IMG/VR virus record: IMGVR_UViG_3300030060_003575
Coordinates: 1-64,000 of that record
Direction: 5' to 3' (one strand)
DNA: 64,000 nt
Source of the DNA: a virus
Shown: one piece after another, positions 1 through 64,000 of the stretch
How positions within the stretch are numbered: position 1 is the first letter of the stretch
Layout of the letters: every line of letters starts with the position of its first letter
Made by a program: the position numbers and the translations under genes
Notes under the pieces: model-generated
The model's database searches: none
What the model saw: the letters and a program-made list of their open reading frames with translations, nothing else
Told to the model about the DNA's origin: nothing

Positions 1-34
1 CGGTAACTTAACAAGCGGATACAAAAATCACGTT

Positions 35-721
35 ATGCTAGAATTAGCAAGACGTTCAGCAAATGGTTCTGAAAGCGGAGCCTTTGAACAGAATAGAATA
101 GGATTGCTTTGTCAACAATTAGATATAAGTACAAATAAACAAACCCTGCCTGTACCTGTCCCGTTCTCTGGTGTTATATCTGGTGAAGCAACTACTATTG
201 CTCTTGATGCTGGAATGGCTTCTAAGACAATTAGTTTAAGCGGTATTATATTAGACCAAGAAATAAAGAAGAAAAACGCACATAATTCAGAAGTTACTAA
301 AACATTAACAGCATTTGAGATAGGACAACTTATACATTCCTATGTTGATTCTTCTTTCTTACACGAAGACCAGAACTTATCTAAGTTAATCGTCTTGATG
401 CCTAGCCGTGTAGACACAGACTTTGATTATTATAGCGGGGTTACTTCAGATACTCCTTTACAAGAATGCCCTCTAGTGCCTTTTACTTGGGCTAATCGTG
501 ATTATGATATACCACAAACAAAATCAGGCACAAAACTATCCTTTGGTGGAACGCCTTGGCCTGATATTATAACTTCAACAGATGAAATACCCGGCATTAC
601 TGGTTTTATAAACGACTTCTCATGTTCATTTACTGGTGCAGAACTACCTGCTATTACCTTTAGTATGACATTCACACAAGCATCAACAGCAATATCAGAC
701 TTTATTAATGCAGGATTTTAG
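35..721 (+). CDS. putative tail-associated structural protein
   Basis: 228-aa ORF at the head of a co-oriented run of tail genes; function from context only. Confidence 0.5.
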   Translation: MLELARRSANGSESGAFEQNRIGLLCQQLDISTNKQTLPVPVPFSGVISGEATTIALDAGMASKTISLSGIILDQEIKKKNAHNSEVTKTLTAFEIGQLIHSYVDSSFLHEDQNLSKLIVLMPSRVDTDFDYYSGVTSDTPLQECPLVPFTWANRDYDIPQTKSGTKLSFGGTPWPDIITSTDEIPGITGFINDFSCSFTGAELPAITFSMTFTQASTAISDFINAGF

Positions 722-729
722 GTGACAAT

Positions 730-3405
730 ATGCCCGGAGTTTACGTGGGGGAAACAAAGGCATTAGTTTTTCCTATGTTATGTGATGGTTATCTAAAACA
801 AACCTATGCTGATTATAACATAGCAGCCTCGGAAGTAGACACTAGAGGCGGCCCTTGGGGTTTAGAATCATTTACTTTAGAAGCCATAATAACTCCTTAT
901 GATGTAAATGGTTATGGTAGTTGGACTCCATCTGATAGAGGTAATTTAAACTCAGTAAGAACTCCACCGAGTTTAGGAGATAGTACATCTAATCCAGAAA
1001 CATATCAGAGTTATGATTATTTTACTACTAATAGATTATCACATAAGATGATGATTTATTACAATGCTAAATTTCAATTGTATCTAGAGAATCAAGCAGC
1101 GTCTAATTACAATAGACCTGCGGAATATAGATTAGTTGCAGAGTTTGCAGACGGTTCTGACAACGTAACATCTGATGTATTATTAACTGGTACTAATAGA
1201 TTAAATAACTATTCAGATTCTGCAAGTTATTATACTGGTTCATCTAGTACACTAAGACAGATTACAACAAATGCTCAGAATGCTTTACCATATAACACAT
1301 TATCTATTGATAGTACAAGTTGGGGAAATCAATTAGATGTTTTAGCAGCAACGGCCACTGGTAGTGTTAGTATTACAGGTACACCACAATCATATTTTCC
1401 TGCTCAAAATGCTACTACTTTGATAAGTGCCAATAATAATAATTTCAGTGTTGATACTTTAGCAACAGCAGGTACAGGTTCAATTAAATTTGGTGCTAAT
1501 CCAGATTCTACTACAAGTTCGGATGTAAATGAGTATATTGAAGTTGTAAGTGAAAATGGAAATACTACAACTAAATGGTATGCTGTGGCAGGTGCTATTA
1601 ATGGACAGCCTTTAGCAAGTTCTGGTTATCCAGCAGGCTCAAGGGCTTATGATAGAAAAAGCACTGCTGAAGCAAGTCTTACTGCATTTGTTGATGCTGT
1701 TACTACGGTTAGTGCTAGTTGGGCTGGAACAGTTACAGGAGGTACAGACCCATTAGATACATCAGTAGGAGCACCGTCTATTGTTGCTACTTTTGTAGCA
1801 CATATAAATAACCCTACTGGTGGTAGTCTTTCAAAGGGTTCTGCTATGCCTCTTGGTATAGGAATAAATCAAATGGCTGGTGGTGTAGCAGCAAATGTTG
1901 TAACACATAATTACATTACTATTACAACTGGTGGTGATGCTAAAAAATACCATCCTTATCCAAGTGCTTCTACTGTAGTCATTGGTACTCCTGTTAGTAG
2001 AAATGATGGTAATGAAACTATAACAGTATATCCCTTCAAAAAACAAAGCAATGCAACAAATACATTACAATCGTTAATGGCAGCCATAAATCATAGCAAT
2101 GGAAATACACAAGTTACTGCCACTCTTGGTAATGGTTCTCCCGTCAATATAGTATTAACTGTTGATGCGGCAGGTACAACAGGTAATAATTATACTGTAA
2201 CTAACACAAATATGAGTCATGTAAATGTAAGCAATTTTTCGGGTGGAGAGGCTGCTAATGAGCCTTCAACTAAGGCTATTCAATTGGTTGATAGTGATGG
2301 AACAACCACTAAATTTTTAGCGGCTCATGCAACTAAATCTAGTAATCTAACTGGTTCTACTATTACCTTTGGAAGCCCATCTGTAACTTATGTTCTTTAT
2401 CGTCTTCCTAGTGGTGGTGGTTCTAATAGGGCTAATTTTGCAGCAGCCGTTAATAGTGTAAGTGCTTTAGATATAACAGCGTCAAATGATGGTAGTGACC
2501 AGCATAAAGTTAACTTAACACAAGGAACATCAGGTGCTGCGGGAAATACTACTATTACAGAAGACCTTGGTGTTGTTACTAAAGTAGACTTTACAGGCGG
2601 TGTTACTGCTGCTACTCCTGATGAATATATACAAATAATTAGTGCCGATGGAGCAGTAACTGTTAAATTTAAAGCATCGAATTTACCATCTCAATCTACA
2701 GGTTCTACTGGTAGTGGATATACTTATTTTCAGATAGGTGCTAATACAACACAGTCTGCTTCTAATTTAATAAGTGCTATTAATGCAAGTGATTTGAATT
2801 CTAAACTAACTGCATCAAGCCCAAGTAGTAATCACGTAGTAAAAATACAAATTGCTACTGCTGGTAGTAGTCAATCAACCACAGATACATATAGCAATGT
2901 TACTACAGACAATACTTGGAGTAGCGATTCAAATCAAAAAATTATAACTGGTCTTACAACTACGAGTCTAGGTGCAGGTGAAGAAATATATAACTCATCT
3001 AATCAATTAATAGGTACAGTTGCTACTAGAGATAGTGCTACACAAATCACATTAGCAGCAAACCCTGCTGCTACAGTAGGTTCTACCCTATATGCTTCAC
3101 AACCTAGGGAAGCCCTATATTTAGAAAATATATACAAGATTTCTTGTGTGGTTGTCGGTGACGGAACTATAAAATTATTCATAAATAACCAATTAGTTAA
3201 AGAACAAAAGATAACATTTACTCCAAGATTTAAATTTGATGCAACTGATTGTTTTATTGGTCAAAACGGAACTAACAAAAATACACAGTTTTTCGGAGAA
3301 CTATATGAGATGGCTATGTATACAAGATTGGAACCTACACTTAACTATCATACTCTTAATCCGGGATACTCTGATATGATTTTTTACTATAGGTGGGATG
3401 AGTAA
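730..3405 (+). CDS. virion protein with LamG/concanavalin-A-like domain interrupted by Thr/Ser/Gly-rich repeats
   Basis: GGTGA RBS at 721; N-terminal SFTLEAIITP and C-terminal IKLFINNQLV...FIGQN...FFGELYEMAMY are LamG-type strands. Confidence 0.6.
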   Translation: MPGVYVGETKALVFPMLCDGYLKQTYADYNIAASEVDTRGGPWGLESFTLEAIITPYDVNGYGSWTPSDRGNLNSVRTPPSLGDSTSNPETYQSYDYFTTNRLSHKMMIYYNAKFQLYLENQAASNYNRPAEYRLVAEFADGSDNVTSDVLLTGTNRLNNYSDSASYYTGSSSTLRQITTNAQNALPYNTLSIDSTSWGNQLDVLAATATGSVSITGTPQSYFPAQNATTLISANNNNFSVDTLATAGTGSIKFGANPDSTTSSDVNEYIEVVSENGNTTTKWYAVAGAINGQPLASSGYPAGSRAYDRKSTAEASLTAFVDAVTTVSASWAGTVTGGTDPLDTSVGAPSIVATFVAHINNPTGGSLSKGSAMPLGIGINQMAGGVAANVVTHNYITITTGGDAKKYHPYPSASTVVIGTPVSRNDGNETITVYPFKKQSNATNTLQSLMAAINHSNGNTQVTATLGNGSPVNIVLTVDAAGTTGNNYTVTNTNMSHVNVSNFSGGEAANEPSTKAIQLVDSDGTTTKFLAAHATKSSNLTGSTITFGSPSVTYVLYRLPSGGGSNRANFAAAVNSVSALDITASNDGSDQHKVNLTQGTSGAAGNTTITEDLGVVTKVDFTGGVTAATPDEYIQIISADGAVTVKFKASNLPSQSTGSTGSGYTYFQIGANTTQSASNLISAINASDLNSKLTASSPSSNHVVKIQIATAGSSQSTTDTYSNVTTDNTWSSDSNQKIITGLTTTSLGAGEEIYNSSNQLIGTVATRDSATQITLAANPAATVGSTLYASQPREALYLENIYKISCVVVGDGTIKLFINNQLVKEQKITFTPRFKFDATDCFIGQNGTNKNTQFFGELYEMAMYTRLEPTLNYHTLNPGYSDMIFYYRWDE

Positions 3406-6400
3406 TGACGGAAAATTATTACTATGTTTTAAACACAGGTAAAACTCAAAGTCAGGCCTTGAATTATACATATGCTCAAAGAGGAAACCCGTTTCCAACA
3501 ATTGCTTTTTACGAAACACCAGTCAATCCTATTATAAAAAACCCAGGAATTCCTTCTAGTGGAAACTTTGCGGGTGTAAACAATGTATCTGCTAATTTCT
3601 TTGAGATTAGAAAGGCACCTTTTGATTTAAATTCTAGTGGAGTTGTTGTGAATAGTGAACCGATGATTTCAGGTAATTCAGATACAGGGTTGGTAAATAG
3701 AATACACCCGGCAGGATATTCTGATACTTCTACAGACCCTAATCATATAACCCAACACGCCTCTAATTTACAAGACACTTCATCAAATAGAATCAGATTA
3801 AAGGATTCAGTCTCAGGTACATCTGCTGTTGGTAGTGCTGGGTTAGGGATGGATTTAGAAACCTATGATTATTTTATTCTTATCAATCCTGAGATAACTG
3901 GTAATGATGGAACAGTATCAATTAGACCTCACTTTGCAAAGGTAACTAAAATAATACAGTTTGATAATCATGGGGATGGTATAGAATTCTCACCAAAATA
4001 TTCAGACTCAATACCTAAAGATACAAAATTTGAACTTTACGTTGGGCCGCATGTTAACAATACAAATGTTGTAGCAGTATCTTATGGTTTAAGAGGAAAT
4101 TCCTCCTCTTCCTCCTCGATTATATCTGATAAGTATGATGTTAGTAATGTAGTAAGTAGACCGACATGGTACTTTTATGAAGATAGATTAGATGAAAAAG
4201 ACCAATTAAACTACAATACAAAATATCAATTAACAAGTTGTAGGTTTTATAAAAACTGGACTTCGTTTGGGGGTACAGCCAGTCAAACATCAGATGGCAT
4301 ATATCATAGTACAACTACAATTAACACCACAGTATTATCTAACACGTCATATCAAGGCCACACAATATGGGCAGAAGTAAGTGGTGTTAAAAGAAACTTA
4401 GGAAACCTAGTAACTGCCCATGCTAACTCACCAACATTAGATGATATTAAGTTTGATATTCCTACTGCAACAGAAGTAACAGGAGGGGCTACTGCCCCGA
4501 CATTATATTATGGTAGAGATGTAGTACAAAGTGTATTTCTAACTGAACCTGATTTTGGTACTATTATTACAGATGTTGGGCCTAAGAATTTAGATGCTAC
4601 ATTGGTAGATAACATTAAGGAAAAAGACAGAACTAAGTATGACTATGATACTAATAGCACTTTTACTCCTGACCCTTCTGCATGGAGTATGATAGTTAGA
4701 AACGCACAAAGAAACTCAAATGATAGAATGTCAACTCATAGTAGTTGGTCTAATAATACAAACTATACACATGTTCATGCTGATTTAAATGGGCCAGTTC
4801 GACATCTTCATTACAAAGACGCACATCTAAAAAATAACGTGTTAACTTCTGTTATAGATACTTCGGTAAATTATCCTAGAAATAAGGCTACACAAGTAGC
4901 AAGAGTAAAAACACTAGACCAATCAGGAGTTCAATTCTTAAAGATGAAAGAGAGGGATAAATTTAGAATAAGAAACTCTATTTTTAGTGGGCAATTAGGA
5001 GAATATAAACTACCTTACACTGTAACAAGTAATTCAGCATCAGGATATAAGATAATACTAAACCAGATACCAGAAGGATTTGATTGTAGAAATGATTCTA
5101 TGATTAAAACAACTGACTCAATTAGAGTAGGGACTAATTACTATATTATCTCATCAATCGCTGCACCAGATACATCTGCTAGAACACAAACTCTTACTGT
5201 GAATAAGGTAAGAAGTGGGACTAGTGCTACATATTCTAGTATGACTTCTATGGAATCATTTGATAAAGCAGATGCTTATTTATTTAGTTGGAATGGGGCG
5301 TTAGTTTCTAACACACCCATAGATACAGAAGTAATATATGCATCGAATAACTTTAAGAGATTAACTATGAATGGTAATACAGTTAGTAAAGAATCAACCA
5401 CTATATACAACAATAAGTTGGTTTTATTATCTGGTGAATTTATAGGTTTAGATATTCCAATTGATTATGGTGATTCACAACATAAGTATTTAAAGTTACA
5501 AGATGCTAATAAAGAGTTTTACATACCCACAGGTACAACAGCAGTAAATAAACCATCCTTCATGCATTATGTTTCTGGTGGATATGCAGTAGATGAAGAA
5601 ATATTCTCAGGTCATGTAGAAGATAGTTTGTCTAAAAATGAAAGGGGGCTAGTCACTTATGAAATCACAGGTAGAGATAAGATGGCTAAATTGTTAAACA
5701 ATACTGTCAATAAAAATCTAAACTATTCAAATGATATAATTTACTCTTCATTAAACCCAATGTTTAATCTATCAGAAACAATCAGTATTGCTGTTAGTGG
5801 TATGTTTCTTGCCGGGGCTACAACCTTTACTAGCACAGATGCCTCTAATTTAGCAAAGTATGATTTAATTTTTAGAGTAGATATGACATTTGTGGGAGAA
5901 GTAGAGGGAGTTTCTGGTAATACAGTAACACTGCGCGATAAAGCCTTAGCAGGTAATGGTTCATCTGGCACATCAGTTAAAGCAATTAGTTTAACTAATG
6001 CCACTTCTAATAAGTTTACTCAAAGCCTGACTAAAGCACTAGCAGTTAACCCATTAGCAACTTCTAACGCTACAGATTTAGTCTCCGCAAGTGATAAGGG
6101 TCTTGTCTTTATTGATGGAGAAGAACTAACGTATGATGCCAGCAGAAACCAATCTACAGTCTCTTTGCCTTATACTTCTGCAACAGGTAAATATAGAGAA
6201 GATACTTCATTAGGTTATCATATATCTGGAGTAAAAAGTTTGAAGAGTAAAGACTCTAAGTTTGCATTCAAACTAGGTAATGAAGATACACCAACACCAA
6301 CAGAATCCAGTAAACTTATACCTTCATCTCATAATTATTATTCTATTGTAAATAAAACTGAGAAAGAAGGAGAGGCCACTACCTTAACTTTAGCACCAAC

Positions 6401-9400
6401 TATGCCAATTGTATTAGCAAGTGTTGAAACAAATTCGTCTGATACTAGATTTACCGATAGTAATTCCTATTTATATTTCTTAAACAATAATATACCAAAG
6501 GCAGGGTTCTTACATAGGTTGAGAAGTAAACATGAAGGATACAACTATACGTCTTCTGCTATTTTCAAATACCAAGATTTACAAACCTTTACACCGGGAA
6601 GTTTAACACAGACATCTACTGGTTCTATCTATAATGATTTAGGTAATATTAGTGTATCTGGTGCCGCACCATCTTATAATATTAGGCCTGATGGAGCATC
6701 ATTAGCACCTACATTAACAAATAATACCGACCCTATAGAGGGTAGTAATATAGTTGATTCAGATTACAATGCACACTATCAGGCGGTTATAGGTAACTAC
6801 TTGTATAAACTTTCAGACAATACTGCTTTAACCCCACCAAAGAATCAAGTAACAGGTCTAGTAATAGAAGAGACAGTTAATTATGGAAACGTACAAATTA
6901 ATACTTGGGGTACTGCTGGTGGTAGTGCTGCTACAACCACAGATTCAGTTAGTAAACTACAGAATAAAGATACTAGAGTTAAAAATTATGAACTAATGGC
7001 ATTGGGTGATATATATCCAGAATCTAAATTAAGACATAATCATCTAGGTTTTTCAAGTAAAAGCATGTCTACTTATGGGATGTTATTAGAATCACCCGCA
7101 CAAGAAGGTGATGCAGTAGACCACGCTAATTATGTAGGCTCAAGTAGTGAGTTATTGATGAAAGAAAGTAATTATCAAACAGGGCAGATTTCATCAAGTT
7201 CTATTAATACTGATGGGATAAAAAGGTGGGGTGTAATGCGATTAGTAGAAGCAACATATGATTGGCACTTTAATCCTGTTGATGCTGAAAATATGCCAGC
7301 CACCAGTAAAATACCAGAAATTCCAAATTTTGATTATCAAAGATTTAAAACACCAACAGAACCAGATACAAGCAATGTTACTTTCTGTGATGTAGATTAT
7401 GATGAAGGAACAATACAGTTTAAAACCTCAACAGCCGCAAGTGGTAACAATAAAAGTATTACTGTTCAACCTAATGATATGTTATACGGCGCAGCATCAG
7501 GGTTCTTAATAGCAGTCTATAAAGGCACATCAGCAGTTACATTACACGGTTCTTCGGATAGTAGTAATTGGACAAGCGGTGACTGGTTATTACTAAATGA
7601 GGGTAGTAACGCTAAAGTATATATTTTAAGACAAGAATATAAAGTGTCTACTTCTTCACCAACAACCACTCTTCATCAACTACCGGGTCTTATGCCATTT
7701 AATCTATATGCCACAACAAATGATGGGTTTGACAATCTTGCAGAAAACCCAATCAAGTTTACAAATGTAATACTAGCAAGAGAGCCAATTGACAAAGGAT
7801 ACTTTGATTATAGTATCTTAGAAGGTGATAGCAATAATATCCTAGACCCGCAAAATGTTTTCATACCACTTGTTTCTGGTGTCAAAAGAAACCACGATGA
7901 TACAGATAAAAAATATTATGCTATTTCTGCATTCCACGATACAGAACAATGGGAAAACCTAAGAGCAAATTGGAATAGTTTTACACCTCCTAATTATCAT
8001 CATACTTCTAGAGTCTTAAGCGCATTGTGTTTAGAAACATTTGATAGTGGAGCAGATGAAACTAATCAGGCAAACAAGATTCAAAATTTCCTAATGGGTA
8101 CTGGTCATTTATATGACAACTGTACTGCGGTGTTTAAGGATATTAAGAACAGTTTCTCTGGACAAAACTATGATTTGTCTGTTGTTAGTGCTCCATTAGA
8201 TTGTCCTACTAATGCTGAATATAATGCATATGATGACCACCCAGCAAACTCAGAAGTTGACCAACACGGCCCTAACATTATGATAAAGAGAAAGGGAAAA
8301 AATGCATCGTTTGTTGGTACCAGAACTAAGCAAAGAATTTTAGTAGATGAAGAAGGTAGAGAATCCCCAAGTAGGGCTTCACATCACCAAGCAAATCAAG
8401 CAGATTCTGGAGAAATGTTTAGTGCTCAAATGTTTGTTAAGCCAGGTTTTAACTTAACAGGATTATCTACAAATACACTAGGAACATTAGGAGTACAACG
8501 TAACTCTACTTCAGACGTATTGACTTTTCAAATGAATGATGCATCTACACACAATTGGTTATCATTTGCAAATAATCTAGAAGGGTATTATATTGTGAGT
8601 AATAAGACAGAGACTGGACAATTACCAAATGGTATAGAGACAACGCTTAATGAAGGGTCTCTTACTGCTTCTGATACTACTATTACATTAACTTCTACTG
8701 CTCATCTACCAAGTTCAGGAACAATTAAAATGTTAGGTAGTTTTGCATATAGTAGTAGCACTAAAACAAACGAGTGGGAAATTATAACATATACTGGTAT
8801 TAGTGGTAATAATTTAACAGGATGCACTAGAAATGCAGATGATAGAACACAAGTTTCTGGAAACCAAGTTCATACAATTACTTGGACTCATCCAAATGGG
8901 AGTGCAGTTGTTCTAATATCTGGTTCTGATAAAACGGGTGCTCCCACATATATTGGTAGAATTACAAGTCATGCTGTAAGTGCTGGAACTGATGCTGGTT
9001 CTGGTAGTGATTCAAGGTCACAGCACATCTTAAGTTTAGATAATGCAATCAATATAACTACTCATGGAACAAGTTATAGACTTATGAGAATAGCAGAAAA
9101 AACCTTTGATGAGACTCCAGACTATATTGATTTGAATACTATGTTTGATACTGGACTACAATATGATGTTGAAACTTCTAATCTATTAACTGGTGATACA
9201 GGTATTGCAAACGCATACAGTGAAAATATATACTCAATGTATATCCCTCTTGATATAGATACTGCTGATTCTGGTAATTCAAATAAGTCATTTAATTATA
9301 TAGATAGAAGAGATATTGAAAATACTATATCATTATTTACAAACGGGCAGACTTATGATTGTTATGTAACAGATGGTAATACCACAACCCATGTTCCTAT

Positions 9401-10667
9401 AACTGCTAGTATAACAGGTACTGAAAGAGTTAGGTTAAAGTATAGTGGAAAACTAACAGGTAACGGTGTAGTGTCTTTTGGAGAAACATTCACAATAGAA
9501 ACTAACACACCAGTAAAGGGTGACCCACATAGGTTGTATTTAGGAACGACTGTATCTTTGGGAACAGATGCAAGTGTCGCTATAGATAATTTATTGACTG
9601 AAAACTCATTGGAATTAGATGAAGCAGTCAAAAACTTAAACTATACAGGAAACATAGTAGCAAGTGTTAGTAACGCAACAATTACACTATCTGCTAATGC
9701 TGTCGGGTTATCGCCTAATGATTATATCTATAACCAAGATGGAAAGTTTATAGGACAAATAGCGTCAATAAGTAATGCAAATGTAGTTATAAATAGTATG
9801 GATGGAGATGGTACTTATGATATGTTCTTTGTACCTGCTGCTGAAGATGAAATAGTTACGTATTCTAAAAAACCATTTATATTAAATACAAACTTTACAG
9901 AAAGCACAGTATTCGATGCACTAAACTTCTTAGCAAACAAATCAGGTTTAGAATTTACATTAGTAAATGAAAAGATAATACTACAAGACATTAACAATTA
10001 TGATAGTAAAAGAAGATTTGTTTTAGGCTACAGTGAAGGAAATAATCTAATAGAAGTAGAAAGCAATGAAAGCCTATTCGATGCTGCTAATAGAGTAGTA
10101 GTAATAGGTGATAATGTGAAAGCAACTGTAGATATTTCTGATGAAGAAGACCCTATTGTTTTAACATATGTTGATGGAAACATCAAACATGCTACAGAAG
10201 CAAAGGTTAAAGCAGAGCAATTGTTAGAAATACACAATCAGCCTGCTAGAAAAATAGTTTTAAAAATGCAAATGAAAGGATTTGAATTGATGAAGCCAGG
10301 TGATTTAATAACTCTAAATTTGAAATCTCATAATATACCTGCTAATGAATATATTGTTTATGAAATAGGAAACGCTATGGCAGGAATAACAGAAGTGACA
10401 GTAGGTACTTATAATAAAACTATAGCAGAAAGACTTACAGAGATACATTCAAATCAAAGGAGAGAAAGTATCAATGTTTTAACAACTAATACCGTTGTAG
10501 AATTAACAACAAAGGTAGCAAGAGATTTTGCAAACATAAAAGAACAATCACTTTCATATACTATAACCACCCCTGCTGGTTCAGTCATAGGCTACTCCAC
10601 AAATATAAATTACACAAACACGTTAGGTGGAGATGAAACGGTGGAAACAACGGAGTTAGAAGTATGA
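3405..10667 (+). CDS. large tail/baseplate hub-like protein (2420 aa)
   Basis: C-terminal NRVVVIGD...AEQLLE...MKPGDLITL resembles phage tail-hub proteins; translationally coupled to neighbours. Confidence 0.6.
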   Translation: MTENYYYVLNTGKTQSQALNYTYAQRGNPFPTIAFYETPVNPIIKNPGIPSSGNFAGVNNVSANFFEIRKAPFDLNSSGVVVNSEPMISGNSDTGLVNRIHPAGYSDTSTDPNHITQHASNLQDTSSNRIRLKDSVSGTSAVGSAGLGMDLETYDYFILINPEITGNDGTVSIRPHFAKVTKIIQFDNHGDGIEFSPKYSDSIPKDTKFELYVGPHVNNTNVVAVSYGLRGNSSSSSSIISDKYDVSNVVSRPTWYFYEDRLDEKDQLNYNTKYQLTSCRFYKNWTSFGGTASQTSDGIYHSTTTINTTVLSNTSYQGHTIWAEVSGVKRNLGNLVTAHANSPTLDDIKFDIPTATEVTGGATAPTLYYGRDVVQSVFLTEPDFGTIITDVGPKNLDATLVDNIKEKDRTKYDYDTNSTFTPDPSAWSMIVRNAQRNSNDRMSTHSSWSNNTNYTHVHADLNGPVRHLHYKDAHLKNNVLTSVIDTSVNYPRNKATQVARVKTLDQSGVQFLKMKERDKFRIRNSIFSGQLGEYKLPYTVTSNSASGYKIILNQIPEGFDCRNDSMIKTTDSIRVGTNYYIISSIAAPDTSARTQTLTVNKVRSGTSATYSSMTSMESFDKADAYLFSWNGALVSNTPIDTEVIYASNNFKRLTMNGNTVSKESTTIYNNKLVLLSGEFIGLDIPIDYGDSQHKYLKLQDANKEFYIPTGTTAVNKPSFMHYVSGGYAVDEEIFSGHVEDSLSKNERGLVTYEITGRDKMAKLLNNTVNKNLNYSNDIIYSSLNPMFNLSETISIAVSGMFLAGATTFTSTDASNLAKYDLIFRVDMTFVGEVEGVSGNTVTLRDKALAGNGSSGTSVKAISLTNATSNKFTQSLTKALAVNPLATSNATDLVSASDKGLVFIDGEELTYDASRNQSTVSLPYTSATGKYREDTSLGYHISGVKSLKSKDSKFAFKLGNEDTPTPTESSKLIPSSHNYYSIVNKTEKEGEATTLTLAPTMPIVLASVETNSSDTRFTDSNSYLYFLNNNIPKAGFLHRLRSKHEGYNYTSSAIFKYQDLQTFTPGSLTQTSTGSIYNDLGNISVSGAAPSYNIRPDGASLAPTLTNNTDPIEGSNIVDSDYNAHYQAVIGNYLYKLSDNTALTPPKNQVTGLVIEETVNYGNVQINTWGTAGGSAATTTDSVSKLQNKDTRVKNYELMALGDIYPESKLRHNHLGFSSKSMSTYGMLLESPAQEGDAVDHANYVGSSSELLMKESNYQTGQISSSSINTDGIKRWGVMRLVEATYDWHFNPVDAENMPATSKIPEIPNFDYQRFKTPTEPDTSNVTFCDVDYDEGTIQFKTSTAASGNNKSITVQPNDMLYGAASGFLIAVYKGTSAVTLHGSSDSSNWTSGDWLLLNEGSNAKVYILRQEYKVSTSSPTTTLHQLPGLMPFNLYATTNDGFDNLAENPIKFTNVILAREPIDKGYFDYSILEGDSNNILDPQNVFIPLVSGVKRNHDDTDKKYYAISAFHDTEQWENLRANWNSFTPPNYHHTSRVLSALCLETFDSGADETNQANKIQNFLMGTGHLYDNCTAVFKDIKNSFSGQNYDLSVVSAPLDCPTNAEYNAYDDHPANSEVDQHGPNIMIKRKGKNASFVGTRTKQRILVDEEGRESPSRASHHQANQADSGEMFSAQMFVKPGFNLTGLSTNTLGTLGVQRNSTSDVLTFQMNDASTHNWLSFANNLEGYYIVSNKTETGQLPNGIETTLNEGSLTASDTTITLTSTAHLPSSGTIKMLGSFAYSSSTKTNEWEIITYTGISGNNLTGCTRNADDRTQVSGNQVHTITWTHPNGSAVVLISGSDKTGAPTYIGRITSHAVSAGTDAGSGSDSRSQHILSLDNAINITTHGTSYRLMRIAEKTFDETPDYIDLNTMFDTGLQYDVETSNLLTGDTGIANAYSENIYSMYIPLDIDTADSGNSNKSFNYIDRRDIENTISLFTNGQTYDCYVTDGNTTTHVPITASITGTERVRLKYSGKLTGNGVVSFGETFTIETNTPVKGDPHRLYLGTTVSLGTDASVAIDNLLTENSLELDEAVKNLNYTGNIVASVSNATITLSANAVGLSPNDYIYNQDGKFIGQIASISNANVVINSMDGDGTYDMFFVPAAEDEIVTYSKKPFILNTNFTESTVFDALNFLANKSGLEFTLVNEKIILQDINNYDSKRRFVLGYSEGNNLIEVESNESLFDAANRVVVIGDNVKATVDISDEEDPIVLTYVDGNIKHATEAKVKAEQLLEIHNQPARKIVLKMQMKGFELMKPGDLITLNLKSHNIPANEYIVYEIGNAMAGITEVTVGTYNKTIAERLTEIHSNQRRESINVLTTNTVVELTTKVARDFANIKEQSLSYTITTPAGSVIGYSTNINYTNTLGGDETVETTELEV

Positions 10668-11041
10668 TAGTAGATAGTGGCAAAAAGGCAGTATTAGATT
10701 TAGCGATAGCGGCTAATCAGTTTAGATATTTAGATTTTGGAGATGGGCAGGATGATACATCTACCTCAGAAACTGTATTAAATAGAAGTATTCTTACTGC
10801 TTCCGGCTCAACCACAATCTCAGATGGTAGTTACAAAAGGCTCATATCCCCTACAAGAGTGGGTAATACTCTAATATATGAAATCACACTATCTGGTTCT
10901 GAACTGGCTTCTAATGTCATAACCGAAATAGGAGTCTTTAATAACGCAGGAACTATGTTATCCCGCGTGAACTTTAAACCCATTGGCCCCCTCGCCTCTA
11001 ATGAAACAATTAGTTTCACCTTTCGATTGGAGATGGCATAA
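10664..11041 (+). CDS. tail-fibre attachment/collar-like protein
   Basis: ITEIGVFNNAGTMLSR motif typical of tail-collar/fibre N-terminal domains; directly precedes the fibre gene. Confidence 0.6.
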   Translation: MIVDSGKKAVLDLAIAANQFRYLDFGDGQDDTSTSETVLNRSILTASGSTTISDGSYKRLISPTRVGNTLIYEITLSGSELASNVITEIGVFNNAGTMLSRVNFKPIGPLASNETISFTFRLEMA

Positions 11042-14000
11042 TGCCTCTTAATAACCCTAATTTCATCAGTTCGCTGGCTACCTCTATTACAGGTAGTGAT
11101 GCTACAAATGATAATGATAGACTAAAAGATGGAACCGACACGTTAAATGCAAATTTAATTAATGCTTTAAATATAGCCACATCCGGTTCGTTTGTTGCTA
11201 GTGGTGGAAACATCACAATGTCTGCTGGTAGTAGTAATACTATATATGCCATCTCTGAAATCAAATATTTCCGCGATGGTAAACTTTTAACAATGTCTGC
11301 ATTAAGCAGTAACAATGAACCCACATGGAACATTAATGCAAACTTCGATTGGTTTGGTTTAATTGTTATTGCAGATGGTACTGAAACAAGTGAAGGTGGT
11401 TCTGATGTTATTAAGTTTAGAGGCAGTAGTACATTAGGTGAGACATTTGTTGATGGTGCTACACCTAAAAACGGAGACATTCCAATAGCAGCAGTTCATA
11501 TTTCTAAAGCATCTACTAATACTGCTACTAACAGAAAAATTCAATTCTTAGGTATGGGCAAATTAAACTCAGAGTTTTCTGCTGTCAACAACGGTACTGA
11601 AACACTTAGGATAAATAAAGACGGGACTATAACAAAGGGCGGTCAAACTATAACTTTGCCGTCTACTACAGGAAATGTAGTAACCACAGGAGATACAAAT
11701 ACAATTACAGAAAGTATGATTGCAGATAATGCTATTGGTAATGACCAGATGGCTAATAATGCAGTTAACACAAATGAAATAGCAAATGATGCAGTCACAT
11801 TTGCTAAGATGACTAATATATCAACAAACTCATTTATAGGTAGAAATAGCGCAGGAACAGGTAATCCTGAAAATCTAACTAAAACACAGGCTTTAACAGT
11901 ATTAAATGTAGAAGACGGTGCTGACGTAACGGACACAACAAATGTCAAGGCTGCATTGAACGCTGACTTGGGCGGGTCTATGACAATAGGTGATGCTAAT
12001 GATACAGTTACAATTGCTGGTGATTTAATAGTTACAGGAACCACCACAACTGAATCAGTAGAAACTGTATCAACTTCTAATGGTGTAGTGTTTGAAGGTT
12101 CAGTTGCAGATAATCATGAAATAACATTAAAGGCTGGAACCGTTACAACTGACAGAACGATAACATTACCAAACGCAACCGGGACTATAGCACTTACCTC
12201 TAGTAATATAACTGGTAACGCTGCTACTGCTACGCAATTACAAACAGGTAGAACAATCAACGGTGTTACTTTTAATGGTACTTCTAATATAACTGTTACA
12301 GCAGCAGCCGGAACATTAACTGGTAATACATTAAAGAGCAGTGTAACTGCTTCTTCATTAACAAGCGTTGGTACAATAGGTACAGGAACATGGCAAGGCA
12401 CACCAATTGCAGATGCTTACATTTCTTCTGCTTCTACTTGGAACGCTAAACTTCCAACGATTGATAGTCACGATTTAGAATCTAACATAAATATTAACAA
12501 TGATTTATTATTGATGCATGATGATTCGGCTAGTGGTACTAAGGAACACAAGATTAGTATTGCAACTATGTTAGGTAAAATTACTGCATCTCAATTAGCA
12601 GGTTCTGGTAAGGTTTTCGGTACTCTACCTGAGAGTGGTGCAGAAGTCAATCAAAACGCATTTACCACTATTGCTGTTTCAGGACAATCAAATGTTATAG
12701 CAGACCAAAAAACAGATACATTAACATTAGCAAGTGGTGGTGCTACTACAATTACTACTGCCGCAGGTAGCGATACAATTACTGTTTCTTCTACAAACAC
12801 CACTTATTCAGCAGGAAATGGTATTGCTTTATCTGGGACTACATTTAGTGTTGCTGCTGGGGATGCACTTACTCAAACATCAACAGGTTTAAAATTAGCA
12901 GACCCAGCAACATTATCAGAATTAACAGAAAGCACTGATAATGGTTCGGATAAAATATTACTTTGGGATGAAAGCACCAGTGCTTGGAAATATATGAGTA
13001 TAACAAACTTAGAAGATTCCATTGGAACATATACTGCGGGTACTGGTTTAAGTGTATCAAGCAATGTGTTTACTCACGATTCACATACAGGAGAAGTTAC
13101 TGGTTCTACTGCCTTAACTATTGCTAACAATGTAGTAGATGAAGCAAACCTAAAAGTCTCTAATAGCCCCACAAACGGATATTTCTTATCTGCTCAATCA
13201 GGAAACACAGGTGGTTTAACTTGGGCTGTTCCTGCAAACACCCAATTAAGCCAAGAACAAGTTGAAGATTATGTAAATGGATTACTGGTTGCTGGCTCAA
13301 ATATAACTAAAACTTATGATGATGCGGCAGGTACACTTACAATAGCATCAACAGATACTAACACTCAATTAACTACAGAACAAGTTCAGGACATTGTAGG
13401 AGCAATGTTTACATCTAACACGGAAACAAGAATAGCAGCAACCTATGAAGATGGAGATGGAACCATTGACTTAGTTGTTGATGACATGACAGCAGATACT
13501 AACACCCAATTATCAAACGAGCAAGTTCAAGATATTGTAGGTGCTATGTTTAGTGGAAATACAGAAACAAACATTACTGCAACATATCGAGATACTGATG
13601 GTACAGTAGACCTTGTTGCTTCAAGTGGTGATGTTGTTGATGATACTTCACCACAACTAGGCGGAGATTTAGATGTTCAAACGCATGAAATTAAAACTAC
13701 TAGCGGTAATAGAGATATTATTTTAAGACCAGATGGAACAGGTGCAGTTATAGTTTCAGATGAAGATGAAAGTTTCCCATCTTCTCCTACTCCAAACAAA
13801 GGAAAATTAACTGTATTGCATGATGGCGGAACAGGGCCAACACTATTACTCTCTGATACAGATGGTGATGAACATGGTGGCCCTAATTTAAACATTTACA
13901 GGGGTTCAGCCAGTCCTGCTGATGATGACATTATCGGGCAAATAACTTTTCAAGGAGTTAACGATAATGATGAACTTGCAGGTTATGGTAGAGTTAAAAC

Positions 14001-17000
14001 ATCAATAGAAGATAATACAGATAGTACAGAAAGTGGTATATTAGCCCTAAGCGTATTGAAGAATGGTACGCATTCTGATATGTTAACTATTAGCGGTGAA
14101 AATAATTTAGTTAAAGTCCACGGTAATTTTGAGGTTACAGGAACACAAACCGTTGTTGATACTGTAACTATGAATGCAGCAAATGCAATAGTGTTTGAAG
14201 GAGCAACTGCTGATGCATATGAAACTACATTAACTATTACAGACCCAACGGCTGATAGAACAATTACATTACCCAATACTAGCGGAACTGTTGCTTTAAC
14301 CAGTCAATTAGCAGGTGCTGGTTCAGATACTACTTATTCAGCAGGTACTAACATCTCATTGAGTGGAACTACTTTCAATGTAGATGATGCTTTCTTGAAG
14401 AATGATGGTGATGATACAACAACAGGAACCATTACTGCCGCAGGGTTAAACTTAACAGCCGCAAATGACCATCCTCTTGTAATACGCAATACAACTAACT
14501 CTGGATATGCAGGTATTCAATTCAGCGATAACTCAAACAACAGTTATGCACAAAGCGGTGAATTGAGATTTAATCACGCAGATAGCAGTTCACAAGGTAG
14601 TGGTGCATCATTCCACTTTACGACCACAGAAGCAGATTTAAGCATAGTCGGTGGTAAATTCATAGCATCAGACTCAGTTGCTACTGAACCCGGCTTTGGT
14701 TTTGCAGGTGATACTGATACAGGTATGTATCAGTCTGCTGCTAATACATTACAATTCGTAACTGCTGGAACAAACAGAATGCAAATTGCTTCCGGTGGAG
14801 GAGTTAGTATCAATAACGATGTTTCAATTACTAAGACATTACCAAGTAATAATGCAACAACTCTTAGTGGCGCACAAGCATTTGTTGTTGATTGCATTGA
14901 CGACCAATCCTCTTCTAGTGGGCCGGGTTTTGCAATTAGACTAGAAGCAACAAATGACCATAATGGCCCTAACTATACCAAAACCATTATGGGCGATGGT
15001 GGAGGTATGAGAGTTAAAAACATCTTTGGTAACTATGGGTTTAGTGAATGGTGGTTAGGTGGGACTGCTGATGGTAATAAGCCCATTATGTCTCTTGCGG
15101 CAGGTGGAGCCACAAGTGCAGGTGCGGCTCAAGATGGAATATTAACACTCTATTCAACTACTTCGGCTTGGGCAAACAATACATATTCACCAACCAATAA
15201 CACAGCAAAGGTTGTATTAGACGCAGGTGGAGATTCATACTTTAAAGGCGGAGATGTAGGTATAGGTACATCAACAATAAATGGTATACTTCATATTCGT
15301 GATGAAAGTGATGGTGATGACCAATTCTCTGGTATTCGTTTCTTCCCCGCAGATTCAGAAACAAGTGCTACTGATAATGATTTCTATCATAATATCACGG
15401 GTTTCAGAAAAGGAGGATTGATGTTAAGTGGTGGACAAAGTGGAAACTACACTAGGACATATGCAACACTCAACAATGATGGTTTCAAGGTATTCACGAA
15501 TGCAGGTGATAATACCGCAGTTAATATGTCTACACAACAAAGAATGTTAGTTCCTACAGGTGGAGGCGCAACTACATTCTATACAGATATATTAATAGAA
15601 TCATCAGCGACTTCTGGTGAAGCACCCGTTCTTGACCTATACAAAAACGATAGTGGCCCTGCTGTTAGCGAAGCAATGGGTTCAATTAAGTTCTCTGGTG
15701 AAAATGATGCAGACCAAAAAGTAACTTATGCTGAAATTCAGTCATTTATAGAAGATGAAACTGATGCTACTGAAAATGCTGCTTTACAGTTTTGGGTACA
15801 AGAAATGGGTACTCCAAGAGAGAATCTACGAATTGCATCCAACCAAATCACATTCAACAACACCGAAAGAAACGTAGATGTGTTGATTAAATCAGACGAT
15901 GGAAGTACAAACTTCTTCTCGGATGCTGGTACTAATCGTGTAGGAATAGGCACTACAAGCCCTGCTTCATTATTAGACGTAGCATCTGCTTCTACTTCTG
16001 TCATTAGACTATCAAACACGGATACTGCACTTACTGAAGACCAAATAACAGGTGAGATAATATTCGACCAATCAGATAGCACAAGTGGCGGAGATGGTAT
16101 AAGTGGGCGTATAGGTATGCGCTCGGCAACAAGACCGGATAATGCTAGTTACTTTGGTAATGCAGCAGATATGGGATTCTTTGTTTCAGGTTCGGCTGAT
16201 GGTACTGCTTCTAACAATGCGGCTTTAGAAGCAATGACTATTAGAGCAGGTGGTAAAGTTGGAATAGGCACTACCACACCAACCGGAAAACTAACCATTA
16301 CTGATGGAGGTCACGACATGATTCATCTGAATCGAACTGTGAACAACGCAGGGTACGGAATGGGTATAATTGGTAGAGCAGGAAACTCAGCATCCACAAC
16401 TGCCGCACATGAGTATGCCGCAATATTCCTACAAATAGAAGACAACACAGATGGTGCGGAAAAAGGTAGTATAGCATTCAATACATCAAGTGGTGGAACT
16501 GCGGCGGATTCAGGTAGCACTCATGCTATGCAAATTACATCTGCTGGTAATGTCGGGATAGGCACTACAAGCCCTGATGCTAAATTACGCATACATCAGA
16601 CTGATGGTTCAGTTCATGGATTAAAGGTATCTAGGAACGATTCAAGCACTTCTACCCCGTTAGTATTTTTACTTGATGATAGCGTATATGTGGATAGCCC
16701 TACACTTCATATAAGAAACGATAGAGCAGACCAATATGGTTATTCTGCTTTATTTGAGGGAAGAGTTGGAATAGGTCATGCTGGAAACACGGTAACTGCC
16801 CCTGACCAACAATTACACGTTGAAGGTAGTATTCTGATTGATGCGTACAATCAAGGTACAACAACAGTAGCCTCTAACTATTCAGATGGTGAGACTTCAC
16901 TTGTTTTAACTGATGCAAGCACATTTAATGAAAAGGGAACAGGAACAATTAATGGTGTGAAGTTTAGTTGGACAGCAATAAACTATGGTACAAACACTTT

Positions 17001-19425
17001 AACTGTTCCAGACCTTAATGCAAACTATGCTTCTGGTGTAACTGTTGCTGCTGATACAGGGTTATTCTTTAGAGAAGGGTTTGAAACTGCGGCTCAACCT
17101 AGTGTTACTATCTATGACCAAGCCAATAGCGGTGCTTCAAGAGATGACCTTTCACTTAATGCTAATAGTGCAATTAGAATGCAGTTGGCTAATAATGCGG
17201 AGGTGCTTCTAACTGATGATAAATTAAGCCTAACACCCGGTAATGAAGATGTTGCCTCATTTGTATTCAGAAACAGAGTAGACTTAGGTATGTTTGAAAG
17301 CGGATACAATCTACAACTTGCTGCACCAGAAAATGTTTATGTTCAAATAGATAGTAATAACAACAATGCTGGTACTAAAGGTTTCATTGTTAAGAAAGAT
17401 TCAAACAGCGTTGGTGGTGGTACTGAAATATTCAAAGTTATGGAAACAGGTGCAGTTACCATTAATCAAGCATTTACATTACCAACAGCAGATGGTTCAG
17501 CAAATCAGATATTAAAGACTGATGGAAGCGGTACAGTATCTTGGGCGGCTGATGGTTATGATGGTGATATTACTACGTTAGATATTGACGGTGGAACAGA
17601 CATAGGTGAAGCAATAGCAGACTCAGACTTAATTATTGTAGATAACGGAGCCGGAGGAACAAACCGTAAAGCAACGTTTAGCAGAGTTAAGACTTGGATT
17701 GGGGGTAATGTTTCAGAAGTGAGAATTAGAGATGCTAGAGCAGACGGTGATATAACACCAGATGACCACACTGATAGGGCTGCTTCATTCCATTTCACAG
17801 ATGATATTACTGGTAGCCCTAACTCTTGGGATGGAGTATTAACCATGAAAGGATGGGGTGACAGTTATACTGCTTGGCAATTACTATCTTCAAACGCTTC
17901 TTCAAACATACAAGTAAATCAACCTCTTTACTTTAGGACAGGAGAAGACGCCGCTTGGAGTAACTTAAGAAAGGTAATAACAGAAGATAACAATGGCCGT
18001 GTTGGTATTGGTAACGGTGGTAATGTTCAAGCCACTAACACACTAGAGATAAATCATTCTGGTGCTGATGGCGATAACGGAATAATGATTTCTAGAGATG
18101 TTGAAGAAATATCGCAAAACGATGTTCTTGGTGGTATTGGTTTTGATTCTCACGATGGTAATGACCCAAGCAGTGTTTTAGAAGCATCTGTTGCTATTGT
18201 TGCTAAAGCAAGGGAAGACCACAGTACAGGTGACAAAGGAGGATTCTTAGAATTCATGTATTCACCAACAAACCAAGATGATGATACAACAAGCAGTGTT
18301 GGTATGACATTTATAGATGGTAAGTTAGCCATAAACAATGGTGGGATTCACCCATTAACTACTCTAACTGTGTATCATAATGGCACCGATTTCAATGATG
18401 GAATGTTGATTGTTAGAAACGATGGAACTACTGTTGGTGGTGAATTACTTGGGGCAATTGGTTTTGATTCTAGAGACGGTAATGCTCCTTCACAGGCAAC
18501 ACAAGCATCTGCTGGTATTGCGGCTTATGCGGCAGAAGACCATAGCACAGGTGACAAGGGTGGGGCTTTAGCGTTCTTTACATCACCTCTTGACCAAGAT
18601 GATGATACTGCCTCTATCGAAAGAATGAGGATAAAGGCTGGTGGTTCTATCATGTTCCAAGATGATAACCCGAACAAGACAATCAGGGTTCATGCAGATA
18701 CTAATTCAAGCCCTCAACCAAGAATAGAAATGATGCGAGGTACGCATGATACATGGGGTAGTGGTGATAACTACAATGATTGGAGATTTATCAATGAAAA
18801 CGATTTAGTATTCTATTCTGGTACAAGTAGCATTTCAAGCGGTGCGGCAGTAGAAAGACTAAAACTATATTCAGATGGAAGTGGATTAGAAATAAACAAT
18901 GCTTACAAATTACCGGGAGCAGATGGTAGTAATGGACAAGTTTTAGTTACAAATGGTAGTGGAACATTATCATTCGCTGACCAATCAGGCGGGGGTGGAG
19001 GTTTAGATACAAACACCTTTGTTATTACTGGTGAAGAAGGAGACTTATATGCAGGTACAGGTAGCACAGGCAACGCTAACGGTTATCAATTCTCATACGG
19101 TAATGGTAGAGCAAACGTGCAAAATTCAAGCAGTGGAACTGACTTTGGTATTAACGTACCTGTGAATTGCACATTAACCAGAGTAGATGTAGTATTTGGA
19201 AACAATGGTAATGTGAGTACCGGAACCACTACATTCGTTGTAGTGAAGAACGGTACAAATCAATCAGGTAACTTAAGCACTAGCCATTCATCAGGTGTGC
19301 ATGATACTCATCATACAGGATTATCACATTCATTCTCAGCAGGTGATAGATTCAACTTAAGAACAACAACTTCATCTAAGCAAGTTGGCCCTATGAGAAT
19401 GACAGCATACTTTACTCCAACATGA
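11041..19425 (+). CDS. long tail fibre / receptor-binding protein (2794 aa)
   Basis: Repeated GxVGIGTTxP, LPxADGSxxQxLxTxGSG and EQVQDIVGAMF fibre modules. Confidence 0.85.
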   Translation: MPLNNPNFISSLATSITGSDATNDNDRLKDGTDTLNANLINALNIATSGSFVASGGNITMSAGSSNTIYAISEIKYFRDGKLLTMSALSSNNEPTWNINANFDWFGLIVIADGTETSEGGSDVIKFRGSSTLGETFVDGATPKNGDIPIAAVHISKASTNTATNRKIQFLGMGKLNSEFSAVNNGTETLRINKDGTITKGGQTITLPSTTGNVVTTGDTNTITESMIADNAIGNDQMANNAVNTNEIANDAVTFAKMTNISTNSFIGRNSAGTGNPENLTKTQALTVLNVEDGADVTDTTNVKAALNADLGGSMTIGDANDTVTIAGDLIVTGTTTTESVETVSTSNGVVFEGSVADNHEITLKAGTVTTDRTITLPNATGTIALTSSNITGNAATATQLQTGRTINGVTFNGTSNITVTAAAGTLTGNTLKSSVTASSLTSVGTIGTGTWQGTPIADAYISSASTWNAKLPTIDSHDLESNININNDLLLMHDDSASGTKEHKISIATMLGKITASQLAGSGKVFGTLPESGAEVNQNAFTTIAVSGQSNVIADQKTDTLTLASGGATTITTAAGSDTITVSSTNTTYSAGNGIALSGTTFSVAAGDALTQTSTGLKLADPATLSELTESTDNGSDKILLWDESTSAWKYMSITNLEDSIGTYTAGTGLSVSSNVFTHDSHTGEVTGSTALTIANNVVDEANLKVSNSPTNGYFLSAQSGNTGGLTWAVPANTQLSQEQVEDYVNGLLVAGSNITKTYDDAAGTLTIASTDTNTQLTTEQVQDIVGAMFTSNTETRIAATYEDGDGTIDLVVDDMTADTNTQLSNEQVQDIVGAMFSGNTETNITATYRDTDGTVDLVASSGDVVDDTSPQLGGDLDVQTHEIKTTSGNRDIILRPDGTGAVIVSDEDESFPSSPTPNKGKLTVLHDGGTGPTLLLSDTDGDEHGGPNLNIYRGSASPADDDIIGQITFQGVNDNDELAGYGRVKTSIEDNTDSTESGILALSVLKNGTHSDMLTISGENNLVKVHGNFEVTGTQTVVDTVTMNAANAIVFEGATADAYETTLTITDPTADRTITLPNTSGTVALTSQLAGAGSDTTYSAGTNISLSGTTFNVDDAFLKNDGDDTTTGTITAAGLNLTAANDHPLVIRNTTNSGYAGIQFSDNSNNSYAQSGELRFNHADSSSQGSGASFHFTTTEADLSIVGGKFIASDSVATEPGFGFAGDTDTGMYQSAANTLQFVTAGTNRMQIASGGGVSINNDVSITKTLPSNNATTLSGAQAFVVDCIDDQSSSSGPGFAIRLEATNDHNGPNYTKTIMGDGGGMRVKNIFGNYGFSEWWLGGTADGNKPIMSLAAGGATSAGAAQDGILTLYSTTSAWANNTYSPTNNTAKVVLDAGGDSYFKGGDVGIGTSTINGILHIRDESDGDDQFSGIRFFPADSETSATDNDFYHNITGFRKGGLMLSGGQSGNYTRTYATLNNDGFKVFTNAGDNTAVNMSTQQRMLVPTGGGATTFYTDILIESSATSGEAPVLDLYKNDSGPAVSEAMGSIKFSGENDADQKVTYAEIQSFIEDETDATENAALQFWVQEMGTPRENLRIASNQITFNNTERNVDVLIKSDDGSTNFFSDAGTNRVGIGTTSPASLLDVASASTSVIRLSNTDTALTEDQITGEIIFDQSDSTSGGDGISGRIGMRSATRPDNASYFGNAADMGFFVSGSADGTASNNAALEAMTIRAGGKVGIGTTTPTGKLTITDGGHDMIHLNRTVNNAGYGMGIIGRAGNSASTTAAHEYAAIFLQIEDNTDGAEKGSIAFNTSSGGTAADSGSTHAMQITSAGNVGIGTTSPDAKLRIHQTDGSVHGLKVSRNDSSTSTPLVFLLDDSVYVDSPTLHIRNDRADQYGYSALFEGRVGIGHAGNTVTAPDQQLHVEGSILIDAYNQGTTTVASNYSDGETSLVLTDASTFNEKGTGTINGVKFSWTAINYGTNTLTVPDLNANYASGVTVAADTGLFFREGFETAAQPSVTIYDQANSGASRDDLSLNANSAIRMQLANNAEVLLTDDKLSLTPGNEDVASFVFRNRVDLGMFESGYNLQLAAPENVYVQIDSNNNNAGTKGFIVKKDSNSVGGGTEIFKVMETGAVTINQAFTLPTADGSANQILKTDGSGTVSWAADGYDGDITTLDIDGGTDIGEAIADSDLIIVDNGAGGTNRKATFSRVKTWIGGNVSEVRIRDARADGDITPDDHTDRAASFHFTDDITGSPNSWDGVLTMKGWGDSYTAWQLLSSNASSNIQVNQPLYFRTGEDAAWSNLRKVITEDNNGRVGIGNGGNVQATNTLEINHSGADGDNGIMISRDVEEISQNDVLGGIGFDSHDGNDPSSVLEASVAIVAKAREDHSTGDKGGFLEFMYSPTNQDDDTTSSVGMTFIDGKLAINNGGIHPLTTLTVYHNGTDFNDGMLIVRNDGTTVGGELLGAIGFDSRDGNAPSQATQASAGIAAYAAEDHSTGDKGGALAFFTSPLDQDDDTASIERMRIKAGGSIMFQDDNPNKTIRVHADTNSSPQPRIEMMRGTHDTWGSGDNYNDWRFINENDLVFYSGTSSISSGAAVERLKLYSDGSGLEINNAYKLPGADGSNGQVLVTNGSGTLSFADQSGGGGGLDTNTFVITGEEGDLYAGTGSTGNANGYQFSYGNGRANVQNSSSGTDFGINVPVNCTLTRVDVVFGNNGNVSTGTTTFVVVKNGTNQSGNLSTSHSSGVHDTHHTGLSHSFSAGDRFNLRTTTSSKQVGPMRMTAYFTPT

Positions 19426-19434
19426 GGTGATTAA

Positions 19435-19728
19435 ATGACATTGACAGAAGAACAAGCATGGAATAACGTTAGAGCAGGAAGAGACTATTGGTTAGAAAAA
19501 TCAGTAGATTTTTATCAGAGTAAACCTCTTTTATATAACTCATTAACAGATGAACAAAGAACTGAATTAGGAGAATATAGACAAGCATTATTAGATTTTC
19601 CTCAGGATTTAGAGACTTATCTAAATGGAGACATGCCTTTAGACTATGACCAATACTTTCCAATACAGCCTGAGTTCTTTGAACACAGACAGCATACAGA
19701 AGAGACCCAAACTGCTATAACGACTTAA
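19435..19728 (+). CDS. tail fibre assembly chaperone
   Basis: WxxVRxxRDxxL...YRQALLDFPQ pattern; immediately follows the fibre gene; GAGGTGA RBS. Confidence 0.75.
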   Translation: MTLTEEQAWNNVRAGRDYWLEKSVDFYQSKPLLYNSLTDEQRTELGEYRQALLDFPQDLETYLNGDMPLDYDQYFPIQPEFFEHRQHTEETQTAITT

Positions 19729-20048
19729 CGCAGAGTCGGTCTAACATATTACCCAACAAGAACGCCATAGAGCGTGTTTGTGAGTCGGTGCTAAACTAAC
19801 CGGAATCTGGTTTTTTGTGGCCTCTAAGGGCCATACAAAGCCCATCTAAGTAGGATTTTTCAGTCGAATCACGGCGATATTTTGCGGGTCACGGGCGACC
19901 CCTATCAGCGTGAACAAGAATGAGAAAACCGACACTATTTAACATCGAATCTAAAATAGGCTATTCTCAAAAGTTGATTTTCCTAGAGCCTTATTTTGAC
20001 GTTTTCTTAAAAAGCCGTTTTTGGGGGTTTTGAAAAACCAAAAAAAAT
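19729..20048. terminator. convergent intergenic region with T/A tracts and short hairpins
   Basis: Junction of the + and - modules; T-run near 19810, A-run 20040-20047, hairpins TGGCC-TCTAAG-GGCCA and GGGTC-ACGGGC-GACCC. Confidence 0.45.
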
Positions 20049-20210
20049 TTAGTGAGCCTCCGCTAAGGGTAAGATTTTTTCAGACCAGAGAGCATTACAC
20101 TCCCTGCATTCCCAAATCTTAACCCTTTGCGGAGAACCCACATAGAAACCTAGAATTCTTCTAGGAATCGTTTCCTCGCCACAATTGGCACATTGTTCCC
20201 TAAGTGCCAC
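20049..20210 (-). CDS. small Zn-ribbon protein (53 aa)
   Basis: Manual translation MALREQCANCGEE...WECRECNALWSEKILPLAEAH (GTG start); two CxxC; too short for the ORF track. Confidence 0.65.
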   Translation of the reverse strand: MALREQCANCGEETIPRRILGFYVGSPQRVKIWECRECNALWSEKILPLAEAH

Positions 20211-20355
20211 GTTGTTGTTCCTCACTAATTAGTTGTTCCATATATTCTTCTATGGTTTCATTTGTGACCTTTGCAGACCCAAATGCCGCGAAGAATAGTA
20301 AACTAATAGCGAGTACAAATACAATCCATAGCACTATCTCTAATGTTGTTGCCAT
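20200..20355 (-). CDS. small membrane protein (51 aa)
   Basis: Manual translation MATTLEIVLWIVFVLAISLLFFAAFG...; start overlaps the upstream stop. Confidence 0.6.
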   Translation of the reverse strand: MATTLEIVLWIVFVLAISLLFFAAFGSAKVTNETIEEYMEQLISEEQQRGT

Positions 20356-20951
20356 TACCAATCTACCTCCAATGTTCTTTCTTCTTCGTCATCAATTGAA
20401 TAACCCTTTACAAACCCCTCATCTTTGCCGTGTTTCCACAAGTCATAAACTAATTGACAATCTTTTAAACAATACTCAGCAACCTCTGAGTATTTACCTT
20501 CTTTCCAAATAACAGGTGCGTCTGCACTATCCATTGTTTTTGCATCACCTAATGTGTGCTTTACTAAATTGCCTAAACTAAAACGCTGTCCTGTTACGGT
20601 ACTTACTTCCCTACTTGTATCAATGTAGGCTTTCTTATTGAAGTATTTATTGATACAAAATATATCCATAGAGTCACGTAATACTGGTAGGTCAAAGGCC
20701 GCTAAGTTATGTCCTAGTAATATACCACCCTTTTGTATATGGTCGTCTAGGTCAAACTTTAACTGCCTTAATGATTTAACAACAGTGCCTCCCTTTGTTA
20801 AATCATCTACAGCCTTATCAATATAAACAGTACCTACATCACCATCCCATGTGCAAACTACAGATGGAAGAAACATATGGGTATTGCCCCACCCACCAAT
20901 TTCGTGAGCAAAGTTTTTTGTTTCAATATCTAATGCTAATACATTACCCAA
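20355..20951 (-). CDS. DEDD/RNase H-like 3'-5' exonuclease
   Basis: LALDIET (ExoI), GHNLAAFDLP (ExoII), YCLKD (ExoIII). Confidence 0.85.
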   Translation of the reverse strand: MGNVLALDIETKNFAHEIGGWGNTHMFLPSVVCTWDGDVGTVYIDKAVDDLTKGGTVVKSLRQLKFDLDDHIQKGGILLGHNLAAFDLPVLRDSMDIFCINKYFNKKAYIDTSREVSTVTGQRFSLGNLVKHTLGDAKTMDSADAPVIWKEGKYSEVAEYCLKDCQLVYDLWKHGKDEGFVKGYSIDDEEERTLEVDW

Positions 20952-21013
20952 ACAAAGTCAACCCCAATAGTCCTGCAATAACAGTTGCAGTGGTTTTAAG
21001 TATTCCAGGAGAT

Positions 21014-21262
21014 TTATTCATCTCCGCCACCCCATAAATTCTTCAATGTCTTTTCTCTTTCTGCCTTTGGTTCAATAACCTTTGGCGCACTAACTTGCCT
21101 GCGTAGGAAAGTTACTATTCTTTCTTCACCTATAGATAAATTGTCATATGCTTCCCAACCATCTTTGCCTTCTGCATTTAGATTATCTATCATATTCTTA
21201 GGCCCATTCAATATACTGAATACAAGAAACTTATATTCATATTTTGCTCCTTCATAACTCAT
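21014..21262 (-). CDS. DUF4177-like small protein
   Basis: YEYKF...LNAEGKDGWE pattern. Confidence 0.6.
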   Translation of the reverse strand: MSYEGAKYEYKFLVFSILNGPKNMIDNLNAEGKDGWEAYDNLSIGEERIVTFLRRQVSAPKVIEPKAEREKTLKNLWGGGDE

Positions 21263-22713
21263 GTCATATCCTCCTTTAATTTTACGTAAACGCTTTTATT
21301 TATTCTGTTTTCTTCAAAGTATTCCCCAATAGATTTCTTCCACCAATTGTAAATAGTTTGTTGTCCCTTCTGGGTTTTCTTTCTAACCTCTTGAAGTAAT
21401 AATGTTTTATGCACCCATCCATCGTTACTGTCCATATCACGATATATTGCTTTAAACACTCCTAAATTCGCTGTTTGTGCCACTGCTACCTTCTCAACCC
21501 GAAGTGCCTCATCTAGCCAAGATACGAGACTCTTATAACATTGTCGAACAATCGAGGCCGCTTGTTGCACATTTTTCTGTGTAACAATAAATCTTTTGCT
21601 TTTATCCTTTATACTTGGGGCTTCCGCTACTGCACACAATACTGCCAGTTTTTGGATATGTTTCAATATCCTGTTAATAAAAGTTTCAACTGCTTGAAAC
21701 ACTTCTGGTCTACTATGGCTAATATATTCCTCCATTAGAATACATTCACGCAATAAAGCATCTCTCGCATCAGGTGCTATCTTTATCACCTTAAGTGGGT
21801 CTTGCCCTACTTCATCATAACGTTCCTTTACAGCATCATAAATCGTAGCAATACTTTTTGAGTATTTAATCTTCGGTGCTTCTTTTTGCTGCACAGTACC
21901 ATAATCAGAAATTAACTTTCTTCTCATTTTCTTCTGCACATCTTGTGGCACTTCCCATATAAATATCAAGAGTCTTTGCAGAACACCCTTTTCTGTAATA
22001 ACACTTGTTAGTGTCTTTGGGATATATGATGTACCATAAACTGAACGCTTGCATATACATTCTATAGGTTCATCACCCTGCTTCAACTTCTTAGAGATAA
22101 CGAAAGTTTCTCCCCACATGGTATTCATAAATGTATTCAAATACACAATTGCATTTTCTTTGTGTTGTGATTGTTTAAACACACCAGAATACTCAAACTC
22201 ATCCCAGATTGCCATACCTTCTCCATGTAATTGCCCATAGATAGGTACATTAACGTCAATCATTCTTGTCCTGCCATCTTCTTCTTCTACTTCTTCTCTT
22301 CTTTGCTCAAAGGAACCAATCAATGCAGCGTCTGTATAGTCGGTAATGTCAAACACGTCAAGATTAGTCCCGTGCTTTTCATTAATTAACTTAAACGCCT
22401 CTTCTATTATTGGTAGATACCAATTTGTTAGGGTTGATTTACCAGTTCCTGAGGTTTGCAACCACAATATCTGTAATCGGGTATCATCAACGTTGATACC
22501 ACTAGGTATTGCTATCATATCTTTAATTACTTGTCCTACCATTGCGAAAAATGATAGGGTTGCGGGTGTATAATTATAATTAGATGCTTTAACCGCATCA
22601 TTAGTATAACTAACCGCTACAGCAGGTAGAGTGATTTCTGTTTCACTCTCCTGCATTCCATTATCTATGAAATCATAGTACATTTCGTCTTCATCTGTAT
22701 ATCGTCTATTCAT
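21259..22713 (-). CDS. AAA+ ATPase, divergent MCM-like replicative helicase
   Basis: Walker A SGTGKST, Walker B IWDEF, arginine-finger-like LQRL, probable C-terminal winged helix; adjacent to primase. Confidence 0.65.
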   Translation of the reverse strand: MNRRYTDEDEMYYDFIDNGMQESETEITLPAVAVSYTNDAVKASNYNYTPATLSFFAMVGQVIKDMIAIPSGINVDDTRLQILWLQTSGTGKSTLTNWYLPIIEEAFKLINEKHGTNLDVFDITDYTDAALIGSFEQRREEVEEEDGRTRMIDVNVPIYGQLHGEGMAIWDEFEYSGVFKQSQHKENAIVYLNTFMNTMWGETFVISKKLKQGDEPIECICKRSVYGTSYIPKTLTSVITEKGVLQRLLIFIWEVPQDVQKKMRRKLISDYGTVQQKEAPKIKYSKSIATIYDAVKERYDEVGQDPLKVIKIAPDARDALLRECILMEEYISHSRPEVFQAVETFINRILKHIQKLAVLCAVAEAPSIKDKSKRFIVTQKNVQQAASIVRQCYKSLVSWLDEALRVEKVAVAQTANLGVFKAIYRDMDSNDGWVHKTLLLQEVRKKTQKGQQTIYNWWKKSIGEYFEENRINKSVYVKLKEDMT

Positions 22714-23399
22714 ATTGTCACCTTGTCTTCACTATTTAATGTGTCTATTATTCTTTGTGCTAATGTTATTCCTATTCCGTCTATTTTAGTTAATTCATCA
22801 ACTGTGGCCTCACCTATTTCCATCAAGGAGCCAAAGTCATCTATTAGTATTTGTGCTTTTGTTGTACTTATTCCTTTTATTGTTGCTAACATGTTTATTC
22901 TTAGGTCGTCTGTTGTTATTCTTTTCATCAGTGTTGGGCTTATTACATCTCTATTTATTGGTCTCATCTTACATATTGTTGTCATCAGTTTTGCTGCTTT
23001 CTTTGGGCCTTCAACCCAGAATACTTTTACATCTGTGTCTAAGGTTATTTTTCCTATTGCGCCATAAAATTTATTTATTAATAAATGGCTAGGAATGTTA
23101 ATATTAACGTAGTCTGGATAGGCTAGTGCCTGATGGATAGAACCATGTATAACAAGAATACAATGCTCAAAATATCTATCCATATTATCTAATTGATTCC
23201 ACAATCTCTTGTTAATAACAGATTGTAGAAAGTCAATAGTAGATTTTGCTTCAAAGCAAACATCACTAAATACATAGTCACCAACCTCAATCCATTGTTT
23301 TTCAGTCATAATGTTTAATGCTATACATTCTCTTTTGACTGCATTAGATAAATCAGAATTTTCCCTACTATCTATAATTAACTTATTCATTCTAACCAC
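22710..23399 (-). CDS. ERCC4/XPF (Hef-like) structure-specific nuclease
   Basis: IIDSRE, GDY, EAKSTIDF core plus two HhH motifs (IKGIS, IDGIG). Confidence 0.9.
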   Translation of the reverse strand: MVRMNKLIIDSRENSDLSNAVKRECIALNIMTEKQWIEVGDYVFSDVCFEAKSTIDFLQSVINKRLWNQLDNMDRYFEHCILVIHGSIHQALAYPDYVNINIPSHLLINKFYGAIGKITLDTDVKVFWVEGPKKAAKLMTTICKMRPINRDVISPTLMKRITTDDLRINMLATIKGISTTKAQILIDDFGSLMEIGEATVDELTKIDGIGITLAQRIIDTLNSEDKVTI

Positions 23400-23517
23400 C
23401 CAAATAATTCAGCCATAATAATGACGGCTACTATTAAATTCACAAATCCCACAAGGGTTCTAACTAATGCTAATGTTCCGAAGTGTAGTTCAGACCAATG
23501 TTCTACATCATCTCCAT

Positions 23518-24528
23518 TCATTCAGGATACCTCCAACATTTACCCACACAATAACCTTGTGGTATTAATTTACCTTCACAACTTGGGGCATGATAGCCAC
23601 CACTTACAATAAACCTAACATTCTTTTCAGTTACTGTAGCATCCCAATCTAACCATACATTCTCTTTAGATGCTATAGTGTTTAACTCTTGCATTATAAC
23701 ACTCACCATTTCTTCTTGTTTAGTAGAATCCATTTCACGTTCACCTACTGCTAGTATATCTCTATACCATTGTACCAAATACACTCTTGCATAATGTCCT
23801 GGGTTTTCTACCATTATAGAATTATATAAACATGGTAATATTGGTAACTCTCCCGGTGGCTTTGGCGGTACTACTTCTATCTTAGAAACCTTAATTGGTT
23901 TAACTTCTGTCCATGCTTGTAACTTAGAACCATAGGTTACTGTTGGTCTATTCCCATGTTTTGCTTTATTAGTTATATCATTTAGGTTACCATCTATTAC
24001 TTCTTCAACAGTCAAAGGAATACAAAAATACGGGCCTTCGCTACTAAGATTAACTGTGTTAGGTATTCTCCGAAGCCTATTAGTTTGCACACCAGTATTA
24101 TCAAGAGTTTCTGTCTTCTCGGCATATCTGATAAAAGTAGATTGAATGCTTCTAATATCATCAGCCTTCTCACCCAATACTATTATATGAAACCCCTTCC
24201 CACTAAAGTACATTCTAAAAACTATATCTTTCATTCTTAATTGCTTTACCACTGCAACAAAATCTTCCCATGCTCTTTCTAATGGTTCTCCGTGTGCATC
24301 AAAGTCCAAAAACATTCTATCCAAGATAACAGAAGAGTCTACTTTACTATCTACCGCAAAATGCTCAAAGTCATATACTGTTGTATAACAATTCATCTTA
24401 CCGTTGAAAGCATTAACCCACGTTTCAAATTCAGTCTTGTTTCTTACTATCACTCTTTTCATTTGTGGTGCGTTTCTTAGGTGGCTTCCTGCCCACACTT
24501 CTCTTGGGAACTTCATCTTTATCATCAT
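23518..24528 (-). CDS. archaeo-eukaryotic primase, PriS catalytic domain fused to PriL-like Cys-rich C-terminal domain
   Basis: FLDFD, SGKGFH, RLRRIPNTVN; C-terminal PC...PSC...YC...C. Confidence 0.85.
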   Translation of the reverse strand: MMIKMKFPREVWAGSHLRNAPQMKRVIVRNKTEFETWVNAFNGKMNCYTTVYDFEHFAVDSKVDSSVILDRMFLDFDAHGEPLERAWEDFVAVVKQLRMKDIVFRMYFSGKGFHIIVLGEKADDIRSIQSTFIRYAEKTETLDNTGVQTNRLRRIPNTVNLSSEGPYFCIPLTVEEVIDGNLNDITNKAKHGNRPTVTYGSKLQAWTEVKPIKVSKIEVVPPKPPGELPILPCLYNSIMVENPGHYARVYLVQWYRDILAVGEREMDSTKQEEMVSVIMQELNTIASKENVWLDWDATVTEKNVRFIVSGGYHAPSCEGKLIPQGYCVGKCWRYPE

Positions 24529-24832
24529 CCTTAAAATTTACATTTGCTGTTTGTAGTTCTTCTTTTATTATATCTGCTATTTTATTATTTAATTGCCTTA
24601 ATACTTCTCCTTGGAAAAACTCACCAAAAAGCATGTCCTCATATATTGGAACATCCCATATTAGGTCTACCTTAGACTTAACATCTAAGTCATCATACAT
24701 CTCACTAGACATAGTAGTTATTATTTCTGCTACGTTACTAATCTCTTGAAATGTCCATGTCTTTTCTTTTAACTTACTTCTTACCTTTTCGCCTATTCTC
24801 ATAACCATGCACCTTCTTCTGCCGCAGGGCAT
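24431..24832 (-). CDS. hypothetical protein
   Basis: ORF within the co-oriented operon; true start probably near 24802. Confidence 0.55.
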   Translation of the reverse strand: MPCGRRRCMVMRIGEKVRSKLKEKTWTFQEISNVAEIITTMSSEMYDDLDVKSKVDLIWDVPIYEDMLFGEFFQGEVLRQLNNKIADIIKEELQTANVNFKDDDKDEVPKRSVGRKPPKKRTTNEKSDSKKQD

Positions 24833-25680
24833 ATACTCATAAAACTACAATATTGGCATGTATTGTAATAATACTTAGGGTTGAACTCCTGTAACTCATA
24901 TGCCTTTATTAATTGTGTAATGTTCTTATACACCGCAGTTATACTTTGTTTCTTAACTGCTTCTACCTGTAGATAATTAGATTGTGGATAATACCAAGCC
25001 CAATTTGTAACGGGTATATTAGGGTCTAATCCATTATCTAACAACACTTGCTCTGGAGTATTCTCTATCAATATCTTGTAAAAGGCTAATTCTTTACGCA
25101 TCATAGTTAATTTATAATCTTTCCAAGGGCCAGTCTTTAATTCCATAGGTATATACTTACCATCCTGAACAAACATCCTATCAATTATACCTTGTAAATG
25201 CACAACATAATCCCTTTCTAAGACACACTTAGGATTATACGCATGTGGTATTGTGATTTCTGCATCTAGCATAATCTCATTGATAACTGGTAAATACTCA
25301 TCTACAGTATCATCCTCTTTAGCCTGTAGGAATCGTTCTGCTTCAAATATTGATATAGTCTTATACATCTCAGTGTAATCATCTATCGGATGCAGACCCA
25401 TGTTATAAGTCACTAACTCATCATAACTTAAATTCTCTGCCTTCTTAACATCAAAGTCATTGAAGAAATCCTCTCTACTATTGTGTACCGCAGTACCTTT
25501 AATCATAGCCTCCGTTGTTGATTGAGGTAACCTCAATGGATACGAAAACTCATACTTCTTAGGACACCAGTTAAAGGTTCCAAAAGAAGACTTTGTTATT
25601 TTTAATATTGGGTTCTCCGGGTTACTATATTCTGCCGGATACCATTTATATGTATATTCTCTCATTTTACCACCACTCAT
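24799..25680 (-). CDS. Cas4/RecB-like PD-(D/E)xK exonuclease
   Basis: CPKKY, GIIDR, ELKTG and C-terminal CQYCSFMSIC Fe-S cysteines. Confidence 0.85.
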   Translation of the reverse strand: MSGGKMREYTYKWYPAEYSNPENPILKITKSSFGTFNWCPKKYEFSYPLRLPQSTTEAMIKGTAVHNSREDFFNDFDVKKAENLSYDELVTYNMGLHPIDDYTEMYKTISIFEAERFLQAKEDDTVDEYLPVINEIMLDAEITIPHAYNPKCVLERDYVVHLQGIIDRMFVQDGKYIPMELKTGPWKDYKLTMMRKELAFYKILIENTPEQVLLDNGLDPNIPVTNWAWYYPQSNYLQVEAVKKQSITAVYKNITQLIKAYELQEFNPKYYYNTCQYCSFMSICPAAEEGAWL

Positions 25681-26584
25681 TTAAATTTGTTTGATTTATA
25701 TCTTGACTAATTGGTTTAGTGTCCCAACCCATTGCCATGTAAATAGGTTCTGCCTTTTTAATAACAGATAATGCATAATGCCTCCAATCAGGCTGGAAGT
25801 TACAATGCTTATTTAAGTCTACTAAACTAGAAGCCGCAAGATATGTAGGCCTCTTAGATACCCCTGTAATTGGATTAACGTAAGTAGGTCTAGATGGGTC
25901 ATCTGATACTCTCACATAAACATAAGAATCTTCTATGGGAACACCATAGACTTGATTCCACCATATAACACCTTCAATACCGCCACCAATACTAGGGTCT
26001 TTACCCATCATGGTTCTCAACAATAAGTCTTTACCACACTTACTACAAAAAGCATTTTGAGTAAACTCTTTCCTTATCTTTAATACGTCATCTATGTCAT
26101 ATTCTTTAGAACAAAAGTTACACTTGTAACGAACACGTTCTGGTTTGAACCTACTTCTGTTCGTAATATTCTTTATATCAATCTCACCATTCAGAACCTT
26201 GTTATATTCTGTCTTGAGATAGTTAGTTATTTCCTGTTCTGATTTCTTTTCAACCCACATTTTTAAAACTGTCAATTGAATATCTTTTGCTAATTGAGTT
26301 ATTGCCACTCTCTTTGCAGCAAAACCAGTCATAACAAATTCAGGCTCATCTAATGTAACACCGTCCTTCCAAGAAATAAGCCCCGCGTTTCTATTCTTAG
26401 TTATACCAACGCCTAAAGACTCATAATATTTCTCAAACTCTAATGTTACAGGGTGTTCTTTTAATCCTAAAAGATTAGGAAACAGTCCTCTTACATGGTT
26501 ATTCAATAAAGCCAATGTTTCTTCTGCTCGATTCATTGGCATTTCTACATAGATAGAATCAGTATGTCCATAAACCACTTTCAT
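25667..26584 (-). CDS. polB: family B DNA polymerase, C-terminal half (palm motif C + thumb)
   Basis: Starts MKVVYGHTDSIYV, then LEFEK..KNRNAG; CxxC...CxxC insert; ATG overlaps the upstream TGA. Confidence 0.85.
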   Translation of the reverse strand: MKVVYGHTDSIYVEMPMNRAEETLALLNNHVRGLFPNLLGLKEHPVTLEFEKYYESLGVGITKNRNAGLISWKDGVTLDEPEFVMTGFAAKRVAITQLAKDIQLTVLKMWVEKKSEQEITNYLKTEYNKVLNGEIDIKNITNRSRFKPERVRYKCNFCSKEYDIDDVLKIRKEFTQNAFCSKCGKDLLLRTMMGKDPSIGGGIEGVIWWNQVYGVPIEDSYVYVRVSDDPSRPTYVNPITGVSKRPTYLAASSLVDLNKHCNFQPDWRHYALSVIKKAEPIYMAMGWDTKPISQDINQTNLNEWW

Positions 26585-26760
26585 TCTACTCTCTCCCAAT
26601 GTTTTTCATACTTAGTATTAAATCTAAACATCCCGCCTATGTCATCTAGGTATTCAATTACATATACTGGTAGATACCAATCATGTTCTACATTTACTAC
26701 CATTGCTTTTTTGCTGGTTAGTCTATTTACTATTATATCATTTATTCTAAAAATTGTCAT
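26581..26760 (-). CDS. small hypothetical protein (59 aa)
   Basis: Manual translation MTIFRINDIIVNRLTSKKAMVV...; ATGA overlap with the polB C-half. Confidence 0.55.
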   Translation of the reverse strand: MTIFRINDIIVNRLTSKKAMVVNVEHDWYLPVYVIEYLDDIGGMFRFNTKYEKHWERVE

Positions 26761-26916
26761 TTATATATTCCCCTTCTTTCTAGCATACAAATATTTTGCT
26801 GCTTCATTGATGCATCTAGGACACAGGTTGCCATACATTGTTGATTGTAAAGCAATTACTATACCATCGGTGTCATCTTTACCATCATAGGTCTCACAAT
26901 AAAAACACGGTTTCAT
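26761..26916 (-). CDS. small Zn-finger protein (51 aa)
   Basis: Manual translation MKPCFYCE...NLCPRCINE... Confidence 0.55.
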   Translation of the reverse strand: MKPCFYCETYDGKDDTDGIVIALQSTMYGNLCPRCINEAAKYLYARKKGNI

Positions 26917-27122
26917 TATTCTTCCTCCCATAAACTTTCATCCCAAGGGTTTACCATGACGATGTAATCATTGACAAAAACATTGATACAAGGAATACAA
27001 ATACTACCCCCGTCTACCTCAACATATTGTCTTATACCAAATATTGTTCTATTGGTATGATTACACACAACACAAGTTTCTATTTGGTGTTGCGATTTAT
27101 CGCCTGCAAACCATATGGTCAT
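26916..27122 (-). CDS. small Zn-finger protein
   Basis: CVVC...CIPC; coupled start/stop. Confidence 0.6.
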   Translation of the reverse strand: MTIWFAGDKSQHQIETCVVCNHTNRTIFGIRQYVEVDGGSICIPCINVFVNDYIVMVNPWDESLWEEE

Positions 27123-27375
27123 TCTTCTTCTCTCACCTCAACGAATAACCAAGCACCAGTTTGCATACATTTACATCTCACATTTTCACTTCCTGTTTAC
27201 AATAAGTACACAGGCCTTCATCATCAACACTACGATGATGCTTATTATATTGACAATTACAATAATACTTTCTCATTTTAATATCTCCTTACTTTCTCAT
27301 CTTGTAATGACCTTAATAATGCATGAACAAATACAACATAAAAGGCTACTATAGGTATCGTACATAAAAGTTCCG

Positions 27376-29028
27376 TCATATTTCCATCACCTTAAACGCT
27401 GCTGCTCTAATTGCCTCTCTAGCACTAGCAGTAATACTAGCAGCCAAATCAACATCAGCCCAGCCAAACCCTTGATAAGCAACGATACCGTAAAAAGAGG
27501 CCATTAATCTTTTTACAGCAAGTTGATTGTTGCTCCACTTAACATAGTTATCTGGGTCAGTCTTCATCTTCTTTTTATATTCATCTCGCAATTCCTTTAA
27601 CTCTAAAACTGCTTTAGGTAAAAGCCCAAGTTTATCTGTTTTATAATAAAGCATTTGCTCATCATCCTCTATCGAGAAATCTCTAGGTGTTAGAATGTTA
27701 ACACCAAACTCAGTAGGTTCATCTGATTTGGTTTCCCATGATATATTCCGGGCTATCATCATAGAGGGATACAGTTGTGCAAAATCAAACGCAGCCACAC
27801 CTAGATGTAAACCGTTTGTCCCTTCTGTTTCGGGGTTGTAAATCATAGCCCCTTGATAATCAACCTTATCACCATGTTCACCAGTAGGTGCCTTCCAAGT
27901 AGCATTACGCATAAAGTATATACCACCCATGTTACTAGCATAAAAGCAAGCATCGAATGGTGCCTTTAGTAAACGCTGTAATGCAATAACTGCTTCCGAT
28001 GTGTAGTTCTCTTCATCTATCCTAACAAGAAGCATAACGTCAACTGCTGCATAATCAAGATAGTGCTTGGTATCTTCCAACCATCCTCTAGAAAAGAATT
28101 CATTCTTATCTGGAAACTTTTCCGATACAAGTTTCTTCTCACCTAATACAATATCAGCAACGTAATCTAATGCTAATGATGGTAGTGTTCCTCTTTGAGC
28201 ATCATTCCATTGTCTCTCAAAAGCCAAGTCTAGATTTAATACTAGCCTTCCTCTGATTGGTTGTTCAATAGGGCTATAATTGTTCACGTTCTTGGAAAGT
28301 TTGATACCTTCATCAAAATAAACCCCCTTCACATCATTATATGGAGATAATTTTCTGGGGTCTAGCCCGTTGGCATAGAGTCTTTCGATTAATTTAGGCA
28401 AATCGAACTTAGACCCGAACCAAGAAATCATCATATCTGGGTCTTCTCTAGTCAAGTGACCCACAAAATTCTCTAACATTTCTTTTTCAGTTAGAAACCC
28501 TTCACCAATAAGATTTCTTTTCGGTGGTGTATCTCTAGGCAACCAATAAGAAACTCTATTTCTTTTAGTGTAGTTATCATAGAAAACCATACAAGTGATA
28601 GCACCATCGTGTTCACCCCCCTGCTGCCATTCTAAATCCCAATACCACTTTCTGAGATTATACTCAGGCATCTCAGATATGTGGTCTATTGCATATCTAT
28701 AATGATAAGCAACGTCTGCTTCATAGGTTTGCTTCCACTCCTTTCTGAGTGTTCGCATATATCCGGGCTTCGGTGGAAACCATGTTACCTTCTTTAACGG
28801 TTCACCATCTAGATTAACAGCGTCACCGCTACTGTCATACACCAAATCAATACCAATGCTTTTACCAAAATCCCGAAAAGAAACCCGGTGTATTTCTCTT
28901 TCACTTTGTTTAATATAAAAATAAGGTGGTGCTTCATTATACTCAACTTCCCTTTCTTGTCTATTATTATTCTGGTCTCTCCATCTTAGACCTATCATAT
29001 TATTTTTATCTACTGTACTAATTATCAT
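27376..29028 (-). CDS. polB: family B DNA polymerase, N-terminal half (3'-5' exonuclease + motifs A and B)
   Basis: WDLEW, FDLP, YAAVD exo motifs; DFAQLYPSMM (motif A); KRLMASFYG (motif B); ends before motif C. Confidence 0.9.
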   Translation of the reverse strand: MIISTVDKNNMIGLRWRDQNNNRQEREVEYNEAPPYFYIKQSEREIHRVSFRDFGKSIGIDLVYDSSGDAVNLDGEPLKKVTWFPPKPGYMRTLRKEWKQTYEADVAYHYRYAIDHISEMPEYNLRKWYWDLEWQQGGEHDGAITCMVFYDNYTKRNRVSYWLPRDTPPKRNLIGEGFLTEKEMLENFVGHLTREDPDMMISWFGSKFDLPKLIERLYANGLDPRKLSPYNDVKGVYFDEGIKLSKNVNNYSPIEQPIRGRLVLNLDLAFERQWNDAQRGTLPSLALDYVADIVLGEKKLVSEKFPDKNEFFSRGWLEDTKHYLDYAAVDVMLLVRIDEENYTSEAVIALQRLLKAPFDACFYASNMGGIYFMRNATWKAPTGEHGDKVDYQGAMIYNPETEGTNGLHLGVAAFDFAQLYPSMMIARNISWETKSDEPTEFGVNILTPRDFSIEDDEQMLYYKTDKLGLLPKAVLELKELRDEYKKKMKTDPDNYVKWSNNQLAVKRLMASFYGIVAYQGFGWADVDLAASITASAREAIRAAAFKVMEI

Positions 29029-29032
29029 TTAA

Positions 29033-29808
29033 TCATCTCTGTAAGTATGGCGCAATAACCATCTTACGATTATTGCCCCACAAAATGATGGGTTTATCAT
29101 CATCACTATAAATATACATAGGCCCATCGGTACAGAATTTATCTATGGGTGCAGAAAATGCTACTGTCAAATCAGCAGTAGCAGGTGCAAGCATAGTAAT
29201 TGTTCTATCAACCATCTCAGTCTGATGGAAGTTTTCCGATGATACCTTTAATGTGTCTTTACCAAAAGTAGCATCTATTTTAAAAGATGCTGTTCCTACC
29301 AAGTTACAATACTTGATAGCAGTTGCTAAATCCTTACCCTCAACAAATAGTTTACAGGGTAGGGGTGTTTTACCAAACATCACAGGCTTACCATCTTCGC
29401 CCAAATTAAAATCTCTTATCCTTGAGATTAAAGCCATGTTAGGATGTTCTACTAACTTAGGTAGCCTAACAGATGTTTCTGTAGTCTGAATGAGAATATT
29501 AGCATCGGTTATTTTAATATTTATATTTTCACTCTTTAGGTTTTTAAGATACTTATTTGCCTTTTCAATATCAAAGATAAACAAAGTATCTTCATCTATA
29601 TTAGTGCGTAAGCCATCTAAAGATACGCTTATACCACACTTGTCATTACCATTCAATAGTTGCATTGAAGTCTTTGAAAGAATACCTACTGCGGTATTGC
29701 TTATCACGTCAACCTTAGATGTGGTTGAGGACTTATACTTGCCTTTAAGCCAAATTGCCTCAACCGCATCTTTAAAGTCATTTAAATTTACGGTACAAAT
29801 TATATTCA
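29033..29808 (-). CDS. PCNA-like sliding clamp
   Basis: About 257 aa; N-terminal FKDAVEAI helix and C-terminal DDKPIIL...MVIAP match clamp patterns; next to polB. Confidence 0.65.
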
Positions 29809-30702
29809 TAGTGTTCCCTCTTGTAGTTCTGGAATCCCAAACCATTCATTCTCTCCGTTAGTTGAAAATATAGTCCACTCCGTTCCCACAAGTTTAGGAT
29901 TCGTTTTACTAGCCGTTAACTTGGCTACGTAGTTTGTGGTTTTACCCTTAATTACCTTTTCAATGTGAATCATTTGAATAAATCTAGCAGGTGTAGATTT
30001 ATGCCAATCAGGTACTTCGCCTATTGGTGTAGGTACATTGATATTATCATATACAGGTTTCATGTGTGTAATCAAATACCTATCACATTCTAAACTACAT
30101 ACAAGGTCTAGTAATCTGTTATAGATTCTATTCCTTATCTTCCAGTCAAGAGTAGATACTCTTACTGAATCAGTAGCATGAACAATGCTACCTTCCTTAG
30201 TTTGCTGCTTAACTAGCAACTCTCTAAGCACATCACTTGAGCCTTCAAAGGCCTTATCTACCCCATCTAAACAAAACGATTTAACATCGCCTGTCTTAAT
30301 TAATTCCTTAGCATATTGGCAAAAGTTATTTGCATTGTTAAAGGTCTCTTCCCAATCAGTAGAACCGTCTGGGTTAATTTCTAATGGGCAATAGATAATT
30401 ATATTCTCATCTCTATTCCAACAAGCATCCCATGTAGGTTCTGCTCCATCATCAAAATCCAAGATAAGAATCTTCTTACCCTGCTTTACTTCTTCCTCAG
30501 TTCTACTATCTTGCACTAAACCAGTTTTACCAACCTTGGGGTTGCCTGTTATTGAACATAGATTATATGTTCTATCTCTAGTTAGTCTTGATTGTATTTG
30601 AGCCAATATCTTTGCCTTTGCATCTGCAAAATAATCGCCACTCTTTTCTTCTGTTTCACTACCTGCTTTTCCTTTCTTTTCAGTTGTCCAATCCATATTC
30701 AT
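29806..30702 (-). CDS. RecA-superfamily ATPase (Sak4/AAA_24-like recombinase)
   Basis: GNPKVGKT Walker A, ILDFDDG, LDGVD Walker B, ITH. Confidence 0.75.
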   Translation of the reverse strand: MNMDWTTEKKGKAGSETEEKSGDYFADAKAKILAQIQSRLTRDRTYNLCSITGNPKVGKTGLVQDSRTEEEVKQGKKILILDFDDGAEPTWDACWNRDENIIIYCPLEINPDGSTDWEETFNNANNFCQYAKELIKTGDVKSFCLDGVDKAFEGSSDVLRELLVKQQTKEGSIVHATDSVRVSTLDWKIRNRIYNRLLDLVCSLECDRYLITHMKPVYDNINVPTPIGEVPDWHKSTPARFIQMIHIEKVIKGKTTNYVAKLTASKTNPKLVGTEWTIFSTNGENEWFGIPELQEGTL

Positions 30703-30922
30703 CGCCTATATCTAATTCTAATGTTTCTTGATATACTTCATCCACTATATCTCTTAGGTCGTCTTCACCGACCTTTATTCTTATCTCTTTACCAGAAGGT
30801 AAATGAAGTTTCACCCAATAATCTTTGGTCTCTTCATTTAGTCTCCAAGTTAGAAACTCTATATTATCTAGATTCAATGCATAACTGCTTCCATGCATTA
30901 TTCTATTTTCAATTTTAAACAT
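30680..30922 (-). CDS. hypothetical protein
   Basis: Likely start MFKIENR downstream of a GAGGA RBS. Confidence 0.55.
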   Translation of the reverse strand: MFKIENRIMHGSSYALNLDNIEFLTWRLNEETKDYWVKLHLPSGKEIRIKVGEDDLRDIVDEVYQETLELDIGDEYGLDN

Positions 30923-30986
30923 ATTAATTCCTCTTTTGGGGCATCGCACCCCATAGTCGGTCACTACCACCGATAGGATACAAAAC

Positions 30987-32210
30987 TCAGAACCAGTCCA
31001 AGTCTTCTTCTTCTGCAACAAATGGTTCTGCAACAACACCCATGTTGTTAGTGCATAGAATACCACTAAGGTTCAATGAAACATCTCTCATGCTACCATC
31101 ATCGTTCCTTCCTTGCGAAGTCCTACCAACAACTAATACACTTGAATTGATACCAAAATCAATATCAAGGTGTGTAGGAATCCAGCAGGTAGTACCTGCC
31201 CAAGAACCATCATAACTGTAATCAGCATTTACATCGGTAATAGTAAGTCTTCTGCTACCAACCTTGTTAGGTTGCATGTTCATAGCAGTTACAGTACCAT
31301 CAGTAATCACAAATCTCTCAGCATAAGTCCTATCTGATACAGATGAGTGATACCTGTTTAGGTCAATCAGTGGGCTATAGTTACCCATTGCATGTTCCAT
31401 AGTGTAGTTCTGCATATCTTCAATAGAAGGCTCAGGTAGTCTACCATCAGTCATATCACTATTGTATACCAAACTCTCTAGAGTACCAGTCTTAAACCCA
31501 TAAATCCTGTTAGCATTGTTACTATCTGGTATACACTCAAAGTGAACCAACTTGAAGGTTCTAGGTGTAAACTTCTTTGCTGCTTCCCCCTTGTAGGAGA
31601 AGTAGTAAAGAGCACTATTACCATCAACTTCACCCAAGAAAACACCTTGCATCCTGTTCTGATTAGCAGGCAATGGCTTCCCATAGTTAGGGTTCTTTCT
31701 CTCACCATATGCAGCAATGTTATCTAGTGGTATAACCCAAGTACCAGTGTCAACTTCATGGTGATTAGCAGGTAGTTCCTTTACAGTCCTTTCCTGTGCT
31801 TCGCCATCAAACATCCTCTTAACAACGAAACCGCCATCAATCTGTTCTGCAAGGGCAACCCTACCACTTTGATAAGTAGCATTATTGTCCCTTCTCCACT
31901 CTTCTACAATCTGAGTATTGAGCCTTGCACCCATATCCATAGGCTCATTAACAGAGATAAAGAAACCTACTGCCTTCTTTACCAAACTGCCACTACTACT
32001 GCTTTGTTCTTGTGGTGCATCCTTATACTGGTATGCTCCACTAAACCATTGCCTAAACAATGACAATGCCAATAGCATGTCACCACTTGGGTCAAGGTTA
32101 TTTGTCTTGCAGATTTCGTGATACTTTGCCTCTACAACACTTACTTCCATTCCTAGTTTCTCACTAGCCTTATTTACTTCATTACGTACTTTTTCTTCCA
32201 TAATATTCAT
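30987..32210 (-). CDS. putative RPA-like ssDNA-binding protein
   Basis: Beta-rich OB-like C-terminal part, acidic aromatic tail EEEDLDWF, replication-operon context. Confidence 0.55.
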   Translation of the reverse strand: MNIMEEKVRNEVNKASEKLGMEVSVVEAKYHEICKTNNLDPSGDMLLALSLFRQWFSGAYQYKDAPQEQSSSSGSLVKKAVGFFISVNEPMDMGARLNTQIVEEWRRDNNATYQSGRVALAEQIDGGFVVKRMFDGEAQERTVKELPANHHEVDTGTWVIPLDNIAAYGERKNPNYGKPLPANQNRMQGVFLGEVDGNSALYYFSYKGEAAKKFTPRTFKLVHFECIPDSNNANRIYGFKTGTLESLVYNSDMTDGRLPEPSIEDMQNYTMEHAMGNYSPLIDLNRYHSSVSDRTYAERFVITDGTVTAMNMQPNKVGSRRLTITDVNADYSYDGSWAGTTCWIPTHLDIDFGINSSVLVVGRTSQGRNDDGSMRDVSLNLSGILCTNNMGVVAEPFVAEEEDLDWF

Positions 32211-32311
32211 TCCTTATTTTTTCTTTTTATTTGCTTCCATATTCCTGTGATAGCGTTCCCAGGTCATACCTTCATCTTCAAGAAACCACATAATTATCCT
32301 TTTAAAGACAT

Positions 32312-32605
32312 TCATCGTTCTTCCTCATGTGGTATGAGTTTTCTTCTTCTACGCTCGTAGATAATTTCTAATAGTGCTTCCGCACTAATTACGATTCCTG
32401 CTAGTACCCAGAATGTATCTGAGTTAACAGTAATCACACCCAACGAATTGAGTATGGGTAATACAATTAGTAATACCCCACCTAGTAAGATAATTTCATA
32501 TCTTAACATTAGATGCTTGAAATCATTTATATCAATGACTCCATCATCATTAAAGTCTAATATTTTTCTTACCATATTAAAACCTCCCATAATTATCTCT
32601 AACAA
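32312..32605 (-). CDS. small membrane protein with EF-hand-like loop
   Basis: DFNDDGVIDINDF followed by two hydrophobic helices. Confidence 0.55.
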   Translation of the reverse strand: MLEIIMGGFNMVRKILDFNDDGVIDINDFKHLMLRYEIILLGGVLLIVLPILNSLGVITVNSDTFWVLAGIVISAEALLEIIYERRRRKLIPHEEER

Positions 32606-32656
32606 ATAGTAGCCGATACAAAATAAAACATACTATAACTACTATGATTCCATCCA

Positions 32657-33559
32657 TTATATCATCTGTCCTATCATCCATGAAGCCAATATCTTAGGGG
32701 TCATACTACTACTTCTCCATTCTGCTTCACCAATAACACGTAGATACTTAAACTTCTCAGGAGGCGGCAGTTCAGCCTTCAAGAAAACATCATGCAAATT
32801 TTGGCATACTGCTTTCATATCTACCGATAAGTAAACTAATCGCTGTAGTTCTTTGAGTCCTCCATTGTAATCTTTATTGAGAACAGAATCTAATATTTTA
32901 ACATAAGGTTCTTGGGTTCTCTCTATTAGCATTGTTAATGGGGTATTACTATTTACCGAGGCTTGTAGTTCGGTGATTCCCCTGCGTATGTCACCTTGAA
33001 GTGTACTAATAAAGGTGTCGAAATCTTCTGCATCGGGAACGGGTTTACCTTCCATTTGAAGTATATCAGTCAATACCTTCTTTATCTCATCATTACTTAG
33101 TGCGGTAAAACGATAGTTAGCACATCTAGATTGTAAAGGTGCTATAATCTTATGCCTATGATTACATGTAATGATAAACCTACAATTATCAGAATAACGT
33201 TCCATTATTCTCTTCAATGCATTCTGAGCATCAGGAGTCATACCATCCATCTCATCCAATAAAATAATCTTATGTGGTGCATCACCAACCTTTAGAGACA
33301 TAGCAACCTCCTTTATGGTTGTTCTAACTGTCTCTAACTTTCTATCATCAGATGCATTGATTTCAAAGAAGTTTGCCTTCATATCATCCTTCAATACAGT
33401 ATGTCCTATTACATTTGCCGCAGCAGTTTTGCCAACTCCAGCAGGCCCATACAAAAGAACATTAGGCATTGTTACCCAATTTTGTAAATCGTTAGCAAAC
33501 TTATCTTGTCCAATCAATTGTTCTATTTTATACGGTCTATACTTTTCTGTCCATAACAT
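32657..33559 (-). CDS. rfcS: replication factor C small subunit (clamp loader)
   Basis: WTEKYRP, GPAGVGKT, EINASD, LDEMD, AQNAL, SRC motifs. Confidence 0.95.
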   Translation of the reverse strand: MLWTEKYRPYKIEQLIGQDKFANDLQNWVTMPNVLLYGPAGVGKTAAANVIGHTVLKDDMKANFFEINASDDRKLETVRTTIKEVAMSLKVGDAPHKIILLDEMDGMTPDAQNALKRIMERYSDNCRFIITCNHRHKIIAPLQSRCANYRFTALSNDEIKKVLTDILQMEGKPVPDAEDFDTFISTLQGDIRRGITELQASVNSNTPLTMLIERTQEPYVKILDSVLNKDYNGGLKELQRLVYLSVDMKAVCQNLHDVFLKAELPPPEKFKYLRVIGEAEWRSSSMTPKILASWMIGQMI

Positions 33560-34082
33560 GTTTAATTCTCCTTTCTTCTAATTCTTTTCTTTTGTTGCTC
33601 ATATGGTTTGCAGGATACCAGTCAGGTTTTCCTAGTCTCCATTCAGCAAAATACCACTTATCACCTAAGTAGTAATCTTGATATGATTTAGTTACACTAT
33701 CATAATCTTTATACTCATCTGGCATAGCCAATGCAAATGGTGTAAGTCCCTTGTCTGTTAAGAAATCAAGTAACTTAGCAATCTCATCAGCATACTTATC
33801 AAGGGTAGTTTCAACCTTGTGAACCTTACCATATCTCTCAGTGTAAGTATGACACAATGCATAAGCATGGTCAACCAACCACTGCATGTTTTGTCTACTT
33901 CTTCTTGCCCACATGGTACAAGGATGATTCAACATTACAGGTCTGTATGGTGATTCAAAACCATAGTAATCCAAACATGTAGAAATCATCTGCAAACTTT
34001 CTGTTGGCATTTTGACTACATGTTTATCACACATTTCATTCGCACTCTCAATTGGGCATTCATTCAATACAAAAATATTCAT
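33537..34082 (-). CDS. pyrimidine-dimer DNA glycosylase-like (DenV/endonuclease V family) protein
   Basis: MNIFVL...CDKHVVKM..ES.QM...HPCTMWAR...RYGKVH. Confidence 0.7.
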   Translation of the reverse strand: MNIFVLNECPIESANEMCDKHVVKMPTESLQMISTCLDYYGFESPYRPVMLNHPCTMWARRSRQNMQWLVDHAYALCHTYTERYGKVHKVETTLDKYADEIAKLLDFLTDKGLTPFALAMPDEYKDYDSVTKSYQDYYLGDKWYFAEWRLGKPDWYPANHMSNKRKELEERRIKHVMDRKV

Positions 34083-34342
34083 TCTTCTTCACTTCCTACG
34101 TATATCCATTTAGCAACCTTATTTGATTTAAGTTGCGTTACTTGAAACTCTTTGTTACCTTTCAGTAAGTTACCTACTTGATGAACATTAGAGTTTGTAA
34201 ACCTATGTGGTTTACCTAAACCATTCTTATACTCATTAAGAAAACGGGTGGCTTCTACTGCGGTGAACATTTCACCTTTCTGTTTTACACCAAATTCTCT
34301 TAATGCCATTAATCTATATTTGTGTCTTAGTGGGCCTGCCAT
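34079..34342 (-). CDS. hypothetical protein
   Basis: Coupled ORF in operon. Confidence 0.55.
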   Translation of the reverse strand: MAGPLRHKYRLMALREFGVKQKGEMFTAVEATRFLNEYKNGLGKPHRFTNSNVHQVGNLLKGNKEFQVTQLKSNKVAKWIYVGSEEE

Positions 34343-35193
34343 TAGAAATAATCCTCCAGTCTACTGTTTGCTATTGTTGGCTTCTTAGCCTTGCCCTTCT
34401 TAACACCTAACTTAACCCTCTCAACAGAAGAGAGTTTAGTATACATATAGTGTTCAAAGTCAGGGTCTTGCTTTAATAAGTTTAACATCTCATATTCATC
34501 AGGTCTCATACCTATCTTCTTACAAATAGATGGTCGCTTATCATACGCTCTCCTTCTAGGCGGAGAAAAAGAAATCGGCATACCATTATGTGCATAAGCA
34601 AGTAATTCAAAGAAGTAATCTGATGACCACTTTCTTTTTACTTTAGCATCTATCCATGCTATCTTTTCTGTGTTTAGAGATGACATTGCCCATGCTAATA
34701 TCTGTTCATCAAAAGGCTTGTTAAACTTTAGCATTTCTGCTACAGCATCTCTATCCTTAGATTTGAGATAAATATTAATCATCTCAAATATATTCTTTTC
34801 AAGAGTTCCTATATATGATTCTGCATTCACACATGCATTCTCTTCTTGTAATTCAAGAAGGGCATAATTAGTTGTGCCTGCTCTCTTTAGTTTACACTTA
34901 TCATATATCTTTTTATCAACATCTTTCTGATTCACAGATGTTAATACAATCTTACCTTTATATTCTAGTAATGTTTTAACTATAAGGTCAACCTTTGGTT
35001 TATAGTGAACCTCTTCAATTAGAATCCCTGTCTCTCTAGGGATACTAAAGTTATCATCAATGTCATATTCGTCTGCATATTTAATAATAGGATTCGGTGG
35101 TAAGAAATTCAAAGCCTTTGTTGTCTTTCCTGTTCCCGGTTTACCTACTACTATCAATGGTCTTTCTGTTGTTTTTATATTAATCATTATCAT
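34342..35193 (-). CDS. RFC large-subunit-like ATPase (shortened)
   Basis: GKPGTGKT Walker A, ILIEEV Walker B; C-terminal NSRLEDYF resembles a PIP box; near rfcS. Confidence 0.6.
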   Translation of the reverse strand: MIMINIKTTERPLIVVGKPGTGKTTKALNFLPPNPIIKYADEYDIDDNFSIPRETGILIEEVHYKPKVDLIVKTLLEYKGKIVLTSVNQKDVDKKIYDKCKLKRAGTTNYALLELQEENACVNAESYIGTLEKNIFEMINIYLKSKDRDAVAEMLKFNKPFDEQILAWAMSSLNTEKIAWIDAKVKRKWSSDYFFELLAYAHNGMPISFSPPRRRAYDKRPSICKKIGMRPDEYEMLNLLKQDPDFEHYMYTKLSSVERVKLGVKKGKAKKPTIANSRLEDYF

Positions 35194-35398
35194 TCCTCAT
35201 TGTCATTATCTCTTTATATTCAGTATCACAATCAGGACATTCTACATCTATAAAAAATACTTTAGTACCGTCTGGTTCTCTTGTTACGTGTGTACTAAAG
35301 AATATATATCTAAAACCACAATCTCTACAACCATGTTTGATGGTTTTATCAACGTAATCTTTTAGAGTATCAATGTCCTGCTTGGTGAATTCCATCAC
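35180..35398 (-). CDS. small Zn-ribbon protein
   Basis: CRDC...CPDC. Confidence 0.6.
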   Translation of the reverse strand: MMEFTKQDIDTLKDYVDKTIKHGCRDCGFRYIFFSTHVTREPDGTKVFFIDVECPDCDTEYKEIMTMRNDND

Positions 35399-35790
35399 AA
35401 TTCACCTTTTATTTGTAGTATTCTTTCCAACCCCTCAAGGGTATGATGTTCGCCATTGTCTAAGATTTCTACTATCTCTTCAAAATCATTCCAATTGTTT
35501 TTAGCATCTGGTAAGTCTGGTATTAATTGACATAACTTCCAGATGTTAGTCAAACCACCTATTGTCAATATAGGTCTTGGTCTACTCTTATGTTCTTTTT
35601 CTTTGTAGTTTGCTTCTACACCATTCTGTGCAAGTGTTCTTTGCACACCAATCAAAAAGTCAGATGAACCTCTTATGTTCACCCTAACTCTAACTCTATA
35701 TCCTATCTGTAACTTAGAGGCTTTTGCTACATGAACCTCAGGTTTAGCAATAGATAGGAGGATACCTTGCAATTGTCCTTTACTATACAT
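35395..35790 (-). CDS. degenerate single-domain LAGLIDADG-fold protein
   Basis: YRVRVRVNI strand and HHTLEGLERILQIK tail resemble LAGLIDADG endonucleases; motif helix reads LQGILLSIA with no catalytic acid. Confidence 0.5.
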   Translation of the reverse strand: MYSKGQLQGILLSIAKPEVHVAKASKLQIGYRVRVRVNIRGSSDFLIGVQRTLAQNGVEANYKEKEHKSRPRPILTIGGLTNIWKLCQLIPDLPDAKNNWNDFEEIVEILDNGEHHTLEGLERILQIKGEL

Positions 35791-36262
35791 CTAATCCATT
35801 CCTCAAATACATTTTATAATCTTTAGCCAATTCTCTATTTCCGGGCCACTTTCCAAACCCTTGATGTTTTTCTAGTTCTAACCAATACCAATGTGCTGCT
35901 GTTATTCTATCATCACCCGCTTCTTCTGCATTTGTTTCTGCTCTATCGGCTAACATCATAACTAAAGATTCTAAGTGTTCTGCTACTATGTATGCCAAGT
36001 CGTGTGATATTGGCATATCAACTTGTTCTTTAATTGTTTTCATATAATGAAATCTTGTCATTCTTTTACGATTAACAGGTGGGGGTTTCGGGGTAATAAG
36101 TTGGTTTTTCTCGTCCACAAAAGGGACTAATTTGGCATCCATTTTCCGATACCTACCCCTACTTTCCTCCCCGACCTTCTTCAAATACGCCACGCCGTCC
36201 TCGATTTTAATACAAGTATACGGCAAATGGTCTAATAGGGTCATTGAGCCTACGGTAATCAC
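35783..36262 (-). CDS. histone-fold protein with N-terminal extension
   Basis: KTIKEQVDMPISHDLAYIVAEHLESLVMMLADRAETNAEEAGDDRITAAHW matches archaeal histone helix/loop spacing. Confidence 0.6.
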   Translation of the reverse strand: MITVGSMTLLDHLPYTCIKIEDGVAYLKKVGEESRGRYRKMDAKLVPFVDEKNQLITPKPPPVNRKRMTRFHYMKTIKEQVDMPISHDLAYIVAEHLESLVMMLADRAETNAEEAGDDRITAAHWYWLELEKHQGFGKWPGNRELAKDYKMYLRNGLDV

Positions 36263-37831
36263 TTAACTCAACTCCTGCACCCTTTGGAGGGTATCAATAT
36301 CTGCGGCGTACTTATCGTGCCGTACTCGCATACTGCGAGGGAACCTCAAACCAATCTGTCCATCCGCATTGCTGGTTATTAAATCGCTAGTTACTTGTAA
36401 TACAATCCTTGGATTAAAGTAATACGTATTGCCTTCATATCTATCTATGTGTTTCCTTAGTTCAGTAGTTAAAAGTGCCAGTTCATCATCTGAGAAACCA
36501 GTACCTACTTTACCTACTTCAACGTAATCAGCATCATTCTTCACAGATATTCCAAAGGTACCAAACCATCCACTACGCTTACCTTTACCATATTCAGCAG
36601 AAGTAATAACTACATCTAATTCAATCCTCGGTGGTTTATACTTCAACCATCCTTTACTTCTTTTACCGGGTTCATAGGCCATGTCTGCATCCTTAATCAT
36701 AACACCTTCATATCCCCAATCTATAGCCAGATTATAAGCAGCAGTAATAGATGTTATATCCATCTTATCAAACCTCTTTGCGATATAAGGTTCCTCAACA
36801 TTTTCTTCAAGTTTTAGAATACGATTAGATAATGGTTCATCTATTAACGCTCTGCCTTGAATAGATAGAATATCAAACACTGCAAGTTGCACAGGGCATT
36901 GTTGCACCGCTTCTGTTTTATTCTTCTTATGAACTCTCTTTGCCAATAACTTGTGGTCGGCAGGAGAACCATCGGTTTTAACCGGATATATTTCAGTATC
37001 AACAATACAAGGAGAGCATAATACTTTCCCATCTAGTATATCATTTACAACATCAGGGAATTGGTCAGTAACAACAACACCCTTTCTATTAAAAATCAAT
37101 ACACTGGGTTCGTACGGCCCCATAGGGCCATAATGAATTTGATAACGATTACCATCATACTTAACATCAACAATATAATTATCAGGTCTTTCCATTCCCT
37201 TCCTAGGTTTTGCTAACATGGGCGTTACAAACTTACCCCATTCTAAATTACACTCTGGCTCAAAACCCGAATGTAATTGTGAACAAATTTCACTAGCAGT
37301 GTTAAACATATAATACTTTTTAATCTCAGTAATAGTATGCCCATAGTGTTTAGCCATTACCTTAAGCGGTACGTTGTTGTTAACACCATTTCTAGGTTTA
37401 CCTAACCAATAGCGTACAAACCACTTCTTTTCCCTAGCACTCATTTTGTTTAGTGCTTCTGCTATCTGTTGATAGGAATTACTAACCATACTACTACAGT
37501 CTAATCTAAGCAAGTTCCAAAACGCACCTAACGTAATATCAGAATCTTCTTCATTACCTAAGTCAATCTCTAATACTGCTTCACCTAAATCACCCCATGT
37601 ATGAACAGCATCTTCTACTTCATCATCAAACAAGCGTAAAGCATTAGCCACCCATGTTATCGCTCTTTTCTCAGCAATGTTGTTAACACCATACTCTAAA
37701 GAGAGAATAGCAATCGCCAAGTGTTTATCATCACCAAAACTATTTAGTGAACCATCTATAGTATTTATCTTACCAGTCGGTGTTTGGTTTTCAATTACCT
37801 CACACATTCTTGCAAACGTTGCTAAACTCAT
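36263..37831 (-). CDS. lig: ATP-dependent DNA ligase
   Basis: KYDGNR, EGVMIK, WLKYK, VGTGFSD, LRFPR motifs. Confidence 0.95.
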   Translation of the reverse strand: MSLATFARMCEVIENQTPTGKINTIDGSLNSFGDDKHLAIAILSLEYGVNNIAEKRAITWVANALRLFDDEVEDAVHTWGDLGEAVLEIDLGNEEDSDITLGAFWNLLRLDCSSMVSNSYQQIAEALNKMSAREKKWFVRYWLGKPRNGVNNNVPLKVMAKHYGHTITEIKKYYMFNTASEICSQLHSGFEPECNLEWGKFVTPMLAKPRKGMERPDNYIVDVKYDGNRYQIHYGPMGPYEPSVLIFNRKGVVVTDQFPDVVNDILDGKVLCSPCIVDTEIYPVKTDGSPADHKLLAKRVHKKNKTEAVQQCPVQLAVFDILSIQGRALIDEPLSNRILKLEENVEEPYIAKRFDKMDITSITAAYNLAIDWGYEGVMIKDADMAYEPGKRSKGWLKYKPPRIELDVVITSAEYGKGKRSGWFGTFGISVKNDADYVEVGKVGTGFSDDELALLTTELRKHIDRYEGNTYYFNPRIVLQVTSDLITSNADGQIGLRFPRSMRVRHDKYAADIDTLQRVQELS

Positions 37832-38073
37832 CTCATCACCTTCATCTTACCATAAGCAACCCAAACATCTTCTGTAGTAATAGCGTCACTACCAGAAGAA
37901 GCAAGTGCCTCATCCACAATAGCAATACAAAGGACTTCAAATTCCTTTTGCATTATCTCTTGAATGGCTTCAGTTGTTCCACTTCTAATATGATTATTCT
38001 GTGGTATCATAGTTCTAAGTTGTTGCTTAATCTTCCTCTCGCTTATTACCATGTTGTTCAACTGCCTTTTCAA
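37828..38073 (-). CDS. histone-fold protein (81 aa)
   Basis: ISERKIKQQLR-loop-long helix-DAITTEDVWVAY pattern. Confidence 0.55.
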   Translation of the reverse strand: MKRQLNNMVISERKIKQQLRTMIPQNNHIRSGTTEAIQEIMQKEFEVLCIAIVDEALASSGSDAITTEDVWVAYGKMKVMR

Positions 38074-38251
38074 TTGCCCTCAATAACTGAGGGGCTTCTT
38101 GCATATTTACTCTTATACCCTTACGGGATACCTTTCCATTTTCATACCATCTAATATCTAGAATGTCTATATTCCAATAGTTACCTGTTCTGATAACTAA
38201 TTCTTGTGTAGCATTTCTAGGTACTCTGGCAATTATTTTTTCATCATTCAT
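38027..38251 (-). CDS. PC4-like ssDNA-binding/coactivator protein
   Basis: LDIRWY...RKGIRV signature. Confidence 0.8.
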   Translation of the reverse strand: MNDEKIIARVPRNATQELVIRTGNYWNIDILDIRWYENGKVSRKGIRVNMQEAPQLLRAIEKAVEQHGNKREED

Positions 38252-38661
38252 GTTGTCATACCTTCTTTAAATTGTTGTAATCCCTTCAAACTATAGAAGT
38301 ATCTTGGTGCAGCAAATTCATCTAACCTATTGGCTATCCAAACTGCGCCACCTAAACTACTTATTTGAACAATCTCAAATTGTCCGTTTTCAGTTTCTAT
38401 AACTTCTATTGTTTCTACTTCGGGTACGAGACCAGTTACTCTTGTAAGTTCAGAAGCCACAGCACTAAGATTCTCAGCAACATATTTTATGATATGTCCT
38501 CTTTGAATAGGAATCTTAGCATCTACTGTAATTCTAATCTTACCATCAAATTCACAGGCTTTACAGCCCCTGCCCCTTTTACCTTCAACATCTGCACATA
38601 CAGGGCAGGCTATCTCAGCAGGCAAGGGGGCAGGGAATCTGATGGTTATTGCTTCTTTCAT
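38248..38661 (-). CDS. Zn-finger protein
   Basis: CPVC...GRGCKAC. Confidence 0.55.
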   Translation of the reverse strand: MKEAITIRFPAPLPAEIACPVCADVEGKRGRGCKACEFDGKIRITVDAKIPIQRGHIIKYVAENLSAVASELTRVTGLVPEVETIEVIETENGQFEIVQISSLGGAVWIANRLDEFAAPRYFYSLKGLQQFKEGMTT

Positions 38662-39116
38662 TCATGTCCCGTCCATTCTCTATATACACAATAGTATTCT
38701 ATTGTAATATCATAGGGAAACGTAGGCGTATAAATATCTACAGTTCCCATATTAGGTGCATACCCATTACTAAATAATACACCATCTTGCGATGCATAAC
38801 CTTCTAGTTTAAAGGTATAGTTAGAAAACACTATCTGGTTATCAACCACCTCAAAACTCAGATGGGATGCATTCAATGTAATAATCTGGATTTGCATCCA
38901 TGTAGAATTATTACCCACAGTAATTATTGGTGCTGTTGAGTTATTATCTCCAGCCATTACAGTATAATTACCACTTAACGTTTCCCATCCACTTACAACT
39001 ATCACAGTTTCACCATCATCCTCAGACGGTGCATCTGGTATAGCATCTGCACAACCCGCTAATAGTATTGAAACCATTAACAATGTCATTATTCTTTTCA
39101 TTACTTCACCTATCAC
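38658..39116 (-). CDS. putative lipoprotein
   Basis: Signal peptide ending in lipobox LLAGC. Confidence 0.7.
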   Translation of the reverse strand: MIGEVMKRIMTLLMVSILLAGCADAIPDAPSEDDGETVIVVSGWETLSGNYTVMAGDNNSTAPIITVGNNSTWMQIQIITLNASHLSFEVVDNQIVFSNYTFKLEGYASQDGVLFSNGYAPNMGTVDIYTPTFPYDITIEYYCVYREWTGHE

Positions 39117-39230
39117 TTAACTCTAGCATTTCATTAACGATTGCTAGATTTGCTCTTATCGCATTCATTGCTGCTACGATTATTGCTTTATCTTTCTTAT
39201 CCAAGTCAACACCTTTCTTTTCGTTACTAA

Positions 39231-39740
39231 TCATTCTTCTTCACCTTTGCATTCACTACAACATGTTTCTTCGTTAGTTGTGTTTCCCCATGTAAATTGG
39301 CTGAACACTTCATAGTGGTCTTTACCGTCTTCACCTACTCTAAAGTATACTGAATACTTCTCGCCGTTCCCCAACACGGTGGCGGAGTTTAAGAACCTTT
39401 CATACATCGAAATTGTTCTTAGGTCTGTACCACTAAAATATGCCTTTCCAAATGGATGTGTGTGAATCCATTCTTTAAGTGGAAAGCGCATACCTTCTGT
39501 TTCATCCTGTCCACCAAAGGTTACAAACCCCGGTGAACCCACACTTATGAACAAGCGGTCATTCCCATCAATGACTACTTGAACTTCTCTTGGCTTATCA
39601 AAAGCCGACATAGACATATCCCATATCCTTTGATGAAAGACATGTTCATTTATGTTAAACCCATCTTGGATAACATCTTTCCAAAAGGGTTGCACAACAA
39701 AAAACTCTTCCCCACGTACATCTGCAAGATAATCTGTCAT
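39231..39740 (-). CDS. JAB/MPN+ (JAMM) metalloprotease
   Basis: Upstream Glu (REVQ) and HTHPFGKAYFSGTD = HxHx7Sx2D. Confidence 0.85.
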   Translation of the reverse strand: MTDYLADVRGEEFFVVQPFWKDVIQDGFNINEHVFHQRIWDMSMSAFDKPREVQVVIDGNDRLFISVGSPGFVTFGGQDETEGMRFPLKEWIHTHPFGKAYFSGTDLRTISMYERFLNSATVLGNGEKYSVYFRVGEDGKDHYEVFSQFTWGNTTNEETCCSECKGEEE

Positions 39741-40390
39741 TGTAGTGCCTCCAATTGCTTTTGGAGTTTCGCAGCCTTTCTCTTCATTCTAAGAGCCTTT
39801 CTTTTACTTCTCCATTCAGTAAACCTAAACCATAGGCTTCTGTTCTTGCAACCTTCACAGCACTCACAGTCTTCTTTAACAGGTTCTCCTGCAAATTCCA
39901 TTGAGCGCATTTGCGGCATTTCCTTACCAGCAATTAGAGTATTGCGGTATTCAGGCCAACGCTTTGTTATCCTGTTAAGCCTAGTTTGGCAACCCTTCAC
40001 ACTTCTGCTTAGGTGTTTTGCTACTGCTTCTCTTTCCTCTGAGTCTGATGACCAGTTTCTAACAAGATACATATCATCCTTTGGACTCCACTTCATTCTG
40101 CTATTAGCATGAAGTTTAGGCTTTACAAGTTCTTTCTTCATCTTCTCTACTTCCTTCTTTAAATCAACCTTAGTTACTCTCTTTCGCACACCCATCTGCT
40201 TTAACTTCGATTTAATCGCGTTAAAGGTTCTATCCTCTTTATCTGGTTGCACTCTATTGTAGTGGTTGTTAAATAGAACAGTTATTAGTTCTACCGTTAC
40301 TGGCCTACCGTCATCCAGTTTTGTTTCCATACACTTTCTCAAGTATTTTTCTTCATCTGCTGTCCATCTCTTTCCCATATTATCACACAT
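39737..40390 (-). CDS. Myb/HTH-repeat DNA-binding protein
   Basis: Two repeats: WTADEEKYL...RTFNAIKSK and WSPKDDMYL...RSVKGCQTR. Confidence 0.65.
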   Translation of the reverse strand: MCDNMGKRWTADEEKYLRKCMETKLDDGRPVTVELITVLFNNHYNRVQPDKEDRTFNAIKSKLKQMGVRKRVTKVDLKKEVEKMKKELVKPKLHANSRMKWSPKDDMYLVRNWSSDSEEREAVAKHLSRSVKGCQTRLNRITKRWPEYRNTLIAGKEMPQMRSMEFAGEPVKEDCECCEGCKNRSLWFRFTEWRSKRKALRMKRKAAKLQKQLEALQ

Positions 40391-41015
40391 TTATTATTAT
40401 TTTATCTGCTACTTTTTCTTCATTAAACCAACGTTGAATCCATTGCGCCCCATATCCAGCAATCGCAACGTGAGTAAAATGTAACACTTCCTTCTTTCCC
40501 GATTCGTTAAAGTTTTCACCTTGACAGGAAAAGGAACCTTCTGGCCCCGTAAGAAATGTTTCACTAAACTTAGGGTCTGTTAAATAACTGATAAGTGCTC
40601 CATTGCGACCCTGCGCCCTCAGGTCTAACCACTTAGTTTTACAATCATCTTGAAACCCTTCTGCATAGAGAAGTTTCCGTACTGCTAGATTATCTGCACA
40701 ACATACAACTAAATCATATCCTTCTATTTGTTTTCTGGTTACGATTGGAAATTGAATCCCAAGTCGGATACCAACATCATTGTAATGATTCATACATGTT
40801 GTTTCTCTTTTCATAGCGGAAACCTTCATCATATCCAGAGACCCTACTGCATAGTTTTGATAACTTAGGTTCTTTTCTTCTACAGTATCTGGGTCTGCTA
40901 TCGTTATTTCATATAGTTCTGTCTTGTGTAAAAGCGGTGCTAGAAAACTTCCAATACCGCCTACACCAATTATTAATATTTTTCTTGTCATTTTAATTAC
41001 CTTATCCCTGCACAA
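40383..41015 (-). CDS. ThiF/MoeB/E1-like ubiquitin-like activating enzyme
   Basis: IIGVGGIGS, DPDTVEEKNL, CADN..VR, downstream FSCQ cysteine. Confidence 0.85.
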   Translation of the reverse strand: MCRDKVIKMTRKILIIGVGGIGSFLAPLLHKTELYEITIADPDTVEEKNLSYQNYAVGSLDMMKVSAMKRETTCMNHYNDVGIRLGIQFPIVTRKQIEGYDLVVCCADNLAVRKLLYAEGFQDDCKTKWLDLRAQGRNGALISYLTDPKFSETFLTGPEGSFSCQGENFNESGKKEVLHFTHVAIAGYGAQWIQRWFNEEKVADKIIINV

Positions 41016-41929
41016 AATCCTTCTACATCCAACGTTGATAGTTTATCCTTATCTATATTGAACATAGGATATAGTTTCTTAGTTGTCAATCTTTGTGCTA
41101 CTGCTGTGCATTTGCAAGCATCACAAATTGCCTGTTGAGTATGTTCAACCTTACCAATCTTTCTAAGCATAGAGGCTATCCAAACAGCAGAAGCCATATG
41201 ACTCCTTGTAAAATGAATATCTCTCAACGTTAGATAATCATGGATATAATTTACAACCGTCTTTGTTTCCGATGTAAACTCAATCGAGGCATCTAAGTCA
41301 GAACATATTCTATCAACCCAAGGATTAATAGGCATGTTTTGCAGTATGTTAGACTTGCCTAAATGTCTAGCAAAATGTCTAGCATACTTAGATACCTTAT
41401 GTGCATCTTCATTGTTTTGTTCTGCTATTTCAGATATTGTTATAGGAACCCCATTTTCTCTCAAACAAATAACAACAATCGCACATGCTCGTAATGGCAA
41501 TGTCACTCCCCTTAACTTATGGTCTAGATACAAAGAACGATAGTAACTGTGTACTCTGTCCTTTAACCCATGATTTGGTAGGAATGGTGACATAACCATA
41601 TTACATTCTAACAATCCCTTTTGAATAGAGGTTTCATGTGAACTACTTCTAAATCTCTTATTAGTCCTTCTAAGTTGTCTACTCAAACGACTGTTATCAT
41701 CATTACCAATTAGTGACCCTAATTCTCCGGGTCTATCTATTTCATTCTTATAGGTAAAATTACCTGCTTTCAATTGTTCATAGTCAATGGTTCGGTTTGT
41801 CTTATCCTCAAAGATATTACGAACCTGCACATAACCACAATCATCACAGACTGTTTCACCCATTCTATCATCATAACTAAAATTATTTCCATCACATTCT
41901 TCACATTTCATGAAATCACCGTGTCCCAA
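40997..41929 (-). CDS. tfb: transcription initiation factor TFIIB/TFB homologue
   Basis: Zn ribbon CEEC...GETVCDDCG followed by two cyclin-like repeats. Confidence 0.85.
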   Translation of the reverse strand: MGHGDFMKCEECDGNNFSYDDRMGETVCDDCGYVQVRNIFEDKTNRTIDYEQLKAGNFTYKNEIDRPGELGSLIGNDDNSRLSRQLRRTNKRFRSSSHETSIQKGLLECNMVMSPFLPNHGLKDRVHSYYRSLYLDHKLRGVTLPLRACAIVVICLRENGVPITISEIAEQNNEDAHKVSKYARHFARHLGKSNILQNMPINPWVDRICSDLDASIEFTSETKTVVNYIHDYLTLRDIHFTRSHMASAVWIASMLRKIGKVEHTQQAICDACKCTAVAQRLTTKKLYPMFNIDKDKLSTLDVEGFCAGIR

Positions 41930-43257
41930 TTATAATCTATATCCCCCATGAATTCCCAATCTAGACTAAATCTAGATTCTACTTTTCCTTCCATCACTCT
42001 ACGAGGAATATATCTACCTATTGTATTAACTAACTTTACAGTTACATTGTCATTCAATAGTGCTAATGCCCTAGCAGCATATTGGTCACCTAAACTAGAG
42101 TTAGCATGTATATTGTCAATACATATAGGCCCATTGAATCTACCTAGTAACTTAGTATCAAAGTCTGATGGATTAGTTATTGGCTGTGCCTCATCAGAAA
42201 TAAATACATATGTCTTTACTTTCTGAGTATCAGTCTTGTAAGCAGAATTAATGATAACCCAATCACATAGTTTACCTCTAACTAACATTACTTTATATCT
42301 GCTCCTGTGGTTAGTGTAATCTAGAATCTTAATCCTATCTGGGTATTTAACTTCAAGGCTGTTCATCAATTCCTTTGCCCTGTTCTCAATCATATCAGAT
42401 GTTCTGTTTTGAACAAGGAATTCTTCCATAAGTTCCAATGCTGCTTCGCTAGGTTCTTCACCCATAAGTTTAGTCCATAACTTCTTAGGTGTAGTATTAG
42501 CCCATGTCTTTGCTCTAGAATGTTCATGATAAAAATAGTTAACCATAATATCTAAATCAGCAACGTTGATTGGTGCCCAAATACCATCTGATATTTCAAT
42601 AGCGGCTTCTGTATTACTAATCAACACAGTGTTTAACCTACAACTAACCTTCTCTCTTTCCTTTACGTTAAAGTACCAGAATGGTGTTCTGTTTTCCAAT
42701 ACATAGGTAACATTCTCTGGCATTGTTATCATTCTAATTACATATTCGAGTAAAGGTTGCGCCTCTTTCTCAAAGCAAGAACGGTAAATATATCTAGATA
42801 AAGCAAAAAGCAAATTCTTCTTTCTAACTCTTTGATTCATCATCTTGTAATATGTCTGTCCCTTTTCAACCATTACGGCCATACTGCTTTCGGGCAATAC
42901 AAAAGCCATTTTAAATTGCTTAGGAACATGATTACGGTAACTGTTTCTTGAACCCCAACCTAACACAGTCTGAAGAACATTCTTTAGTTCAACCATCAAA
43001 GGTTCTCCTTTATCATATGCTCTTTGCTGCAACTTACAATTTACAATTGTCCTTTCTATCTCTCTATTATTCTCAACAATAGCAAGATAACTCTTACCAC
43101 TATATCTACGCATCTTTAGCCTTTCAATAGGGTAAGTAGAGTATATATCCACCTTTGTCTGGTGAAAACTACTATCATCATTTGCTGAGTATATTCTAAA
43201 TACACACTCATGCTTATTTCCATAATGGTCAAACATTTTAATTCCTCGGTTTCTCAT
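41908..43257 (-). CDS. hypothetical protein with candidate C-terminal E2 (UBC)-like domain
   Basis: Four predicted strands then NGPICIDNI...ALALLND, resembling the E2 NGxICLDIL...SLLxD active-site segment; no HPN motif. Confidence 0.4.
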   Translation of the reverse strand: MRNRGIKMFDHYGNKHECVFRIYSANDDSSFHQTKVDIYSTYPIERLKMRRYSGKSYLAIVENNREIERTIVNCKLQQRAYDKGEPLMVELKNVLQTVLGWGSRNSYRNHVPKQFKMAFVLPESSMAVMVEKGQTYYKMMNQRVRKKNLLFALSRYIYRSCFEKEAQPLLEYVIRMITMPENVTYVLENRTPFWYFNVKEREKVSCRLNTVLISNTEAAIEISDGIWAPINVADLDIMVNYFYHEHSRAKTWANTTPKKLWTKLMGEEPSEAALELMEEFLVQNRTSDMIENRAKELMNSLEVKYPDRIKILDYTNHRSRYKVMLVRGKLCDWVIINSAYKTDTQKVKTYVFISDEAQPITNPSDFDTKLLGRFNGPICIDNIHANSSLGDQYAARALALLNDNVTVKLVNTIGRYIPRRVMEGKVESRFSLDWEFMGDIDYNWDTVIS

Positions 43258-43633
43258 TTACTAGAAGAAAGTCCGGTGGCTTTTGAATAAACTTACCATT
43301 TACATGGAATGTTCTCCATCCTAACTTTCTTCTCTCTTCCCACTTATCTTGCTTTCTAGTAAACCAACCACTCTTCTTCAATTCCTGTAGATAGGGTAGT
43401 TTGCATCCTTTCAAGAAAGCATATACTATTATAACATCTTTCGGTAACTTCTTAAACTGAGTCCAAGAATAGGTAATACCTTCAATGGTTGGTCTTTCTA
43501 ACCCATTACCTTTACTCTTACCGAAGCCGTCACTTCTCTTACGCTTAATCTTATTATCTCTAAGATACTTTTGAAGTCCTGCTATAATTTCACTCTTGGT
43601 GTAATCACCATACAATTCTACTATTTCACTCAT
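43238..43633 (-). CDS. hypothetical basic protein
   Basis: Coupled ORF in operon. Confidence 0.55.
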   Translation of the reverse strand: MSEIVELYGDYTKSEIIAGLQKYLRDNKIKRKRSDGFGKSKGNGLERPTIEGITYSWTQFKKLPKDVIIVYAFLKGCKLPYLQELKKSGWFTRKQDKWEERRKLGWRTFHVNGKFIQKPPDFLLVNEKPRN

Positions 43634-44069
43634 TTATATCAACCTCAACATATTCTACGTCCTTTACATAGTAACCTGTGTGTAGTCTAACATTAAACTT
43701 ACCCAACGGTACAATGCTTATAAATTCCAACTCAAGTCTCTTTCTTCTCTCGTTGAATTTATACTTCCAGATGATGTGCTTATCTCGCCATCTTGTGCAT
43801 TGAAACTTCTTTCGCTTTGCTACCTTTTCGATAGCGGTTGCTATTTTCAATACATCTTCGACTTCTGCATCTGGCACTCTTTCTTCAAGCCTCTCAATAA
43901 AGTGTGGAGTGAAGATTGCCCAAAAGAAATGGAACCCGTCTTCTTTTATCACCTTTTCGTGAATAGCAGAAAACGGATTGAAGTATTTGCCACATGCTGT
44001 GCATACCATCTTTCCATTACCTTTCATCTCAAATTTATCATTTCCACATCTACAGTCATTAAATCTCAT
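43626..44069 (-). CDS. Zn-ribbon-containing hypothetical protein
   Basis: CRCG...CTACG N-terminus. Confidence 0.55.
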   Translation of the reverse strand: MRFNDCRCGNDKFEMKGNGKMVCTACGKYFNPFSAIHEKVIKEDGFHFFWAIFTPHFIERLEERVPDAEVEDVLKIATAIEKVAKRKKFQCTRWRDKHIIWKYKFNERRKRLELEFISIVPLGKFNVRLHTGYYVKDVEYVEVDINE

Positions 44070-44448
44070 TTTTATTCGCCTCTATATAGTTTGCTAATTG
44101 TTTCATTTCCATTATTTTAGTGTTGAATTCACTGTCGTCTTTTGCTTTACCAGAACATATGTAAATACGCTTGGCAAATCTTAACCAATCTCTCACAGAA
44201 TACTTACCAGTAATAGTATCCTGCGTTGCCCTGTCAAATGATGCATGTAAAGTTTCCGCATTGTGATACGGATACCTTGCACTCTTTGACAAGATTGTAG
44301 GCAATATATGTTCAATCTCATGCATTTCGTCACGCATATATGATGCGATTAATGCAACGTGTTCTGGTGTTCTTATAATCTGGTGACTATATTTCACACG
44401 CACCGCCACCACACGCTGGTTCATCACCAAAATTAGTATCATCATCAT
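44059..44448 (-). CDS. hypothetical protein
   Basis: ORF in operon; true start probably downstream of the nrdJ stop. Confidence 0.45.
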   Translation of the reverse strand: MMMILILVMNQRVVAVRVKYSHQIIRTPEHVALIASYMRDEMHEIEHILPTILSKSARYPYHNAETLHASFDRATQDTITGKYSVRDWLRFAKRIYICSGKAKDDSEFNTKIMEMKQLANYIEANKNEI

Positions 44449-46270
44449 ATTCTATTATTTGCGTTAGGTCTAATGCCTTTAGAGATTTCATCATTTCTTC
44501 ATAAGTACCTTTAGTACAAGCCTCAAATGGTGCTTGCACATATACTGAATCATCATTAGGGAAACAGGATAATCCATTGTAGAAGTGTCTGTTTAGCCAC
44601 ATCCACTCTCCAACTTCATTCCAATCATTCTTATTGATGTAAACAGTTGCTGATACATTGTGGGTATTCTGTCCATTACTATGTCCAGGGTTTACCCATC
44701 TAACCGTTGTGTTCTTTACTCTTTCTAAGAACATAAACGTGTCTTCTTGCTTCTTCAATAATGCACCTACTGGTGCTTTCTGTGGTATCTCAATAATCAT
44801 TCCATCAGGATTGAATTGGTCTTCAACAATCAATTCTGGATGGTTTTCTACCAGATAACCACAGATTGCCTCAGTCTTTCCAACTCTTATTCTTCTGATG
44901 TAATAATCGTTATGCCATGCATGTATACCAGAAGATGAACCACAAACCATAGATGCAGTACCACTTGGCTTAACACAAGTAATCCTAGCAGCAGCGTTTA
45001 TTCCTAGAACATCTGCCCATTTCTTGTTAACTTCCTTAGCCATGTATGCAGTACCAGTAATGTCTAGATTAGTTACCTTATTGGATGCTAGTCCTGTCAT
45101 TGATACACCTAGTAATGCATCCTTCTCAGTCGTTGTCTTCCATATATCTCTTAGATAGTGGAAGTCAGTATAAGATGCTTGAAGAGTACCTAGTATAGTA
45201 GCGGCCTCAACTCTAGCATTCAAATCTTCTTGGTCAACAACACTTGAAGAATTTATTTCTGTCAAATTACAGAATTGATAGGGTCTAAGAGCAATCTCGC
45301 AGCAAGGATTCGTTCCCCAATCTTTATCATTTGTTAGATAAATACCCGGTTCTCCAGAACCACCTGCTTCAATTCTATCCCATATCTTATCAAAGAAGTC
45401 TTTCTTTATCCTGTGTCTTAGTAATACTACAGAATTGTTAGCACGTTGTCTCTGAGGATTCTTCTCCCAAAACTGTCCTGCTTTACAATTCATCATGTGT
45501 GCATCATCAGCACTAAACAAAGCAATCAAAGCGGCCCTTCTATTACCACCTGCTGTTACTGCATCTGCAAGATGGCACATAATATCATGGCACTCTAAAG
45601 TAGATAGTTGTTCACCATCTTCCTTTGTTTGTAGTATATTCTCTACTTTAACCATACATTCTCTCAATGGTTCAGGGCCGGGTGCTCTACCGCCTCTTGT
45701 CTTTAACCTTGCACCTTTCGGTCTAATATCATCATAGATAAATCTAGGTCGCTGAGTCAATTCACCAGTATAAGAACGGAATAGTTCTTTAACTGCATCT
45801 GCCCAACCAATAATAGAATCCTGAATAACAATCTTTCTTGTTCTATCTTTGTTTGGTTGTTTAATCTCAGGCAGTTGTCTAACGTGATGTTGTTGAACAG
45901 AATATCCTAATCCTGTCCCATTCATCAACAAAAACATTGCTTCATGGAAACACTCAACCGAATCCACAGGCATGTATGAACAGTTGTAAATACTGTTAGG
46001 TGATACTTCAATAGCCTTACCTGCATATTGCATAGACCTCATAGATGGAAGTATCTTAAATGGTAATACATAGTGCTCATAAATATCTACAACCTTAGTG
46101 TAGTATTCAGACATCTCCCCATATCCCATCTCTTTTAACTTATTCAAATGCATATCTCTGTTTCTATATACAATCTCTTCCCATGTTTCTTTCCTTAACG
46201 CTTCTGGTAGCCACTTGGCATACTTCATGTATATCGTTATGTCACTCATTATTTTACTTGCTAATTCCAT
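44387..46270 (-). CDS. nrdJ: class II (adenosylcobalamin-dependent) ribonucleotide reductase
   Basis: YNCS, TNPCCEI, VKPSGT and C-terminal CGGGAC; no small-subunit gene nearby. Confidence 0.9.
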   Translation of the reverse strand: MELASKIMSDITIYMKYAKWLPEALRKETWEEIVYRNRDMHLNKLKEMGYGEMSEYYTKVVDIYEHYVLPFKILPSMRSMQYAGKAIEVSPNSIYNCSYMPVDSVECFHEAMFLLMNGTGLGYSVQQHHVRQLPEIKQPNKDRTRKIVIQDSIIGWADAVKELFRSYTGELTQRPRFIYDDIRPKGARLKTRGGRAPGPEPLRECMVKVENILQTKEDGEQLSTLECHDIMCHLADAVTAGGNRRAALIALFSADDAHMMNCKAGQFWEKNPQRQRANNSVVLLRHRIKKDFFDKIWDRIEAGGSGEPGIYLTNDKDWGTNPCCEIALRPYQFCNLTEINSSSVVDQEDLNARVEAATILGTLQASYTDFHYLRDIWKTTTEKDALLGVSMTGLASNKVTNLDITGTAYMAKEVNKKWADVLGINAAARITCVKPSGTASMVCGSSSGIHAWHNDYYIRRIRVGKTEAICGYLVENHPELIVEDQFNPDGMIIEIPQKAPVGALLKKQEDTFMFLERVKNTTVRWVNPGHSNGQNTHNVSATVYINKNDWNEVGEWMWLNRHFYNGLSCFPNDDSVYVQAPFEACTKGTYEEMMKSLKALDLTQIIEYDDDTNFGDEPACGGGACEI

Positions 46271-46271
46271 T

Positions 46272-46655
46272 TTAACACCTTACTGTTTTCCTATATGGCA
46301 TTTCTGCTAGATTGGTAAATGCCGTAACCCATTCGCCGGACTTTTTAATTGCCCATTGCTTTTCTATTTTAATTTCCCATTCAGGGAAAGTCTCTATTGC
46401 CTTAATTCCATATCTTTCAATCATTTGATTAAAGTCTGTGAAAGTGTGGCCATCATATATAACTTGCATTTCCCCATCACAAACAATTAATGCTTTTGTG
46501 CTATATGCAAATACATGACCTAATGGATAAAAGTCTGCTCTAACTACAGCCAATCCATCGTGAGTCATAAAATCTTCTTTTATGTTCCAACCAAATATTC
46601 TCATTAAATCTGGTAGAACATTTTCATCTACAAAATTAATATTATCCTTTAACAT
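46272..46655 (-). CDS. hypothetical protein
   Basis: 127-aa ORF in operon. Confidence 0.55.
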   Translation of the reverse strand: MLKDNINFVDENVLPDLMRIFGWNIKEDFMTHDGLAVVRADFYPLGHVFAYSTKALIVCDGEMQVIYDGHTFTDFNQMIERYGIKAIETFPEWEIKIEKQWAIKKSGEWVTAFTNLAEMPYRKTVRC

Positions 46656-46673
46656 TCATTTGCCCCCTTTTTG

Positions 46674-46712
46674 TGAGGGTGGGACGTTGAAGGCTATACG
46701 CCCCAACCCTCA
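46674..46712 (-). terminator. GC-rich hairpin downstream of the Ubl gene
   Basis: Minus strand GAGGGTTGGGGCGT...ACGTCCCACCCTC. Confidence 0.4.
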
Positions 46713-46723
46713 ATACCAGTGTT

Positions 46724-46930
46724 TTACTGGATACCGCCAACAATGGCTGGTATTAAATCTACAGACTCAACGGAGTCCCAACTTACTGATGAAATCATTT
46801 CTCTGGAGGTTAAGTCGCCATCAATAACTACCCAATGTGAAGGGTGGTCGTTTATTTGGTCTATAACCTTCTCAGCCGTCTGATTTACCAGTTCTGTATG
46901 TCCTGTCTCATTAATTATCGTCAATAACAT
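46724..46930 (-). CDS. ubiquitin-like (ThiS/MoaD/SAMP-type beta-grasp) protein with GG-IQ C-terminus
   Basis: About 68 aa after a GAGG RBS; VVIDG...VDLIPAIVGG-IQ-stop. Confidence 0.75.
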   Translation of the reverse strand: MLLTIINETGHTELVNQTAEKVIDQINDHPSHWVVIDGDLTSREMISSVSWDSVESVDLIPAIVGGIQ

Positions 46931-46970
46931 ATTCATTCCTCGGTAATTTTTTGTAAAGCAAGCCGCCTTA

Positions 46971-47174
46971 TCAATCTTGCGCTTGCCTTCCTTCCAATAG
47001 CCTAGCAGTAAGCAGGTTAATGGTTTCTTCATATTTGTTTACTAAAACAGCCAAATTCCTATTAGCCGTTACTAGGGATTGATACCCTACACTTAACTGG
47101 TTAAGTTGCTCAGTCGCCTTTTCCAACTCTTCTTCCAGTTCCTTCTTGGTCTTAGTCTTTTCACTCATGTCCAA
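46971..47174 (-). CDS. small coiled-coil protein
   Basis: Heptad-rich 67-aa ORF. Confidence 0.55.
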   Translation of the reverse strand: MDMSEKTKTKKELEEELEKATEQLNQLSVGYQSLVTANRNLAVLVNKYEETINLLTARLLEGRQAQD

Positions 47175-48322
47175 TCATTCCTTGTATTATCGCGCTTTAG
47201 TTTTTTTATCCAAGAACTCGCGTCATGCTTGGAGATTTCATCAAGGTCGCCTTCATACCCTAACTTAATCAAATAGTCCTTTTGTTTCTGTGTGGCTAAT
47301 TCAACGTTCCCATCACCGTTTACTATATCCCACAGTTTATTCACTTGATTTTCACTCAAAACAGTACCATTTAACATTTTCTTCTTAATATCTTTAAGGA
47401 AACTTTCTTCCCAATTGTCCTTACCCTGTTCAGGAACAAACGGTTTTATTCCATAATACTCACAGGCTTCGGCAAATTCTTCCGAATGTGTGATGTTCTC
47501 AAGGTTTGCCACAACTTTTTGCTTCCTTTCAAAGTCTCTCGTCTTGGCTCTCTTTTGATTTCTATCAAATTCTTCCAGAGTCTCGCGTCTTTTAGCCAAC
47601 ATTTTGTCCTCTTTTTCCACTTCTGCCTCTGCCTGTTCCACGTTAAAGAAGAACATCAACAAATCGCTGTAAAGTTTCTGATTAGGAAAACCGTAGGTAT
47701 TTATCTGCGCTTTTGGATTATCTGGATGATTCCATCTCCAAACTATAGAAGCCATTCTATAGCCGGGTTGTCCATACTTTCCACTTGAAGACTTACGGAT
47801 ATAGGTTTTATCTCGATACATTTTGTGGTATGCATCATAATATCTACCTTTCTTTCTAACGTTCACTCTTAGGTCAAGGTCTTTGACCCTATCAAACATA
47901 TTAGTAAACTGCTCCCCATGTAGTCTCCACCAAGCATTTCTCTTTAACGCTTGAACTCTAACAGTAATCCATTCCTCTATCATTTCATCAGTAATCTGGT
48001 CATCTGCTAAACCAGTTTCTTCTTTGATAGCCCTAAAGATTAGGTAAGAGTTAATGTGGTCTGAACCTACACATTCACGCACACCAGTCTCAGTATTGTG
48101 AATCTCAAAGTGATATACTATATCATGTCCACATAAACACTTACGAATATGTTTCTTTGCCCATTCGGGTGGGTCACCCAATTCACTCCACCAAACTTCA
48201 CCAGTGGCTATCCACTCATGTTTGGCATCATCGTAATTATCAGCCTTGGATAGAATAACCATATTTTCTATTAGTTTTCTATCCCAACGACCATTACCTA
48301 ATTGTCTATTAGGCTTAACCAT
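47165..48322 (-). CDS. hypothetical protein with Cys/His metal-binding motif
   Basis: CLCGH.I...HN..TG...VGSDHI. Confidence 0.6.
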   Translation of the reverse strand: MVKPNRQLGNGRWDRKLIENMVILSKADNYDDAKHEWIATGEVWWSELGDPPEWAKKHIRKCLCGHDIVYHFEIHNTETGVRECVGSDHINSYLIFRAIKEETGLADDQITDEMIEEWITVRVQALKRNAWWRLHGEQFTNMFDRVKDLDLRVNVRKKGRYYDAYHKMYRDKTYIRKSSSGKYGQPGYRMASIVWRWNHPDNPKAQINTYGFPNQKLYSDLLMFFFNVEQAEAEVEKEDKMLAKRRETLEEFDRNQKRAKTRDFERKQKVVANLENITHSEEFAEACEYYGIKPFVPEQGKDNWEESFLKDIKKKMLNGTVLSENQVNKLWDIVNGDGNVELATQKQKDYLIKLGYEGDLDEISKHDASSWIKKLKRDNTRNDWT

Positions 48323-48771
48323 TAGGCATTACTCCCTGCTGGCCCCTTATCATACTTATCATATGGGGTATTAGTCTGATGTTTAAATCTATTCAATTTA
48401 GACTGCGTTGCTTGCCTTCTTCTTGCTATTGCATTGTTCTTCGTTAATTCATCAACAGCAATACGTGAAAACTGGGGCTGATTACCTCCTGCACCAGTCA
48501 ATAAATAATCCCACACTTTAATAGTGCTGTCTTTATTTTTAAGTGTATACATGAAATATCTGCCTTCCTTTTTTGCCTTCTCTCTTACTTCTGTTGTCCA
48601 CTCTAATCCTCTTTCAAATATAGTGAGGTCTTCTCTATAATCATTCGGCATTGGAGGAACACCGTCTATTTGCATAACATTCTTTCTGTCTACAACAACA
48701 TAGACTTTACCAGAGTATTGTCCTTTTATTCCTCTGACAATTTCGCCATCTGTTAATACTTTATATGCCAT
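48322..48771 (-). CDS. hypothetical protein
   Basis: Coupled ORF. Confidence 0.55.
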   Translation of the reverse strand: MAYKVLTDGEIVRGIKGQYSGKVYVVVDRKNVMQIDGVPPMPNDYREDLTIFERGLEWTTEVREKAKKEGRYFMYTLKNKDSTIKVWDYLLTGAGGNQPQFSRIAVDELTKNNAIARRRQATQSKLNRFKHQTNTPYDKYDKGPAGSNA

Positions 48772-49186
48772 TATTCTTCCTCTTCGTTTGTATTATAGTA
48801 CAAAAGATGGTAAATTGCATCATTCAAATAAGTTTCATCGTTCACATTATAATTGATGAGCAATTCTATTATTTGTTCCATGCCTTCATCTGTTTGTGCT
48901 TTCTTCATCGTTGCTCTAATCAATTCTAGATTCATTTAGATACCTCTCATATACATTCTTATCCCAATACCAAATTGCTGCGATTGCTACTGTTGCATAC
49001 AAAGCAAACAGTTCTGCAAAATCCCTAAAGGTATATTCTATTTTCTCAATCCACGGATGGTAGTTATAATTCACTTTGAAAACCTCCGTAGTTTGGCTAC
49101 TCTCCTACAATGAGCGCAGGGTGATTGCTTATGAATTGCTCCCTTCGGGATGCCGAATCCGCAAACCTCACAATTATGTTTAGCCA

Positions 49187-49378
49187 TTATTGCACACCTG
49201 CCTTGTAATCATACCATTCCAAGAATGGTACTGTTTTAGTCTCTATGGTGAATATAGTTCCACTACATAGATGCACTTCAACAAACCCATCATCTGTTCT
49301 TGTTACTGCTGCTATCTGTTCATATTTAAATCTGGTATAACCAGTTCCTGTCTTATAATAATTATCTATCTCATTCAT
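49187..49378 (-). CDS. hypothetical protein
   Basis: 63-aa ORF with GAGGA RBS. Confidence 0.55.
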   Translation of the reverse strand: MNEIDNYYKTGTGYTRFKYEQIAAVTRTDDGFVEVHLCSGTIFTIETKTVPFLEWYDYKAGVQ

Positions 49379-49671
49379 ATTTATTCCTCAAAAATTTCTT
49401 TGCATCTTCCAAACTATCAATTATTTGAACTTGATGCATAATGCCCAAATGGACTTTCTTCCTCTTTTTGTCTTCTATATATTGGTCAGCCATCCATTGC
49501 CTGAGTCTTAACGCTTCTAACTTATCTAATACTATTAAATAATCCATTATTCTTCCTCCATACTAGGTATAGTCACTAAGACTACTTTACAATCATCACA
49601 CAAATCATCCATTCTTGTCATCCATTCGTTACAAGTTGGACACTTTACTGATACTCTTCCCGACATACTTT

Positions 49672-49920
49672 TCACTCCATTTTCTGGAATGCTCTTTGGT
49701 CTGCTAGATGACTTGTTAATAGTTCATCTATCTTACCAAACAATGCTTCTGCACATCCTCCAATAGTCTTTCTATGTAAACATAGCCAAATCGCATAATC
49801 ACGATTGATAACTACCTTTGGTTGGTCTTGCTCATCCATAGTTATTACTATGGGTGGCATATCCACATCTTCAATTAAACGAAACTCAATCTCCCTTTTA
49901 TCTTGTTCCTCTAATCTCAT
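49672..49920 (-). CDS. hypothetical protein
   Basis: Coupled ORF. Confidence 0.55.
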   Translation of the reverse strand: MRLEEQDKREIEFRLIEDVDMPPIVITMDEQDQPKVVINRDYAIWLCLHRKTIGGCAEALFGKIDELLTSHLADQRAFQKME

Positions 49921-50294
49921 TCTATTCCCACCGCTTTATCTTTTGTTTCCTTGAGCCTTTGTTCTTGGTCAAAAGAATTCTTTTGAATCTCTAGTTCATT
50001 ATCTAGATTCTTGATTCTAAAGACGGCAGAATCAACTACCTGTCTTTCTTCCAATAACGTCCACTTTGGCATATTTAGCCATTCTATCTTCATTACAAGA
50101 GGGTAGGCAATACTTACCATCTGTCCCTCTTTCGTCTTAAGGTTCAAGAAGGAGTTTGCCATTGGCATATTGACATAAATCATCTCTCCTTCTATAGTCT
50201 CCAAACTCTCCCCATAGTCCTCAGACTCCTTATACTTATCCATTGAGTATGTTACTCTCATGTTTAACTTGTTTTCTTTTTTCCAACTTTTCAT
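49917..50294 (-). CDS. hypothetical protein
   Basis: 125-aa ORF with GAGGT RBS. Confidence 0.55.
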   Translation of the reverse strand: MKSWKKENKLNMRVTYSMDKYKESEDYGESLETIEGEMIYVNMPMANSFLNLKTKEGQMVSIAYPLVMKIEWLNMPKWTLLEERQVVDSAVFRIKNLDNELEIQKNSFDQEQRLKETKDKAVGIE

Positions 50295-50511
50295 TTTATT
50301 ACCTCGTAATTGTCCTATCTTTCAGAACCTATTAAGGGTTTGCCCTCACGTTATTAAACCATCCACCATAACGCTTGCATTCTTCCTTAACATAACAATC
50401 ACATGGTTCTGGTATGTATTCACCGATTGCTATCTGTTTCATTATTATTCCTTTTATACATTTTTTGCATTCTTTCATTTTTATTTGCCTCCTATAAATA
50501 TAGGTTTGAAT

Positions 50512-50598
50512 TGGTTGCGGGAGGGGGATTTGAACCCCCGAAGCACTACGCACCGAATCTTAAGTCCGGCCCCTTTGACCATACTTGGGAATCCCGCA
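50512..50598 (-). tRNA. tRNA-Leu(TAA) with encoded CCA
   Basis: Acceptor TGCGGGA/TCCCGCA, anticodon arm CCGGA-CTTAAGA-TTCGG, long variable arm, T arm GGGGG-TTCAAAT-CCCCC, A-CCA end. Confidence 0.93.
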
Positions 50599-50855
50599 TT
50601 ATGATTGAGCAAAGGAAAAAGGAGGGAGAACGAATCCCTAAATCTCGGAAGATAACACAAGAGAACTTCTACCTTTTATTACCGATTCAAAACCTTTGCT
50701 CAATAGTGAGTTTAATTGTGTAGGAAAAGCAAACGATTACAATATTACTTGTGCCGAGCATCAATCGTTGTATTGGGTTTAATTGATTACTATGTCAACA
50801 GGGGCAACCCGTTATTTTTGCTTTTTAGTTACAAACCTACCTTTATCCATTAGGA

Positions 50856-51437
50856 TTATTCACGCATATTAACTAGCAAAAGAACCAAGTATCCTATTAG
50901 GTCTTTTACTACGTCTTCATCAGATTCTAATGATGCATTACCTTGCATCAACCTGTTCAATTTATCATCTATGCGAACTTTCAACTGTTCTGTCTTATCA
51001 GCCCTAGAAAATATTCTTATTGGCTGTAAAGCGGAATCACCATATTGGTCATTCTTATCAAGGAGAAACTGTGTTATTTCTCCCATTGTCTTTGAAATCT
51101 TAAAACTGGATTCGTCTTGGCCCTTCACAGGCTTGGCCTGCTCTTTCGCCTTATTATACTTACCCGCTATCAGATTAGGTTGCATATGTGTTCCCCATTG
51201 AGAGGAACCCATTATCTTTTTAAGATAAGGTTCATTTATTATCTTCTCTTTAGATTGACTCTTTGGTTTTCTACCACCATTTCTTTTACTGATTGTTCCT
51301 TGAGCCTGTAGTCTGTAAATGCGTTGTCTTACAGAACCGACTGTTCTATTCATTTTCTTGGCTATTGCTATCGCAGTTAGCCCTTGCTTCCACAGTTTCA
51401 TTAACTGTGTTTCTTCTTTCTTTGTCCATTTCGTCAT
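50856..51437 (-). CDS. N-terminal HTH fused to DUF1599-like (nucleotide-modification-associated) domain
   Basis: WTKKEE...IAKKMNRTVGSV HTH; KNDQYGDS...RIDDKLNR...DLIGY. Confidence 0.7.
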   Translation of the reverse strand: MTKWTKKEETQLMKLWKQGLTAIAIAKKMNRTVGSVRQRIYRLQAQGTISKRNGGRKPKSQSKEKIINEPYLKKIMGSSQWGTHMQPNLIAGKYNKAKEQAKPVKGQDESSFKISKTMGEITQFLLDKNDQYGDSALQPIRIFSRADKTEQLKVRIDDKLNRLMQGNASLESDEDVVKDLIGYLVLLLVNMRE

Positions 51438-51602
51438 AAAATCACCGATGTTAATTATCTCAGTTTCTTGCAGAGTGTTGTTTCCACAACATTTCTACAA
51501 GTCTGGAAACGACATAATGATGCGGTTAGCATCACTAACTCAGCCATATTGCCCCCATTCGTTTTCGTTTCCATTTTTCCATCATTTACACCCCCTGCTC
51601 AA

Positions 51603-51630
51603 AAGGAAGGAAGGAAGGAAGGAAGGAAGG
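51603..51630 (+). repeat. (AAGG)7 microsatellite within a polypurine tract
   Basis: Read directly from the sequence. Confidence 0.95.
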
Positions 51631-52166
51631 ATAGAGAGAGAGGGGTGGAAAAGTATGTAATAATGTAAATATATTATAATGTATTAGATATATTATCTAA
51701 CTCTTCCATTCTATCTCACTTTCATTTCCAACTCCAATTGGAAACGTGGAAACGTTTGACCCCCTTATCATATCATATAGGATATGTCATATGCATAAGT
51801 GTATAGTATATACATATATTATACATAGAGAGTCTTCCCGGTACATATCGAATCAATGGCGCGATTTAACATCATAACATTTTACGCCATAAATTCTGAT
51901 TAGTATATACTGGCCTTTGGTGGAATACGTGCTTGTAAGGCCATTGATTGTAATTGCCACCAACAATTCTATAGATGGCAGGGGATATATAAGTCGGCGG
52001 CACCCCTCGATGCCCCTCGTCTATAAATATCCTATTTGTCGAACCATATGGTATCAACAACTTTGTCCAGTTGAAACCTGATTTTGAGGAGTCCGACAGG
52101 AAAGGGCGACTTTATCCCTTTCCTGCCAGACAAGAATTGCTGCTAACTAGGCGTGAAAGAAGGGTT

Positions 52167-52676
52167 TTATTCCTCTTCCTCCACAAAGTCGTATTCTGCA
52201 CAAGCGGCAAGTCCATCTAGTGAACCATCCCATGAGCCGTCCTTGTAAAGTTCCCTTGCCGTCTGCTTTGCTTTCTTAGCGAGGGTGTTTGCGTAATCAT
52301 TAGCATCTGTGAACACAGGTGGCCCTGCGCTCTTTCCGTGCTTTCTGAGCAATGGCTGAGAATACTGCGCTGTGCTCTCAAAGAACGTATATGCAGCCTC
52401 TCGGATTGCTTCAGCAGCAGAATCAACCACTACTGATGCAGCAGCAGGTAGTAATCCTTGATTACCTCTGCGCCATACAACCTTTCCTGAAGGGAAGTCC
52501 TTCAGCATTGCTTTAATGGATAGAGCCAAAGCAGCCCTATTATCCACATTGTTGTCACCAGTCTCTATTAGCATAGTTGCTAGAGACCTTACATCATCGG
52601 GGATTGTTCCATCAACGTCACCCTCGATGCATGAGTTTACCTTCATCTTTACCGATTCCCAATTTACTTCATCCAT
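52167..52676 (-). CDS. cassette A protein, paralogue of 54406-54939
   Basis: 169 aa from MDEVNW; shares HGKSxG, YA...KK and WDGS with the cassette B protein. Confidence 0.75.
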   Translation of the reverse strand: MDEVNWESVKMKVNSCIEGDVDGTIPDDVRSLATMLIETGDNNVDNRAALALSIKAMLKDFPSGKVVWRRGNQGLLPAAASVVVDSAAEAIREAAYTFFESTAQYSQPLLRKHGKSAGPPVFTDANDYANTLAKKAKQTARELYKDGSWDGSLDGLAACAEYDFVEEEE

Positions 52677-52738
52677 AATATTCACTTTCCTATTTTTTCT
52701 TTCTTTGCCCGTTAGCGGCATAGTTGTCAATTCTCTGG

Positions 52739-52748
52739 GATATATAAG
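52739..52748 (-). promoter_or_regulatory. archaeal TATA box, cassette A
   Basis: CTTATATATC on the minus strand abutting the cassette-end hairpin. Confidence 0.6.
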
Positions 52749-54405
52749 AGGTTTCAAACAAAGCGAAACCATATGGTAATGAGAGTTTTTTCAGGATACA
52801 AAGAAACATGCATAGAAAAACGCGCGAATTTTCCTTAGTCTAAATTCTTAGTGTGTTTTCTGCACCTCAGTTTCCACTGGTTTTGTTATTTAACATCACT
52901 TCTTTTACGCCCATTACATGACCATATGGATAGTTAGTACGTAGTTACGAGAGGGTCTATGAGAGTCGAGGACTCGTTTAGACTGCTATAAAGTCGAATA
53001 GACGTAAACTGCGTTAAGCAGTAGTAGACGGTAGCATAGGGTGAAGTAAAAGAAGGATTGCGGGTGACTGGTCTACGTACTCAGTTTCCCGATACATGAG
53101 GATATTTTACATGCTTACGCATAATTAACACCATATGATAGCAGTGTAACGTTAGTTAAACGTAATGAATAATGGTGTTTAATGAAACACCAATGAAATG
53201 TAGTAACGATACGTGTAACGAGGTATCTGATTGCTTCTACGAAGACGCTACGCTACAATCATATGGTGTTGATAAAACATAGGTGGCACTGAAAAGGTAC
53301 CGCTTGTTTACAATATCCTTATGATTTGCTCCGCTTTTTACTATAGCCTATGCTACGTGCTTAATGCACTGTCGCAAAAAGAGTTCCCAAATCATATGGT
53401 TGGTTAAGGTTTCCTCTGGTTACCAGTGTGAGGTGCGGAACTAAGGTGCATTACGCACCAACGAAGGTGGTTTGTTCCGGCACGAACATGGTAAGCGGAG
53501 GTGCCAATTATACAACCTCAATGGGATTGGTCTATTCATCTCATTTAACCAACCATATGGTTATAATTCCTCTGGTATACGATTAAAGATGATTAGACAC
53601 ATTAAGTGTCCATCAGGATACCAGAGGAATATATACCCTAATAAAAAAAATAGGGTCTTGCGTCATAAGGCCTATATCCCTTAGCCTGTAACTTGACAGC
53701 ACACCTCGTCCGGTACTACTGTGCGAGAGAAAATATGAATTCTTCATAATCCCTACATAAATGTAAACGGACGCTAAATGCGTCTTATCGTTTTATATAC
53801 ATTTATTCTCGCCCGTTGTACCACGACGATTGTGCTGCAATTTACAGCCTAACGCCTATAAAACCTTATCTCATACCATATGGTCGTAGACCTTAAGGGA
53901 ACGTTAAAGGAATCTAACTCCGCGCACTTGTACGCATTGTCTCATGCACCTTTGTTGGTGCTAAATGCACCTTTTCGACAATGGCACGAAGTCCACTTCC
54001 GTTATATCCTTTAACTTCTTCGACCCATATGATACTAATGAAATGGTGTTTGTAAAAAAAGTCGCGGTAACTTGTTAGCGTGACTACTCTACGTTAGTGC
54101 GTTAAGCACTAATCTAGATGTAGTAGCATAGGGTTTTTTACAAACAAGTATCTGATAGTCCAAGTATTCCTATCATATGGGTTTAGGTTCCAAAGATATA
54201 CAAGAGGTGAAGATAAAAGAAAAATGCATTAAGCATGAGCCGTAGGCGGTTCTTTTATTATTGGCGGAAGCCATGCTTCACCTATTGTATAGCACGGAAC
54301 AACTACCCTCAATTGGGGTCATGTTCTCTAAAGTGAGAACATGTTACCATATGGTCATAACTTTGTGAAAAAGACCAGAAGAGGTTGGTGGCGACTAAAA
54401 CCAAC

Positions 54406-54939
54406 CTATTCTTCTGAACCCCCATTATCGGTGACGGCTGGATAGCCATCATCGGTGTACGACCCGTCCCAGTAGTATCTCTTATCGGTACCATTGGTAA
54501 ACGCATTGAAAGCGGCATTCAAGAATAGCCTCTCTTTCTTGGTCATATCATCTGCGTATGCAGATGCACCATCATCCATAGTGGAGTAAAGAACCCCACC
54601 GGACTTTCCGTGTGTCTTCGCAGTACCAGCCACTAGAGGGTACACGACTGTTGCCATGTTATCCCTGAAGGTTGCTAGGTACTTGTCGAAATCGGACTTA
54701 ACGGCAGTTGTCATTAGAGACTTTCTACCGCCACCAATAGGTGAATTGTCCAAATCAGCGAATACTACGCTGATGCTCGACCAGTGCCTCTTCCTGAGGT
54801 CAGGCTGTGCATCGCCTATTGCGAAGAGACCATCTACAATGACCCTTCTTCCCTCATGCTCTGGGTTCGCGTCAAACCACTCATTGACGTGTTCTTTCTT
54901 GTTGTTCCATACGCTGTCTTCCATGCTGTAATCAACCAT
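54406..54939 (-). CDS. cassette B protein, paralogue of 52167-52676
   Basis: GGAGTGA RBS; motifs shared with cassette A protein. Confidence 0.75.
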   Translation of the reverse strand: MVDYSMEDSVWNNKKEHVNEWFDANPEHEGRRVIVDGLFAIGDAQPDLRKRHWSSISVVFADLDNSPIGGGRKSLMTTAVKSDFDKYLATFRDNMATVVYPLVAGTAKTHGKSGGVLYSTMDDGASAYADDMTKKERLFLNAAFNAFTNGTDKRYYWDGSYTDDGYPAVTDNGGSEE

Positions 54940-54997
54940 ATCTATCACTCCTGTGAATTAGGTGGTTTAGTCGCCACCATAGCACTATTTTCAATGG

Positions 54998-55007
54998 TAT
55001 ATTTAAG
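54998..55007 (-). promoter_or_regulatory. archaeal TATA box, cassette B
   Basis: CTTAAATATA at the equivalent position. Confidence 0.6.
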
Positions 55008-55239
55008 GTACAGTTTAAACAAAGTAACGTACCATATGGGTGCAGGTTTAAGAATGCGTAGCATTCTCATTTAGTTGCTCGGCAACGATAAACGAGCAAC
55101 AAATGGCAAACCAAAGCCCCGTGGGAATGTTTGAGGCACGTAGTAAGATGCTGCTGGTGTCCTTAGACTTGGCTTAATGCCAACGAGTCCAGCAGCACCT
55201 GTTATCTACTTCCATATGGTCATACTTTGTTAAACAGAC

Positions 55240-55600
55240 CATAATCGCTCAACAATGATGCAACGATTTAAACTTGCGCTAACATCAATTTTACAAGTCG
55301 TTGTCTTACTCACTATTGAGATGCATCGTTTTTTGGTAACTGCCAGAAACGTGCAAAACTGGCTCAAGGATGGATGAGTGGATTCGTTTCCTTACCCTCA
55401 AGGTTACATGGGTGTTAGTTCATGCCATTAATTTTGCATGGGCTTTAACCCGTACCTACCAATAACCGACCCGCTAAGGTCATTGTAGTGCCTGTCTTTT
55501 TCTTCGACCGACTCCCTGTGCCGCTAAGCACCGATTATTGTGCCTTTCACCCTAACAACGGTGATATTCAGCCAATCCGGGTCACTCCGTCAAGTGACAT
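55240..55600 (-). ncRNA. candidate structured non-coding RNA (cassette C)
   Basis: TATA-like CTTAAGTAAA at 55618-55627; no ORF of 60 aa or more; many hairpins, including two TTAGCG-loop hairpins. Confidence 0.5.
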
Positions 55601-55819
55601 AGCAATAATATTGATGGTTTACTTAAGGTAATGTTTAACAAAGTTACATTACCATATGGGTTGGCATTAAGCCAATGTTTAGACATTCCCTCATTTATCT
55701 GGCTGCGAGTACCGCTAGGCTTACATTAACCTCTGAAGGAGGTCTAAACAACCTCTTATCTTCCGAGGTTAATTGATACTCTCATCCATATGGTATTGAA
55801 CTTTGTCAACAATACCTGA

Positions 55820-56020
55820 CTAACTGGAATCATCTCCAGTTAAGCCAAGATAATCATTCAATGCTAGATTCAAATCATCCATGACTTGACCCAAATCATC
55901 ACCTGATACACGTAGTTTACTGATTGAAAGCACCAGTGAAGAACCAGATTTCATATGCTTGACTTCAAGCACATATTTGGGTTCGTTGATTTGTTGAACG
56001 ATTGTTTTTTCTTCTGTCAT
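55820..56020 (-). CDS. cassette D small protein (66 aa)
   Basis: GGTGA RBS at 56025-56029; TATA CTTATAAAT at 56144-56152. Confidence 0.7.
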   Translation of the reverse strand: MTEEKTIVQQINEPKYVLEVKHMKSGSSLVLSISKLRVSGDDLGQVMDDLNLALNDYLGLTGDDSS

Positions 56021-57487
56021 AATATCACCAAAGGTGGAGGGGCCATTGAACCAAGTGACTACTTACAGGCATTGAATGCTCGGCGGCAATATACTGTATT
56101 ATCCAGTGTTGGTTGGCCCCTCTATATCAATAGGTATTATGTAATTTATAAGGTAATGTTTACAAAGCCCATTACCATATGGTTTAGTAAGTGACGGTCT
56201 TACTTGCCAGGGAAGGTACGTATACGCGCTTCAGGAACGTAAGTCGTTTAAACGCATTAAGCGTTAGACAAGTGAACGCGCGTAAACGTCCTGGAACTGG
56301 CAAGTAAGAGCAGGAACGCACGTTAAAACCCCGTTAAACCTGAAGGGCATAAGGAACCTCCTTTAAGGCACTCTTGCTTAACGTAACTTAGACAAGACAT
56401 ATCTTCCGTTAAACGCTTTTGCTGGTACTTAATGTACCTACCACTCCATATCTGTCTTGTCTAACTTACGTTAAGCAAGGTAAACCTTAAATCCAACTCC
56501 ATATGATACGAGGTAGGATTCATCTGGGCTTTAGGCCCAAACTAAGGTGGTATGAATCCTTTGAAGTATCTTATGAGGATAGGATAAGCAAGCGGTATAT
56601 CCACAAGGGAGAAACCTATGCAATATTCCCACCATATGTTCACATAAGTGGGCGAACTCAATGGGGATTTATGGGCAATTACCTCCATCTTCGTTCATGT
56701 CTTATATCAAGACATTGTGTGTATTATCATATGCCCATTACCATATGGTTCCAGCATCGCTGGAAGATAACTTGCAATGGAAGCATACAGCAATGAAAGA
56801 CGCATTAAGCGTCCACTTAGGTGTAGCAGGCTGTATGCATCCTAAATGCAAGTTATTCACAGCCCCATTTGAGGATATACATCCATATGGTTATTAATCA
56901 CTTTCTACAAGAATGTCCTCCAAGGGCTTGTAAAATGTCCTAGAGACGCATTAAGCGTCTAACAAAGGTGAAGGGACATTTTAAGGGGATTCGCCGTAGA
57001 AAGTTACAACGCAGTGTTAATCACCTCAGGTTGCTTAACGCTTCGCTACAACCATATGCTTTGCATTCGATTTTTTTTCTTATTAAACATTCGTTTGTTT
57101 ACCCGATTTTGGCATAAGATTTTGTTCTACCTAAGAACACTTTGATATAGAAGCATCTTAGATGCGCGTATAGAGAAGGCTCAGGTGTGCTAAACATATT
57201 TTAATTAATTAAAAATAGATTCGCGGTGCTTCAAGGATACAAAGAAACAAGTATGCTCTAAACACTGCTATTCAACCATTGATACACTGTGATTAAATAA
57301 CAAACAAAGGCTTATTCTGGAAATGCACAAGTTTTATATAGAAAAAAAACGCAAGTGCCGGATAAATTACAGGTCAAATTTTGAAAAATAAAGGTCTAAA
57401 AAATTCCGCCAAAAAAATGGGGTAAATAGAGAATGAAAAAACTACCATTAAAGAAGGTAAAATTAACAAAGTTTAGGTGGTGGGACT

Positions 57488-57895
57488 GTGAGTTGGTTTG
57501 AAGTAGTTAAAAATACGCCAGACATAAACTTTCAAGAAGAAGGAAATCAGTCTTGTTGTAATCAGGCTCAAAGAAACATTAGAAAAGAGAGACCTATAAT
57601 GTATGGTGATATGTGGCATAGTGGTTATTTTGACCAAAGGAACATGTGCTATATATTAAAAGAGTGGTTCACTAATAGATTAAATTGGGACGGTAAGGTA
57701 ATTTTTGATTCTGGTAAAAGATTAAGATTGGAACAACAGAAAAAGGGCTGGTTACAAGATTGGGAAGACTGTAATAAAATCCAAGGAGAAAAAGGCCCGT
57801 TTCCTACGTTACAGAATCGTTTGAATATTCCTGATAAATCTAGAAAAGATATAGGTATAGATGAATCTATGTTTGAGGACACGGGGTATGAGTGA
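57488..57895 (+). CDS. MSW-tagged protein with CC...C...WxxC domain
   Basis: MSWFEVVK start (GTG) with GGTGG RBS. Confidence 0.65.
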   Translation: MSWFEVVKNTPDINFQEEGNQSCCNQAQRNIRKERPIMYGDMWHSGYFDQRNMCYILKEWFTNRLNWDGKVIFDSGKRLRLEQQKKGWLQDWEDCNKIQGEKGPFPTLQNRLNIPDKSRKDIGIDESMFEDTGYE

Positions 57896-58250
57896 TTTTA
57901 TGACTATCAGAAATGAATGGAGAGACCAATTACTCAAAGAGTATGCAGAACAAGAATTTGAAGACGATGGAACGATGTTAGAAATTAACATAGATACTGG
58001 TGATGATGATGAGTGTTGTGAAATGATTAAACGAAAATATAATAATTTTGATAATCGTTATGGTACAGATTGCAATCAAATAAGACTGTACGTAGAAAAA
58101 AATGCCTATGAACTTGTTCCAGATTTTGCAACATTTACACCAAAAGACCCTGAGGCTGCGCGGAGAAGAATGGCAAAATATAAAGCAATAGTAGAAGAAT
58201 GGGATGAGTGTGAAATGAAAAAGAATAGTTGGAAGACTCAATTGGAGTGA
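57888..58250 (+). CDS. CC...C...WxxC domain protein
   Basis: ECCEMIK...DCNQIR...EEWDEC. Confidence 0.6.
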   Translation: MSDFMTIRNEWRDQLLKEYAEQEFEDDGTMLEINIDTGDDDECCEMIKRKYNNFDNRYGTDCNQIRLYVEKNAYELVPDFATFTPKDPEAARRRMAKYKAIVEEWDECEMKKNSWKTQLE

Positions 58251-58254
58251 TATT

Positions 58255-58743
58255 ATGTGTAATAATTGTGATGATTGGAAAGACATTTTAAAGAGTGATG
58301 AAGATAATGATGTATTTTTGAAGGACATTTTTGATAGAGATGACTTTGGTGATGATGATGATGGTGGTTTAGATTTCGGTTCAAGGAAAGTCCATCAAAG
58401 AAGTATGGATAATTACAGTGATAAAACAGCAGTTGGGTTGTTTGATACTCAAGAACAAGAAGACTTGTACCAATATGGTATAAAATGTTATTATTGTGAT
58501 GAACCAGCAGAATGGAAGTGTATTAACGGGTTAACAAAAGGCTGTGCATATGAAGGCCCATCTAATGATGGAGTTCAAGTATGCGGTTCAAATAGTAACT
58601 TTGCAGATGACACCCACCCAGAAGGTCATAAAACATATGCACTGAACCGCAACTCAGGACACACCTTTGTTCCTATTGAAGATTATTTCGATTTAGACCC
58701 AGAATTTGGGTATCAACATGGAAAACACAGGGGTAATAGATAA
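58255..58743 (+). CDS. acidic Cys/His-rich protein
   Basis: WKDILK tag near N-terminus; CYYC...C...C...C. Confidence 0.6.
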   Translation: MCNNCDDWKDILKSDEDNDVFLKDIFDRDDFGDDDDGGLDFGSRKVHQRSMDNYSDKTAVGLFDTQEQEDLYQYGIKCYYCDEPAEWKCINGLTKGCAYEGPSNDGVQVCGSNSNFADDTHPEGHKTYALNRNSGHTFVPIEDYFDLDPEFGYQHGKHRGNR

Positions 58744-58822
58744 TGGCTAAAAGACACCCAAATGGAGATTGCAAATTCTTTAGGGATTTTATGAAAGAAC
58801 TAATTGCAGAAGAGGAAGATGA

Positions 58823-59122
58823 ATGAGTTGGCATACTGTGTTAAAAGAGGATTGTTTTAAAAGAGCAAGACAGACCTTTGTTTTACACACAATAGAAGGA
58901 TTGCAGAGAAAAGGTTATCCATTTACTCAAAAAGATATAGATACTTTAACCAGTAAAATTAAGAAGGCTTCATCAAGCGGGTTTAAGAGAAGTTTAAGAG
59001 AATTTTCAAAAGGTAAGAATTTACCAGATGATGAAAGATTAGCAGCAATTAGAAAAGAAGCAGCAACAGAAGCAATTAATGAGTGGGACAAATGTGTAGA
59101 AAGGAGCCGTGATTTCATATGA
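58823..59122 (+). CDS. MSW-tagged hypothetical protein
   Basis: MSWHTVLK; ends NEWDKC. Confidence 0.65.
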   Translation: MSWHTVLKEDCFKRARQTFVLHTIEGLQRKGYPFTQKDIDTLTSKIKKASSSGFKRSLREFSKGKNLPDDERLAAIRKEAATEAINEWDKCVERSRDFI

Positions 59123-59427
59123 CATGGGAACAAATAATAAAAAGAGGATATGGTAAGAAGTATATGCACCCTGTAACAAGAGAAGCACTTTCGACTGTTA
59201 GGACTCCCTCAGAAATTGGAACTATTCAAACTATAATTAGAGAGCATATTAGAAAAGAAAATGAAAAGAGAAAAGCACAGGTAGGTGGAAACAAAAAACC
59301 TAAAATTTCAGAATCTAGAGCAATGCTTCCTAATTCAAGATTAAAGGTTTTTATAAATAAAGAAATTAGATTAGGTAATATGCGCCAACAAGGTGATAGG
59401 TATTTATGGGTGGGTAAGGATATATGA
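59119..59427 (+). CDS. MTW-tagged basic protein
   Basis: MTWEQIIK. Confidence 0.65.
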   Translation: MTWEQIIKRGYGKKYMHPVTREALSTVRTPSEIGTIQTIIREHIRKENEKRKAQVGGNKKPKISESRAMLPNSRLKVFINKEIRLGNMRQQGDRYLWVGKDI

Positions 59428-59891
59428 CTTGGCAAGATATTCTTAAGATTAGACCTAGAAAAAGAAAGCGTCAAATCAACCCACCTAATATCTTTGCTGG
59501 AGAAACTAATGAAGAGAATCCAAGAAGAATTATGGGCAGGGGTGTAATGAGAGATTTACGAACAGGAGAAGAAGTCGAATCCATAAAAGAAAATACTCCC
59601 AAAGCAAAGCACCACGCACGAAAAATAAAACAAAGACAGGGTTCAATAAGAGAATCAAACACAAGAGCAGGAATTGCCAGTGCAGAACCGGGAGATTTCA
59701 CAGGGTTTAGTAAAAACCCTAGAATTGGTGCAAAAAAAGCAAGGAAGGCAACAAAAACATTTCCTAGAAATAGATGTGCTAGATGTGGCCGTATGTTATC
59801 AGCAAGGAAAAGAAATGATATTAGGGTGAAAGGTAAAGACTTAAGATTATCATTTTGTGATGAATGTGCAGCAGACATGGTGAAAGAATGA
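59424..59891 (+). CDS. MTW-tagged basic Zn-finger protein
   Basis: MTWQDILK; CARC...CDEC. Confidence 0.65.
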   Translation: MTWQDILKIRPRKRKRQINPPNIFAGETNEENPRRIMGRGVMRDLRTGEEVESIKENTPKAKHHARKIKQRQGSIRESNTRAGIASAEPGDFTGFSKNPRIGAKKARKATKTFPRNRCARCGRMLSARKRNDIRVKGKDLRLSFCDECAADMVKE

Positions 59892-60376
59892 CTTGGTTCG
59901 ATATAGTCAAACAATTTGATTGGCGTAAAAATAGAGATGCAAGAATAATGAGACCATCAGGAGAACCATCAGGAGATGCACCAACAGAAGAACTTGAAGA
60001 TATTAAATTTACAAATGTTGGGGGTAGCGGTAAAACACAGGTTAGCGCAATGGGGTTTAAAGCAGCAAGAGACAACTATACAGCATTTAAAAAAGCAAAT
60101 ATAAATTCGCATTATGAAAATGTTGCAAACATATTAGAAAAGTATTCAAAGACAAGAACTGTTCAACCACAAAGAAATCTTATGGAAGAGTATATGGCTG
60201 ATTATTGGGAAGATAGTTTAGTATCACTTAGAAATTTGTATGTGAATATAGAAAAGATAGCAAAAGAAGTGGATAATAAATTCAAAGATGAACCTGAATA
60301 TCTAACTGGTAAAGATAGTGCATATGTTTTACAGCAGGCTAATAAAATCAGACAAGAAGATGAGGCGGCGTTATAA
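59888..60376 (+). CDS. MTW-tagged hypothetical protein
   Basis: MTWFDIVK start overlapping the upstream stop. Confidence 0.65.
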   Translation: MTWFDIVKQFDWRKNRDARIMRPSGEPSGDAPTEELEDIKFTNVGGSGKTQVSAMGFKAARDNYTAFKKANINSHYENVANILEKYSKTRTVQPQRNLMEEYMADYWEDSLVSLRNLYVNIEKIAKEVDNKFKDEPEYLTGKDSAYVLQQANKIRQEDEAAL

Positions 60377-60699
60377 TGGAAGTTTGGTTTGAGATAATTC
60401 AAAAGAAAAGTAAACGCCGAAGAAAGGCTGGTCGCAAGAAAAGAAGAAAGAAATCTTCTGGTGGTCGCTGCACAAGAGCAACGAAGAAAACATCATCTAC
60501 AAGAAAAGGTAAGAAATGGATGAAATGTGTACCTGACGGTAATGGTGGATATAAGAGAGTTCATTGGGGTCAAAGAGGTGTAACTGTTTCTGGTAAAAGA
60601 AAGGGTAAGAGAAGAAAATCATTTAGAGCAAGGCATAACTGTTCTAGTTGCGATAGTAGTGATTATTCTGCTAGATGTATGGCTTGCAGGGATTGGTGA
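60376..60699 (+). CDS. highly basic Cys-rich protein
   Basis: MEVWFEIIQK; VHWGQRG...RRKSFRARHNC...W motif. Confidence 0.65.
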   Translation: MEVWFEIIQKKSKRRRKAGRKKRRKKSSGGRCTRATKKTSSTRKGKKWMKCVPDGNGGYKRVHWGQRGVTVSGKRKGKRRKSFRARHNCSSCDSSDYSARCMACRDW

Positions 60700-60784
60700 A
60701 AATAATGGGATATGCGGCTAAACCTACAGAATGTTATAAAACTTATAGAGCAAGAAAGAAGGCTATGATTGAGGAGGAAGAATA

Positions 60785-60970
60785 ATGTCTTGGTTTGAAG
60801 TTGTAAAGGCTAAAAAGAAGAAAGCCAGAAGGCGTAAGAAAAAGAAAAATGTAGATGATTGTTGTACTAGAAAGGTAAAGGCAAGATATGATGTTTGGCC
60901 GTCTGCTTATGCTTCTGGTGCAGTTGTGCGATGTAGAAAGGTTGGCTGTGCAAACTGGGGTAAATCATAA
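60785..60970 (+). CDS. small basic protein
   Basis: MSWFEVVK; KARYDVWPSAYASGAVVRCRK. Confidence 0.7.
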   Translation: MSWFEVVKAKKKKARRRKKKKNVDDCCTRKVKARYDVWPSAYASGAVVRCRKVGCANWGKS

Positions 60971-61803
60971 TGTCTTGGATGATGGTTCTAAAGAAAGATT
61001 CTAAGTGGAATGAAAAAACACTTAATGCCGAGCGAAGGCAACTCTTAAACAAAGAACCATCATTAAAGGTAGAATTTCCAGAAATGTCACACCCAAGTAA
61101 TGAAAGTGAAATACCAAAAGTTATTGAAGCAATTAAGAATAATAAATTAGATGATAAAACACAAACTGATTTAGACAAAAACTTCAATGAAAAAATGCTT
61201 GAGATTGTAGGCGAAGATATAAAAGATTGGCAACAGTTAATTGAAGATATGAACATAATGATAATTAAATTAAAGATGAAATATAAAAGACCAAGACCTT
61301 ATGAGGTGACAGATAAAATAGATTCAGTAACTGGAACTGATGATAGCCCTTCTTTCCCTAGTGGACATGCAACAGAATCTCATGCAATGGCAAAAATACT
61401 TGGTAATAAATATCCTGATAAGCAAGGTGAATTAGAAGACTATGCAAATAAAATAGCATTACATAGAATGCAAATTGGAAGTCATTATCCTAGTGATATA
61501 GAAGCAGGTAAAAAGACAGGGCAGTTAATTGCTGATGCATATTTATCTACAAATAAACTTGAGAAGTGGCAAGACATTATTGTTAAAGGTAACTTACATC
61601 AATGGTTTAAAAGAAGGGGAGGAAAAGAAACCAAAGATGGAAAAACACAAGGAGGATGGATTGACTGTTCCTCCTGTGGAAGTAAAAATGGGCCTAAACC
61701 ATGTGGAAGAAAAGACGCTTCAGTAGGCAGAAAGAGAAGATGTAGACCAACTTGTTCAGCCTGTAAAGATTATCCAAGAAGAAAAGGGAGAGGAAAAAAA
61801 TGA
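60970..61803 (+). CDS. PAP2-superfamily phosphatase/haloperoxidase-like domain plus basic Cys-rich C-terminal module
   Basis: KMKYKRPRP, SFPSGH, RMQIGSHYPSDI. Confidence 0.85.
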   Translation: MSWMMVLKKDSKWNEKTLNAERRQLLNKEPSLKVEFPEMSHPSNESEIPKVIEAIKNNKLDDKTQTDLDKNFNEKMLEIVGEDIKDWQQLIEDMNIMIIKLKMKYKRPRPYEVTDKIDSVTGTDDSPSFPSGHATESHAMAKILGNKYPDKQGELEDYANKIALHRMQIGSHYPSDIEAGKKTGQLIADAYLSTNKLEKWQDIIVKGNLHQWFKRRGGKETKDGKTQGGWIDCSSCGSKNGPKPCGRKDASVGRKRRCRPTCSACKDYPRRKGRGKK

Positions 61804-62117
61804 GTTGGTTTAAAGTGATGAAATTAGATAACGTTGATATTGCTAGGATAGTGTTAGAAGGGCAACCAACCGACAATACTCCGGGAAACTATGACCCTTG
61901 CTGTGAAGGAGCAAGAGAAGCAGCAGAAAGACAATTACGTGATTATGGCGACATTGGAGATAATGTAATAGGAAGTTCAGATTGGAAAAATTTAAATTGT
62001 GTTAATCTAAGAAAAGAAATAGAAATGTTTGCTGATATGGGTTTTCCTGGTATGATACTAATAGTAGAAGCATGGGATAAATGTGCAAATATGGGTGGTG
62101 CCGATGACTTGGTTTGA
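61800..62117 (+). CDS. MSW-tagged CC...C...WxxC domain protein
   Basis: MSWFKVMK; PCCEGAR...LNCVNLR...EAWDKC. Confidence 0.65.
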   Translation: MSWFKVMKLDNVDIARIVLEGQPTDNTPGNYDPCCEGAREAAERQLRDYGDIGDNVIGSSDWKNLNCVNLRKEIEMFADMGFPGMILIVEAWDKCANMGGADDLV

Positions 62118-62457
62118 TTTAGTTAAATCTTCAGAAATGAAGGAATTTGAAATGCTTGCTGAGAAGTATGCAAAACCTAATGATATGAAACATTTAGATT
62201 ATCTTAGAAAGAAACACGGAAAGAAAAGTCCACAGTTTTATGATACATTAGACAAACAAATAGACTCTTTCTTAACTGATGAGTGGGTTAGCATTCAAGA
62301 AATTGTTAAATCTTTAAGAAAACAAAATCCCGGATTAAAGGATTCTGATGAAAACCTAACTGCATTTTTACGCAAGCGATTAGATAGTATGGACATTAAG
62401 AAGAAACAAGAACCCGCAGTAGGAAGAACGGGTAAAAAAACATTTTACAGGTCATAA
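62104..62457 (+). CDS. MTW-tagged protein, possible winged helix
   Basis: MTWFDLVK; WVSIQEIV...KKTFYR. Confidence 0.6.
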   Translation: MTWFDLVKSSEMKEFEMLAEKYAKPNDMKHLDYLRKKHGKKSPQFYDTLDKQIDSFLTDEWVSIQEIVKSLRKQNPGLKDSDENLTAFLRKRLDSMDIKKKQEPAVGRTGKKTFYRS

Positions 62458-62458
62458 T

Positions 62459-64000
62459 ATGAGTATGTTAATGAAGGCTTTACTTAAAGCATTAGGTGTT
62501 GGTCGTGAGATTGGTACCGAAGATGAAGCACAAGCATTATGGTCAGAGACATTAGGAAAGTTGGGATATAAACCACAACAAGCCTTTCCTGATAATATGA
62601 CAAAGGGAACAGATAGGCTTCTTGGTGACCCTACTATTGGAAGAACGACAAGTGTTGTAGACCATGTGTTTAAACCTCGTTTTATAACTAAAACTTATTA
62701 TGATTTAGAAACTGGAGTGCCTTTGTATAGTAGAACTAAAGGAGTATTAAGTAATCCTGACCTTGTTATTTGGGCTGGAATAGTTGGAATGAGAGATGTT
62801 CTAGGTAATAGATTCCCTAAATCAGATGATGATAAAAGAACAGATATTTATAGAGAAGGCCATCCAGCATTAGGTGGTAAAAAACAACAGCCTGTAATGA
62901 TTGAAGCAAGTAAAATACTTAGTCGAGAGGGACAACCGTTTACTGGTGAACAACCAGATAAATTACCTGCCTTTGATTCTTTAGAGGAACAAGAGAAATG
63001 GTTAGAAACAAACTATCCTGAATATCATAAATGGCTAGTAGAGAATTTACACATGCCAATTGAAGCACAAGGTAATTTAGACAAGTTAGGTGTAAGCAAA
63101 GATAGAGCAGATTTATTAAGATTAGTAGATGAAATAACTCCTAAAAATTTAATAAATACAGTGTTTGATGATGCTGTCAAAGAAGACAATGATAAATATC
63201 AAATAGTTTTAATCGCAAATGACAGCGTTAAAAGTAAAGTTACTGATAGAGGTTTTGTTAGAATATTTTCAGATGGTTATTATAGAACACTCATGGATTC
63301 AGATGAAGTTTCTGATTACATTAAATTAGCATTAGAAAAAATAAACAGCGATGAAGGTAGAGTTATCGGGGCAAAGTCCGAATACTTTATTAGACTGCCT
63401 CAGGGTGCAAAGTTGAAGTCTAAAGTTGCTAAATGGTTAAACGAATTAAAGGTAGGTAAAACAATGTTTGATGACAAAAAGAAAGATTCCGAATGGCGGA
63501 ATATAATTAAAAACGAAGGTAAGAAAGGTGCCGATGAACAAGCAACCATTTCGCAAAGGTCTAAAGGTAGTATGTATCAGGATGATTGGGAAGTTGAGGG
63601 TGAGTTAGATAGATTTACAGCACTTCCAAAAGATGCTGCTAAAGTGGTTAGAGATAAAGGAGTAGCGAGTGAAGATACTAACTGTTGTCTTTTAGTTAAA
63701 GATAACATTCAAGACTATATTAGATTTGAAGAGCCTAGAATTCATCAAGTTTTCGGTACTGACAGAGTTCGACAAATTATTAGTGAACAATTAACCTGCC
63801 CAGATATAGAGGAAATGTTTGTGGAGGAAGGCCGAAGAACAGGTGAGGTAAAAAACCAGCAGGGTACTGTTCTGTATAGAGGTAGATTACCAGAAAAGAA
63901 GATAACTATTGATTTTAATGACCAAATGACTCCTAAAGGTAAACCATATAGAGCAGGTGGAACTGCAAAGGTAACAATAGATATACATAAACCTGCACCG
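62459..64000 (+). CDS. large hypothetical protein, truncated by the window end
   Basis: ATG at 62459 (MSMLMKALLK); frame appears open to the end (spot-checked, and absent from the stop-terminated ORF track); internal EWRNIIK and NCCLLVK. Confidence 0.7.
   Translation, partial: MSMLMKALLKALGVGREIGTEDEAQALWSETLGKLGYKPQQAFPDNMTKGTDRLLGDPTIGRTTSVVDHVFKPRFITKTYYDLETGVPLYSRTKGVLSNPDLVIWAGIVGMRDVLGNRFPKSDDDKRTDIYREGHPALGGKKQQPVMIEASKILSREGQPFTGEQPDKLPAFDSLEEQEKWLETNYPEYHKWLVENLHMPIEAQGNLDKLGVSKDRADLLRLVDEITPKNLINTVFDDAVKEDNDKYQIVLIANDSVKSKVTDRGFVRIFSDGYYRTLMDSDEVSDYIKLALEKINSDEGRVIGAKSEYFIRLPQGAKLKSKVAKWLNELKVGKTMFDDKKKDSEWRNIIKNEGKKGADEQATISQRSKGSMYQDDWEVEGELDRFTALPKDAAKVVRDKGVASEDTNCCLLVKDNIQDYIRFEEPRIHQVFGTDRVRQIISEQLTCPDIEEMFVEEGRRTGEVKNQQGTVLYRGRLPEKKITIDFNDQMTPKGKPYRAGGTAKVTIDIHKPAP

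Follow-up and report, generated by a model that had tools for sequence, protein, structure and literature searches.

Ubiquitin-type protein tagging through an E1–E2 relay was long held to be eukaryotic, but is now also documented for some archaea and for anti-phage systems of bacteria. One such bacterial system, BilABCD, belongs to class 6d of Iyer, Burroughs, and Aravind (PMC1779556, PMC10557695). The ubiquitin operons of Caldiarchaeum subterraneum and Asgard archaea encode ubiquitin, E1, E2, a small RING E3, and an Rpn11-like JAMM protease (PMC5654768, PMC3082918). With Caldiarchaeum pro-ubiquitin (PMC5654768) and with BilA/BilC (PMC10557695), it has been demonstrated that a JAMM protease trims a capped ubiquitin-like modifier (Ubl) ahead of E1 activation. 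Archaea also have SAMP/UbaA/HvJAMM1 and Urm1 systems, and tagging in Haloferax feeds proteasomal turnover of the transcription factor TBP2 (PMC2948915, PMC4443979, PMC4895103). Among viruses, E1-like (ThiF) genes have been noted in Nidhogg viruses of Helarchaeota (bioRxiv 10.1101/2021.07.29.454249), and ‘MoeB’ is prevalent among the genes that predicted archaeal viruses carry (RaFAH, PMC8276007). Passages of a report on Borgs predict that JAMM ‘deSAMPylases’ act on a GG-ended archaeal modifier, and place a SAMP in one Borg (PMC12660748).

We consider it probable that a 75-kb ocean virus infecting Marine Group II archaea has a ubiquitin-like protein-conjugation cascade of its own, minimal and self-contained, as predicted from a Ubl precursor, an E1, a JAMM protease, and a probable E2. 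By sequence comparison, this four-part set is related to a tagging system of the host, and the virus most likely puts its own predicted Ubl tag on proteins during infection.

Like the viral set, BilABCD has four parts (Ubl, E2-like protein, JAB/JAMM deubiquitinase, and E1) and no E3. In its Ubls, a few nonconserved residues come after the conserved C-terminal Gly, and their removal by the JAMM protease precedes E1 action; some of these Ubls have two or three β-grasp domains. However, BilABCD is a bacterial anti-phage defense operon of four compactly arranged genes, whereas the set described here is carried by an archaeal virus and is dispersed across 7.7 kb of replication and transcription genes, with TFB, RNR, and others interspersed. 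The E1 of that system, BilD, is large, pairing an inactive with an active adenylation domain and adding a mobile Cys domain and Zn sites; the viral E1, of 202–210 amino acids, consists of an adenylation domain with none of these additions, and the viral E2-like domain differs in being the tail of a 449-amino acid protein. In PADLOC, the viral E1 matched only the E1 halves of ‘E1-E2’ models, the JAB protein matched a generic JAB model weakly, and neither an E2 nor a Ubl was matched in the viral set.

The Caldiarchaeum and Asgard systems are likewise archaeal, and their JAMM protease removes a short post-GG extension from pro-ubiquitin, which is followed by E1 and E2, and also deconjugates. Their proteins are, however, eukaryote-like in sequence, include a RING E3, and are cellular rather than viral. 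The viral Ubl, E2-like protein, and JAMM had no Pfam family match at threshold, and a RING was not found. The SAMP and Urm1 systems share with the viral set a small ThiS/MoaD-like β-grasp protein with a GG end, a MoeB-type E1, and a JAMM protease, which removes the tag in those systems and is predicted to do so here. Their E1 has a cysteine in the crossover loop, which C164 of the viral E1 may match. SAMP systems, which also act as sulfur carriers, lack an E2, whereas the viral set has an E2-like protein. The Nidhogg and RaFAH cases resemble the present one in that an archaeal virus has an E1-superfamily gene, which was read as using or hijacking ubiquitin-like tagging. Those cases involve E1 only, with the host assumed to be the source of Ubl and E2, while here the virus has a Ubl precursor, a protease, and an E2-like protein as well. 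In a literature search, published viral cases mentioned E1 genes only and not the full set. Borgs are archaeal, extrachromosomal, virus-like elements that also have JAMM proteases, but in them it is the protease that is multiplied; the same passages report an E1 in the Methanoperedens host and describe no Borg E1 or E2-like gene (PMC12660748).

Virus and locus

The stretch of DNA analyzed (the window) comprises 64,000 nucleotides, positions 1 to 64,000 of IMG/VR record IMGVR_UViG_3300030060_003575. Related viruses are represented by IMG/VR contigs of 70–103 kb. Magrovirus group B consists of roughly 100-kb marine tailed viruses with a split PolB, RNR, RFC, clamp, and archaeal-type ligase (Philosof et al. 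2017; PMC5434244). Split PolB (Table 1), RNR, RFC, and archaeal-type ligase genes are all present in the source virus, and this gene content supports its assignment to magrovirus group B. The genes of the set are located in the replication and transcription module and adjoin a viral TFB, which matches the Pfam TFIIB Zn-ribbon (E 1e-5) and the NCBIfam transcription initiation factor IIB model across both cyclin folds (E 2e-18), and which is kept in most related loci.

A sequence-only reading of this DNA had proposed an archaeal virus with its own protein-tagging pathway, including co-oriented JAMM, E1, and Ubl genes. The archaeal assignment is borne out by the TFB, split PolB, RFC, and ligase, and the three genes are all found on the minus strand at the positions then given. 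The tagging pathway itself gains support from the folds, invariant residues, constant company of JAB and E1 with the Ubl, host fusions and poly-Ubl genes, and E2-like partner described below.

Table 1. Positions of features in the window
Feature	Position	Strand	Remarks
Split family-B DNA polymerase (PolB)	27376-29028 and 25667-26599		
JAMM/MPN+ metalloprotease, 169 aa	39231..39740	-	E52, H93, H95, S103, and D106 invariant
217-aa protein with two Myb/SANT-like repeats	39737..40390	-	Repeat pattern W-x3-E-E/D-x-Y-L, read directly from sequence
Minimal E1, 202-210 aa	40383..41015	-	Adenylation domain only; Pfam ThiF E 1e-17
Viral TFB (TFIIB) homologue	40997..41929	-	Between E2-like gene and E1 gene
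449-aa protein, candidate E2	41908..43257	-	C-terminal UBC (E2)-like domain, residues about 286-433
GC-rich hairpin	46677..46713	-	Directly 3' of Ubl stop codon; folds at -24 kcal/mol
Pro-Ubl, 68-aa β-grasp modifier	46724..46930	-	A-I-V-G-G, then I-Q tail

The 217-amino acid Myb/SANT-like protein, which has a weak PHROG match to ‘transcriptional regulator’, occurs in about 15 of ~100 loci. It is confined to the closest relatives, and was rejected as a member of the conserved set and as the E2.

Ubl precursor

The predicted structure of the 68-amino acid protein is a β-grasp fold (pLDDT 81) with the topology ββαββ(α)β, in keeping with the Ubl that the sequence-only reading had proposed. The top fold matches were ubiquitin, NEDD8, ISG15, MoaD, or ThiS, and the top 50 in Foldseek were conjugated modifiers only. 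The best single structural match was MoaD, which counts against a conjugation cascade, and ThiS, CysO, and TtuB were also among the matches. No Pfam, NCBIfam, or PHROG family was matched, ThiS (PF02597), MoaD, and SAMP included, and a profile of the family had no matches to PDB sequences. Homologues back the start at 46930, as does a GAGGA located six bases upstream of it.

The proposed Gly-Gly is conserved, with G65 and G66 invariant among 55 distinct viral homologues. In these sequences the GG is followed by nothing (five cases), by seven residues in one case, and mostly by one or two variable residues. An ending of [LIVM]-[VIQ]-G-G is near-universal among 128 representatives of the Ubl family. 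No conserved lysine hinting at chain formation was seen in the 55 homologues, which again counts against the cascade.

E1

The assignment of a ThiF/E1 enzyme holds, with a Pfam ThiF score of 64.5 bits against a cutoff of 28.1. The true start is probably the ATG at 40991, since homologues start MTRKILIIG. The GxGGIG motif and G17, G19, G20, G22, D41, D43, N49, Q53, K64, D108, N109, R113, and C164 are invariant, with C164 occurring within S-F-S-C-Q-G, 56 residues past D108-N109. The equivalent aspartate-to-cysteine spacing in E. coli is 57 in both MoeB (D130 to C187) and ThiF (D127 to C184), and by this spacing C164 may correspond to MoeB C187 and ThiF C184.

The E1 family profile matches ThiF-type 9egc, UBA5, Cap2, and MoeB at E about 1e-10. 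The protein lies far below every NCBIfam equivalog cutoff (in bits, cutoff in parentheses): ThiF 54.6 (159), MoeB 43.9 (266), PRTRC ThiF 32.8 (145), UbaA 28.7 (450), and Cap2 28.4 (320). UbaA itself differs in being about 270 amino acids long and having Zn-binding cysteines. That ThiF and MoeB score closest among the named families counts against the cascade. So does the architecture of the protein: canonical E1s load E2 by means of a separate Cys domain and a UFD, and the viral E1 has neither of these, nor Zn-binding CxxC pairs.

JAMM protease

The motif H-T-H-P-F-G-K-A-Y-F-S-G-T-D is present exactly, and all five catalytic residues of the zinc-site motif (E ... HxH x7 S xx D) are invariant across 58 homologues. 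The match of the single sequence to Pfam is weak (E 0.006; 16.8 bits against a cutoff of 25). The family profile matches AMSH-LP (E 2.9e-5), AMSH, Sst2, and an archaeal Rpn11-like protein (E 3e-5 to 3e-3), such that its best matches are deubiquitinases. Together, the catalytic set and these matches confirm the earlier identification of a JAMM protease. The viral JAMM family is large and fast-evolving (mean column identity 26%), with 630 clusters on contigs that are all ≤104 kb and no Pfam assignment on record.

Candidate E2

The sequence-only reading had also named a candidate E2 but gave no coordinates for it. A candidate was found inside the interval, in the form of the 449-amino acid protein. 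Its C-terminal domain matches the UBC/UEV/RWD fold, in which a helix and a four-strand meander are followed by further helices, and of its 50 best structural matches at least 34 are UBC-superfamily folds. Cys379, in the sequence G-P-I-C-I-D-N, is invariant in 49 sequences. It directly follows the last strand (372–378) and precedes a long helix (389–401) by 10 residues, and is thus at the position of the E2 active site, where the cysteine lies in the loop before the long helix. The viral G-P-I-C-I-D-N-I is similar to the canonical E2 motif, G-x-I-C-L-D-I-L. The E2-like gene is upstream of the E1 gene in 83/83 loci.

An HPN motif is absent upstream of C379, and the columns ahead of G-P-I-C are not conserved; the bacterial class 6c and 6d E2-like proteins likewise have no HPN motif (PMC1779556). 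Pfam UQ_con, RWD, and UEV models and PADLOC E2 models had no matches among 42 members of the family, nor did the family match PDB sequences. No known fold was found for the N-terminal 285 amino acids.

Host relatives

Poseidoniales chromosomes also carry this Ubl family, which a profile search recovered there in the form of tandem poly-Ubl precursors and Ubl-E1 fusions. The fusions have the arrangements Ubl-Ubl-E1 (P0131) and Ubl-E1 (P0161). The tandem polyproteins have two or three units with GG at every junction, so that cutting is needed after each GG. Many carriers of fusion and poly-Ubl genes are named Poseidoniales by NCBI, on contigs of up to 0.8–2 Mb. The viral E1 is 31% identical to the E1 half of a host Ubl-E1 fusion (E 3e-17), with the cysteines aligned, and viral and host Ubls are 27–46% identical. 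A host tri-Ubl gene is flanked by GATase and RFC, in a stable housekeeping neighborhood and not a defense island. Also in the host family, a Ubl is joined to a domain carrying a comparable Cys motif, whose homology is unproven (E 0.0036, Prob 9%). We read the viral set as a whole as a diverged copy of a Poseidoniales Ubl system.

Proposed pathway and alternatives

We infer the chemical steps and targets of the cascade from its parts, as follows. The pro-Ubl would be made with a two-residue cap (IQ) past the Gly-Gly. The JAMM protease is predicted to take off this cap, and at a later stage probably also frees conjugates of the tag. The miniature E1, probably a MoeB/Uba5-type homodimer, would use ATP to adenylate the freed Gly-Gly, and would probably carry the Ubl as a thioester on Cys164 in the crossover loop. 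The Ubl would then be handed to Cys379 in the E2-like domain of the 449-amino acid protein, whose large N-terminal part may pick the substrate and so replace an E3, and would finally reside on lysines of host or viral proteins. If the set is a diverged copy of the host Ubl system, its likely purpose would be to give host proteins new marks or eliminate them, or to disturb the homologous tagging by the host.

Conjugation is favored over sulfur carriage because of the fusions, poly-Ubl precursors, and E2-like partner, and because sulfur-transfer domains are absent from the scanned ORFs. A sulfur carrier of the ThiS/MoaD/TtuB type would be adenylated by the E1 and converted by a host sulfurtransferase to a thiocarboxylate for tRNA wobble uridines or a cofactor. 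It could thereby aid an AT-rich virus in decoding A-ending codons, with the JAMM only trimming the precursor or releasing an adduct, much as QbsD trims the QbsE precursor and Mec+ releases the CysO adduct. The structural match to MoaD, with ThiS, CysO, and TtuB also listed, and the E1 scores for ThiF and MoeB, which like the viral enzyme consist of an adenylation domain only, fit such a role, and archaeal SAMPs and Urm1 serve in both roles (PMC2948915, PMC5349211). Yet those scores are all far under the family cutoffs, the Foldseek matches are conjugated modifiers throughout, a cysteine protein of E2-type fold always accompanies the E1, and tandem poly-Ubl genes and Ubl-E1 fusions mark modifier systems rather than sulfur carriers. 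Among roughly 45 ORFs scanned with Pfam, we found no thiamine, molybdopterin, rhodanese, desulfurase, PP-loop thiolase, ThiG, or MoaE domains. The sequence-only reading had argued against sulfur carriage from a lack of thiamine, molybdopterin, and tRNA-thiolation genes, and the ORFs scanned bear this out; we regard a sulfur carrier as quite unlikely. A further alternative, very unlikely in our estimation, is SAMP/Urm1-style tagging by the E1 alone, as by UbaA in Haloferax, with the 449-amino acid protein a substrate, adaptor, or unrelated. This is at odds with an invariant cysteine that occupies the place of the E2 active site and has an E2-like motif around it, with the linkage of the gene to E1 in all 83 loci, and with the host fusion of a Ubl to a domain of similar Cys motif, albeit of unproven homology.

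The main role of the set might instead be counter-defense, in which the host Ubl would be antiviral, the viral JAMM would strip it, and the viral Ubl, E1, and E2-like protein would be decoys or competitors that do no productive tagging. Homologous Ubl and E1 proteins do exist in the host lineage, phage proteins are tagged by Bil systems (PMC10557695), and passages on Borgs propose their multiplied deSAMPylases as a response to SAMP-based defense (PMC12660748); the size and fast evolution of the viral JAMM family point the same way. A pure deconjugase, though, needs only the JAMM, and the catalytic residues of the Ubl, E1, and E2-like protein are intact in every genome examined. The housekeeping setting of the host tri-Ubl gene also speaks against defense, and the low identity between viral and host Ubls makes cross-reaction uncertain. 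We therefore judge counter-defense as the main role to be unlikely, and retain productive conjugation as the preferred reading.

In the surface ocean, magroviruses rank among the most abundant viruses. More tentatively, they may run their own E1–E2-type Ubl cascade in Marine Group II archaea with a kit captured from an undescribed host system of polyubiquitin-style tandem precursors, and use it with TFB to mark host proteins (e.g., transcription or replication factors) so that they are removed, or to defeat a Ubl-based antiviral response of the host. If true, this would be the first productive ubiquitin-type conjugation pathway encoded by a virus of prokaryotes, and the host would add a second archaeal lineage with poly-Ubl genes, one outside Asgard. 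The kit as a whole is found in an abundant virus group and mirrors a system of its uncultured host; if active, it would mean that viruses of prokaryotes seize control of what becomes of host proteins, much like viruses of eukaryotes. The small sizes of the proteins (a 68-amino acid tag, 200-amino acid E1, and 170-amino acid protease) would make them a compact model for E1, E2, and deubiquitinase function without canonical accessory domains. The host poly-Ubl genes and Ubl-E1 fusions provide polyprotein Ubl precursors outside eukaryotes and bear on the origin of ubiquitin gene organization.

Conservation and RNA-library coverage

In related viral contigs spanning the region, JAB, E1, and Ubl occur together without exception. 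Counted from the E1 side, JAB was present in 76/76 and Ubl in 45/45; counted from the JAB side, E1 was present in 60/60 and Ubl in 43/43. Strict co-occurrence alone is weak evidence, since this virus lineage conserves a 12-kb block in its entirety, with ligase, TFB, and other genes. Contigs from RNA libraries of two studies cover E1, the E2-like/TFB junction, and Ubl, which may reflect DNA carry-over, and one metatranscriptome contig spans the entire E1 gene. The hairpin that follows the Ubl gene has counterparts in 83 distinct relatives, where the 90 nt past the stop codon fold with a median of -26 kcal/mol (median z -3.2 versus shuffles). The stems vary in sequence among these relatives and are often followed by a T-run, and the hairpin is possibly a terminator, an attenuator, or a stabilizer of the mRNA 3' end.

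Gene organization and viral lineage

The sequence-only reading placed three co-oriented genes in this window, for a 68-amino acid ubiquitin-like protein (Ubl), a ThiF-type activating enzyme (E1), and a JAMM protease (JAB). All three were found at those positions on the minus strand, and the interpretation as a ubiquitin-like conjugation set was supported at the level of predicted proteins. Together with a probable E2-like domain at the C-terminus of a 449-amino acid protein (p449), they are predicted to form a minimal, host-derived conjugation system of prokaryotic type, carried by the virus. The set is conserved across an abundant lineage of ocean viruses.

Features of the conjugation region, in order of transcription (high to low coordinates), followed by other features
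Feature	Position	Strand	Remarks
385-aa protein		minus	first in order
67-aa protein		minus	between 385-aa protein and Ubl
Ubl	46724-46930	minus	
GC-rich hairpin	46677-46713	minus	directly 3' of Ubl stop codon
127-aa protein		minus	between Ubl and class II RNR
Class II RNR	44387-46270	minus	
Three small proteins		minus	between RNR and p449
p449	41908-43257	minus	449 aa
TFB	40997-41929	minus	310 aa; NCBIfam TFIIB E 2e-18, both cyclin folds
E1	40383-41015	minus	
Myb-like protein	39737-40390	minus	217 aa
JAB	39231-39740	minus	
Small proteins		minus	between JAB and ligase
Zn-ribbon protein	38248-38661		137 aa
74-aa protein	38027-38251	minus	beside ligase
ATP-dependent DNA ligase	36263-37831	minus	three-domain
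Family-B DNA polymerase, ORF of 550 aa	27376-29028	minus	
Family-B DNA polymerase, ORF of 310 aa	25667-26599	minus	
Proteins ending EEE or EEEE	26916-27137, 34079-34360, 39231-39740, 48771-48935, 49547-49675, 52167-52772	minus	
Giant ORF, 2,420 aa	3405-10667	plus	
Giant ORF, 2,794 aa	11041-19425	plus	
Three-unit tandem Ubl polyprotein gene	10001-10636		on L203, L206, L221 (Poseidoniales-type contigs)

The window derives from a single viral contig of 75,141 bp. All genes from ~20 to 52 kb lie on the minus strand, and adjacent genes abut or overlap from the 127-amino acid gene through JAB. The replication module, which holds a PD-(D/E)XK nuclease, an ERCC4 nuclease, RFC, a clamp-like protein, a three-domain ATP-dependent ligase, and a class II RNR, matches that of the group B magroviruses, as does the splitting of the family-B DNA polymerase into two ORFs, here with ~780 nt between them (Philosof et al., PMC5434244). 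The TFB gene adjoining E1 indicates an archaeal host. The relatives retrieved from IMG/VR are of marine origin, on contigs reaching ~100 kb, and a search of GenBank phages for DNA nearly identical to positions 36000-47200 gave no match.

A crAss-like phage origin was considered because gp76 of crAss001 and its kin are the sole GenBank phage matches to E1, all of them distant and confined to crAss-like phages. It was rejected on the viral TFB, the archaeal-type ligase, RFC, and the magrovirus synteny. In Bacteroides phage crAss001 (L001, gp75-gp77), gp76 (383 amino acids, annotated ThiF) is directly beside gp77, a 'metalloprotease', and the crAss-like phage order may have an E1-protease pairing comparable to the magrovirus one.

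Two further observations concern the surrounding genes. The two giant ORFs have zero Pfam matches. The 74-amino acid protein conserved beside the ligase carries the motif I-R-W-Y-E-N-G-K..R-K-G-I-R-V, which we take to resemble a PC4/YdbC-type single-stranded-DNA-binding fold.

A ubiquitin-like protein with a masked Gly-Gly

An alignment of 55 distinct homologues extracted from related viral contigs showed N7, G10, T12, H29, H32, W33, R43, and V64-G65-G66 to be invariant, so that the Gly-Gly is conserved as had been anticipated. The residues that follow are not conserved (IQ, TQ, SQ, Y, C, F, N, L, SL, RF, QE, NQ, AY, and more). This tail is absent in 5 of the 55, seven residues long in one, and otherwise almost always one or two residues. 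The AlphaFold2 model made from this alignment (pLDDT 81) is ordered as strand-strand-helix-strand-strand-(short helix)-strand and has a disordered tail from residue 62. Every one of the top 50 Foldseek matches to the model is a ubiquitin, NEDD8, or ISG15 structure (probability 0.7-0.99, E ~1e-2), and the predicted topology and these matches bear out the proposed β-grasp fold. Ubl has no match in Pfam, NCBIfam, PHROGs, or PADLOC, and its profile gave chance hits only against PDB sequences. Given the fold, the Gly-Gly tail, and the lack of library matches, Ubl is a predicted β-grasp protein whose Gly-Gly is masked, and it belongs to a family missing from these libraries. Among 185,579 species genomes the Ubl profile had one match, L110, a 7.5-kb contig of an Altibacter MAG (Flavobacteriaceae bin), which is probably a mis-binned magrovirus fragment.

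Ubl also has an invariant histidine-rich patch at residues 7-12 (N-E-T-G-H-T) and 29-33 (D-H-P-T/S-H-W), in which H29 and H32 are invariant and H11 nearly so. A comparable patch is not known from ThiS, MoaD, or ubiquitin; that of Ubl may bind metal or serve as the face on which its enzymes dock.

The JAMM protease and a pared-down E1

JAB has just a sub-threshold match in Pfam. Its E52, H93, H95, S103, and D106 are invariant among 58 homologues and constitute a complete E...HxHx7SxxD zinc site, and its family profile matches AMSH-LP, AMSH, Sst2, and a Caldiarchaeum Rpn11-like protein (E 3e-5 to 3e-3). The protease is encoded on at least 332 IMG/VR stretches. Clustering at 90% identity divides the family into 630 clusters; every one lies on contigs of ≤104 kb, and none has a Pfam assignment on record.

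E1 is recognized by Pfam as ThiF (E 1e-17), and its family profile matches a ThiF-type protein (9egc), UBA5, Cap2, and MoeB at ~1e-10. Invariant residues include the nucleotide-binding glycines, D41, D43, N49, Q53, K64, D108-N109, and R113, along with a cysteine, C164, in the context S-F-S-C164-Q-G. The protein is just 202-210 amino acids in length and has no CxxC zinc pairs, inserted Cys domain, or ubiquitin-fold domain. C164 follows the D108-N109 motif by 56 residues, a distance similar to the 57 residues that precede the crossover-loop cysteine of E. coli MoeB and ThiF. Since E1 scores far under every cut-off of the NCBIfam equivalogs (ThiF, MoeB, UbaA, PRTRC ThiF, and Cap2), it represents a separate branch of the superfamily.

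A probable E2-like domain in p449

A candidate E2 had been proposed without coordinates, and p449 now provides a place for it, with a predicted UBC-like Cys site that always accompanies E1. Of the proteins encoded in the interval, p449 is conserved alongside Ubl, E1, and JAB, and the small ones are not. The 217-amino acid protein was rejected as an E2 because it has Myb-like repeats and is confined to close relatives; the 131-, 147-, 129-, and 127-amino acid proteins between p449 and Ubl because most relatives are without them; and the conserved 137-amino acid Zn-ribbon protein because its sole conserved cysteines form two CxxC pairs.

The AlphaFold2 model of p449 has a pLDDT of 86. In the model, C379, the sole invariant cysteine of the family, comes just after the final strand, with a long helix starting ten residues further on, which is where the catalytic cysteine of E2 enzymes sits. 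Its context, G-P-I-C-I-D-N-I, resembles the classical E2 motif G-x-I-C-L-D-I-L. Foldseek with the whole model found nothing, the C-domain profile gave no E2 match in PDB sequences, Pfam, or PADLOC, and the ESM Atlas had no usable match for p449 or for P0176, a Ubl fusion protein. The HPN motif is absent, as it likewise is from the bacterial class 6c and 6d E2-like proteins (PMC1779556). Overall, the C-terminal domain of p449 is likely to be E2-like.

The four genes occur together throughout. Starting from E1, JAB was present in 76/76 and Ubl in 45/45 loci, and the p449 C-domain profile identified the E2-like domain upstream in 83/83 distinct loci extending far enough in that direction; starting from JAB, E1 was present in 60/60 and Ubl in 43/43. 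Co-inheritance by itself says little about whether the genes act jointly, since this virus lineage conserves the whole block, ligase and TFB included.

A related system in Poseidoniales

The viral Ubl profile had 128 matches among 1.84 billion representative proteins. These include tandem precursors of two or three units, each ending ...VGG and followed by a short linker before the next, and fusions to E1 (P0131, Ubl-Ubl-E1; and P0161, Ubl-E1). NCBI gives the name Candidatus Poseidoniales or Poseidoniaceae archaeon to members of these clusters, whose genes are chromosomal because their contigs reach 0.8-2 Mb. On three long metagenome contigs, the three-unit gene, whose clusters have 320-353 members, occupies a conserved position between genes for a class I glutamine amidotransferase and an RFC small subunit, with neither a viral-type JAB nor a viral-type E1 within 10 kb; no published description of this gene came to light. 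Releasing the units of a head-to-tail Ubl array requires an endoprotease that cleaves after each Gly-Gly.

In the presumed host, Ubl is synthesized as a polyprotein, and it is also physically fused to its own E1, a fusion that places both families in one pathway. The viral E1 and the E1 half of P0131 share 31% identity (E 3e-17), and their S-C-Q cysteines align. The viral Ubls form their own clade, 27-46% identical to the host units, and for this reason the viral Ubl and E1 are, as judged from sequence, a diverged copy of the presumed host's system. Scans of IMG/VR with P0131 and P0121 found nothing.

Four other matches (P0130, P0176, P0150, and P0163) fuse one or two Ubl units to a domain of ~250-310 amino acids having an invariant cysteine in a C-I-Q/S context. 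BLASTP gave no match between this domain and p449. With hhalign the probability was 0.9%, rising to 9% with a deeper alignment, in which 93 columns, including the Cys motif, aligned in the same order (E 0.0036). The host domain may be E2-like and homologous to the viral one, an unproven lead.

Conjugation, sulfur carriage, and known systems

The function of the set is probably protein conjugation. We considered instead that Ubl is a sulfur carrier. MoaD is the top structural match of Ubl in a comparison separate from the Foldseek top 50, ThiF and MoeB are the best-scoring named families for E1, and JAMM-trimmed sulfur carriers exist, QbsE and CysO being precedents. This reading is improbable in view of the E2-fold cysteine protein that is always present and of the poly-Ubl precursors, a trait of modifiers. 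Furthermore, in line with the absence of thiamine, molybdopterin, and tRNA-thiolation genes noted by the sequence-only reading, domains of the rhodanese, desulfurase, PP-loop, ThiG, and MoaE types were all lacking from the ~45 ORFs scanned. What probability remains beside conjugation and sulfur carriage, a minor share, falls to two variants, E2-independent tagging and a mainly deconjugating role in counter-defense.

For conjugation, the nearest analogues are the bacterial BilABCD system (class 6d, Iyer et al. 2006; PMC1779556, PMC10557695) and the Caldiarchaeum/Asgard ubiquitin operons (PMC5654768). In BilABCD and the Caldiarchaeum system, a JAMM protease strips a short post-glycine cap before E1 and E2 act. 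Unlike these, the present set belongs to a virus, its E1 consists of the adenylation domain alone, its E2-like domain forms the C-terminal end of a larger protein, and its genes are scattered through a replication/transcription module. Among searchable papers, E1 genes have been noted in the Nidhogg viruses of Helarchaeota (bioRxiv 10.1101/2021.07.29.454249), a 'MoeB' gene is prevalent in predicted archaeal viruses (PMC8276007), and Borgs carry many JAMM 'deSAMPylases' (PMC12660748). In none of these reports is a Ubl precursor described in a virus that also encodes an E1, a protease, and an E2-like partner for it. None of the papers contained both magroviruses and ubiquitin and none both crAss-like and ThiF; the literature on Poseidoniales and ubiquitin, judged from titles and abstracts, looked unrelated.

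RNA evidence, a hairpin, and acidic tails

Marine metatranscriptome contigs from two studies cover E1 from end to end (40184-41020, 98.6% identical), the junction of TFB and the E2-like protein (41451-42260), and the complete Ubl gene together with the hairpin that follows it (46661-47008); these contigs carry neither strand nor level information, and DNA carry-over is possible. In 83 distinct relatives (L004-L188), the 90 nt past the Ubl stop codon have a median ΔG of -26 kcal/mol (z -3.2), and the hairpin is constant in place and changing in stem sequence, often with a T-run next to it. It could end or attenuate transcription or stabilize the Ubl mRNA, and so provide the tag in excess over the enzymes.

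Lastly, EEE or EEEE forms the C-terminus of at least six unrelated proteins encoded in the early/replication block, against ~0.1 such ends expected by chance on a rough estimate. This acidic tail is near-invariant in the JAB family and also ends P0154 and P0163, two metagenomic Ubl-family fusion proteins. It may be a shared recognition tag.

Follow-up and report, generated by a model that had tools for sequence, protein, structure and literature searches.

Probable autonomous expression cassettes in a palindrome-jointed module array of an archaeal virus

Introduction

Mobile regulatory cassettes known as PeSLs have been described in T4-type phages, where a stem-loop and an early promoter flank small, functionally uncharacterised genes of a hyperplastic region (PMC2839356; PMC4122927). 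Closely related phages differ there by the insertion, deletion, or replacement of modules with breakpoints in the motifs, and the stem-loop is thought to block transcription coming from upstream (PMC2839356; PMC4122927). The motifs are ~50-70-bp sigma-70 sequences in direct orientation, found in bacterial viruses and exchanged by homologous recombination between motifs (PMC2839356; PMC4122927). In archaeal viruses, early and anti-defence genes share regulatory sequences at strong BRE/TATA promoters, and in some cases an inverted repeat overlaps the BRE; these motifs are conserved in sequence, lie upstream of genes only, and have no link to rearrangement (PMC11065993). The manA motif (RF01745) is encountered almost only in marine metagenomes and cyanophages, and is a candidate 5'-UTR cis-regulator in bacteria and cyanophages (PMC2864571).

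We analyzed a window of 64,000 nt, positions 1 to 64,000 of IMG/VR record IMGVR_UViG_3300030060_003575, in which four hairpin-bounded cassettes had been noted. The full record spans 75,141 bp. The array resembles PeSLs in placing a promoter and a stem-loop beside small genes and in a turnover of modules with breaks in a shared motif. It differs from them in its archaeal TATA promoters, in hairpins mirrored at both ends, and in modules that are mostly non-coding structured DNA; moreover, all that the modules have in common is a 10-bp palindrome, which lets them invert as well. Integrons and their attC sites likewise form tandem arrays of small cassettes, with a boundary conserved as an imperfect hairpin and not in its sequence, and with exchange in a short, conserved core where the hairpin has its base. 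However, the present array comes without an IntI-type recombinase, an attI site, or a common promoter; each cassette has a mirrored pair of hairpins, one per end, where an integron cassette has a single attC; and the cassettes have their own promoters, stand in both orientations, and use CCATATGG rather than GTTRRRY as the core.

Clustered short inverted sites giving many orders and orientations are also known from shufflons and phage invertible segments (Rci, Gin, Cin). Shufflons work by inversion only, inside one coding gene, with a dedicated recombinase encoded alongside, whereas the modules examined here are also moved, gained, and lost, form separate transcription units or non-coding DNA, and were found without a recombinase gene. 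MITE-like elements (TA targets, IS630/Tc1-mariner type) and REPIN/BIME elements share the short, non-autonomous form with terminal inverted repeats and fold-back structure, and CCA-TA-TGG, or TIR - TA - TIR, is a possible reading of the junction; unlike these, the present module families are single-copy per genome and array-bound. In an analysis directed at other enzyme families, no DDE or RAYT transposase was recognised. The likeness to the consensus sequences of archaeal viruses (PMC11065993) lies in single-gene units, small unknown proteins, and a sequence specific to the virus that surrounds a strong TATA box, but the present array shows covariation between the arms, closes each cassette with another copy at its distal end, and joins the motif to a recombining junction.

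Results and Discussion

The source virus

The source virus is a marine archaeal virus. Its recognised genes include a split family-B polymerase, an RFC-like clamp loader, an XPF-HhH nuclease, and an ATP ligase, and ThiF and the full-length TFIIB homologue were also counted toward the archaeal-virus identity; the best matches of the polymerase were haloarchaeal tailed viruses. Magroviruses are tailed viruses whose hosts are the marine Poseidoniales archaea. The virus is most likely a group-B magrovirus or a group-B-like one, an assignment that fits the split polymerase and a tRNA-Leu. Because the virus is archaeal, the TATA boxes described below are archaeal promoters.

Architecture of the array

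The array lies between minus-strand replication genes on one side and a plus-strand block of small genes on the other (Table 1). An HTH protein gene adjoins it. The module termini are complementary, ATGG(T)...(A)CCAT, both in four long cassettes and in ~16 shorter structured modules, and CCATATGG was counted 14 times against 1.1 expected, with 13 of the 14 copies within 52044-56890. A sequence-only reading had described CCATATGG as the border of the four cassettes; the borders are indeed present, but they are common to ~20 modules rather than peculiar to these. Most modules are non-coding structured DNA, and modules were seen inside the array only. Arrays of the same kind were found in at least 20 related marine viral contigs, and none was found in 185,579 species genomes scanned with one three-junction pattern. 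We consider it probable that each of the four cassettes is an autonomous expression unit and that the palindrome-jointed array to which they belong is conserved in group-B-like magroviruses.

Table 1. Positions of the array, its cassettes, and associated features in the window
Feature	Position	Strand	Remarks
TFB/TFIIB homologue, virus-encoded, full-length	40997..41929	-	
Whole module array, ~20 modules, ~5 kb	52044..57059	none	(A)CCAT/ATGG(T) junctions
Cassette A	52044..52776	-	array left edge, one orientation, in all relatives
Cassette A distal hairpin, TATA-less end	52050..52078	+	ACTTTGT loop read inward
Terminator-like G+C-rich hairpin after ORF A	52099..52123	-	RNA contig ends at 52122
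ORF A, 169 aa	52167..52676	-	HGKSxG motif, paralogue of B
Cassette A TATA box TTATATA	52741..52747	-	RNA contig upper end 52719, 28 nt downstream of first T
Cassette A promoter-side hairpin	52750..52770	-	GGTTTC/GAAACC
Short module, family 13	52922..53138	none	other junction (cassette C/module 56) in near-identical L007, L009, L010
Short module, family 74	53131..53266	none	variant ends ATGA...TCAT
Cassette B	54347..55039	-	reversed in L001/L002, L011, L004, L005, L016
Cassette B distal hairpin	54352..54377	+	
Terminator-like hairpin after ORF B	54378..54414	-	RNA contigs end 54418-54420
ORF B, 177 aa	54406..54939	-	paralogue of A
Cassette B TATA box TTAAATA	55000..55006	-	RNA contig upper end 54977, 29 nt downstream
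Cassette B promoter-side hairpin	55007..55033	-	
Cassette C	55212..55659	-	without ORF
Cassette C distal hairpin	55215..55243	+	
manA-family RNA RF01745	55367..55597	-	39.2 bits, full model covered
Cassette C TATA box TTAAGTA	55620..55626	-	RNA contig upper end 55598, 28 nt downstream
Cassette C promoter-side hairpin	55627..55653	-	
Cassette D	55786..56182	-	
Cassette D distal hairpin	55792..55816	+	ORF D stop codon 3 nt further on
ORF D, 66 aa	55820..56020	-	kept in all relatives
Cassette D TATA box TTATAAA	56145..56151	-	start site predicted, ~56123
Cassette D promoter-side hairpin	56152..56176	-	

Rearrangement among relatives

Between genomes 92-96% identical in their flanks, modules were found inverted, moved, gained, or lost, with all breakpoints at the palindrome centre. 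These comparisons demonstrate breakage and rejoining within the junction's central CATATG, through which modules undergo inversion, transposition, duplication, gain, and loss. Among the 19 modules shared by L004 and L005 (flanks 92% identical), 3 of 18 adjacencies were kept and five modules were flipped; 3/16 were kept between L002 and L011, and 15/18 between the source virus and L007 (96% identical). Mixed-strain metagenome assemblies could chimerise such whole-array orders, though each adjacency must still exist in reads, and module order was identical in the independent assembly pairs L012/L013 and L005/L019. Pairs of insertion and empty site were clean with one junction left, as for the family 74 module, whose absence from L007-L010 leaves a clean single junction and which is inverted in L016. 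Variant half-sites move with their module and co-vary at both ends (7/17 vs 15/213; p = 3e-4), and a DNA contig from another sample departs exactly at the junction 52921/52922.

The cassette borders had been proposed as recombination ends. They are breakpoints, since cassettes B, C, and D were inverted or re-ordered with breaks exactly at CCATATGG, but the ACAAAG hairpin did not hold up as the determinant. Every difference between near-identical strains involved a hairpin-less module, and because modules without a hairpin rearrange too, it is the junction that serves as the exchange site. The TTTGT-loop hairpins could instead be recognition ends for a structure-specific recombinase or transposase that moves the cassettes after cutting at the stem base CCAT/ATGG, which we regard as unlikely. 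The ends are laid out as inverted terminal repeats, structure is kept with free arm sequence (46 arms), the exchange point is exactly at the stem base, and the movement of three cassettes between lineages would fit as well. Against this, hairpin-less modules use the same junction and make up all of the near-identical-strain differences, and junction-anchored hairpins are not general at module ends (0.55 vs 0.43 in shuffles). No tyrosine, serine, or HUH enzyme (Phage_integrase, Resolvase, Y1_Tnp) was found in the 75-kb record, which extends the observation that no recombinase is visible to the whole record, and Phage_integrase was also absent from four relatives; these records are only 42-75% complete. 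The cargo is constant in addition: instead of different cargo between the same ends, A, B, the manA RNA, and D recur in every relative. Fixed cargo and order with unconserved hairpins had been named as the pattern contradicting recombination ends; the cargo is fixed, but the order is scrambled and the hairpins are structurally conserved.

The junction is palindromic and hence without polarity, so exchange between any two junctions could invert a module or excise and re-insert it. The array would thus be scrambled by such exchange, carried out perhaps by a site- or structure-specific enzyme that escaped recognition, or perhaps by viral repair and replication proteins (XPF-like and RecB-like nucleases, ATP ligase) that use short palindromic homology. 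The exchange enzyme may be host-encoded. The scrambled order and orientation of modules point to an undescribed route of viral DNA reshuffling.

Boundary hairpins and promoters

All eight end hairpins of the sequence-only reading were recovered, with stems that begin within CCATATGG and the loop ACTTTGT at left ends or its complement ACAAAG at right ends. The window contains 8 matches to the pattern CATATGG-N(1-16)-CTTTGT, where 0.08 would be expected (0/100 shuffles), and the claimed restriction to cassette borders was upheld, as none of these sites was found elsewhere in the 75,141-bp genome; the class is confined to the long "expression" cassettes. As single-stranded DNA, 8/8 ends folded as described, but the hairpins were weak (-2.7 to -6.2 kcal/mol; folding z -1.1 to -4.8) and had 9-16-nt loops. 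Across relatives, 72 distinct hairpin ends carried 46 different arm sequences, the junction GGT was paired across the CTTTGT loop in 93% of them, and in one variant end the stem was GAT...ATC and the junction CCATATGA, which together indicate that structure and not arm sequence is conserved. One variant clade had AATTTGT loops with unchanged architecture.

The right-end hairpins directly adjoin minus-strand TATA elements in 4/4 cassettes, as had been proposed, and exactly one TATA-bearing end per cassette was found in the source virus, L002, L011, L004, and L005. Metatranscriptome contigs from two studies covered A, B, and C only, within a 6.2-kb stretch, with a 30-fold spread of k-mer depth between cassettes. 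Their starts 28-29 nt past the TATA box in 3/4 cassettes bear out the idea of self-contained expression cassettes. The cassette promoters work, and the end hairpins lie outside the abundant transcripts because the RNA contigs stop 28-29 nt downstream of the TATA box, with RNA strand and exact ends being those of assembled contigs rather than raw reads. Along the coding strand, a cassette would comprise a junction half-site, a boundary hairpin, a TATA box, a start 28-29 nt on, and the gene, followed 3' by a G+C-rich terminator-like hairpin, the mirror-image boundary hairpin, and a junction half-site. Since the ...ACC 3' arm of the hairpin directly precedes the TATA box, it occupies the BRE position, of which the viral TFB homologue could be a reader.

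The fixed spacing from hairpin 3' arm to TATA box in every promoter-bearing end, together with the virus's own TFB homologue, would suit the structure-gated promoters that had been suggested, in which, as in phage N4 early promoters, an extruded hairpin rather than the duplex brings in the polymerase or else a viral factor right after infection. We find this very unlikely, as four TATA-less ends per genome bear the same hairpin, the stems are weak with large loops, the TATA-to-start distance is standard for archaea, and no virion RNA polymerase was recognised. It is similarly improbable that a dimeric viral repressor or activator of early genes uses the inverted repeat upstream of TATA as its operator, with the distal copy serving as another operator by which the cassette is looped or closed off. 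Such a role has been proposed for BRE-overlapping inverted repeats in Sulfolobus viruses, sequence conservation of the loop, A(C/A)TTTGT, extends across clades, and candidate binders are at hand (D, A, B, and the HTH protein adjoining the array). However, a dimeric operator should have conserved arms, and here the arms vary with the loop alone conserved; none of the proteins A, B, and D yielded a DNA-binding fold.

Returning to autonomous expression units, the TTTGT-loop hairpins may be DNA-level boundaries and promoter-upstream elements of highly expressed units rather than exchange signals. As they face outward on both sides, they would keep the promoter context and shield a cassette from incoming transcription in any orientation and beside any neighbour, a parallel to the PeSL motifs of T4-type phages. 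This boundary or insulator role is inferred, and it is opposed by stems that are weak as free hairpins and by the fact that no transcript was seen ending at a hairpin. Archaeal termination is also oligo-T dependent, not hairpin dependent.

Cassette cargo

The four cassettes carry three proteins (A, B, and D) and one manA-type RNA (C). The ORF B model was helical (pLDDT 81) and the ORF D model a beta-hairpin plus helix, and for neither was a match to a known fold found. The cassette C RNA and those of relatives match the full covariance model of RF01745, and the array RNAs of L006 and L024 (70.0 and 62.8 bits) exceed the gathering score of 55.2 bits. It was noted that the RNA contig at 55399-55598, corresponding to the manA-family RNA, had the greatest depth of the region. 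The cassette C RNA is a stand-alone, very abundant manA-family transcript, which differs from the described manA motif in being driven by an archaeal promoter of its own, in lacking a downstream ORF, and in being the most abundant RNA of its region in an archaeal virus.

Modules joined at a palindromic junction

Between positions 52044 and 57059, the DNA is made up of approximately 20 units separated by (A)CCAT/ATGG(T) junctions, comprising the four expression cassettes A to D (see the table of features) and approximately 16 short units of ~105-330 bp. The palindromic junction sequence CCATATGG occurs 14 times in the window compared to 1.1 expected; 13 of the 14 copies fall within 52044-56890, and further junctions up to 57059 are supplied by forms of CCATATGG with one mismatch. 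The lone copy at 27111 falls in the coding region of a small ORF located between the two halves of the polymerase, and it was noted that this ORF (from 27123, minus strand) starts MTIW, thereby creating the palindrome. Reading inward, the module ends share ATG followed by G (92%) and T (79%), with little conserved beyond that, and the termini form terminal inverted repeats of the type ATGG(T)...(A)CCAT. Variant half-sites of the form ATGA...TCAT stay with their module and are complementary at both ends (7 of 17 vs 15 of 213, Fisher test; p = 3e-4). Because these imperfect half-sites co-vary at both module ends, the unit is ATGG...CCAT, with the exchange point inside the central CATATG.

The short modules have no sequence relation to one another and fold well. 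They are strongly structured (examples being 53392-53560 and 55032-55219), and where strain variants exist they carry compensatory changes, at 5 of 56 pairs in the case of module 53392-53560. Each module family is present in one copy and restricted to the array, and modules show little k-mer similarity to one another. An Rfam scan of the array (E<=5) matched a manA-family RNA in cassette C and nothing else, and a junction-anchored hairpin at every module end barely exceeded shuffled controls. It was noted that many short modules contain a GC-RTTAA-GC pentaloop hairpin in either orientation. The pentaloop orientation did not predict the strand with the stabler fold (26 vs 22, p = 0.39), and this test therefore lends no support to strand-specific RNAs.

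To the left of the array, 51440-52044 is ~600 bp of A+T-rich sequence with no convincing gene, and a plus-strand TATAAATA at ~52023-52030 would be directed into the end of cassette A that has no TATA box. The HTH protein on this side is 65-68% identical in its C-terminal half (phrog_1485) even in relatives in which identity of proteins A and B falls to 31-37%. To the right (57488-64000 and contig L025, genome positions 62001-75141), many plus-strand ORFs start M-(S/T)-W-x-x-(I/V/L)-(I/V/L)-K, examples being MSWFEVVK, MTWEQIIK, and MTWQDILK.

Features of the window and of related contigs
Feature	Location	Strand	Details
TFB/TFIIB homologue	40997-41929	minus	310 aa; zinc ribbon and core; residues 20-288 align to TFIIB and Pyrococcus TFB
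HTH protein	50856-51437	minus	193 aa; adjoins the array; N-terminal HTH; weak HTH_28 and 'transposase' PHROG matches
Cassette A	52044-52776	minus	protein A, 169 aa
Cassette B	54347-55039	minus	protein B, 177 aa
Cassette C	55212-55659	minus	RNA
Cassette D	55786-56182	minus	protein D, 66 aa
manA-family RNA (RF01745), cassette C	55597-55367	minus	231 nt; 39.2 bits, E = 1e-7; model positions 1-192 (whole model)
manA-family RNA (RF01745), relative	L006:8236-8504		70.0 bits
manA-family RNA (RF01745), relative	L024:7356-7624		62.8 bits
manA-family RNA (RF01745), relative	L004:3601-3828		50.2 bits
manA-family RNA (RF01745), relative	L016:5692-5927		46.8 bits
manA-family RNA (RF01745), relative	L012		28.9 bits
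Partial protein A paralogue	L002:13893-14084		46% over 67 aa; outside the array
Second-clade array, L026	IMG/VR 3300025853_000046		
Second-clade array, L034	IMG/VR 3300006752_000216		
Second-clade array, L038	IMG/VR 3300001450_000138		

Rearrangement among related viruses

Related arrays were searched for with proteins A and B first and then with a three-junction DNA pattern. Comparable arrays were found in at least 20 marine viral or metagenome contigs, with protein A identity from 100% down to 37%. A second marine viral clade carries CCATATGG arrays without protein A, and the hairpins of its large cassettes have an AATTTGT loop and are followed by ACCTTATAT. One cassette, ~910 bp long, was seen to be inverted in L026 relative to L034 and L038. 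Across 185,579 species genomes, all 43 cellular matches to the three-junction pattern were short-period tandem repeats or three-site chance matches, and a DNA search of the phage collection gave no match. Akkermansia MAG contigs (L044, L049-L052, and others) contain many tandem repeats of 78/81-bp period that include CCATATGG; these repeats are unrelated to the viral array, yet they dominate pattern scans for CCATATGG arrays.

Each array was cut at its junctions and the modules were clustered for comparison of their order. In the related contigs L004 and L005, which are 92% identical in ~9 kb of flank, 19 shared modules are 68-97% identical over most or all of their length. Only 3 of 18 adjacencies are kept between the two, and five modules are flipped, one of them in place with its neighbour unchanged. 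The pair L002/L011 (A cassette 93% identical) keeps 3 of 16 adjacencies, and the window virus keeps 15 of 18 with L007 (flank 96%). Module order is almost wholly scrambled by ~8% sequence divergence. Near-identical genomes from independent assemblies have identical order (19 of 19 adjacencies in L012/L013 and 24 of 24 in L005/L019), which argues against an assembly artefact. A DNA contig from another sample leaves the window sequence exactly at 52921/52922. Among near-identical strains, module 52922-53138 is found at another junction, module 53131-53266 is missing with a single clean junction remaining, and other individual modules are found inserted, missing, or duplicated.

In the next lineages, cassettes B, C, and D differ in both orientation and order, and the cassette borders do recombine, as an earlier sequence-only reading had proposed. 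The same reading had suggested checking relatives for different cargo between the same ends; the cargo was found to be constant. Modules shared between lineages are approximately as diverged as the rest of the genome, with family 6 as one possible exception, and the shuffled set is therefore inherited rather than promiscuous mobile DNA. Comparison of module similarity with background gave no sign of promiscuous horizontal spread across lineages.

Hairpins and promoters of the cassettes

The hairpins described from the sequence at the cassette borders were confirmed. We found eight copies of CATATGG-N(1-16)-CTTTGT compared to 0.08 expected, with no others in the 75,141-bp genome, and these are exactly both borders of cassettes A to D, always inward-reading, in agreement with the claim that the class is limited to cassette borders. 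Single-stranded DNA folding gave the proposed stem from the junction GG(T), with CTTTGT in the loop, for all eight, although their stability is low (free energies of -2.7 to -6.2 kcal/mol, with loops of 9-16 nt and z between -1.1 and -4.8). The right-end hairpins were said to abut minus-strand TATA boxes, and all four adjoin a TTAWRTA element; a hairpin thus adjoins a TATA box at four of the eight ends. The class is confined to expression cassettes and always present at both ends, outward-facing. It is also conserved in relatives, where 93% of 72 distinct ends pair the junction GGT across the loop with 46 different arm sequences. Orthologous ends of cassette D form a compensatory series, from GGTAATG/CATTACC through GGTAGTT/AACTACC to GGTTGTTA/TAACAACC, and a CCATATGA junction is accompanied by a GAT...ATC stem. 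What is selected is the structure and the loop sequence of the hairpins, not the arm sequence.

The virus most likely belongs to the group-B magroviruses, given its split family-B DNA polymerase, archaeal-type replication genes, and tRNA-Leu; a split polymerase and tRNA-Leu are marks of this group, whose members infect Marine Group II archaea (PMC5434244). Its replication module further includes an RFC-like clamp loader, an ATP-dependent ligase, an XPF/ERCC4-HhH nuclease at 22710-23399, a RecB-like PD-(D/E)XK nuclease at 24799-25680, and a ThiF-type E1 with a JAB protease, and the best polymerase matches are haloarchaeal tailed viruses. From this archaeal viral gene content it follows that the TATA boxes are archaeal promoters. 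The viral TFB homologue could steer the RNA polymerase of the host towards viral promoters, and the BRE position in the cassette promoters is taken by the ...ACC arm of the hairpin. A sigma-70 reading with -35 and -10 elements was rejected, as the CTTTGT-to-TATA spacing of ~11-13 nt misfits and both the gene set and the TATA-to-start geometry are archaeal. To our knowledge, magroviruses have never been cultured. The magrovirus literature, as far as searched, does not mention palindromes, hairpins, or non-coding arrays.

Assembled contigs of three metatranscriptomes (two studies) and of one DNA run were compared with 51400-57600. The DNA run covered this whole region evenly, and RNA contigs were found over cassettes A (52122-52719), B (54418-54977), and C (55399-55598) only; cassette D and the short modules had no cover in the three RNA runs, which is not evidence of silence. 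Such coverage does not resemble carry-over of DNA. The approximate k-mer depth in one RNA run was ~55 for A, 265-380 for B, and 1,885 for C. The upper RNA-contig ends lie 28 (A), 29 (B), and 28 (C) nt downstream of the first T of the TATA box, which places the boxes at -28/-29 to ~-21 relative to these ends, the standard archaeal geometry; the start of D is predicted. The proposal that the cassettes are self-contained expression units with their own TATA promoters is borne out by these starts, and in the window virus and its relatives L002, L011, L004, and L005 each cassette has exactly one end with a TATA box and one without. The lower RNA-contig ends of A and B are at G+C-rich hairpins just past the stop codons. 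It follows from the contig ends at A, B, and C that both boundary hairpins lie outside the abundant transcripts, the promoter-side hairpin preceding the start, its 3' arm occupying the BRE position, and the distal one beyond the terminator-like hairpin. As far as we found, these are the first promoters and transcript ends mapped for magroviruses, alongside a virus-encoded TFB. A 201-aa ORF from the junction ATG of cassette A was discarded, being upstream of the RNA start and not conserved in relatives.

What the hairpins do was narrowed by these observations. The CTTTGT/ACAAAG hairpin had been suggested as a determinant of recombination, which did not hold: modules without it recombine at the same junction and make all of the differences between the closest strains, and so it does not serve as the signal for exchange. 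Nor is it just a promoter element, because it is also present at promoter-less ends. A structure-gated promoter is unlikely as well. N4-type promoters have a 5-7 bp stem, a 3-nt loop, and a virion RNA polymerase, whereas the array hairpins have long loops and weak stems, and no RNA polymerase family was matched among the large ORFs. Since the hairpin lies outside the transcripts, it acts either at the DNA level or on polymerases coming in. All of these constraints are satisfied by a boundary element, a functional assignment that we infer. Such an element would set the upstream context of the promoter and shield the unit from either side, in any position or orientation.

Cargo of the cassettes

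Proteins A and B are paralogues (hhalign 99%) with a common HGKSxG motif. The model of protein B is helical with a small beta-hairpin (pLDDT 81), and that of protein D is a beta-hairpin with a helix. Fold searches with protein B (Foldseek and VIA-wide) and protein D (Foldseek) yielded nothing beyond generic helical or weak matches, and proteins A, B, and D, with nine homologues each, had no match in PHROGs or Pfam up to E<=10. For protein B, the ESM Atlas gave DUF5895/Pam3_Gp34 (score 0.87), a lead only and without Pfam backing. An AbrB/MazE-like assignment of protein D was not supported when checked. The partial protein A paralogue outside the array of L002 indicates that the A/B family has more than two members.

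Cassette C has no ORF, with none longer than 12 codons downstream within the cassette, and its manA match starts at the mapped RNA start. While the window copy scores below the RF01745 gathering score of 55.2 bits, the array RNAs of the two most distant relatives (L006 and L024) are above it. Family members were reported as candidate riboswitches, found in marine metagenomes and in the 5' UTRs of cyanophages (PMC2864571); according to a 2026 preprint, manA RNAs form RNA-only decamers and a 60-mer cage. In contrast to a family placed in the 5' UTR of a gene, the cassette C RNA has no gene downstream within its cassette and has its own promoter in an archaeal virus. It is the most abundant RNA of the region, a stand-alone transcript with its own promoter and boundaries, which argues for a trans-acting or structural role and changes the reading of a family classed for 15 years as a possible riboswitch. 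A stand-alone manA RNA is also an unexpected cargo for a shuffling system. These observations suggest magroviruses as a possible source of some of the manA sequences labelled 'marine metagenome'.

Exchange at the junctions and comparison with known systems

The sequence-only reading saw no recombinase, and this holds for the families searched. PF00589 (Phage_integrase, E<=1) had no match in the 75,141-bp record or in four related viral records, and neither PF00239 (Resolvase) nor PF01797 (Y1_Tnp, HUH) had a match in the 75,141-bp record; all of these records are only 42-75% complete. Because the palindromic joint has no polarity, one type of event between two junctions can invert, delete, or (via a circle) re-insert a module, and this matches the spectrum of rearrangements seen. 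One candidate for the exchange is an unrecognised site- or structure-specific enzyme; another is that the viral XPF-like and RecB-like nucleases and ligase act on the hairpin-rich DNA through template switching or short-homology joining. Restriction-ligation, with NdeI-like cutting at CATATG and sealing by the viral ligase, is unlikely, as there is no shortage of CATATG outside the array (26 sites vs ~24 expected by estimate).

A stronger proposal, which we regard as speculative and rather improbable, is that magroviruses possess a dedicated DNA-shuffling system. An unrecognised viral or host enzyme acting at ACCAT/ATGGT would continually invert, excise, and re-insert ~20-27 self-contained modules (insulated cassettes of early genes, a manA RNA that forms cages, and numerous small structured elements), with the mirror-image TTTGT hairpins as purpose-built insulators for any position or orientation. 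If true, it would diversify, in a combinatorial manner, the early region of a virus that is abundant in the ocean.

Several known systems share features with the array. Integrons have an adjacent IntI tyrosine recombinase and co-oriented, mostly promoterless cassettes with one attC at the 3' end, whereas PF00589 had no match in the records searched, the cassettes of the array have mirror hairpins at both ends and their own TATA promoters, and both orientations occur. Shufflons carry a dedicated Rci-type tyrosine or Gin-type serine recombinase beside their segments, and IS200/IS605 hairpin ends and REPIN-RAYT systems depend on an HUH Y1 transposase; the 75,141-bp record has no Pfam match to any of these enzymes. 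MITEs with a TA target (IS630/Tc1-mariner-like) resemble the modules in having terminal inverted repeats. The junction can be parsed either as CCA-TA-TGG with a TA target-site duplication or as abutting ATGG...CCAT units, the sequence being identical in the two cases. Such MITEs occur as many near-identical dispersed copies, whereas the modules are single-copy and confined to the array, and no array was found in the species genomes scanned.

The array is similar in form to the PeSLs of T4-type phages, in which a stem-loop that stops upstream transcription is combined with an early promoter, and which mediate modular shuffling (PMC2839356). In both cases a stem-loop and promoter motif flank small genes in a plastic region, and modules are exchanged between close relatives at breakpoints that lie in the motif, although the promoter type differs. 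In archaeal viruses, early genes have common regulatory sequences surrounding strong promoters, and in some cases inverted repeats overlie the BRE (PMC11065993). The array represents, in an archaeal virus, a new version of shuffling modules by way of motifs at their boundaries. Shuffling via conserved boundary motifs was already known from T4-type phages, but the logic here differs in that modules can also be inverted at the 10-bp palindromic joint and each expression unit is enclosed by mirror-image hairpins. The junction itself offers a defined place at which a new recombination activity can be tested for.

What the first reader, a model, noticed from the sequence alone, without database searches (positions are those of the whole stretch)
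53008..56960. Conserved pentaloop C-(A/G)TTAA-G on covarying stems, in both orientations
Seen: 15 short hairpins with different but perfectly paired stems share a C-G closed pentaloop. ACTGC-GTTAA-GCAGT 53008; GTGC-TTAAT-GCAC 53357; GGTGC-ATTAC-GCACC 53445; GACAC-ATTAA-GTGTC 53596; GACGC-TAAAT-GCGTC 53770; GGTGC-TAAAT-GCACC 53957; TTAGTGC-GTTAA-GCACTAA 54094; ATGC-ATTAA-GCAT 54224; TTGGC-TTAAT-GCCAA 55169; TTGGC-ATTAA-GCCAA 55661; AACGC-ATTAA-GCGTT 56251; GGTAC-TTAAT-GTACC 56424; TGGGC-TTTAG-GCCCA 56525; GACGC-ATTAA-GCGTC 56799; AGACGC-ATTAA-GCGTCT 56944. Most cap the long unit hairpins, roughly one per unit. Compensatory stem variation implies selection on structure. Both ATTAA and its reverse complement TTAAT occur, favouring a DNA-level (cruciform/ssDNA) signal or unit inversion over a single RNA strand. 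Established analogies are HUH-nuclease hairpin sites, integron attC sites and N4 hairpin promoters; none is claimed here.
Basis: partly seen in the sequence, partly recalled or inferred. Interest (0 to 1): 0.85.

Follow-up and report, generated by a model that had tools for sequence, protein, structure and literature searches.

The report
Invariant pentaloop hairpins in magrovirus cassettes
An ocean virus of archaea carries a 5-kb array of small gene-less folded DNA units, each marked by the same five-letter hairpin loop on a freely varying stem. Related viruses have shuffled and flipped these units at one palindrome, and no searched paper describes this kind of element.

Summary
In 53000-56960 there are 11 C-(A/G)TTAA-G hairpins with perfect stems, against 0.02 expected from shuffles and 1 in the other 70 kb.

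The contig looks like a group-B magrovirus (split PolB, RFC, ATP ligase). The hairpins mark ORF-less units of about 110-250 nt. Together with four promoter-bearing cassettes, these units form an array (52044-57059) jointed by the palindrome CCATATGG.

About 40 related marine viral and metagenome contigs carry such arrays, and no cellular genome does. 88 hairpins with stems of 5 bp or more have the loop ATTAA, on many different stems. One sister lineage uses GCTTA instead.

The stem is 5 bp and Watson-Crick. G.T pairs are no commoner than A.C. Orthologous units show compensatory changes. The loop always lies in the half of the unit nearest the 5' joint (77 of 78 units).

Near-identical viruses have the same units re-ordered and inverted exactly at the joints.

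Best reading (0.4): the hairpin is a strand-specific protein recognition site on single-stranded DNA of non-autonomous, attC-like cassettes. Main rival (0.3): an array of small structured RNAs. No promoter, recombinase or Rfam family was found.

The scan has noted CCATATGG arrays on other magrovirus DNA before. The pentaloop units are new to it.

The parts
52044..57059 (.). Whole cassette array: about 20 units jointed by CCATATGG or near variants, lying between the minus-strand replication block and the plus-strand structural block; GC 41-44% against about 35% elsewhere
   Evidence: 14 exact CCATATGG in the window against 1.1 expected, 13 of them at 52044-56890; composition; flanks collinear with relative L001 while the interior is reshuffled
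53008..53022 (+). Hairpin ACTGC-GTTAA-GCAGT
53357..53369 (-). Hairpin GTGC-TTAAT-GCAC (ATTAA on the minus strand; the unit is inverted)
53445..53459 (+). Hairpin GGTGC-ATTAC-GCACC (loop variant), followed by AACGAAGGTGG and enclosed by helix GGAAC/GTTCC
53596..53610 (+). Hairpin GACAC-ATTAA-GTGTC
   Evidence: folds at -3.9 kcal/mol as single-stranded DNA
53770..53784 (.). Hairpin GACGC-TAAAT-GCGTC (variant loop, ATTTA on the minus strand); orientation not settled
53957..53971 (-). Hairpin GGTGC-TAAAT-GCACC; on the minus strand the loop reads ATTTA and is followed by AACAAAGGTG
54094..54112 (+). Hairpin TTAGTGC-GTTAA-GCACTAA; the ortholog in L001 has TGACGC-ATTAA-GCGTCA
   Evidence: 3 stem pairs changed on both sides
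54224..54236 (+). Hairpin ATGC-ATTAA-GCAT
55169..55183 (-). Hairpin TTGGC-TTAAT-GCCAA (sense on the minus strand)
55661..55675 (+). Hairpin TTGGC-ATTAA-GCCAA, directly abutting the joint CCATATGGG
56251..56265 (+). Hairpin AACGC-ATTAA-GCGTT, left half of a double unit
56424..56438 (-). Hairpin GGTAC-TTAAT-GTACC, right half of the same double unit, convergent with 56251
56525..56539 (+). Hairpin TGGGC-TTTAG-GCCCA (variant loop), followed by AACTAAGGTGG
56799..56813 (+). Hairpin GACGC-ATTAA-GCGTC
56944..56960 (+). Hairpin AGACGC-ATTAA-GCGTCT; the ortholog in L001 has TGCGC-ATTAA-GCGCA
52045..52775 (-). Promoter-type cassette encoding conserved protein A (about 169 aa from MDEVNW). Both ends carry CCATATGG-T-hairpin modules with an ACTTTGT-type loop; TATA-like box near 52740-52747
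   Evidence: RNA contigs from two runs end at 52719, about 26 nt below the TATA box
54348..55038 (-). Promoter-type cassette encoding conserved protein B (177 aa), a paralog of A; TATA box TTAAATA at 55000-55006 on the minus strand
   Evidence: RNA contig reaches 54977; inverted in L001
55213..55658 (-). Promoter-type cassette for a manA-like structured RNA (55367-55597)
   Evidence: RF01745 at 39.2 bits, E=1.5e-7; present in all five arrays at 42-54 bits; RNA contigs at depth 870-1885
55787..56181 (-). Promoter-type cassette with a 66-aa ORF (55820-56020)

Best explanation
The hairpin has a 5-bp Watson-Crick stem of free sequence, a C-G closing pair, an ATTAA loop and purine flanks. It is the signature of a family of ORF-less fold-back units ('H units') in one lineage of group-B magroviruses. 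These units fill a cassette array whose joints are the palindrome CCATATGG.

Shown: the units are discrete modules. They are gained, lost, duplicated, moved and inverted exactly at the joints. Loop and stem geometry are under selection. The hairpin is polar: the strand reading ATTAA runs 5'->3' away from the nearest joint, and the hairpin lies 10-90 nt inside the unit.

Inferred: the hairpin is read on a single strand, more likely DNA than RNA. A protein would bind it when a joint is opened by nicking, strand displacement or replication. The extra A that turns a symmetric C-TTAA-G into C-ATTAA-G would then tell the machinery which strand and direction it is on, much as the extrahelical bases of integron attC sites do. 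On this reading H units are non-autonomous cassettes, comparable to attC-only cassettes or MITEs. They would ride a recombination system whose enzyme is unknown. The candidates, purely by association, are the two paralogous array proteins A and B, which occur in every array examined.
For: - Enrichment and specificity.
- Conservation: 5 viral contigs, about 35 metagenome contigs and no cellular genome. 88 C-ATTAA-G hairpins with stems of 5 bp or more, against 7 or fewer for any other loop.
- Defined 5-bp stem: pairs 1-4 are 63-87% Watson-Crick, and the sixth pair only 28%.
- No wobble preference: G.T 38 against A.C 37 at 242 sites, and no one-sided changes in 230 cells.
- Compensatory changes in orthologous units (also G2 AGGGC against G3 AGGAC).
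- Polarity: the loop is in the 5' half in 77 of 78 non-redundant units.
- Mobility at the joints: W against R; G2 against G3, with cassettes 90-97% identical yet fully re-ordered and inverted; an inverted paralog pair within one array; contigs of other DNA runs continue with a different neighbour at 52921.
- No TATA-like box inside or upstream in the sense direction.
- H-unit orientation is independent of the transcription direction of neighbouring promoter cassettes.
- The boundary hairpins of the promoter cassettes lie outside the transcripts, so joint-side hairpins there act on DNA.
- The hairpins are stable as single-stranded DNA, -3.9 to -6.4 kcal/mol.
- Lineage-specific loops (ATTAA against GCTTA/GCTAA) fit a co-evolving reader protein.
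- B-family proteins co-occur with CCATATGG arrays in 15 of 15 viral contigs.
Against: - No recombinase, transposase or HUH nuclease was found. PF00589, PF00239 and PF01797 are absent from the contig, which is about 75% complete.
- A and B are all-helical, with no match to any known fold or family, so their role is guesswork.
- A 5-bp stem will not extrude readily from duplex DNA, so a single-stranded stage must be assumed.
- The units have branched, compact folds with purine-rich, C-poor unpaired flanks, and the sense strand has more G.U pairs (337 against 241). Both would suit RNA, although the energy difference vanishes after a composition control.
- No excised circle or recombination intermediate was observed.
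Confidence: 0.4

Rival explanations
1. H units are genes for small structured RNAs, forming an array of sRNAs. On this reading the AUUAA pentaloop is a protein-binding or tertiary-contact element on RNA, and the units are transcribed from their 5' joint inward.
For: - Each unit folds about 17 kcal/mol better than shuffled sequence, into branched structures.
- Compensatory changes occur in long stems.
- The region is richer in GC than the rest of the genome.
- Unpaired flanks are A/G-rich and C-poor on the sense strand.
- The sense strand has more G.U pairs than the antisense strand (337 against 241, p=1e-4).
- The polarity relative to the joint resembles that of the promoter cassettes.
- A highly expressed structured RNA, the manA-like RNA, lies in the same array.
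Against: - No TATA/BRE-like element inside or upstream in the sense direction, whereas the promoter cassettes have an obvious one 26 nt above the observed RNA ends.
- No wobble pairs in the pentaloop stem.
- The sense-over-antisense folding advantage disappears after a composition control.
- Orientation is unrelated to neighbouring transcription.
- No Rfam family matches any H unit.
Confidence: 0.3
2. The hairpins are single-strand initiation or priming signals, or origin elements, of the viral replication origin. The origin would lie at the switch between the divergently oriented replication and structural gene blocks.
For: - The array sits exactly at the strand switch and at the minimum of cumulative GC skew.
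- The hairpins are strand-specific and stable as single-stranded DNA.
- In relative R the left half of the array holds minus-sense hairpins and the right half plus-sense ones.
- The virus encodes its own replication apparatus.
Against: - Orientations are intermixed in W, G2 and G3.
- Unit number and content turn over rapidly between near-identical viruses, which is unlike an origin.
- Sister lineages with the same array and the same replication genes lack any dominant pentaloop.
- The GC skew here follows gene orientation, so it does not locate an origin by itself.
Confidence: 0.12
3. The hairpins are DNA hairpin promoters or other transcription signals, of the kind used by phage N4, for a virion or viral RNA polymerase.
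For: - Stem length (4-7 bp) and strand specificity resemble N4 early promoters (own knowledge).
- Two giant ORFs of unknown function (2420 and 2794 aa) could hide a polymerase.
- A purine-rich tail follows the hairpin.
Against: - No genes lie downstream of the hairpins. The units are ORF-less and end at the next joint.
- The loop is 5 nt, not 3 nt.
- The expressed cassettes use ordinary archaeal TATA promoters.
- No polymerase family was detected in the giant ORFs.
Confidence: 0.05
4. The hairpins are a chance or neutral by-product of palindrome-rich DNA and have no function.
For: The units are inverted-repeat-rich, which by itself generates many hairpins.
Against: - An invariant loop on dozens of different stems across about 40 contigs.
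- 0.02 hairpins expected by chance against 11 observed.
- Compensatory substitutions.
- Fixed polarity.
Confidence: 0.02

Closest known systems
Integron attC sites and gene cassettes
   Same: Sequence-variable elements with conserved structure at cassette boundaries. Arrays of discrete cassettes are gained and lost at a fixed short core. Some cassettes are ORF-less. An asymmetry in the fold (extrahelical bases there, the extra loop A here) could mark strand and direction.
   Different: The core is the palindrome CCATATGG, not GTTRRRY. Cassettes lie in both orientations. No IntI or other tyrosine recombinase is present. There is no attI site and no common promoter. Most units here are the folded element alone, carrying an invariant loop sequence that attC sites lack.
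PeSL (promoter-early stem-loop) cassettes of T4-type phages (Arbiol et al. 2010, PMC2839356)
   Same: A hyperplastic region of a viral genome in which short conserved promoter-plus-stem-loop modules flank small accessory genes and mediate modular shuffling between close relatives. The promoter-type cassettes here (A, B, manA-like RNA, 66-aa ORF) fit this pattern.
   Different: The host is an archaeon and the promoter is a TATA box. The joints are an exact 8-bp palindrome, and inversions are common. The H units with the pentaloop have no promoter, no gene and no counterpart among PeSLs.
Shufflons and multiple-inversion systems (R64 Rci/sfx; p15B Min)
   Same: Several adjacent DNA segments are re-ordered and inverted relative to each other at short repeated sites. 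G2 against G3 looks like a scrambled shufflon.
   Different: Those systems invert coding segments of one gene using a dedicated recombinase and asymmetric sites, and segment content stays fixed. Here units are also gained and lost, the site is palindromic, no recombinase was found, and the segments are mostly non-coding.
Hairpin signals read on single-stranded DNA: IS200/IS605 and REP/RAYT hairpins, HUH Rep and relaxase sites, N4 virion-polymerase promoters
   Same: A short stem of variable sequence with conserved loop or flank nucleotides, strand-specific and found in either orientation.
   Different: No Y1 or HUH enzyme was detected (the controls for two of these families did not ring). There is one hairpin per unit rather than one at each end. 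The loop is 5 nt, against 3 nt in N4. No conserved cleavage motif lies at a fixed distance.

Membership tests
Integron attC / gene cassette | R''/R' core sites with the consensus RYYYAAC...GTTRRRY at cassette ends | tested here: not met
   All joints are (C)CATATG(G); no GTTRRRY pair flanks the units.
Integron attC / gene cassette | Adjacent IntI tyrosine recombinase with attI and Pc | tested here: not met
   PF00589 gives no six-frame match in the 75-kb contig, while the control genomes all ring. The contig is about 75% complete, so a gene on the missing part cannot be excluded.
Integron attC / gene cassette | Cassettes all in one orientation relative to Pc | tested here: not met
   Units and promoter cassettes occur in both orientations.
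PeSL regulatory cassettes | Promoter plus stem-loop module flanking small genes, with shuffling between modules | tested here: met
   This holds for the four promoter-type cassettes only. Each has a CCATATGG-T-hairpin module followed by a TATA box, RNA contig ends lie 26 nt below the TATA box, and the cassettes are shuffled between relatives.
PeSL regulatory cassettes | The same module is present in the pentaloop (H) units | tested here: not met
   No TATA-like box at a fixed place inside or upstream in the sense direction. No ORF.
Shufflon (Rci/sfx) | Rci-type tyrosine recombinase or an invertase | tested here: not met
   PF00589 and PF00239 are absent from the contig.
IS200/IS605 or REP/RAYT elements | Y1 HUH transposase and subterminal hairpins at both ends | tested here: not met
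   PF01797 is absent. There is one polar pentaloop hairpin per unit, in the 5' half.
N4-type hairpin promoters | 5-7 bp stem with a 3-nt loop, upstream of early genes, read by a virion RNA polymerase | tested here: not met
   The loop is 5 nt and the units are ORF-less. A polymerase in the giant ORFs could not be shown or excluded.
Any Rfam RNA family | Covariance-model match of an H unit | tested here: not met
   No H unit matches at E<=1 in the window or at E<=0.1 in four relatives. Only the manA-like cassette and a tRNA match.
manA RNA (RF01745), for the cassette at 55213-55658 only | Score at or above the gathering threshold of 55.2 bits over the full model | tested here: inconclusive
   Full-length matches at 39.2 bits (window) and 41.9-54.3 bits (four relatives), E from 1.5e-7 to 4e-11, all just below threshold.

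The most novel reading that the evidence does not exclude
The array is a new kind of structure-directed DNA recombination system of archaeal viruses. Under this reading, the palindrome CCATATGG plus a strand-marking hairpin (C-ATTAA-G, or C-GCTTA-G in a sister lineage) is the substrate. The ORF-less H units are its non-autonomous mobile elements. The machinery is the unrecognised pair of helical paralogs A and B, possibly together with the abundant manA-like RNA that accompanies them in all five arrays examined for it.
Probability: 0.18. Interest if true: 0.9.

Novelty: categorically new. Interest (0 to 1): 0.74.

Why it matters
Magroviruses are among the most abundant viruses of the surface ocean, and their hosts (Marine Group II archaea) are uncultured. 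One magrovirus lineage devotes about 5% of its genome to 15-25 gene-less folded units that share one invariant loop. The units turn over and flip between near-identical strains.

If the hairpin is a recombination or mobility signal, this would be a cassette-exchange system with no known enzyme. It could explain how these viruses trade accessory genes. If the units are RNAs, they would form a large new family of viral structured RNAs, lying next to a highly expressed manA-like RNA.

Either answer can be tested with hairpin oligos, recombinant A and B proteins, and existing long-read and strand-specific ocean data sets.

Tried and rejected
- **Bacterial-phage readings.** I first read the contig as an N4-like, crAss-like or Bacteroidota phage. 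ACTTTGT looked like a -7 box, and I tried sigma-70 spacing. I dropped these once the split PolB, RFC and ATP ligase, together with earlier scan notes, pointed to a magrovirus, and the TATA boxes fitted the RNA ends.
- **Annotated phage collection.** It gave no DNA match, and only 25% PolB identity to haloviruses.
- **RNA coverage.** In the two metatranscriptome runs laid on the stretch, RNA contigs cover only A, B, the manA-like RNA and the HTH gene. Nothing lies on the H units or on the structural genes. The RNA strain may carry other units, so this is not counted as evidence.
- **Gap in one DNA run.** The uncovered stretch 55105-55613 in one DNA run is likewise not counted.
- **Strand asymmetry of folding.** Raw energies favour the sense strand (p=3e-4). 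The effect vanishes with composition-matched shuffles. An earlier dinucleotide-shuffle script timed out.
- **G.T against A.C in terminal stems.** There were too few cases to judge (6 against 3).
- **Tail motif AAC-N-AAG.** It occurs in only 12 of 78 units, so it is a sub-family feature. It is not a usable Shine-Dalgarno site, because no start codon follows at a proper distance.
- **Pairing with the manA-like RNA.** I saw no loop-complementary segment that switches between the ATTAA and GCTTA lineages.
- **Proteins A and B.** Foldseek against PDB found nothing with E<=0.001. VIA-align found only generic helical matches with Z<=6.4. PDB sequence profiles gave nothing. The ESM Atlas leads Pam3_Gp34 and DUF5895 (score 0.87) were not borne out by Pfam scans of 55 family members.
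- **C/D box, H/ACA, K-turn and BHB readings.** I considered these by eye and found no matching boxes or bulges.
- **Chance pattern hits.** L008-L010, the 11 genome-contig loci and some metagenome loci with tandem CCATATGG repeats are unrelated.
I replaced it with a viral-contig scan using the B alignment.
- **Complex prediction was not used.**

Full report
**1.

Hairpins of the form C-[NTTAA or TTAAN]-G number 14 in the 75,141-bp contig, and 12 of them lie in 52-57.1 kb. In 53000-56960 there are 11 RTTAA-type hairpins. Shuffles give 0.024 on average, and the other 70 kb holds 1. The hairpins fold as single-stranded DNA at -3.9 to -6.4 kcal/mol.

**2. What the contig is.**

The window is 1-64000 of a single linear IMG/VR record of 75 kb, estimated to be about 75% complete. 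It encodes:
- a PolB split into two genes (27376-29028 and 25667-26599);
- an RFC-like clamp loader, an ATP-dependent ligase, ribonucleotide reductase and a PD-(D/E)XK nuclease.

Its best PolB relatives in the annotated phage collection are tailed haloarchaeal viruses, at 25% identity. A split PolB is the published hallmark of group-B magroviruses, viruses of Marine Group II archaea (PMC5434244). Earlier notes of this scan gave me that lead, and the gene content agrees with it.

The array lies between the minus-strand replication block and the plus-strand structural block. It is richer in GC than the rest of the contig, 41-44% against about 35%.

**3.

The region 52044-57059 is cut into about 20 units by the palindrome CCATATGG. 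The window has 14 exact copies against 1.1 expected, and 13 of them lie in the array. There are two kinds of unit.

*Promoter-type cassettes.* There are four of them:

| Cassette | Coordinates |
|---|---|
| Protein A | 52045-52775 |
| Protein B | 54348-55038 |
| manA-like RNA | 55213-55658 |
| 66-aa ORF | 55787-56181 |

- Each carries at both ends an inward-facing module, CCATATGG-T-stem-(ACTTTGT-type loop)-stem-ACC.
- On one side this module is followed by a TATA-like box such as TTAAATA or TTATATA.
- Metatranscriptome contigs from two runs of one study end at 52719 and 54977, each about 26 nt below the TATA box.
- The Rfam manA match starts at 55597, also about 26 nt below its TATA box.
- These are therefore ordinary archaeal transcription units, and their joint-side hairpins lie outside the RNA.

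*ORF-less units of about 110-250 nt ('H units').* Some are doubled, at about 330 nt. They fold on themselves and carry the pentaloop hairpin.

**4. Conservation.**

A pattern scan found arrays in four other IMG/VR contigs. It also found about 35 arrays on marine metagenome contigs and none among one genome for each of 185,579 prokaryotic species.

In 37 arrays (116 kb):
- Among pentaloop hairpins with stems of 5 bp or more, C-ATTAA-G occurs 88 times. The next commonest loops (GTTAA, ATTTA) occur 7 times each.
- Of 242 distinct C[AG]TTAAG sites, stem pairs 1-4 are Watson-Crick in 63-87%, and the sixth pair in only 28%. The stem is therefore a defined 5 bp.
- G.T pairs (38) are no commoner than A.C pairs (37).

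An alignment of 46 hairpins shows three or four pair types at the three outer stem positions and two at the penultimate pair, with no one-sided change. It has 83 double changes, against 28 in shuffles. That set was chosen for pairing, so the unselected counts carry more weight.

Orthologous units of W and its relative R keep their structure through changes on both sides. This holds in the pentaloop stem (TTAGTGC to TGACGC; AGACGC to TGCGC) and in the long stems.

The flanks of the hairpin are purines, and C makes up 6-10% of them.

A sister lineage (G001 and two more contigs) uses C-GCTTA-G or C-GCTAA-G instead. More distant lineages with the same joints have no dominant pentaloop.

**5. Polarity.**

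In 78 non-redundant single-hairpin units, the loop centre lies at 0.08-0.50 of the unit length when the unit is read as ATTAA. It is below 0.5 in 77 of 78, with a median of 0.32. In double units the two hairpins converge, each near its own joint. The hairpin is thus tied to the nearest joint and to one strand.

**6. The units move.**

- *W against R.* The flanks are 70-82% identical and collinear. Inside the array only four cassettes are recognisably shared, and three of them are inverted and re-ordered.
- *G002 against G003.* They share about 20 cassettes at 80-97% identity in a completely different order and orientation, with breakpoints at the CATATG joints.
- *Within one array.* An inverted paralog pair exists.
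- *Other DNA runs.* Contigs break at joints, and one contig continues from 52921 into a different neighbour.

The presence of both ATTAA and TTAAT is therefore explained by unit inversion.

**7. DNA or RNA?**

For DNA:
- There is no wobble preference.
- No TATA-like box lies inside the units or upstream of their 5' joints.
- H-unit orientation is unrelated to the direction of neighbouring promoter cassettes.
- The analogous joint-side hairpins of promoter cassettes are not transcribed.

For RNA:
- The folds are compact and branched.
- Unpaired regions are purine-rich and C-poor.
- The sense strand has more G.U pairs (337 against 241). The energy advantage disappears with composition-matched shuffles.

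No H unit matches any Rfam family. I put DNA ahead, but not by much.

**8. Candidate partners.**

- Proteins A (about 169 aa) and B (about 179 aa) are paralogs (hhalign probability 98%).
- They share the motif (R/T)HGKS(G/K)G and a C-terminal EEE.
- Each sits in its own cassette in every array.
- All 15 viral contigs that encode a B relative, down to 27% identity, carry 11-23 CCATATGG copies around it.
- Both are predicted to be all-helical (pLDDT 87 and 78). Neither matches any known fold or family.
- No tyrosine recombinase, serine recombinase or Y1 transposase is on the contig.
- A manA-like RNA cassette is also present in all five arrays. It is the most abundant piece in the RNA contigs, at depth 870-1885.
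- A 2026 preprint reports that manA RNAs self-assemble into cages (10.64898/2026.07.01.735769).

**9. Literature.**

The magrovirus papers I read do not mention palindromes, hairpins or repeats in this region. Full-text searches for the palindrome gave only primers.

The closest published analogue for the promoter cassettes is the PeSL system of T4-type phages (PMC2839356). For the H units the nearest analogy is the integron attC site, but every defining feature of attC that I could test fails.

The scan has reported CCATATGG cassette arrays in at least seven other magrovirus genomes. None of those notes mentions the pentaloop.

**10. Verdict.**

The hairpins are real and conserved, and they are under selection for both loop sequence and stem pairing. 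They mark a previously undescribed class of gene-less, invertible, rapidly exchanged units in a viral cassette array. The mechanism is inferred, not shown.

Noticed in passing
window 55367-55597 (-), cassette 55213-55658; L001 11683-11916; L012 9507-9734; L014 4127-4350; L015 9117-9353: A manA-like structured RNA (RF01745, 39-54 bits, just under the gathering score) sits in its own promoter cassette in all five arrays of this archaeal virus lineage. It is the most abundant piece in two metatranscriptome assemblies (depth 870-1885). manA was described from cyanophages and gamma-proteobacteria, and a 2026 preprint shows that it forms RNA cages.
   Followed up: partly
window 52167-52676 (-) and 54406-54939 (-): Two paralogous all-helical proteins (A about 169 aa, B about 179 aa) share the motif HGKS(G/K)G and an acidic EEE tail. 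They have no Pfam, PHROG, PDB or fold match. They occur in every CCATATGG array examined, in variable orientation, and both are covered by metatranscriptome (RNA) contigs.
   Followed up: partly
window 52737-52776, 55000-55039, 55620-55659, 56140-56182 and the opposite cassette ends 52044-52080, 54347-54378, 55212-55243, 55786-55818: The boundary modules CCATATGG-T-stem-(ACTTTGT-type loop)-stem-ACC have covarying stems and stand at both ends of the promoter cassettes. On one side a TATA box follows, and the RNA contig ends (and the start of the manA match) lie about 26 nt below it.
   Followed up: partly
L015 (G001) 8540-13727; L091, L092: A sister lineage has the same joints and A/B/manA cassettes, but its unit hairpins carry C-GCTTA-G or C-GCTAA-G with an AC/GT penultimate pair, not C-ATTAA-G. 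More distant lineages have no dominant pentaloop.
   Followed up: partly
L015 11160-11238, L014 5210-5291, L012 6922-7005 (-): An 80-nt unit end (CTGGGGCAAACT...CACGAACTGCAACCATATGG) is about 96% identical between G001 and G003 (88% to G002), although the A and B proteins of G001 are only about 50-57% identical to those of G002/G003. The 5' parts of these units differ. This suggests recent exchange of part of a unit between distant lineages.
   Followed up: no
3' ends of many H units, e.g. window 53095-53131; many metagenome loci: Next to the 3' joint many H units carry a second small AT-rich hairpin with a GTA or ATA triloop or a GTAA tetraloop (for example ATAAAC-GTA-GTTTAT, ATGC-GTAA-GCAT).
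   Followed up: no
window 3405-10667 (+) and 11041-19425 (+): Two giant ORFs (2420 and 2794 aa) in the structural block have no Pfam or PHROG match at all.
   Followed up: no
window 27376-29028 (-) and 25667-26599 (-): The family-B DNA polymerase is split into two genes about 0.8 kb apart. This is the published marker of group-B magroviruses.
   Followed up: partly
window 50512-50598 (-): A tRNA-Leu(TAA) lies beside the array. In the DNA runs this stretch has about 25 times the depth of its surroundings, with loose ends on both sides, so other organisms in the samples share it.
   Followed up: no
window 50856-51437 (-); L015 14373-14864: An HTH protein (PHROG 1485 plus a D5-like regulator N-terminus) is a conserved neighbour of the array in the relatives and is covered by RNA contigs.
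   Followed up: no
window 52921, 53551, 55104/55614, 56582/56756: Assembled contigs of two independent DNA runs break at or near the joints. One contig joins 52921 to a different neighbour, which suggests several arrangements within natural populations.
   Followed up: partly
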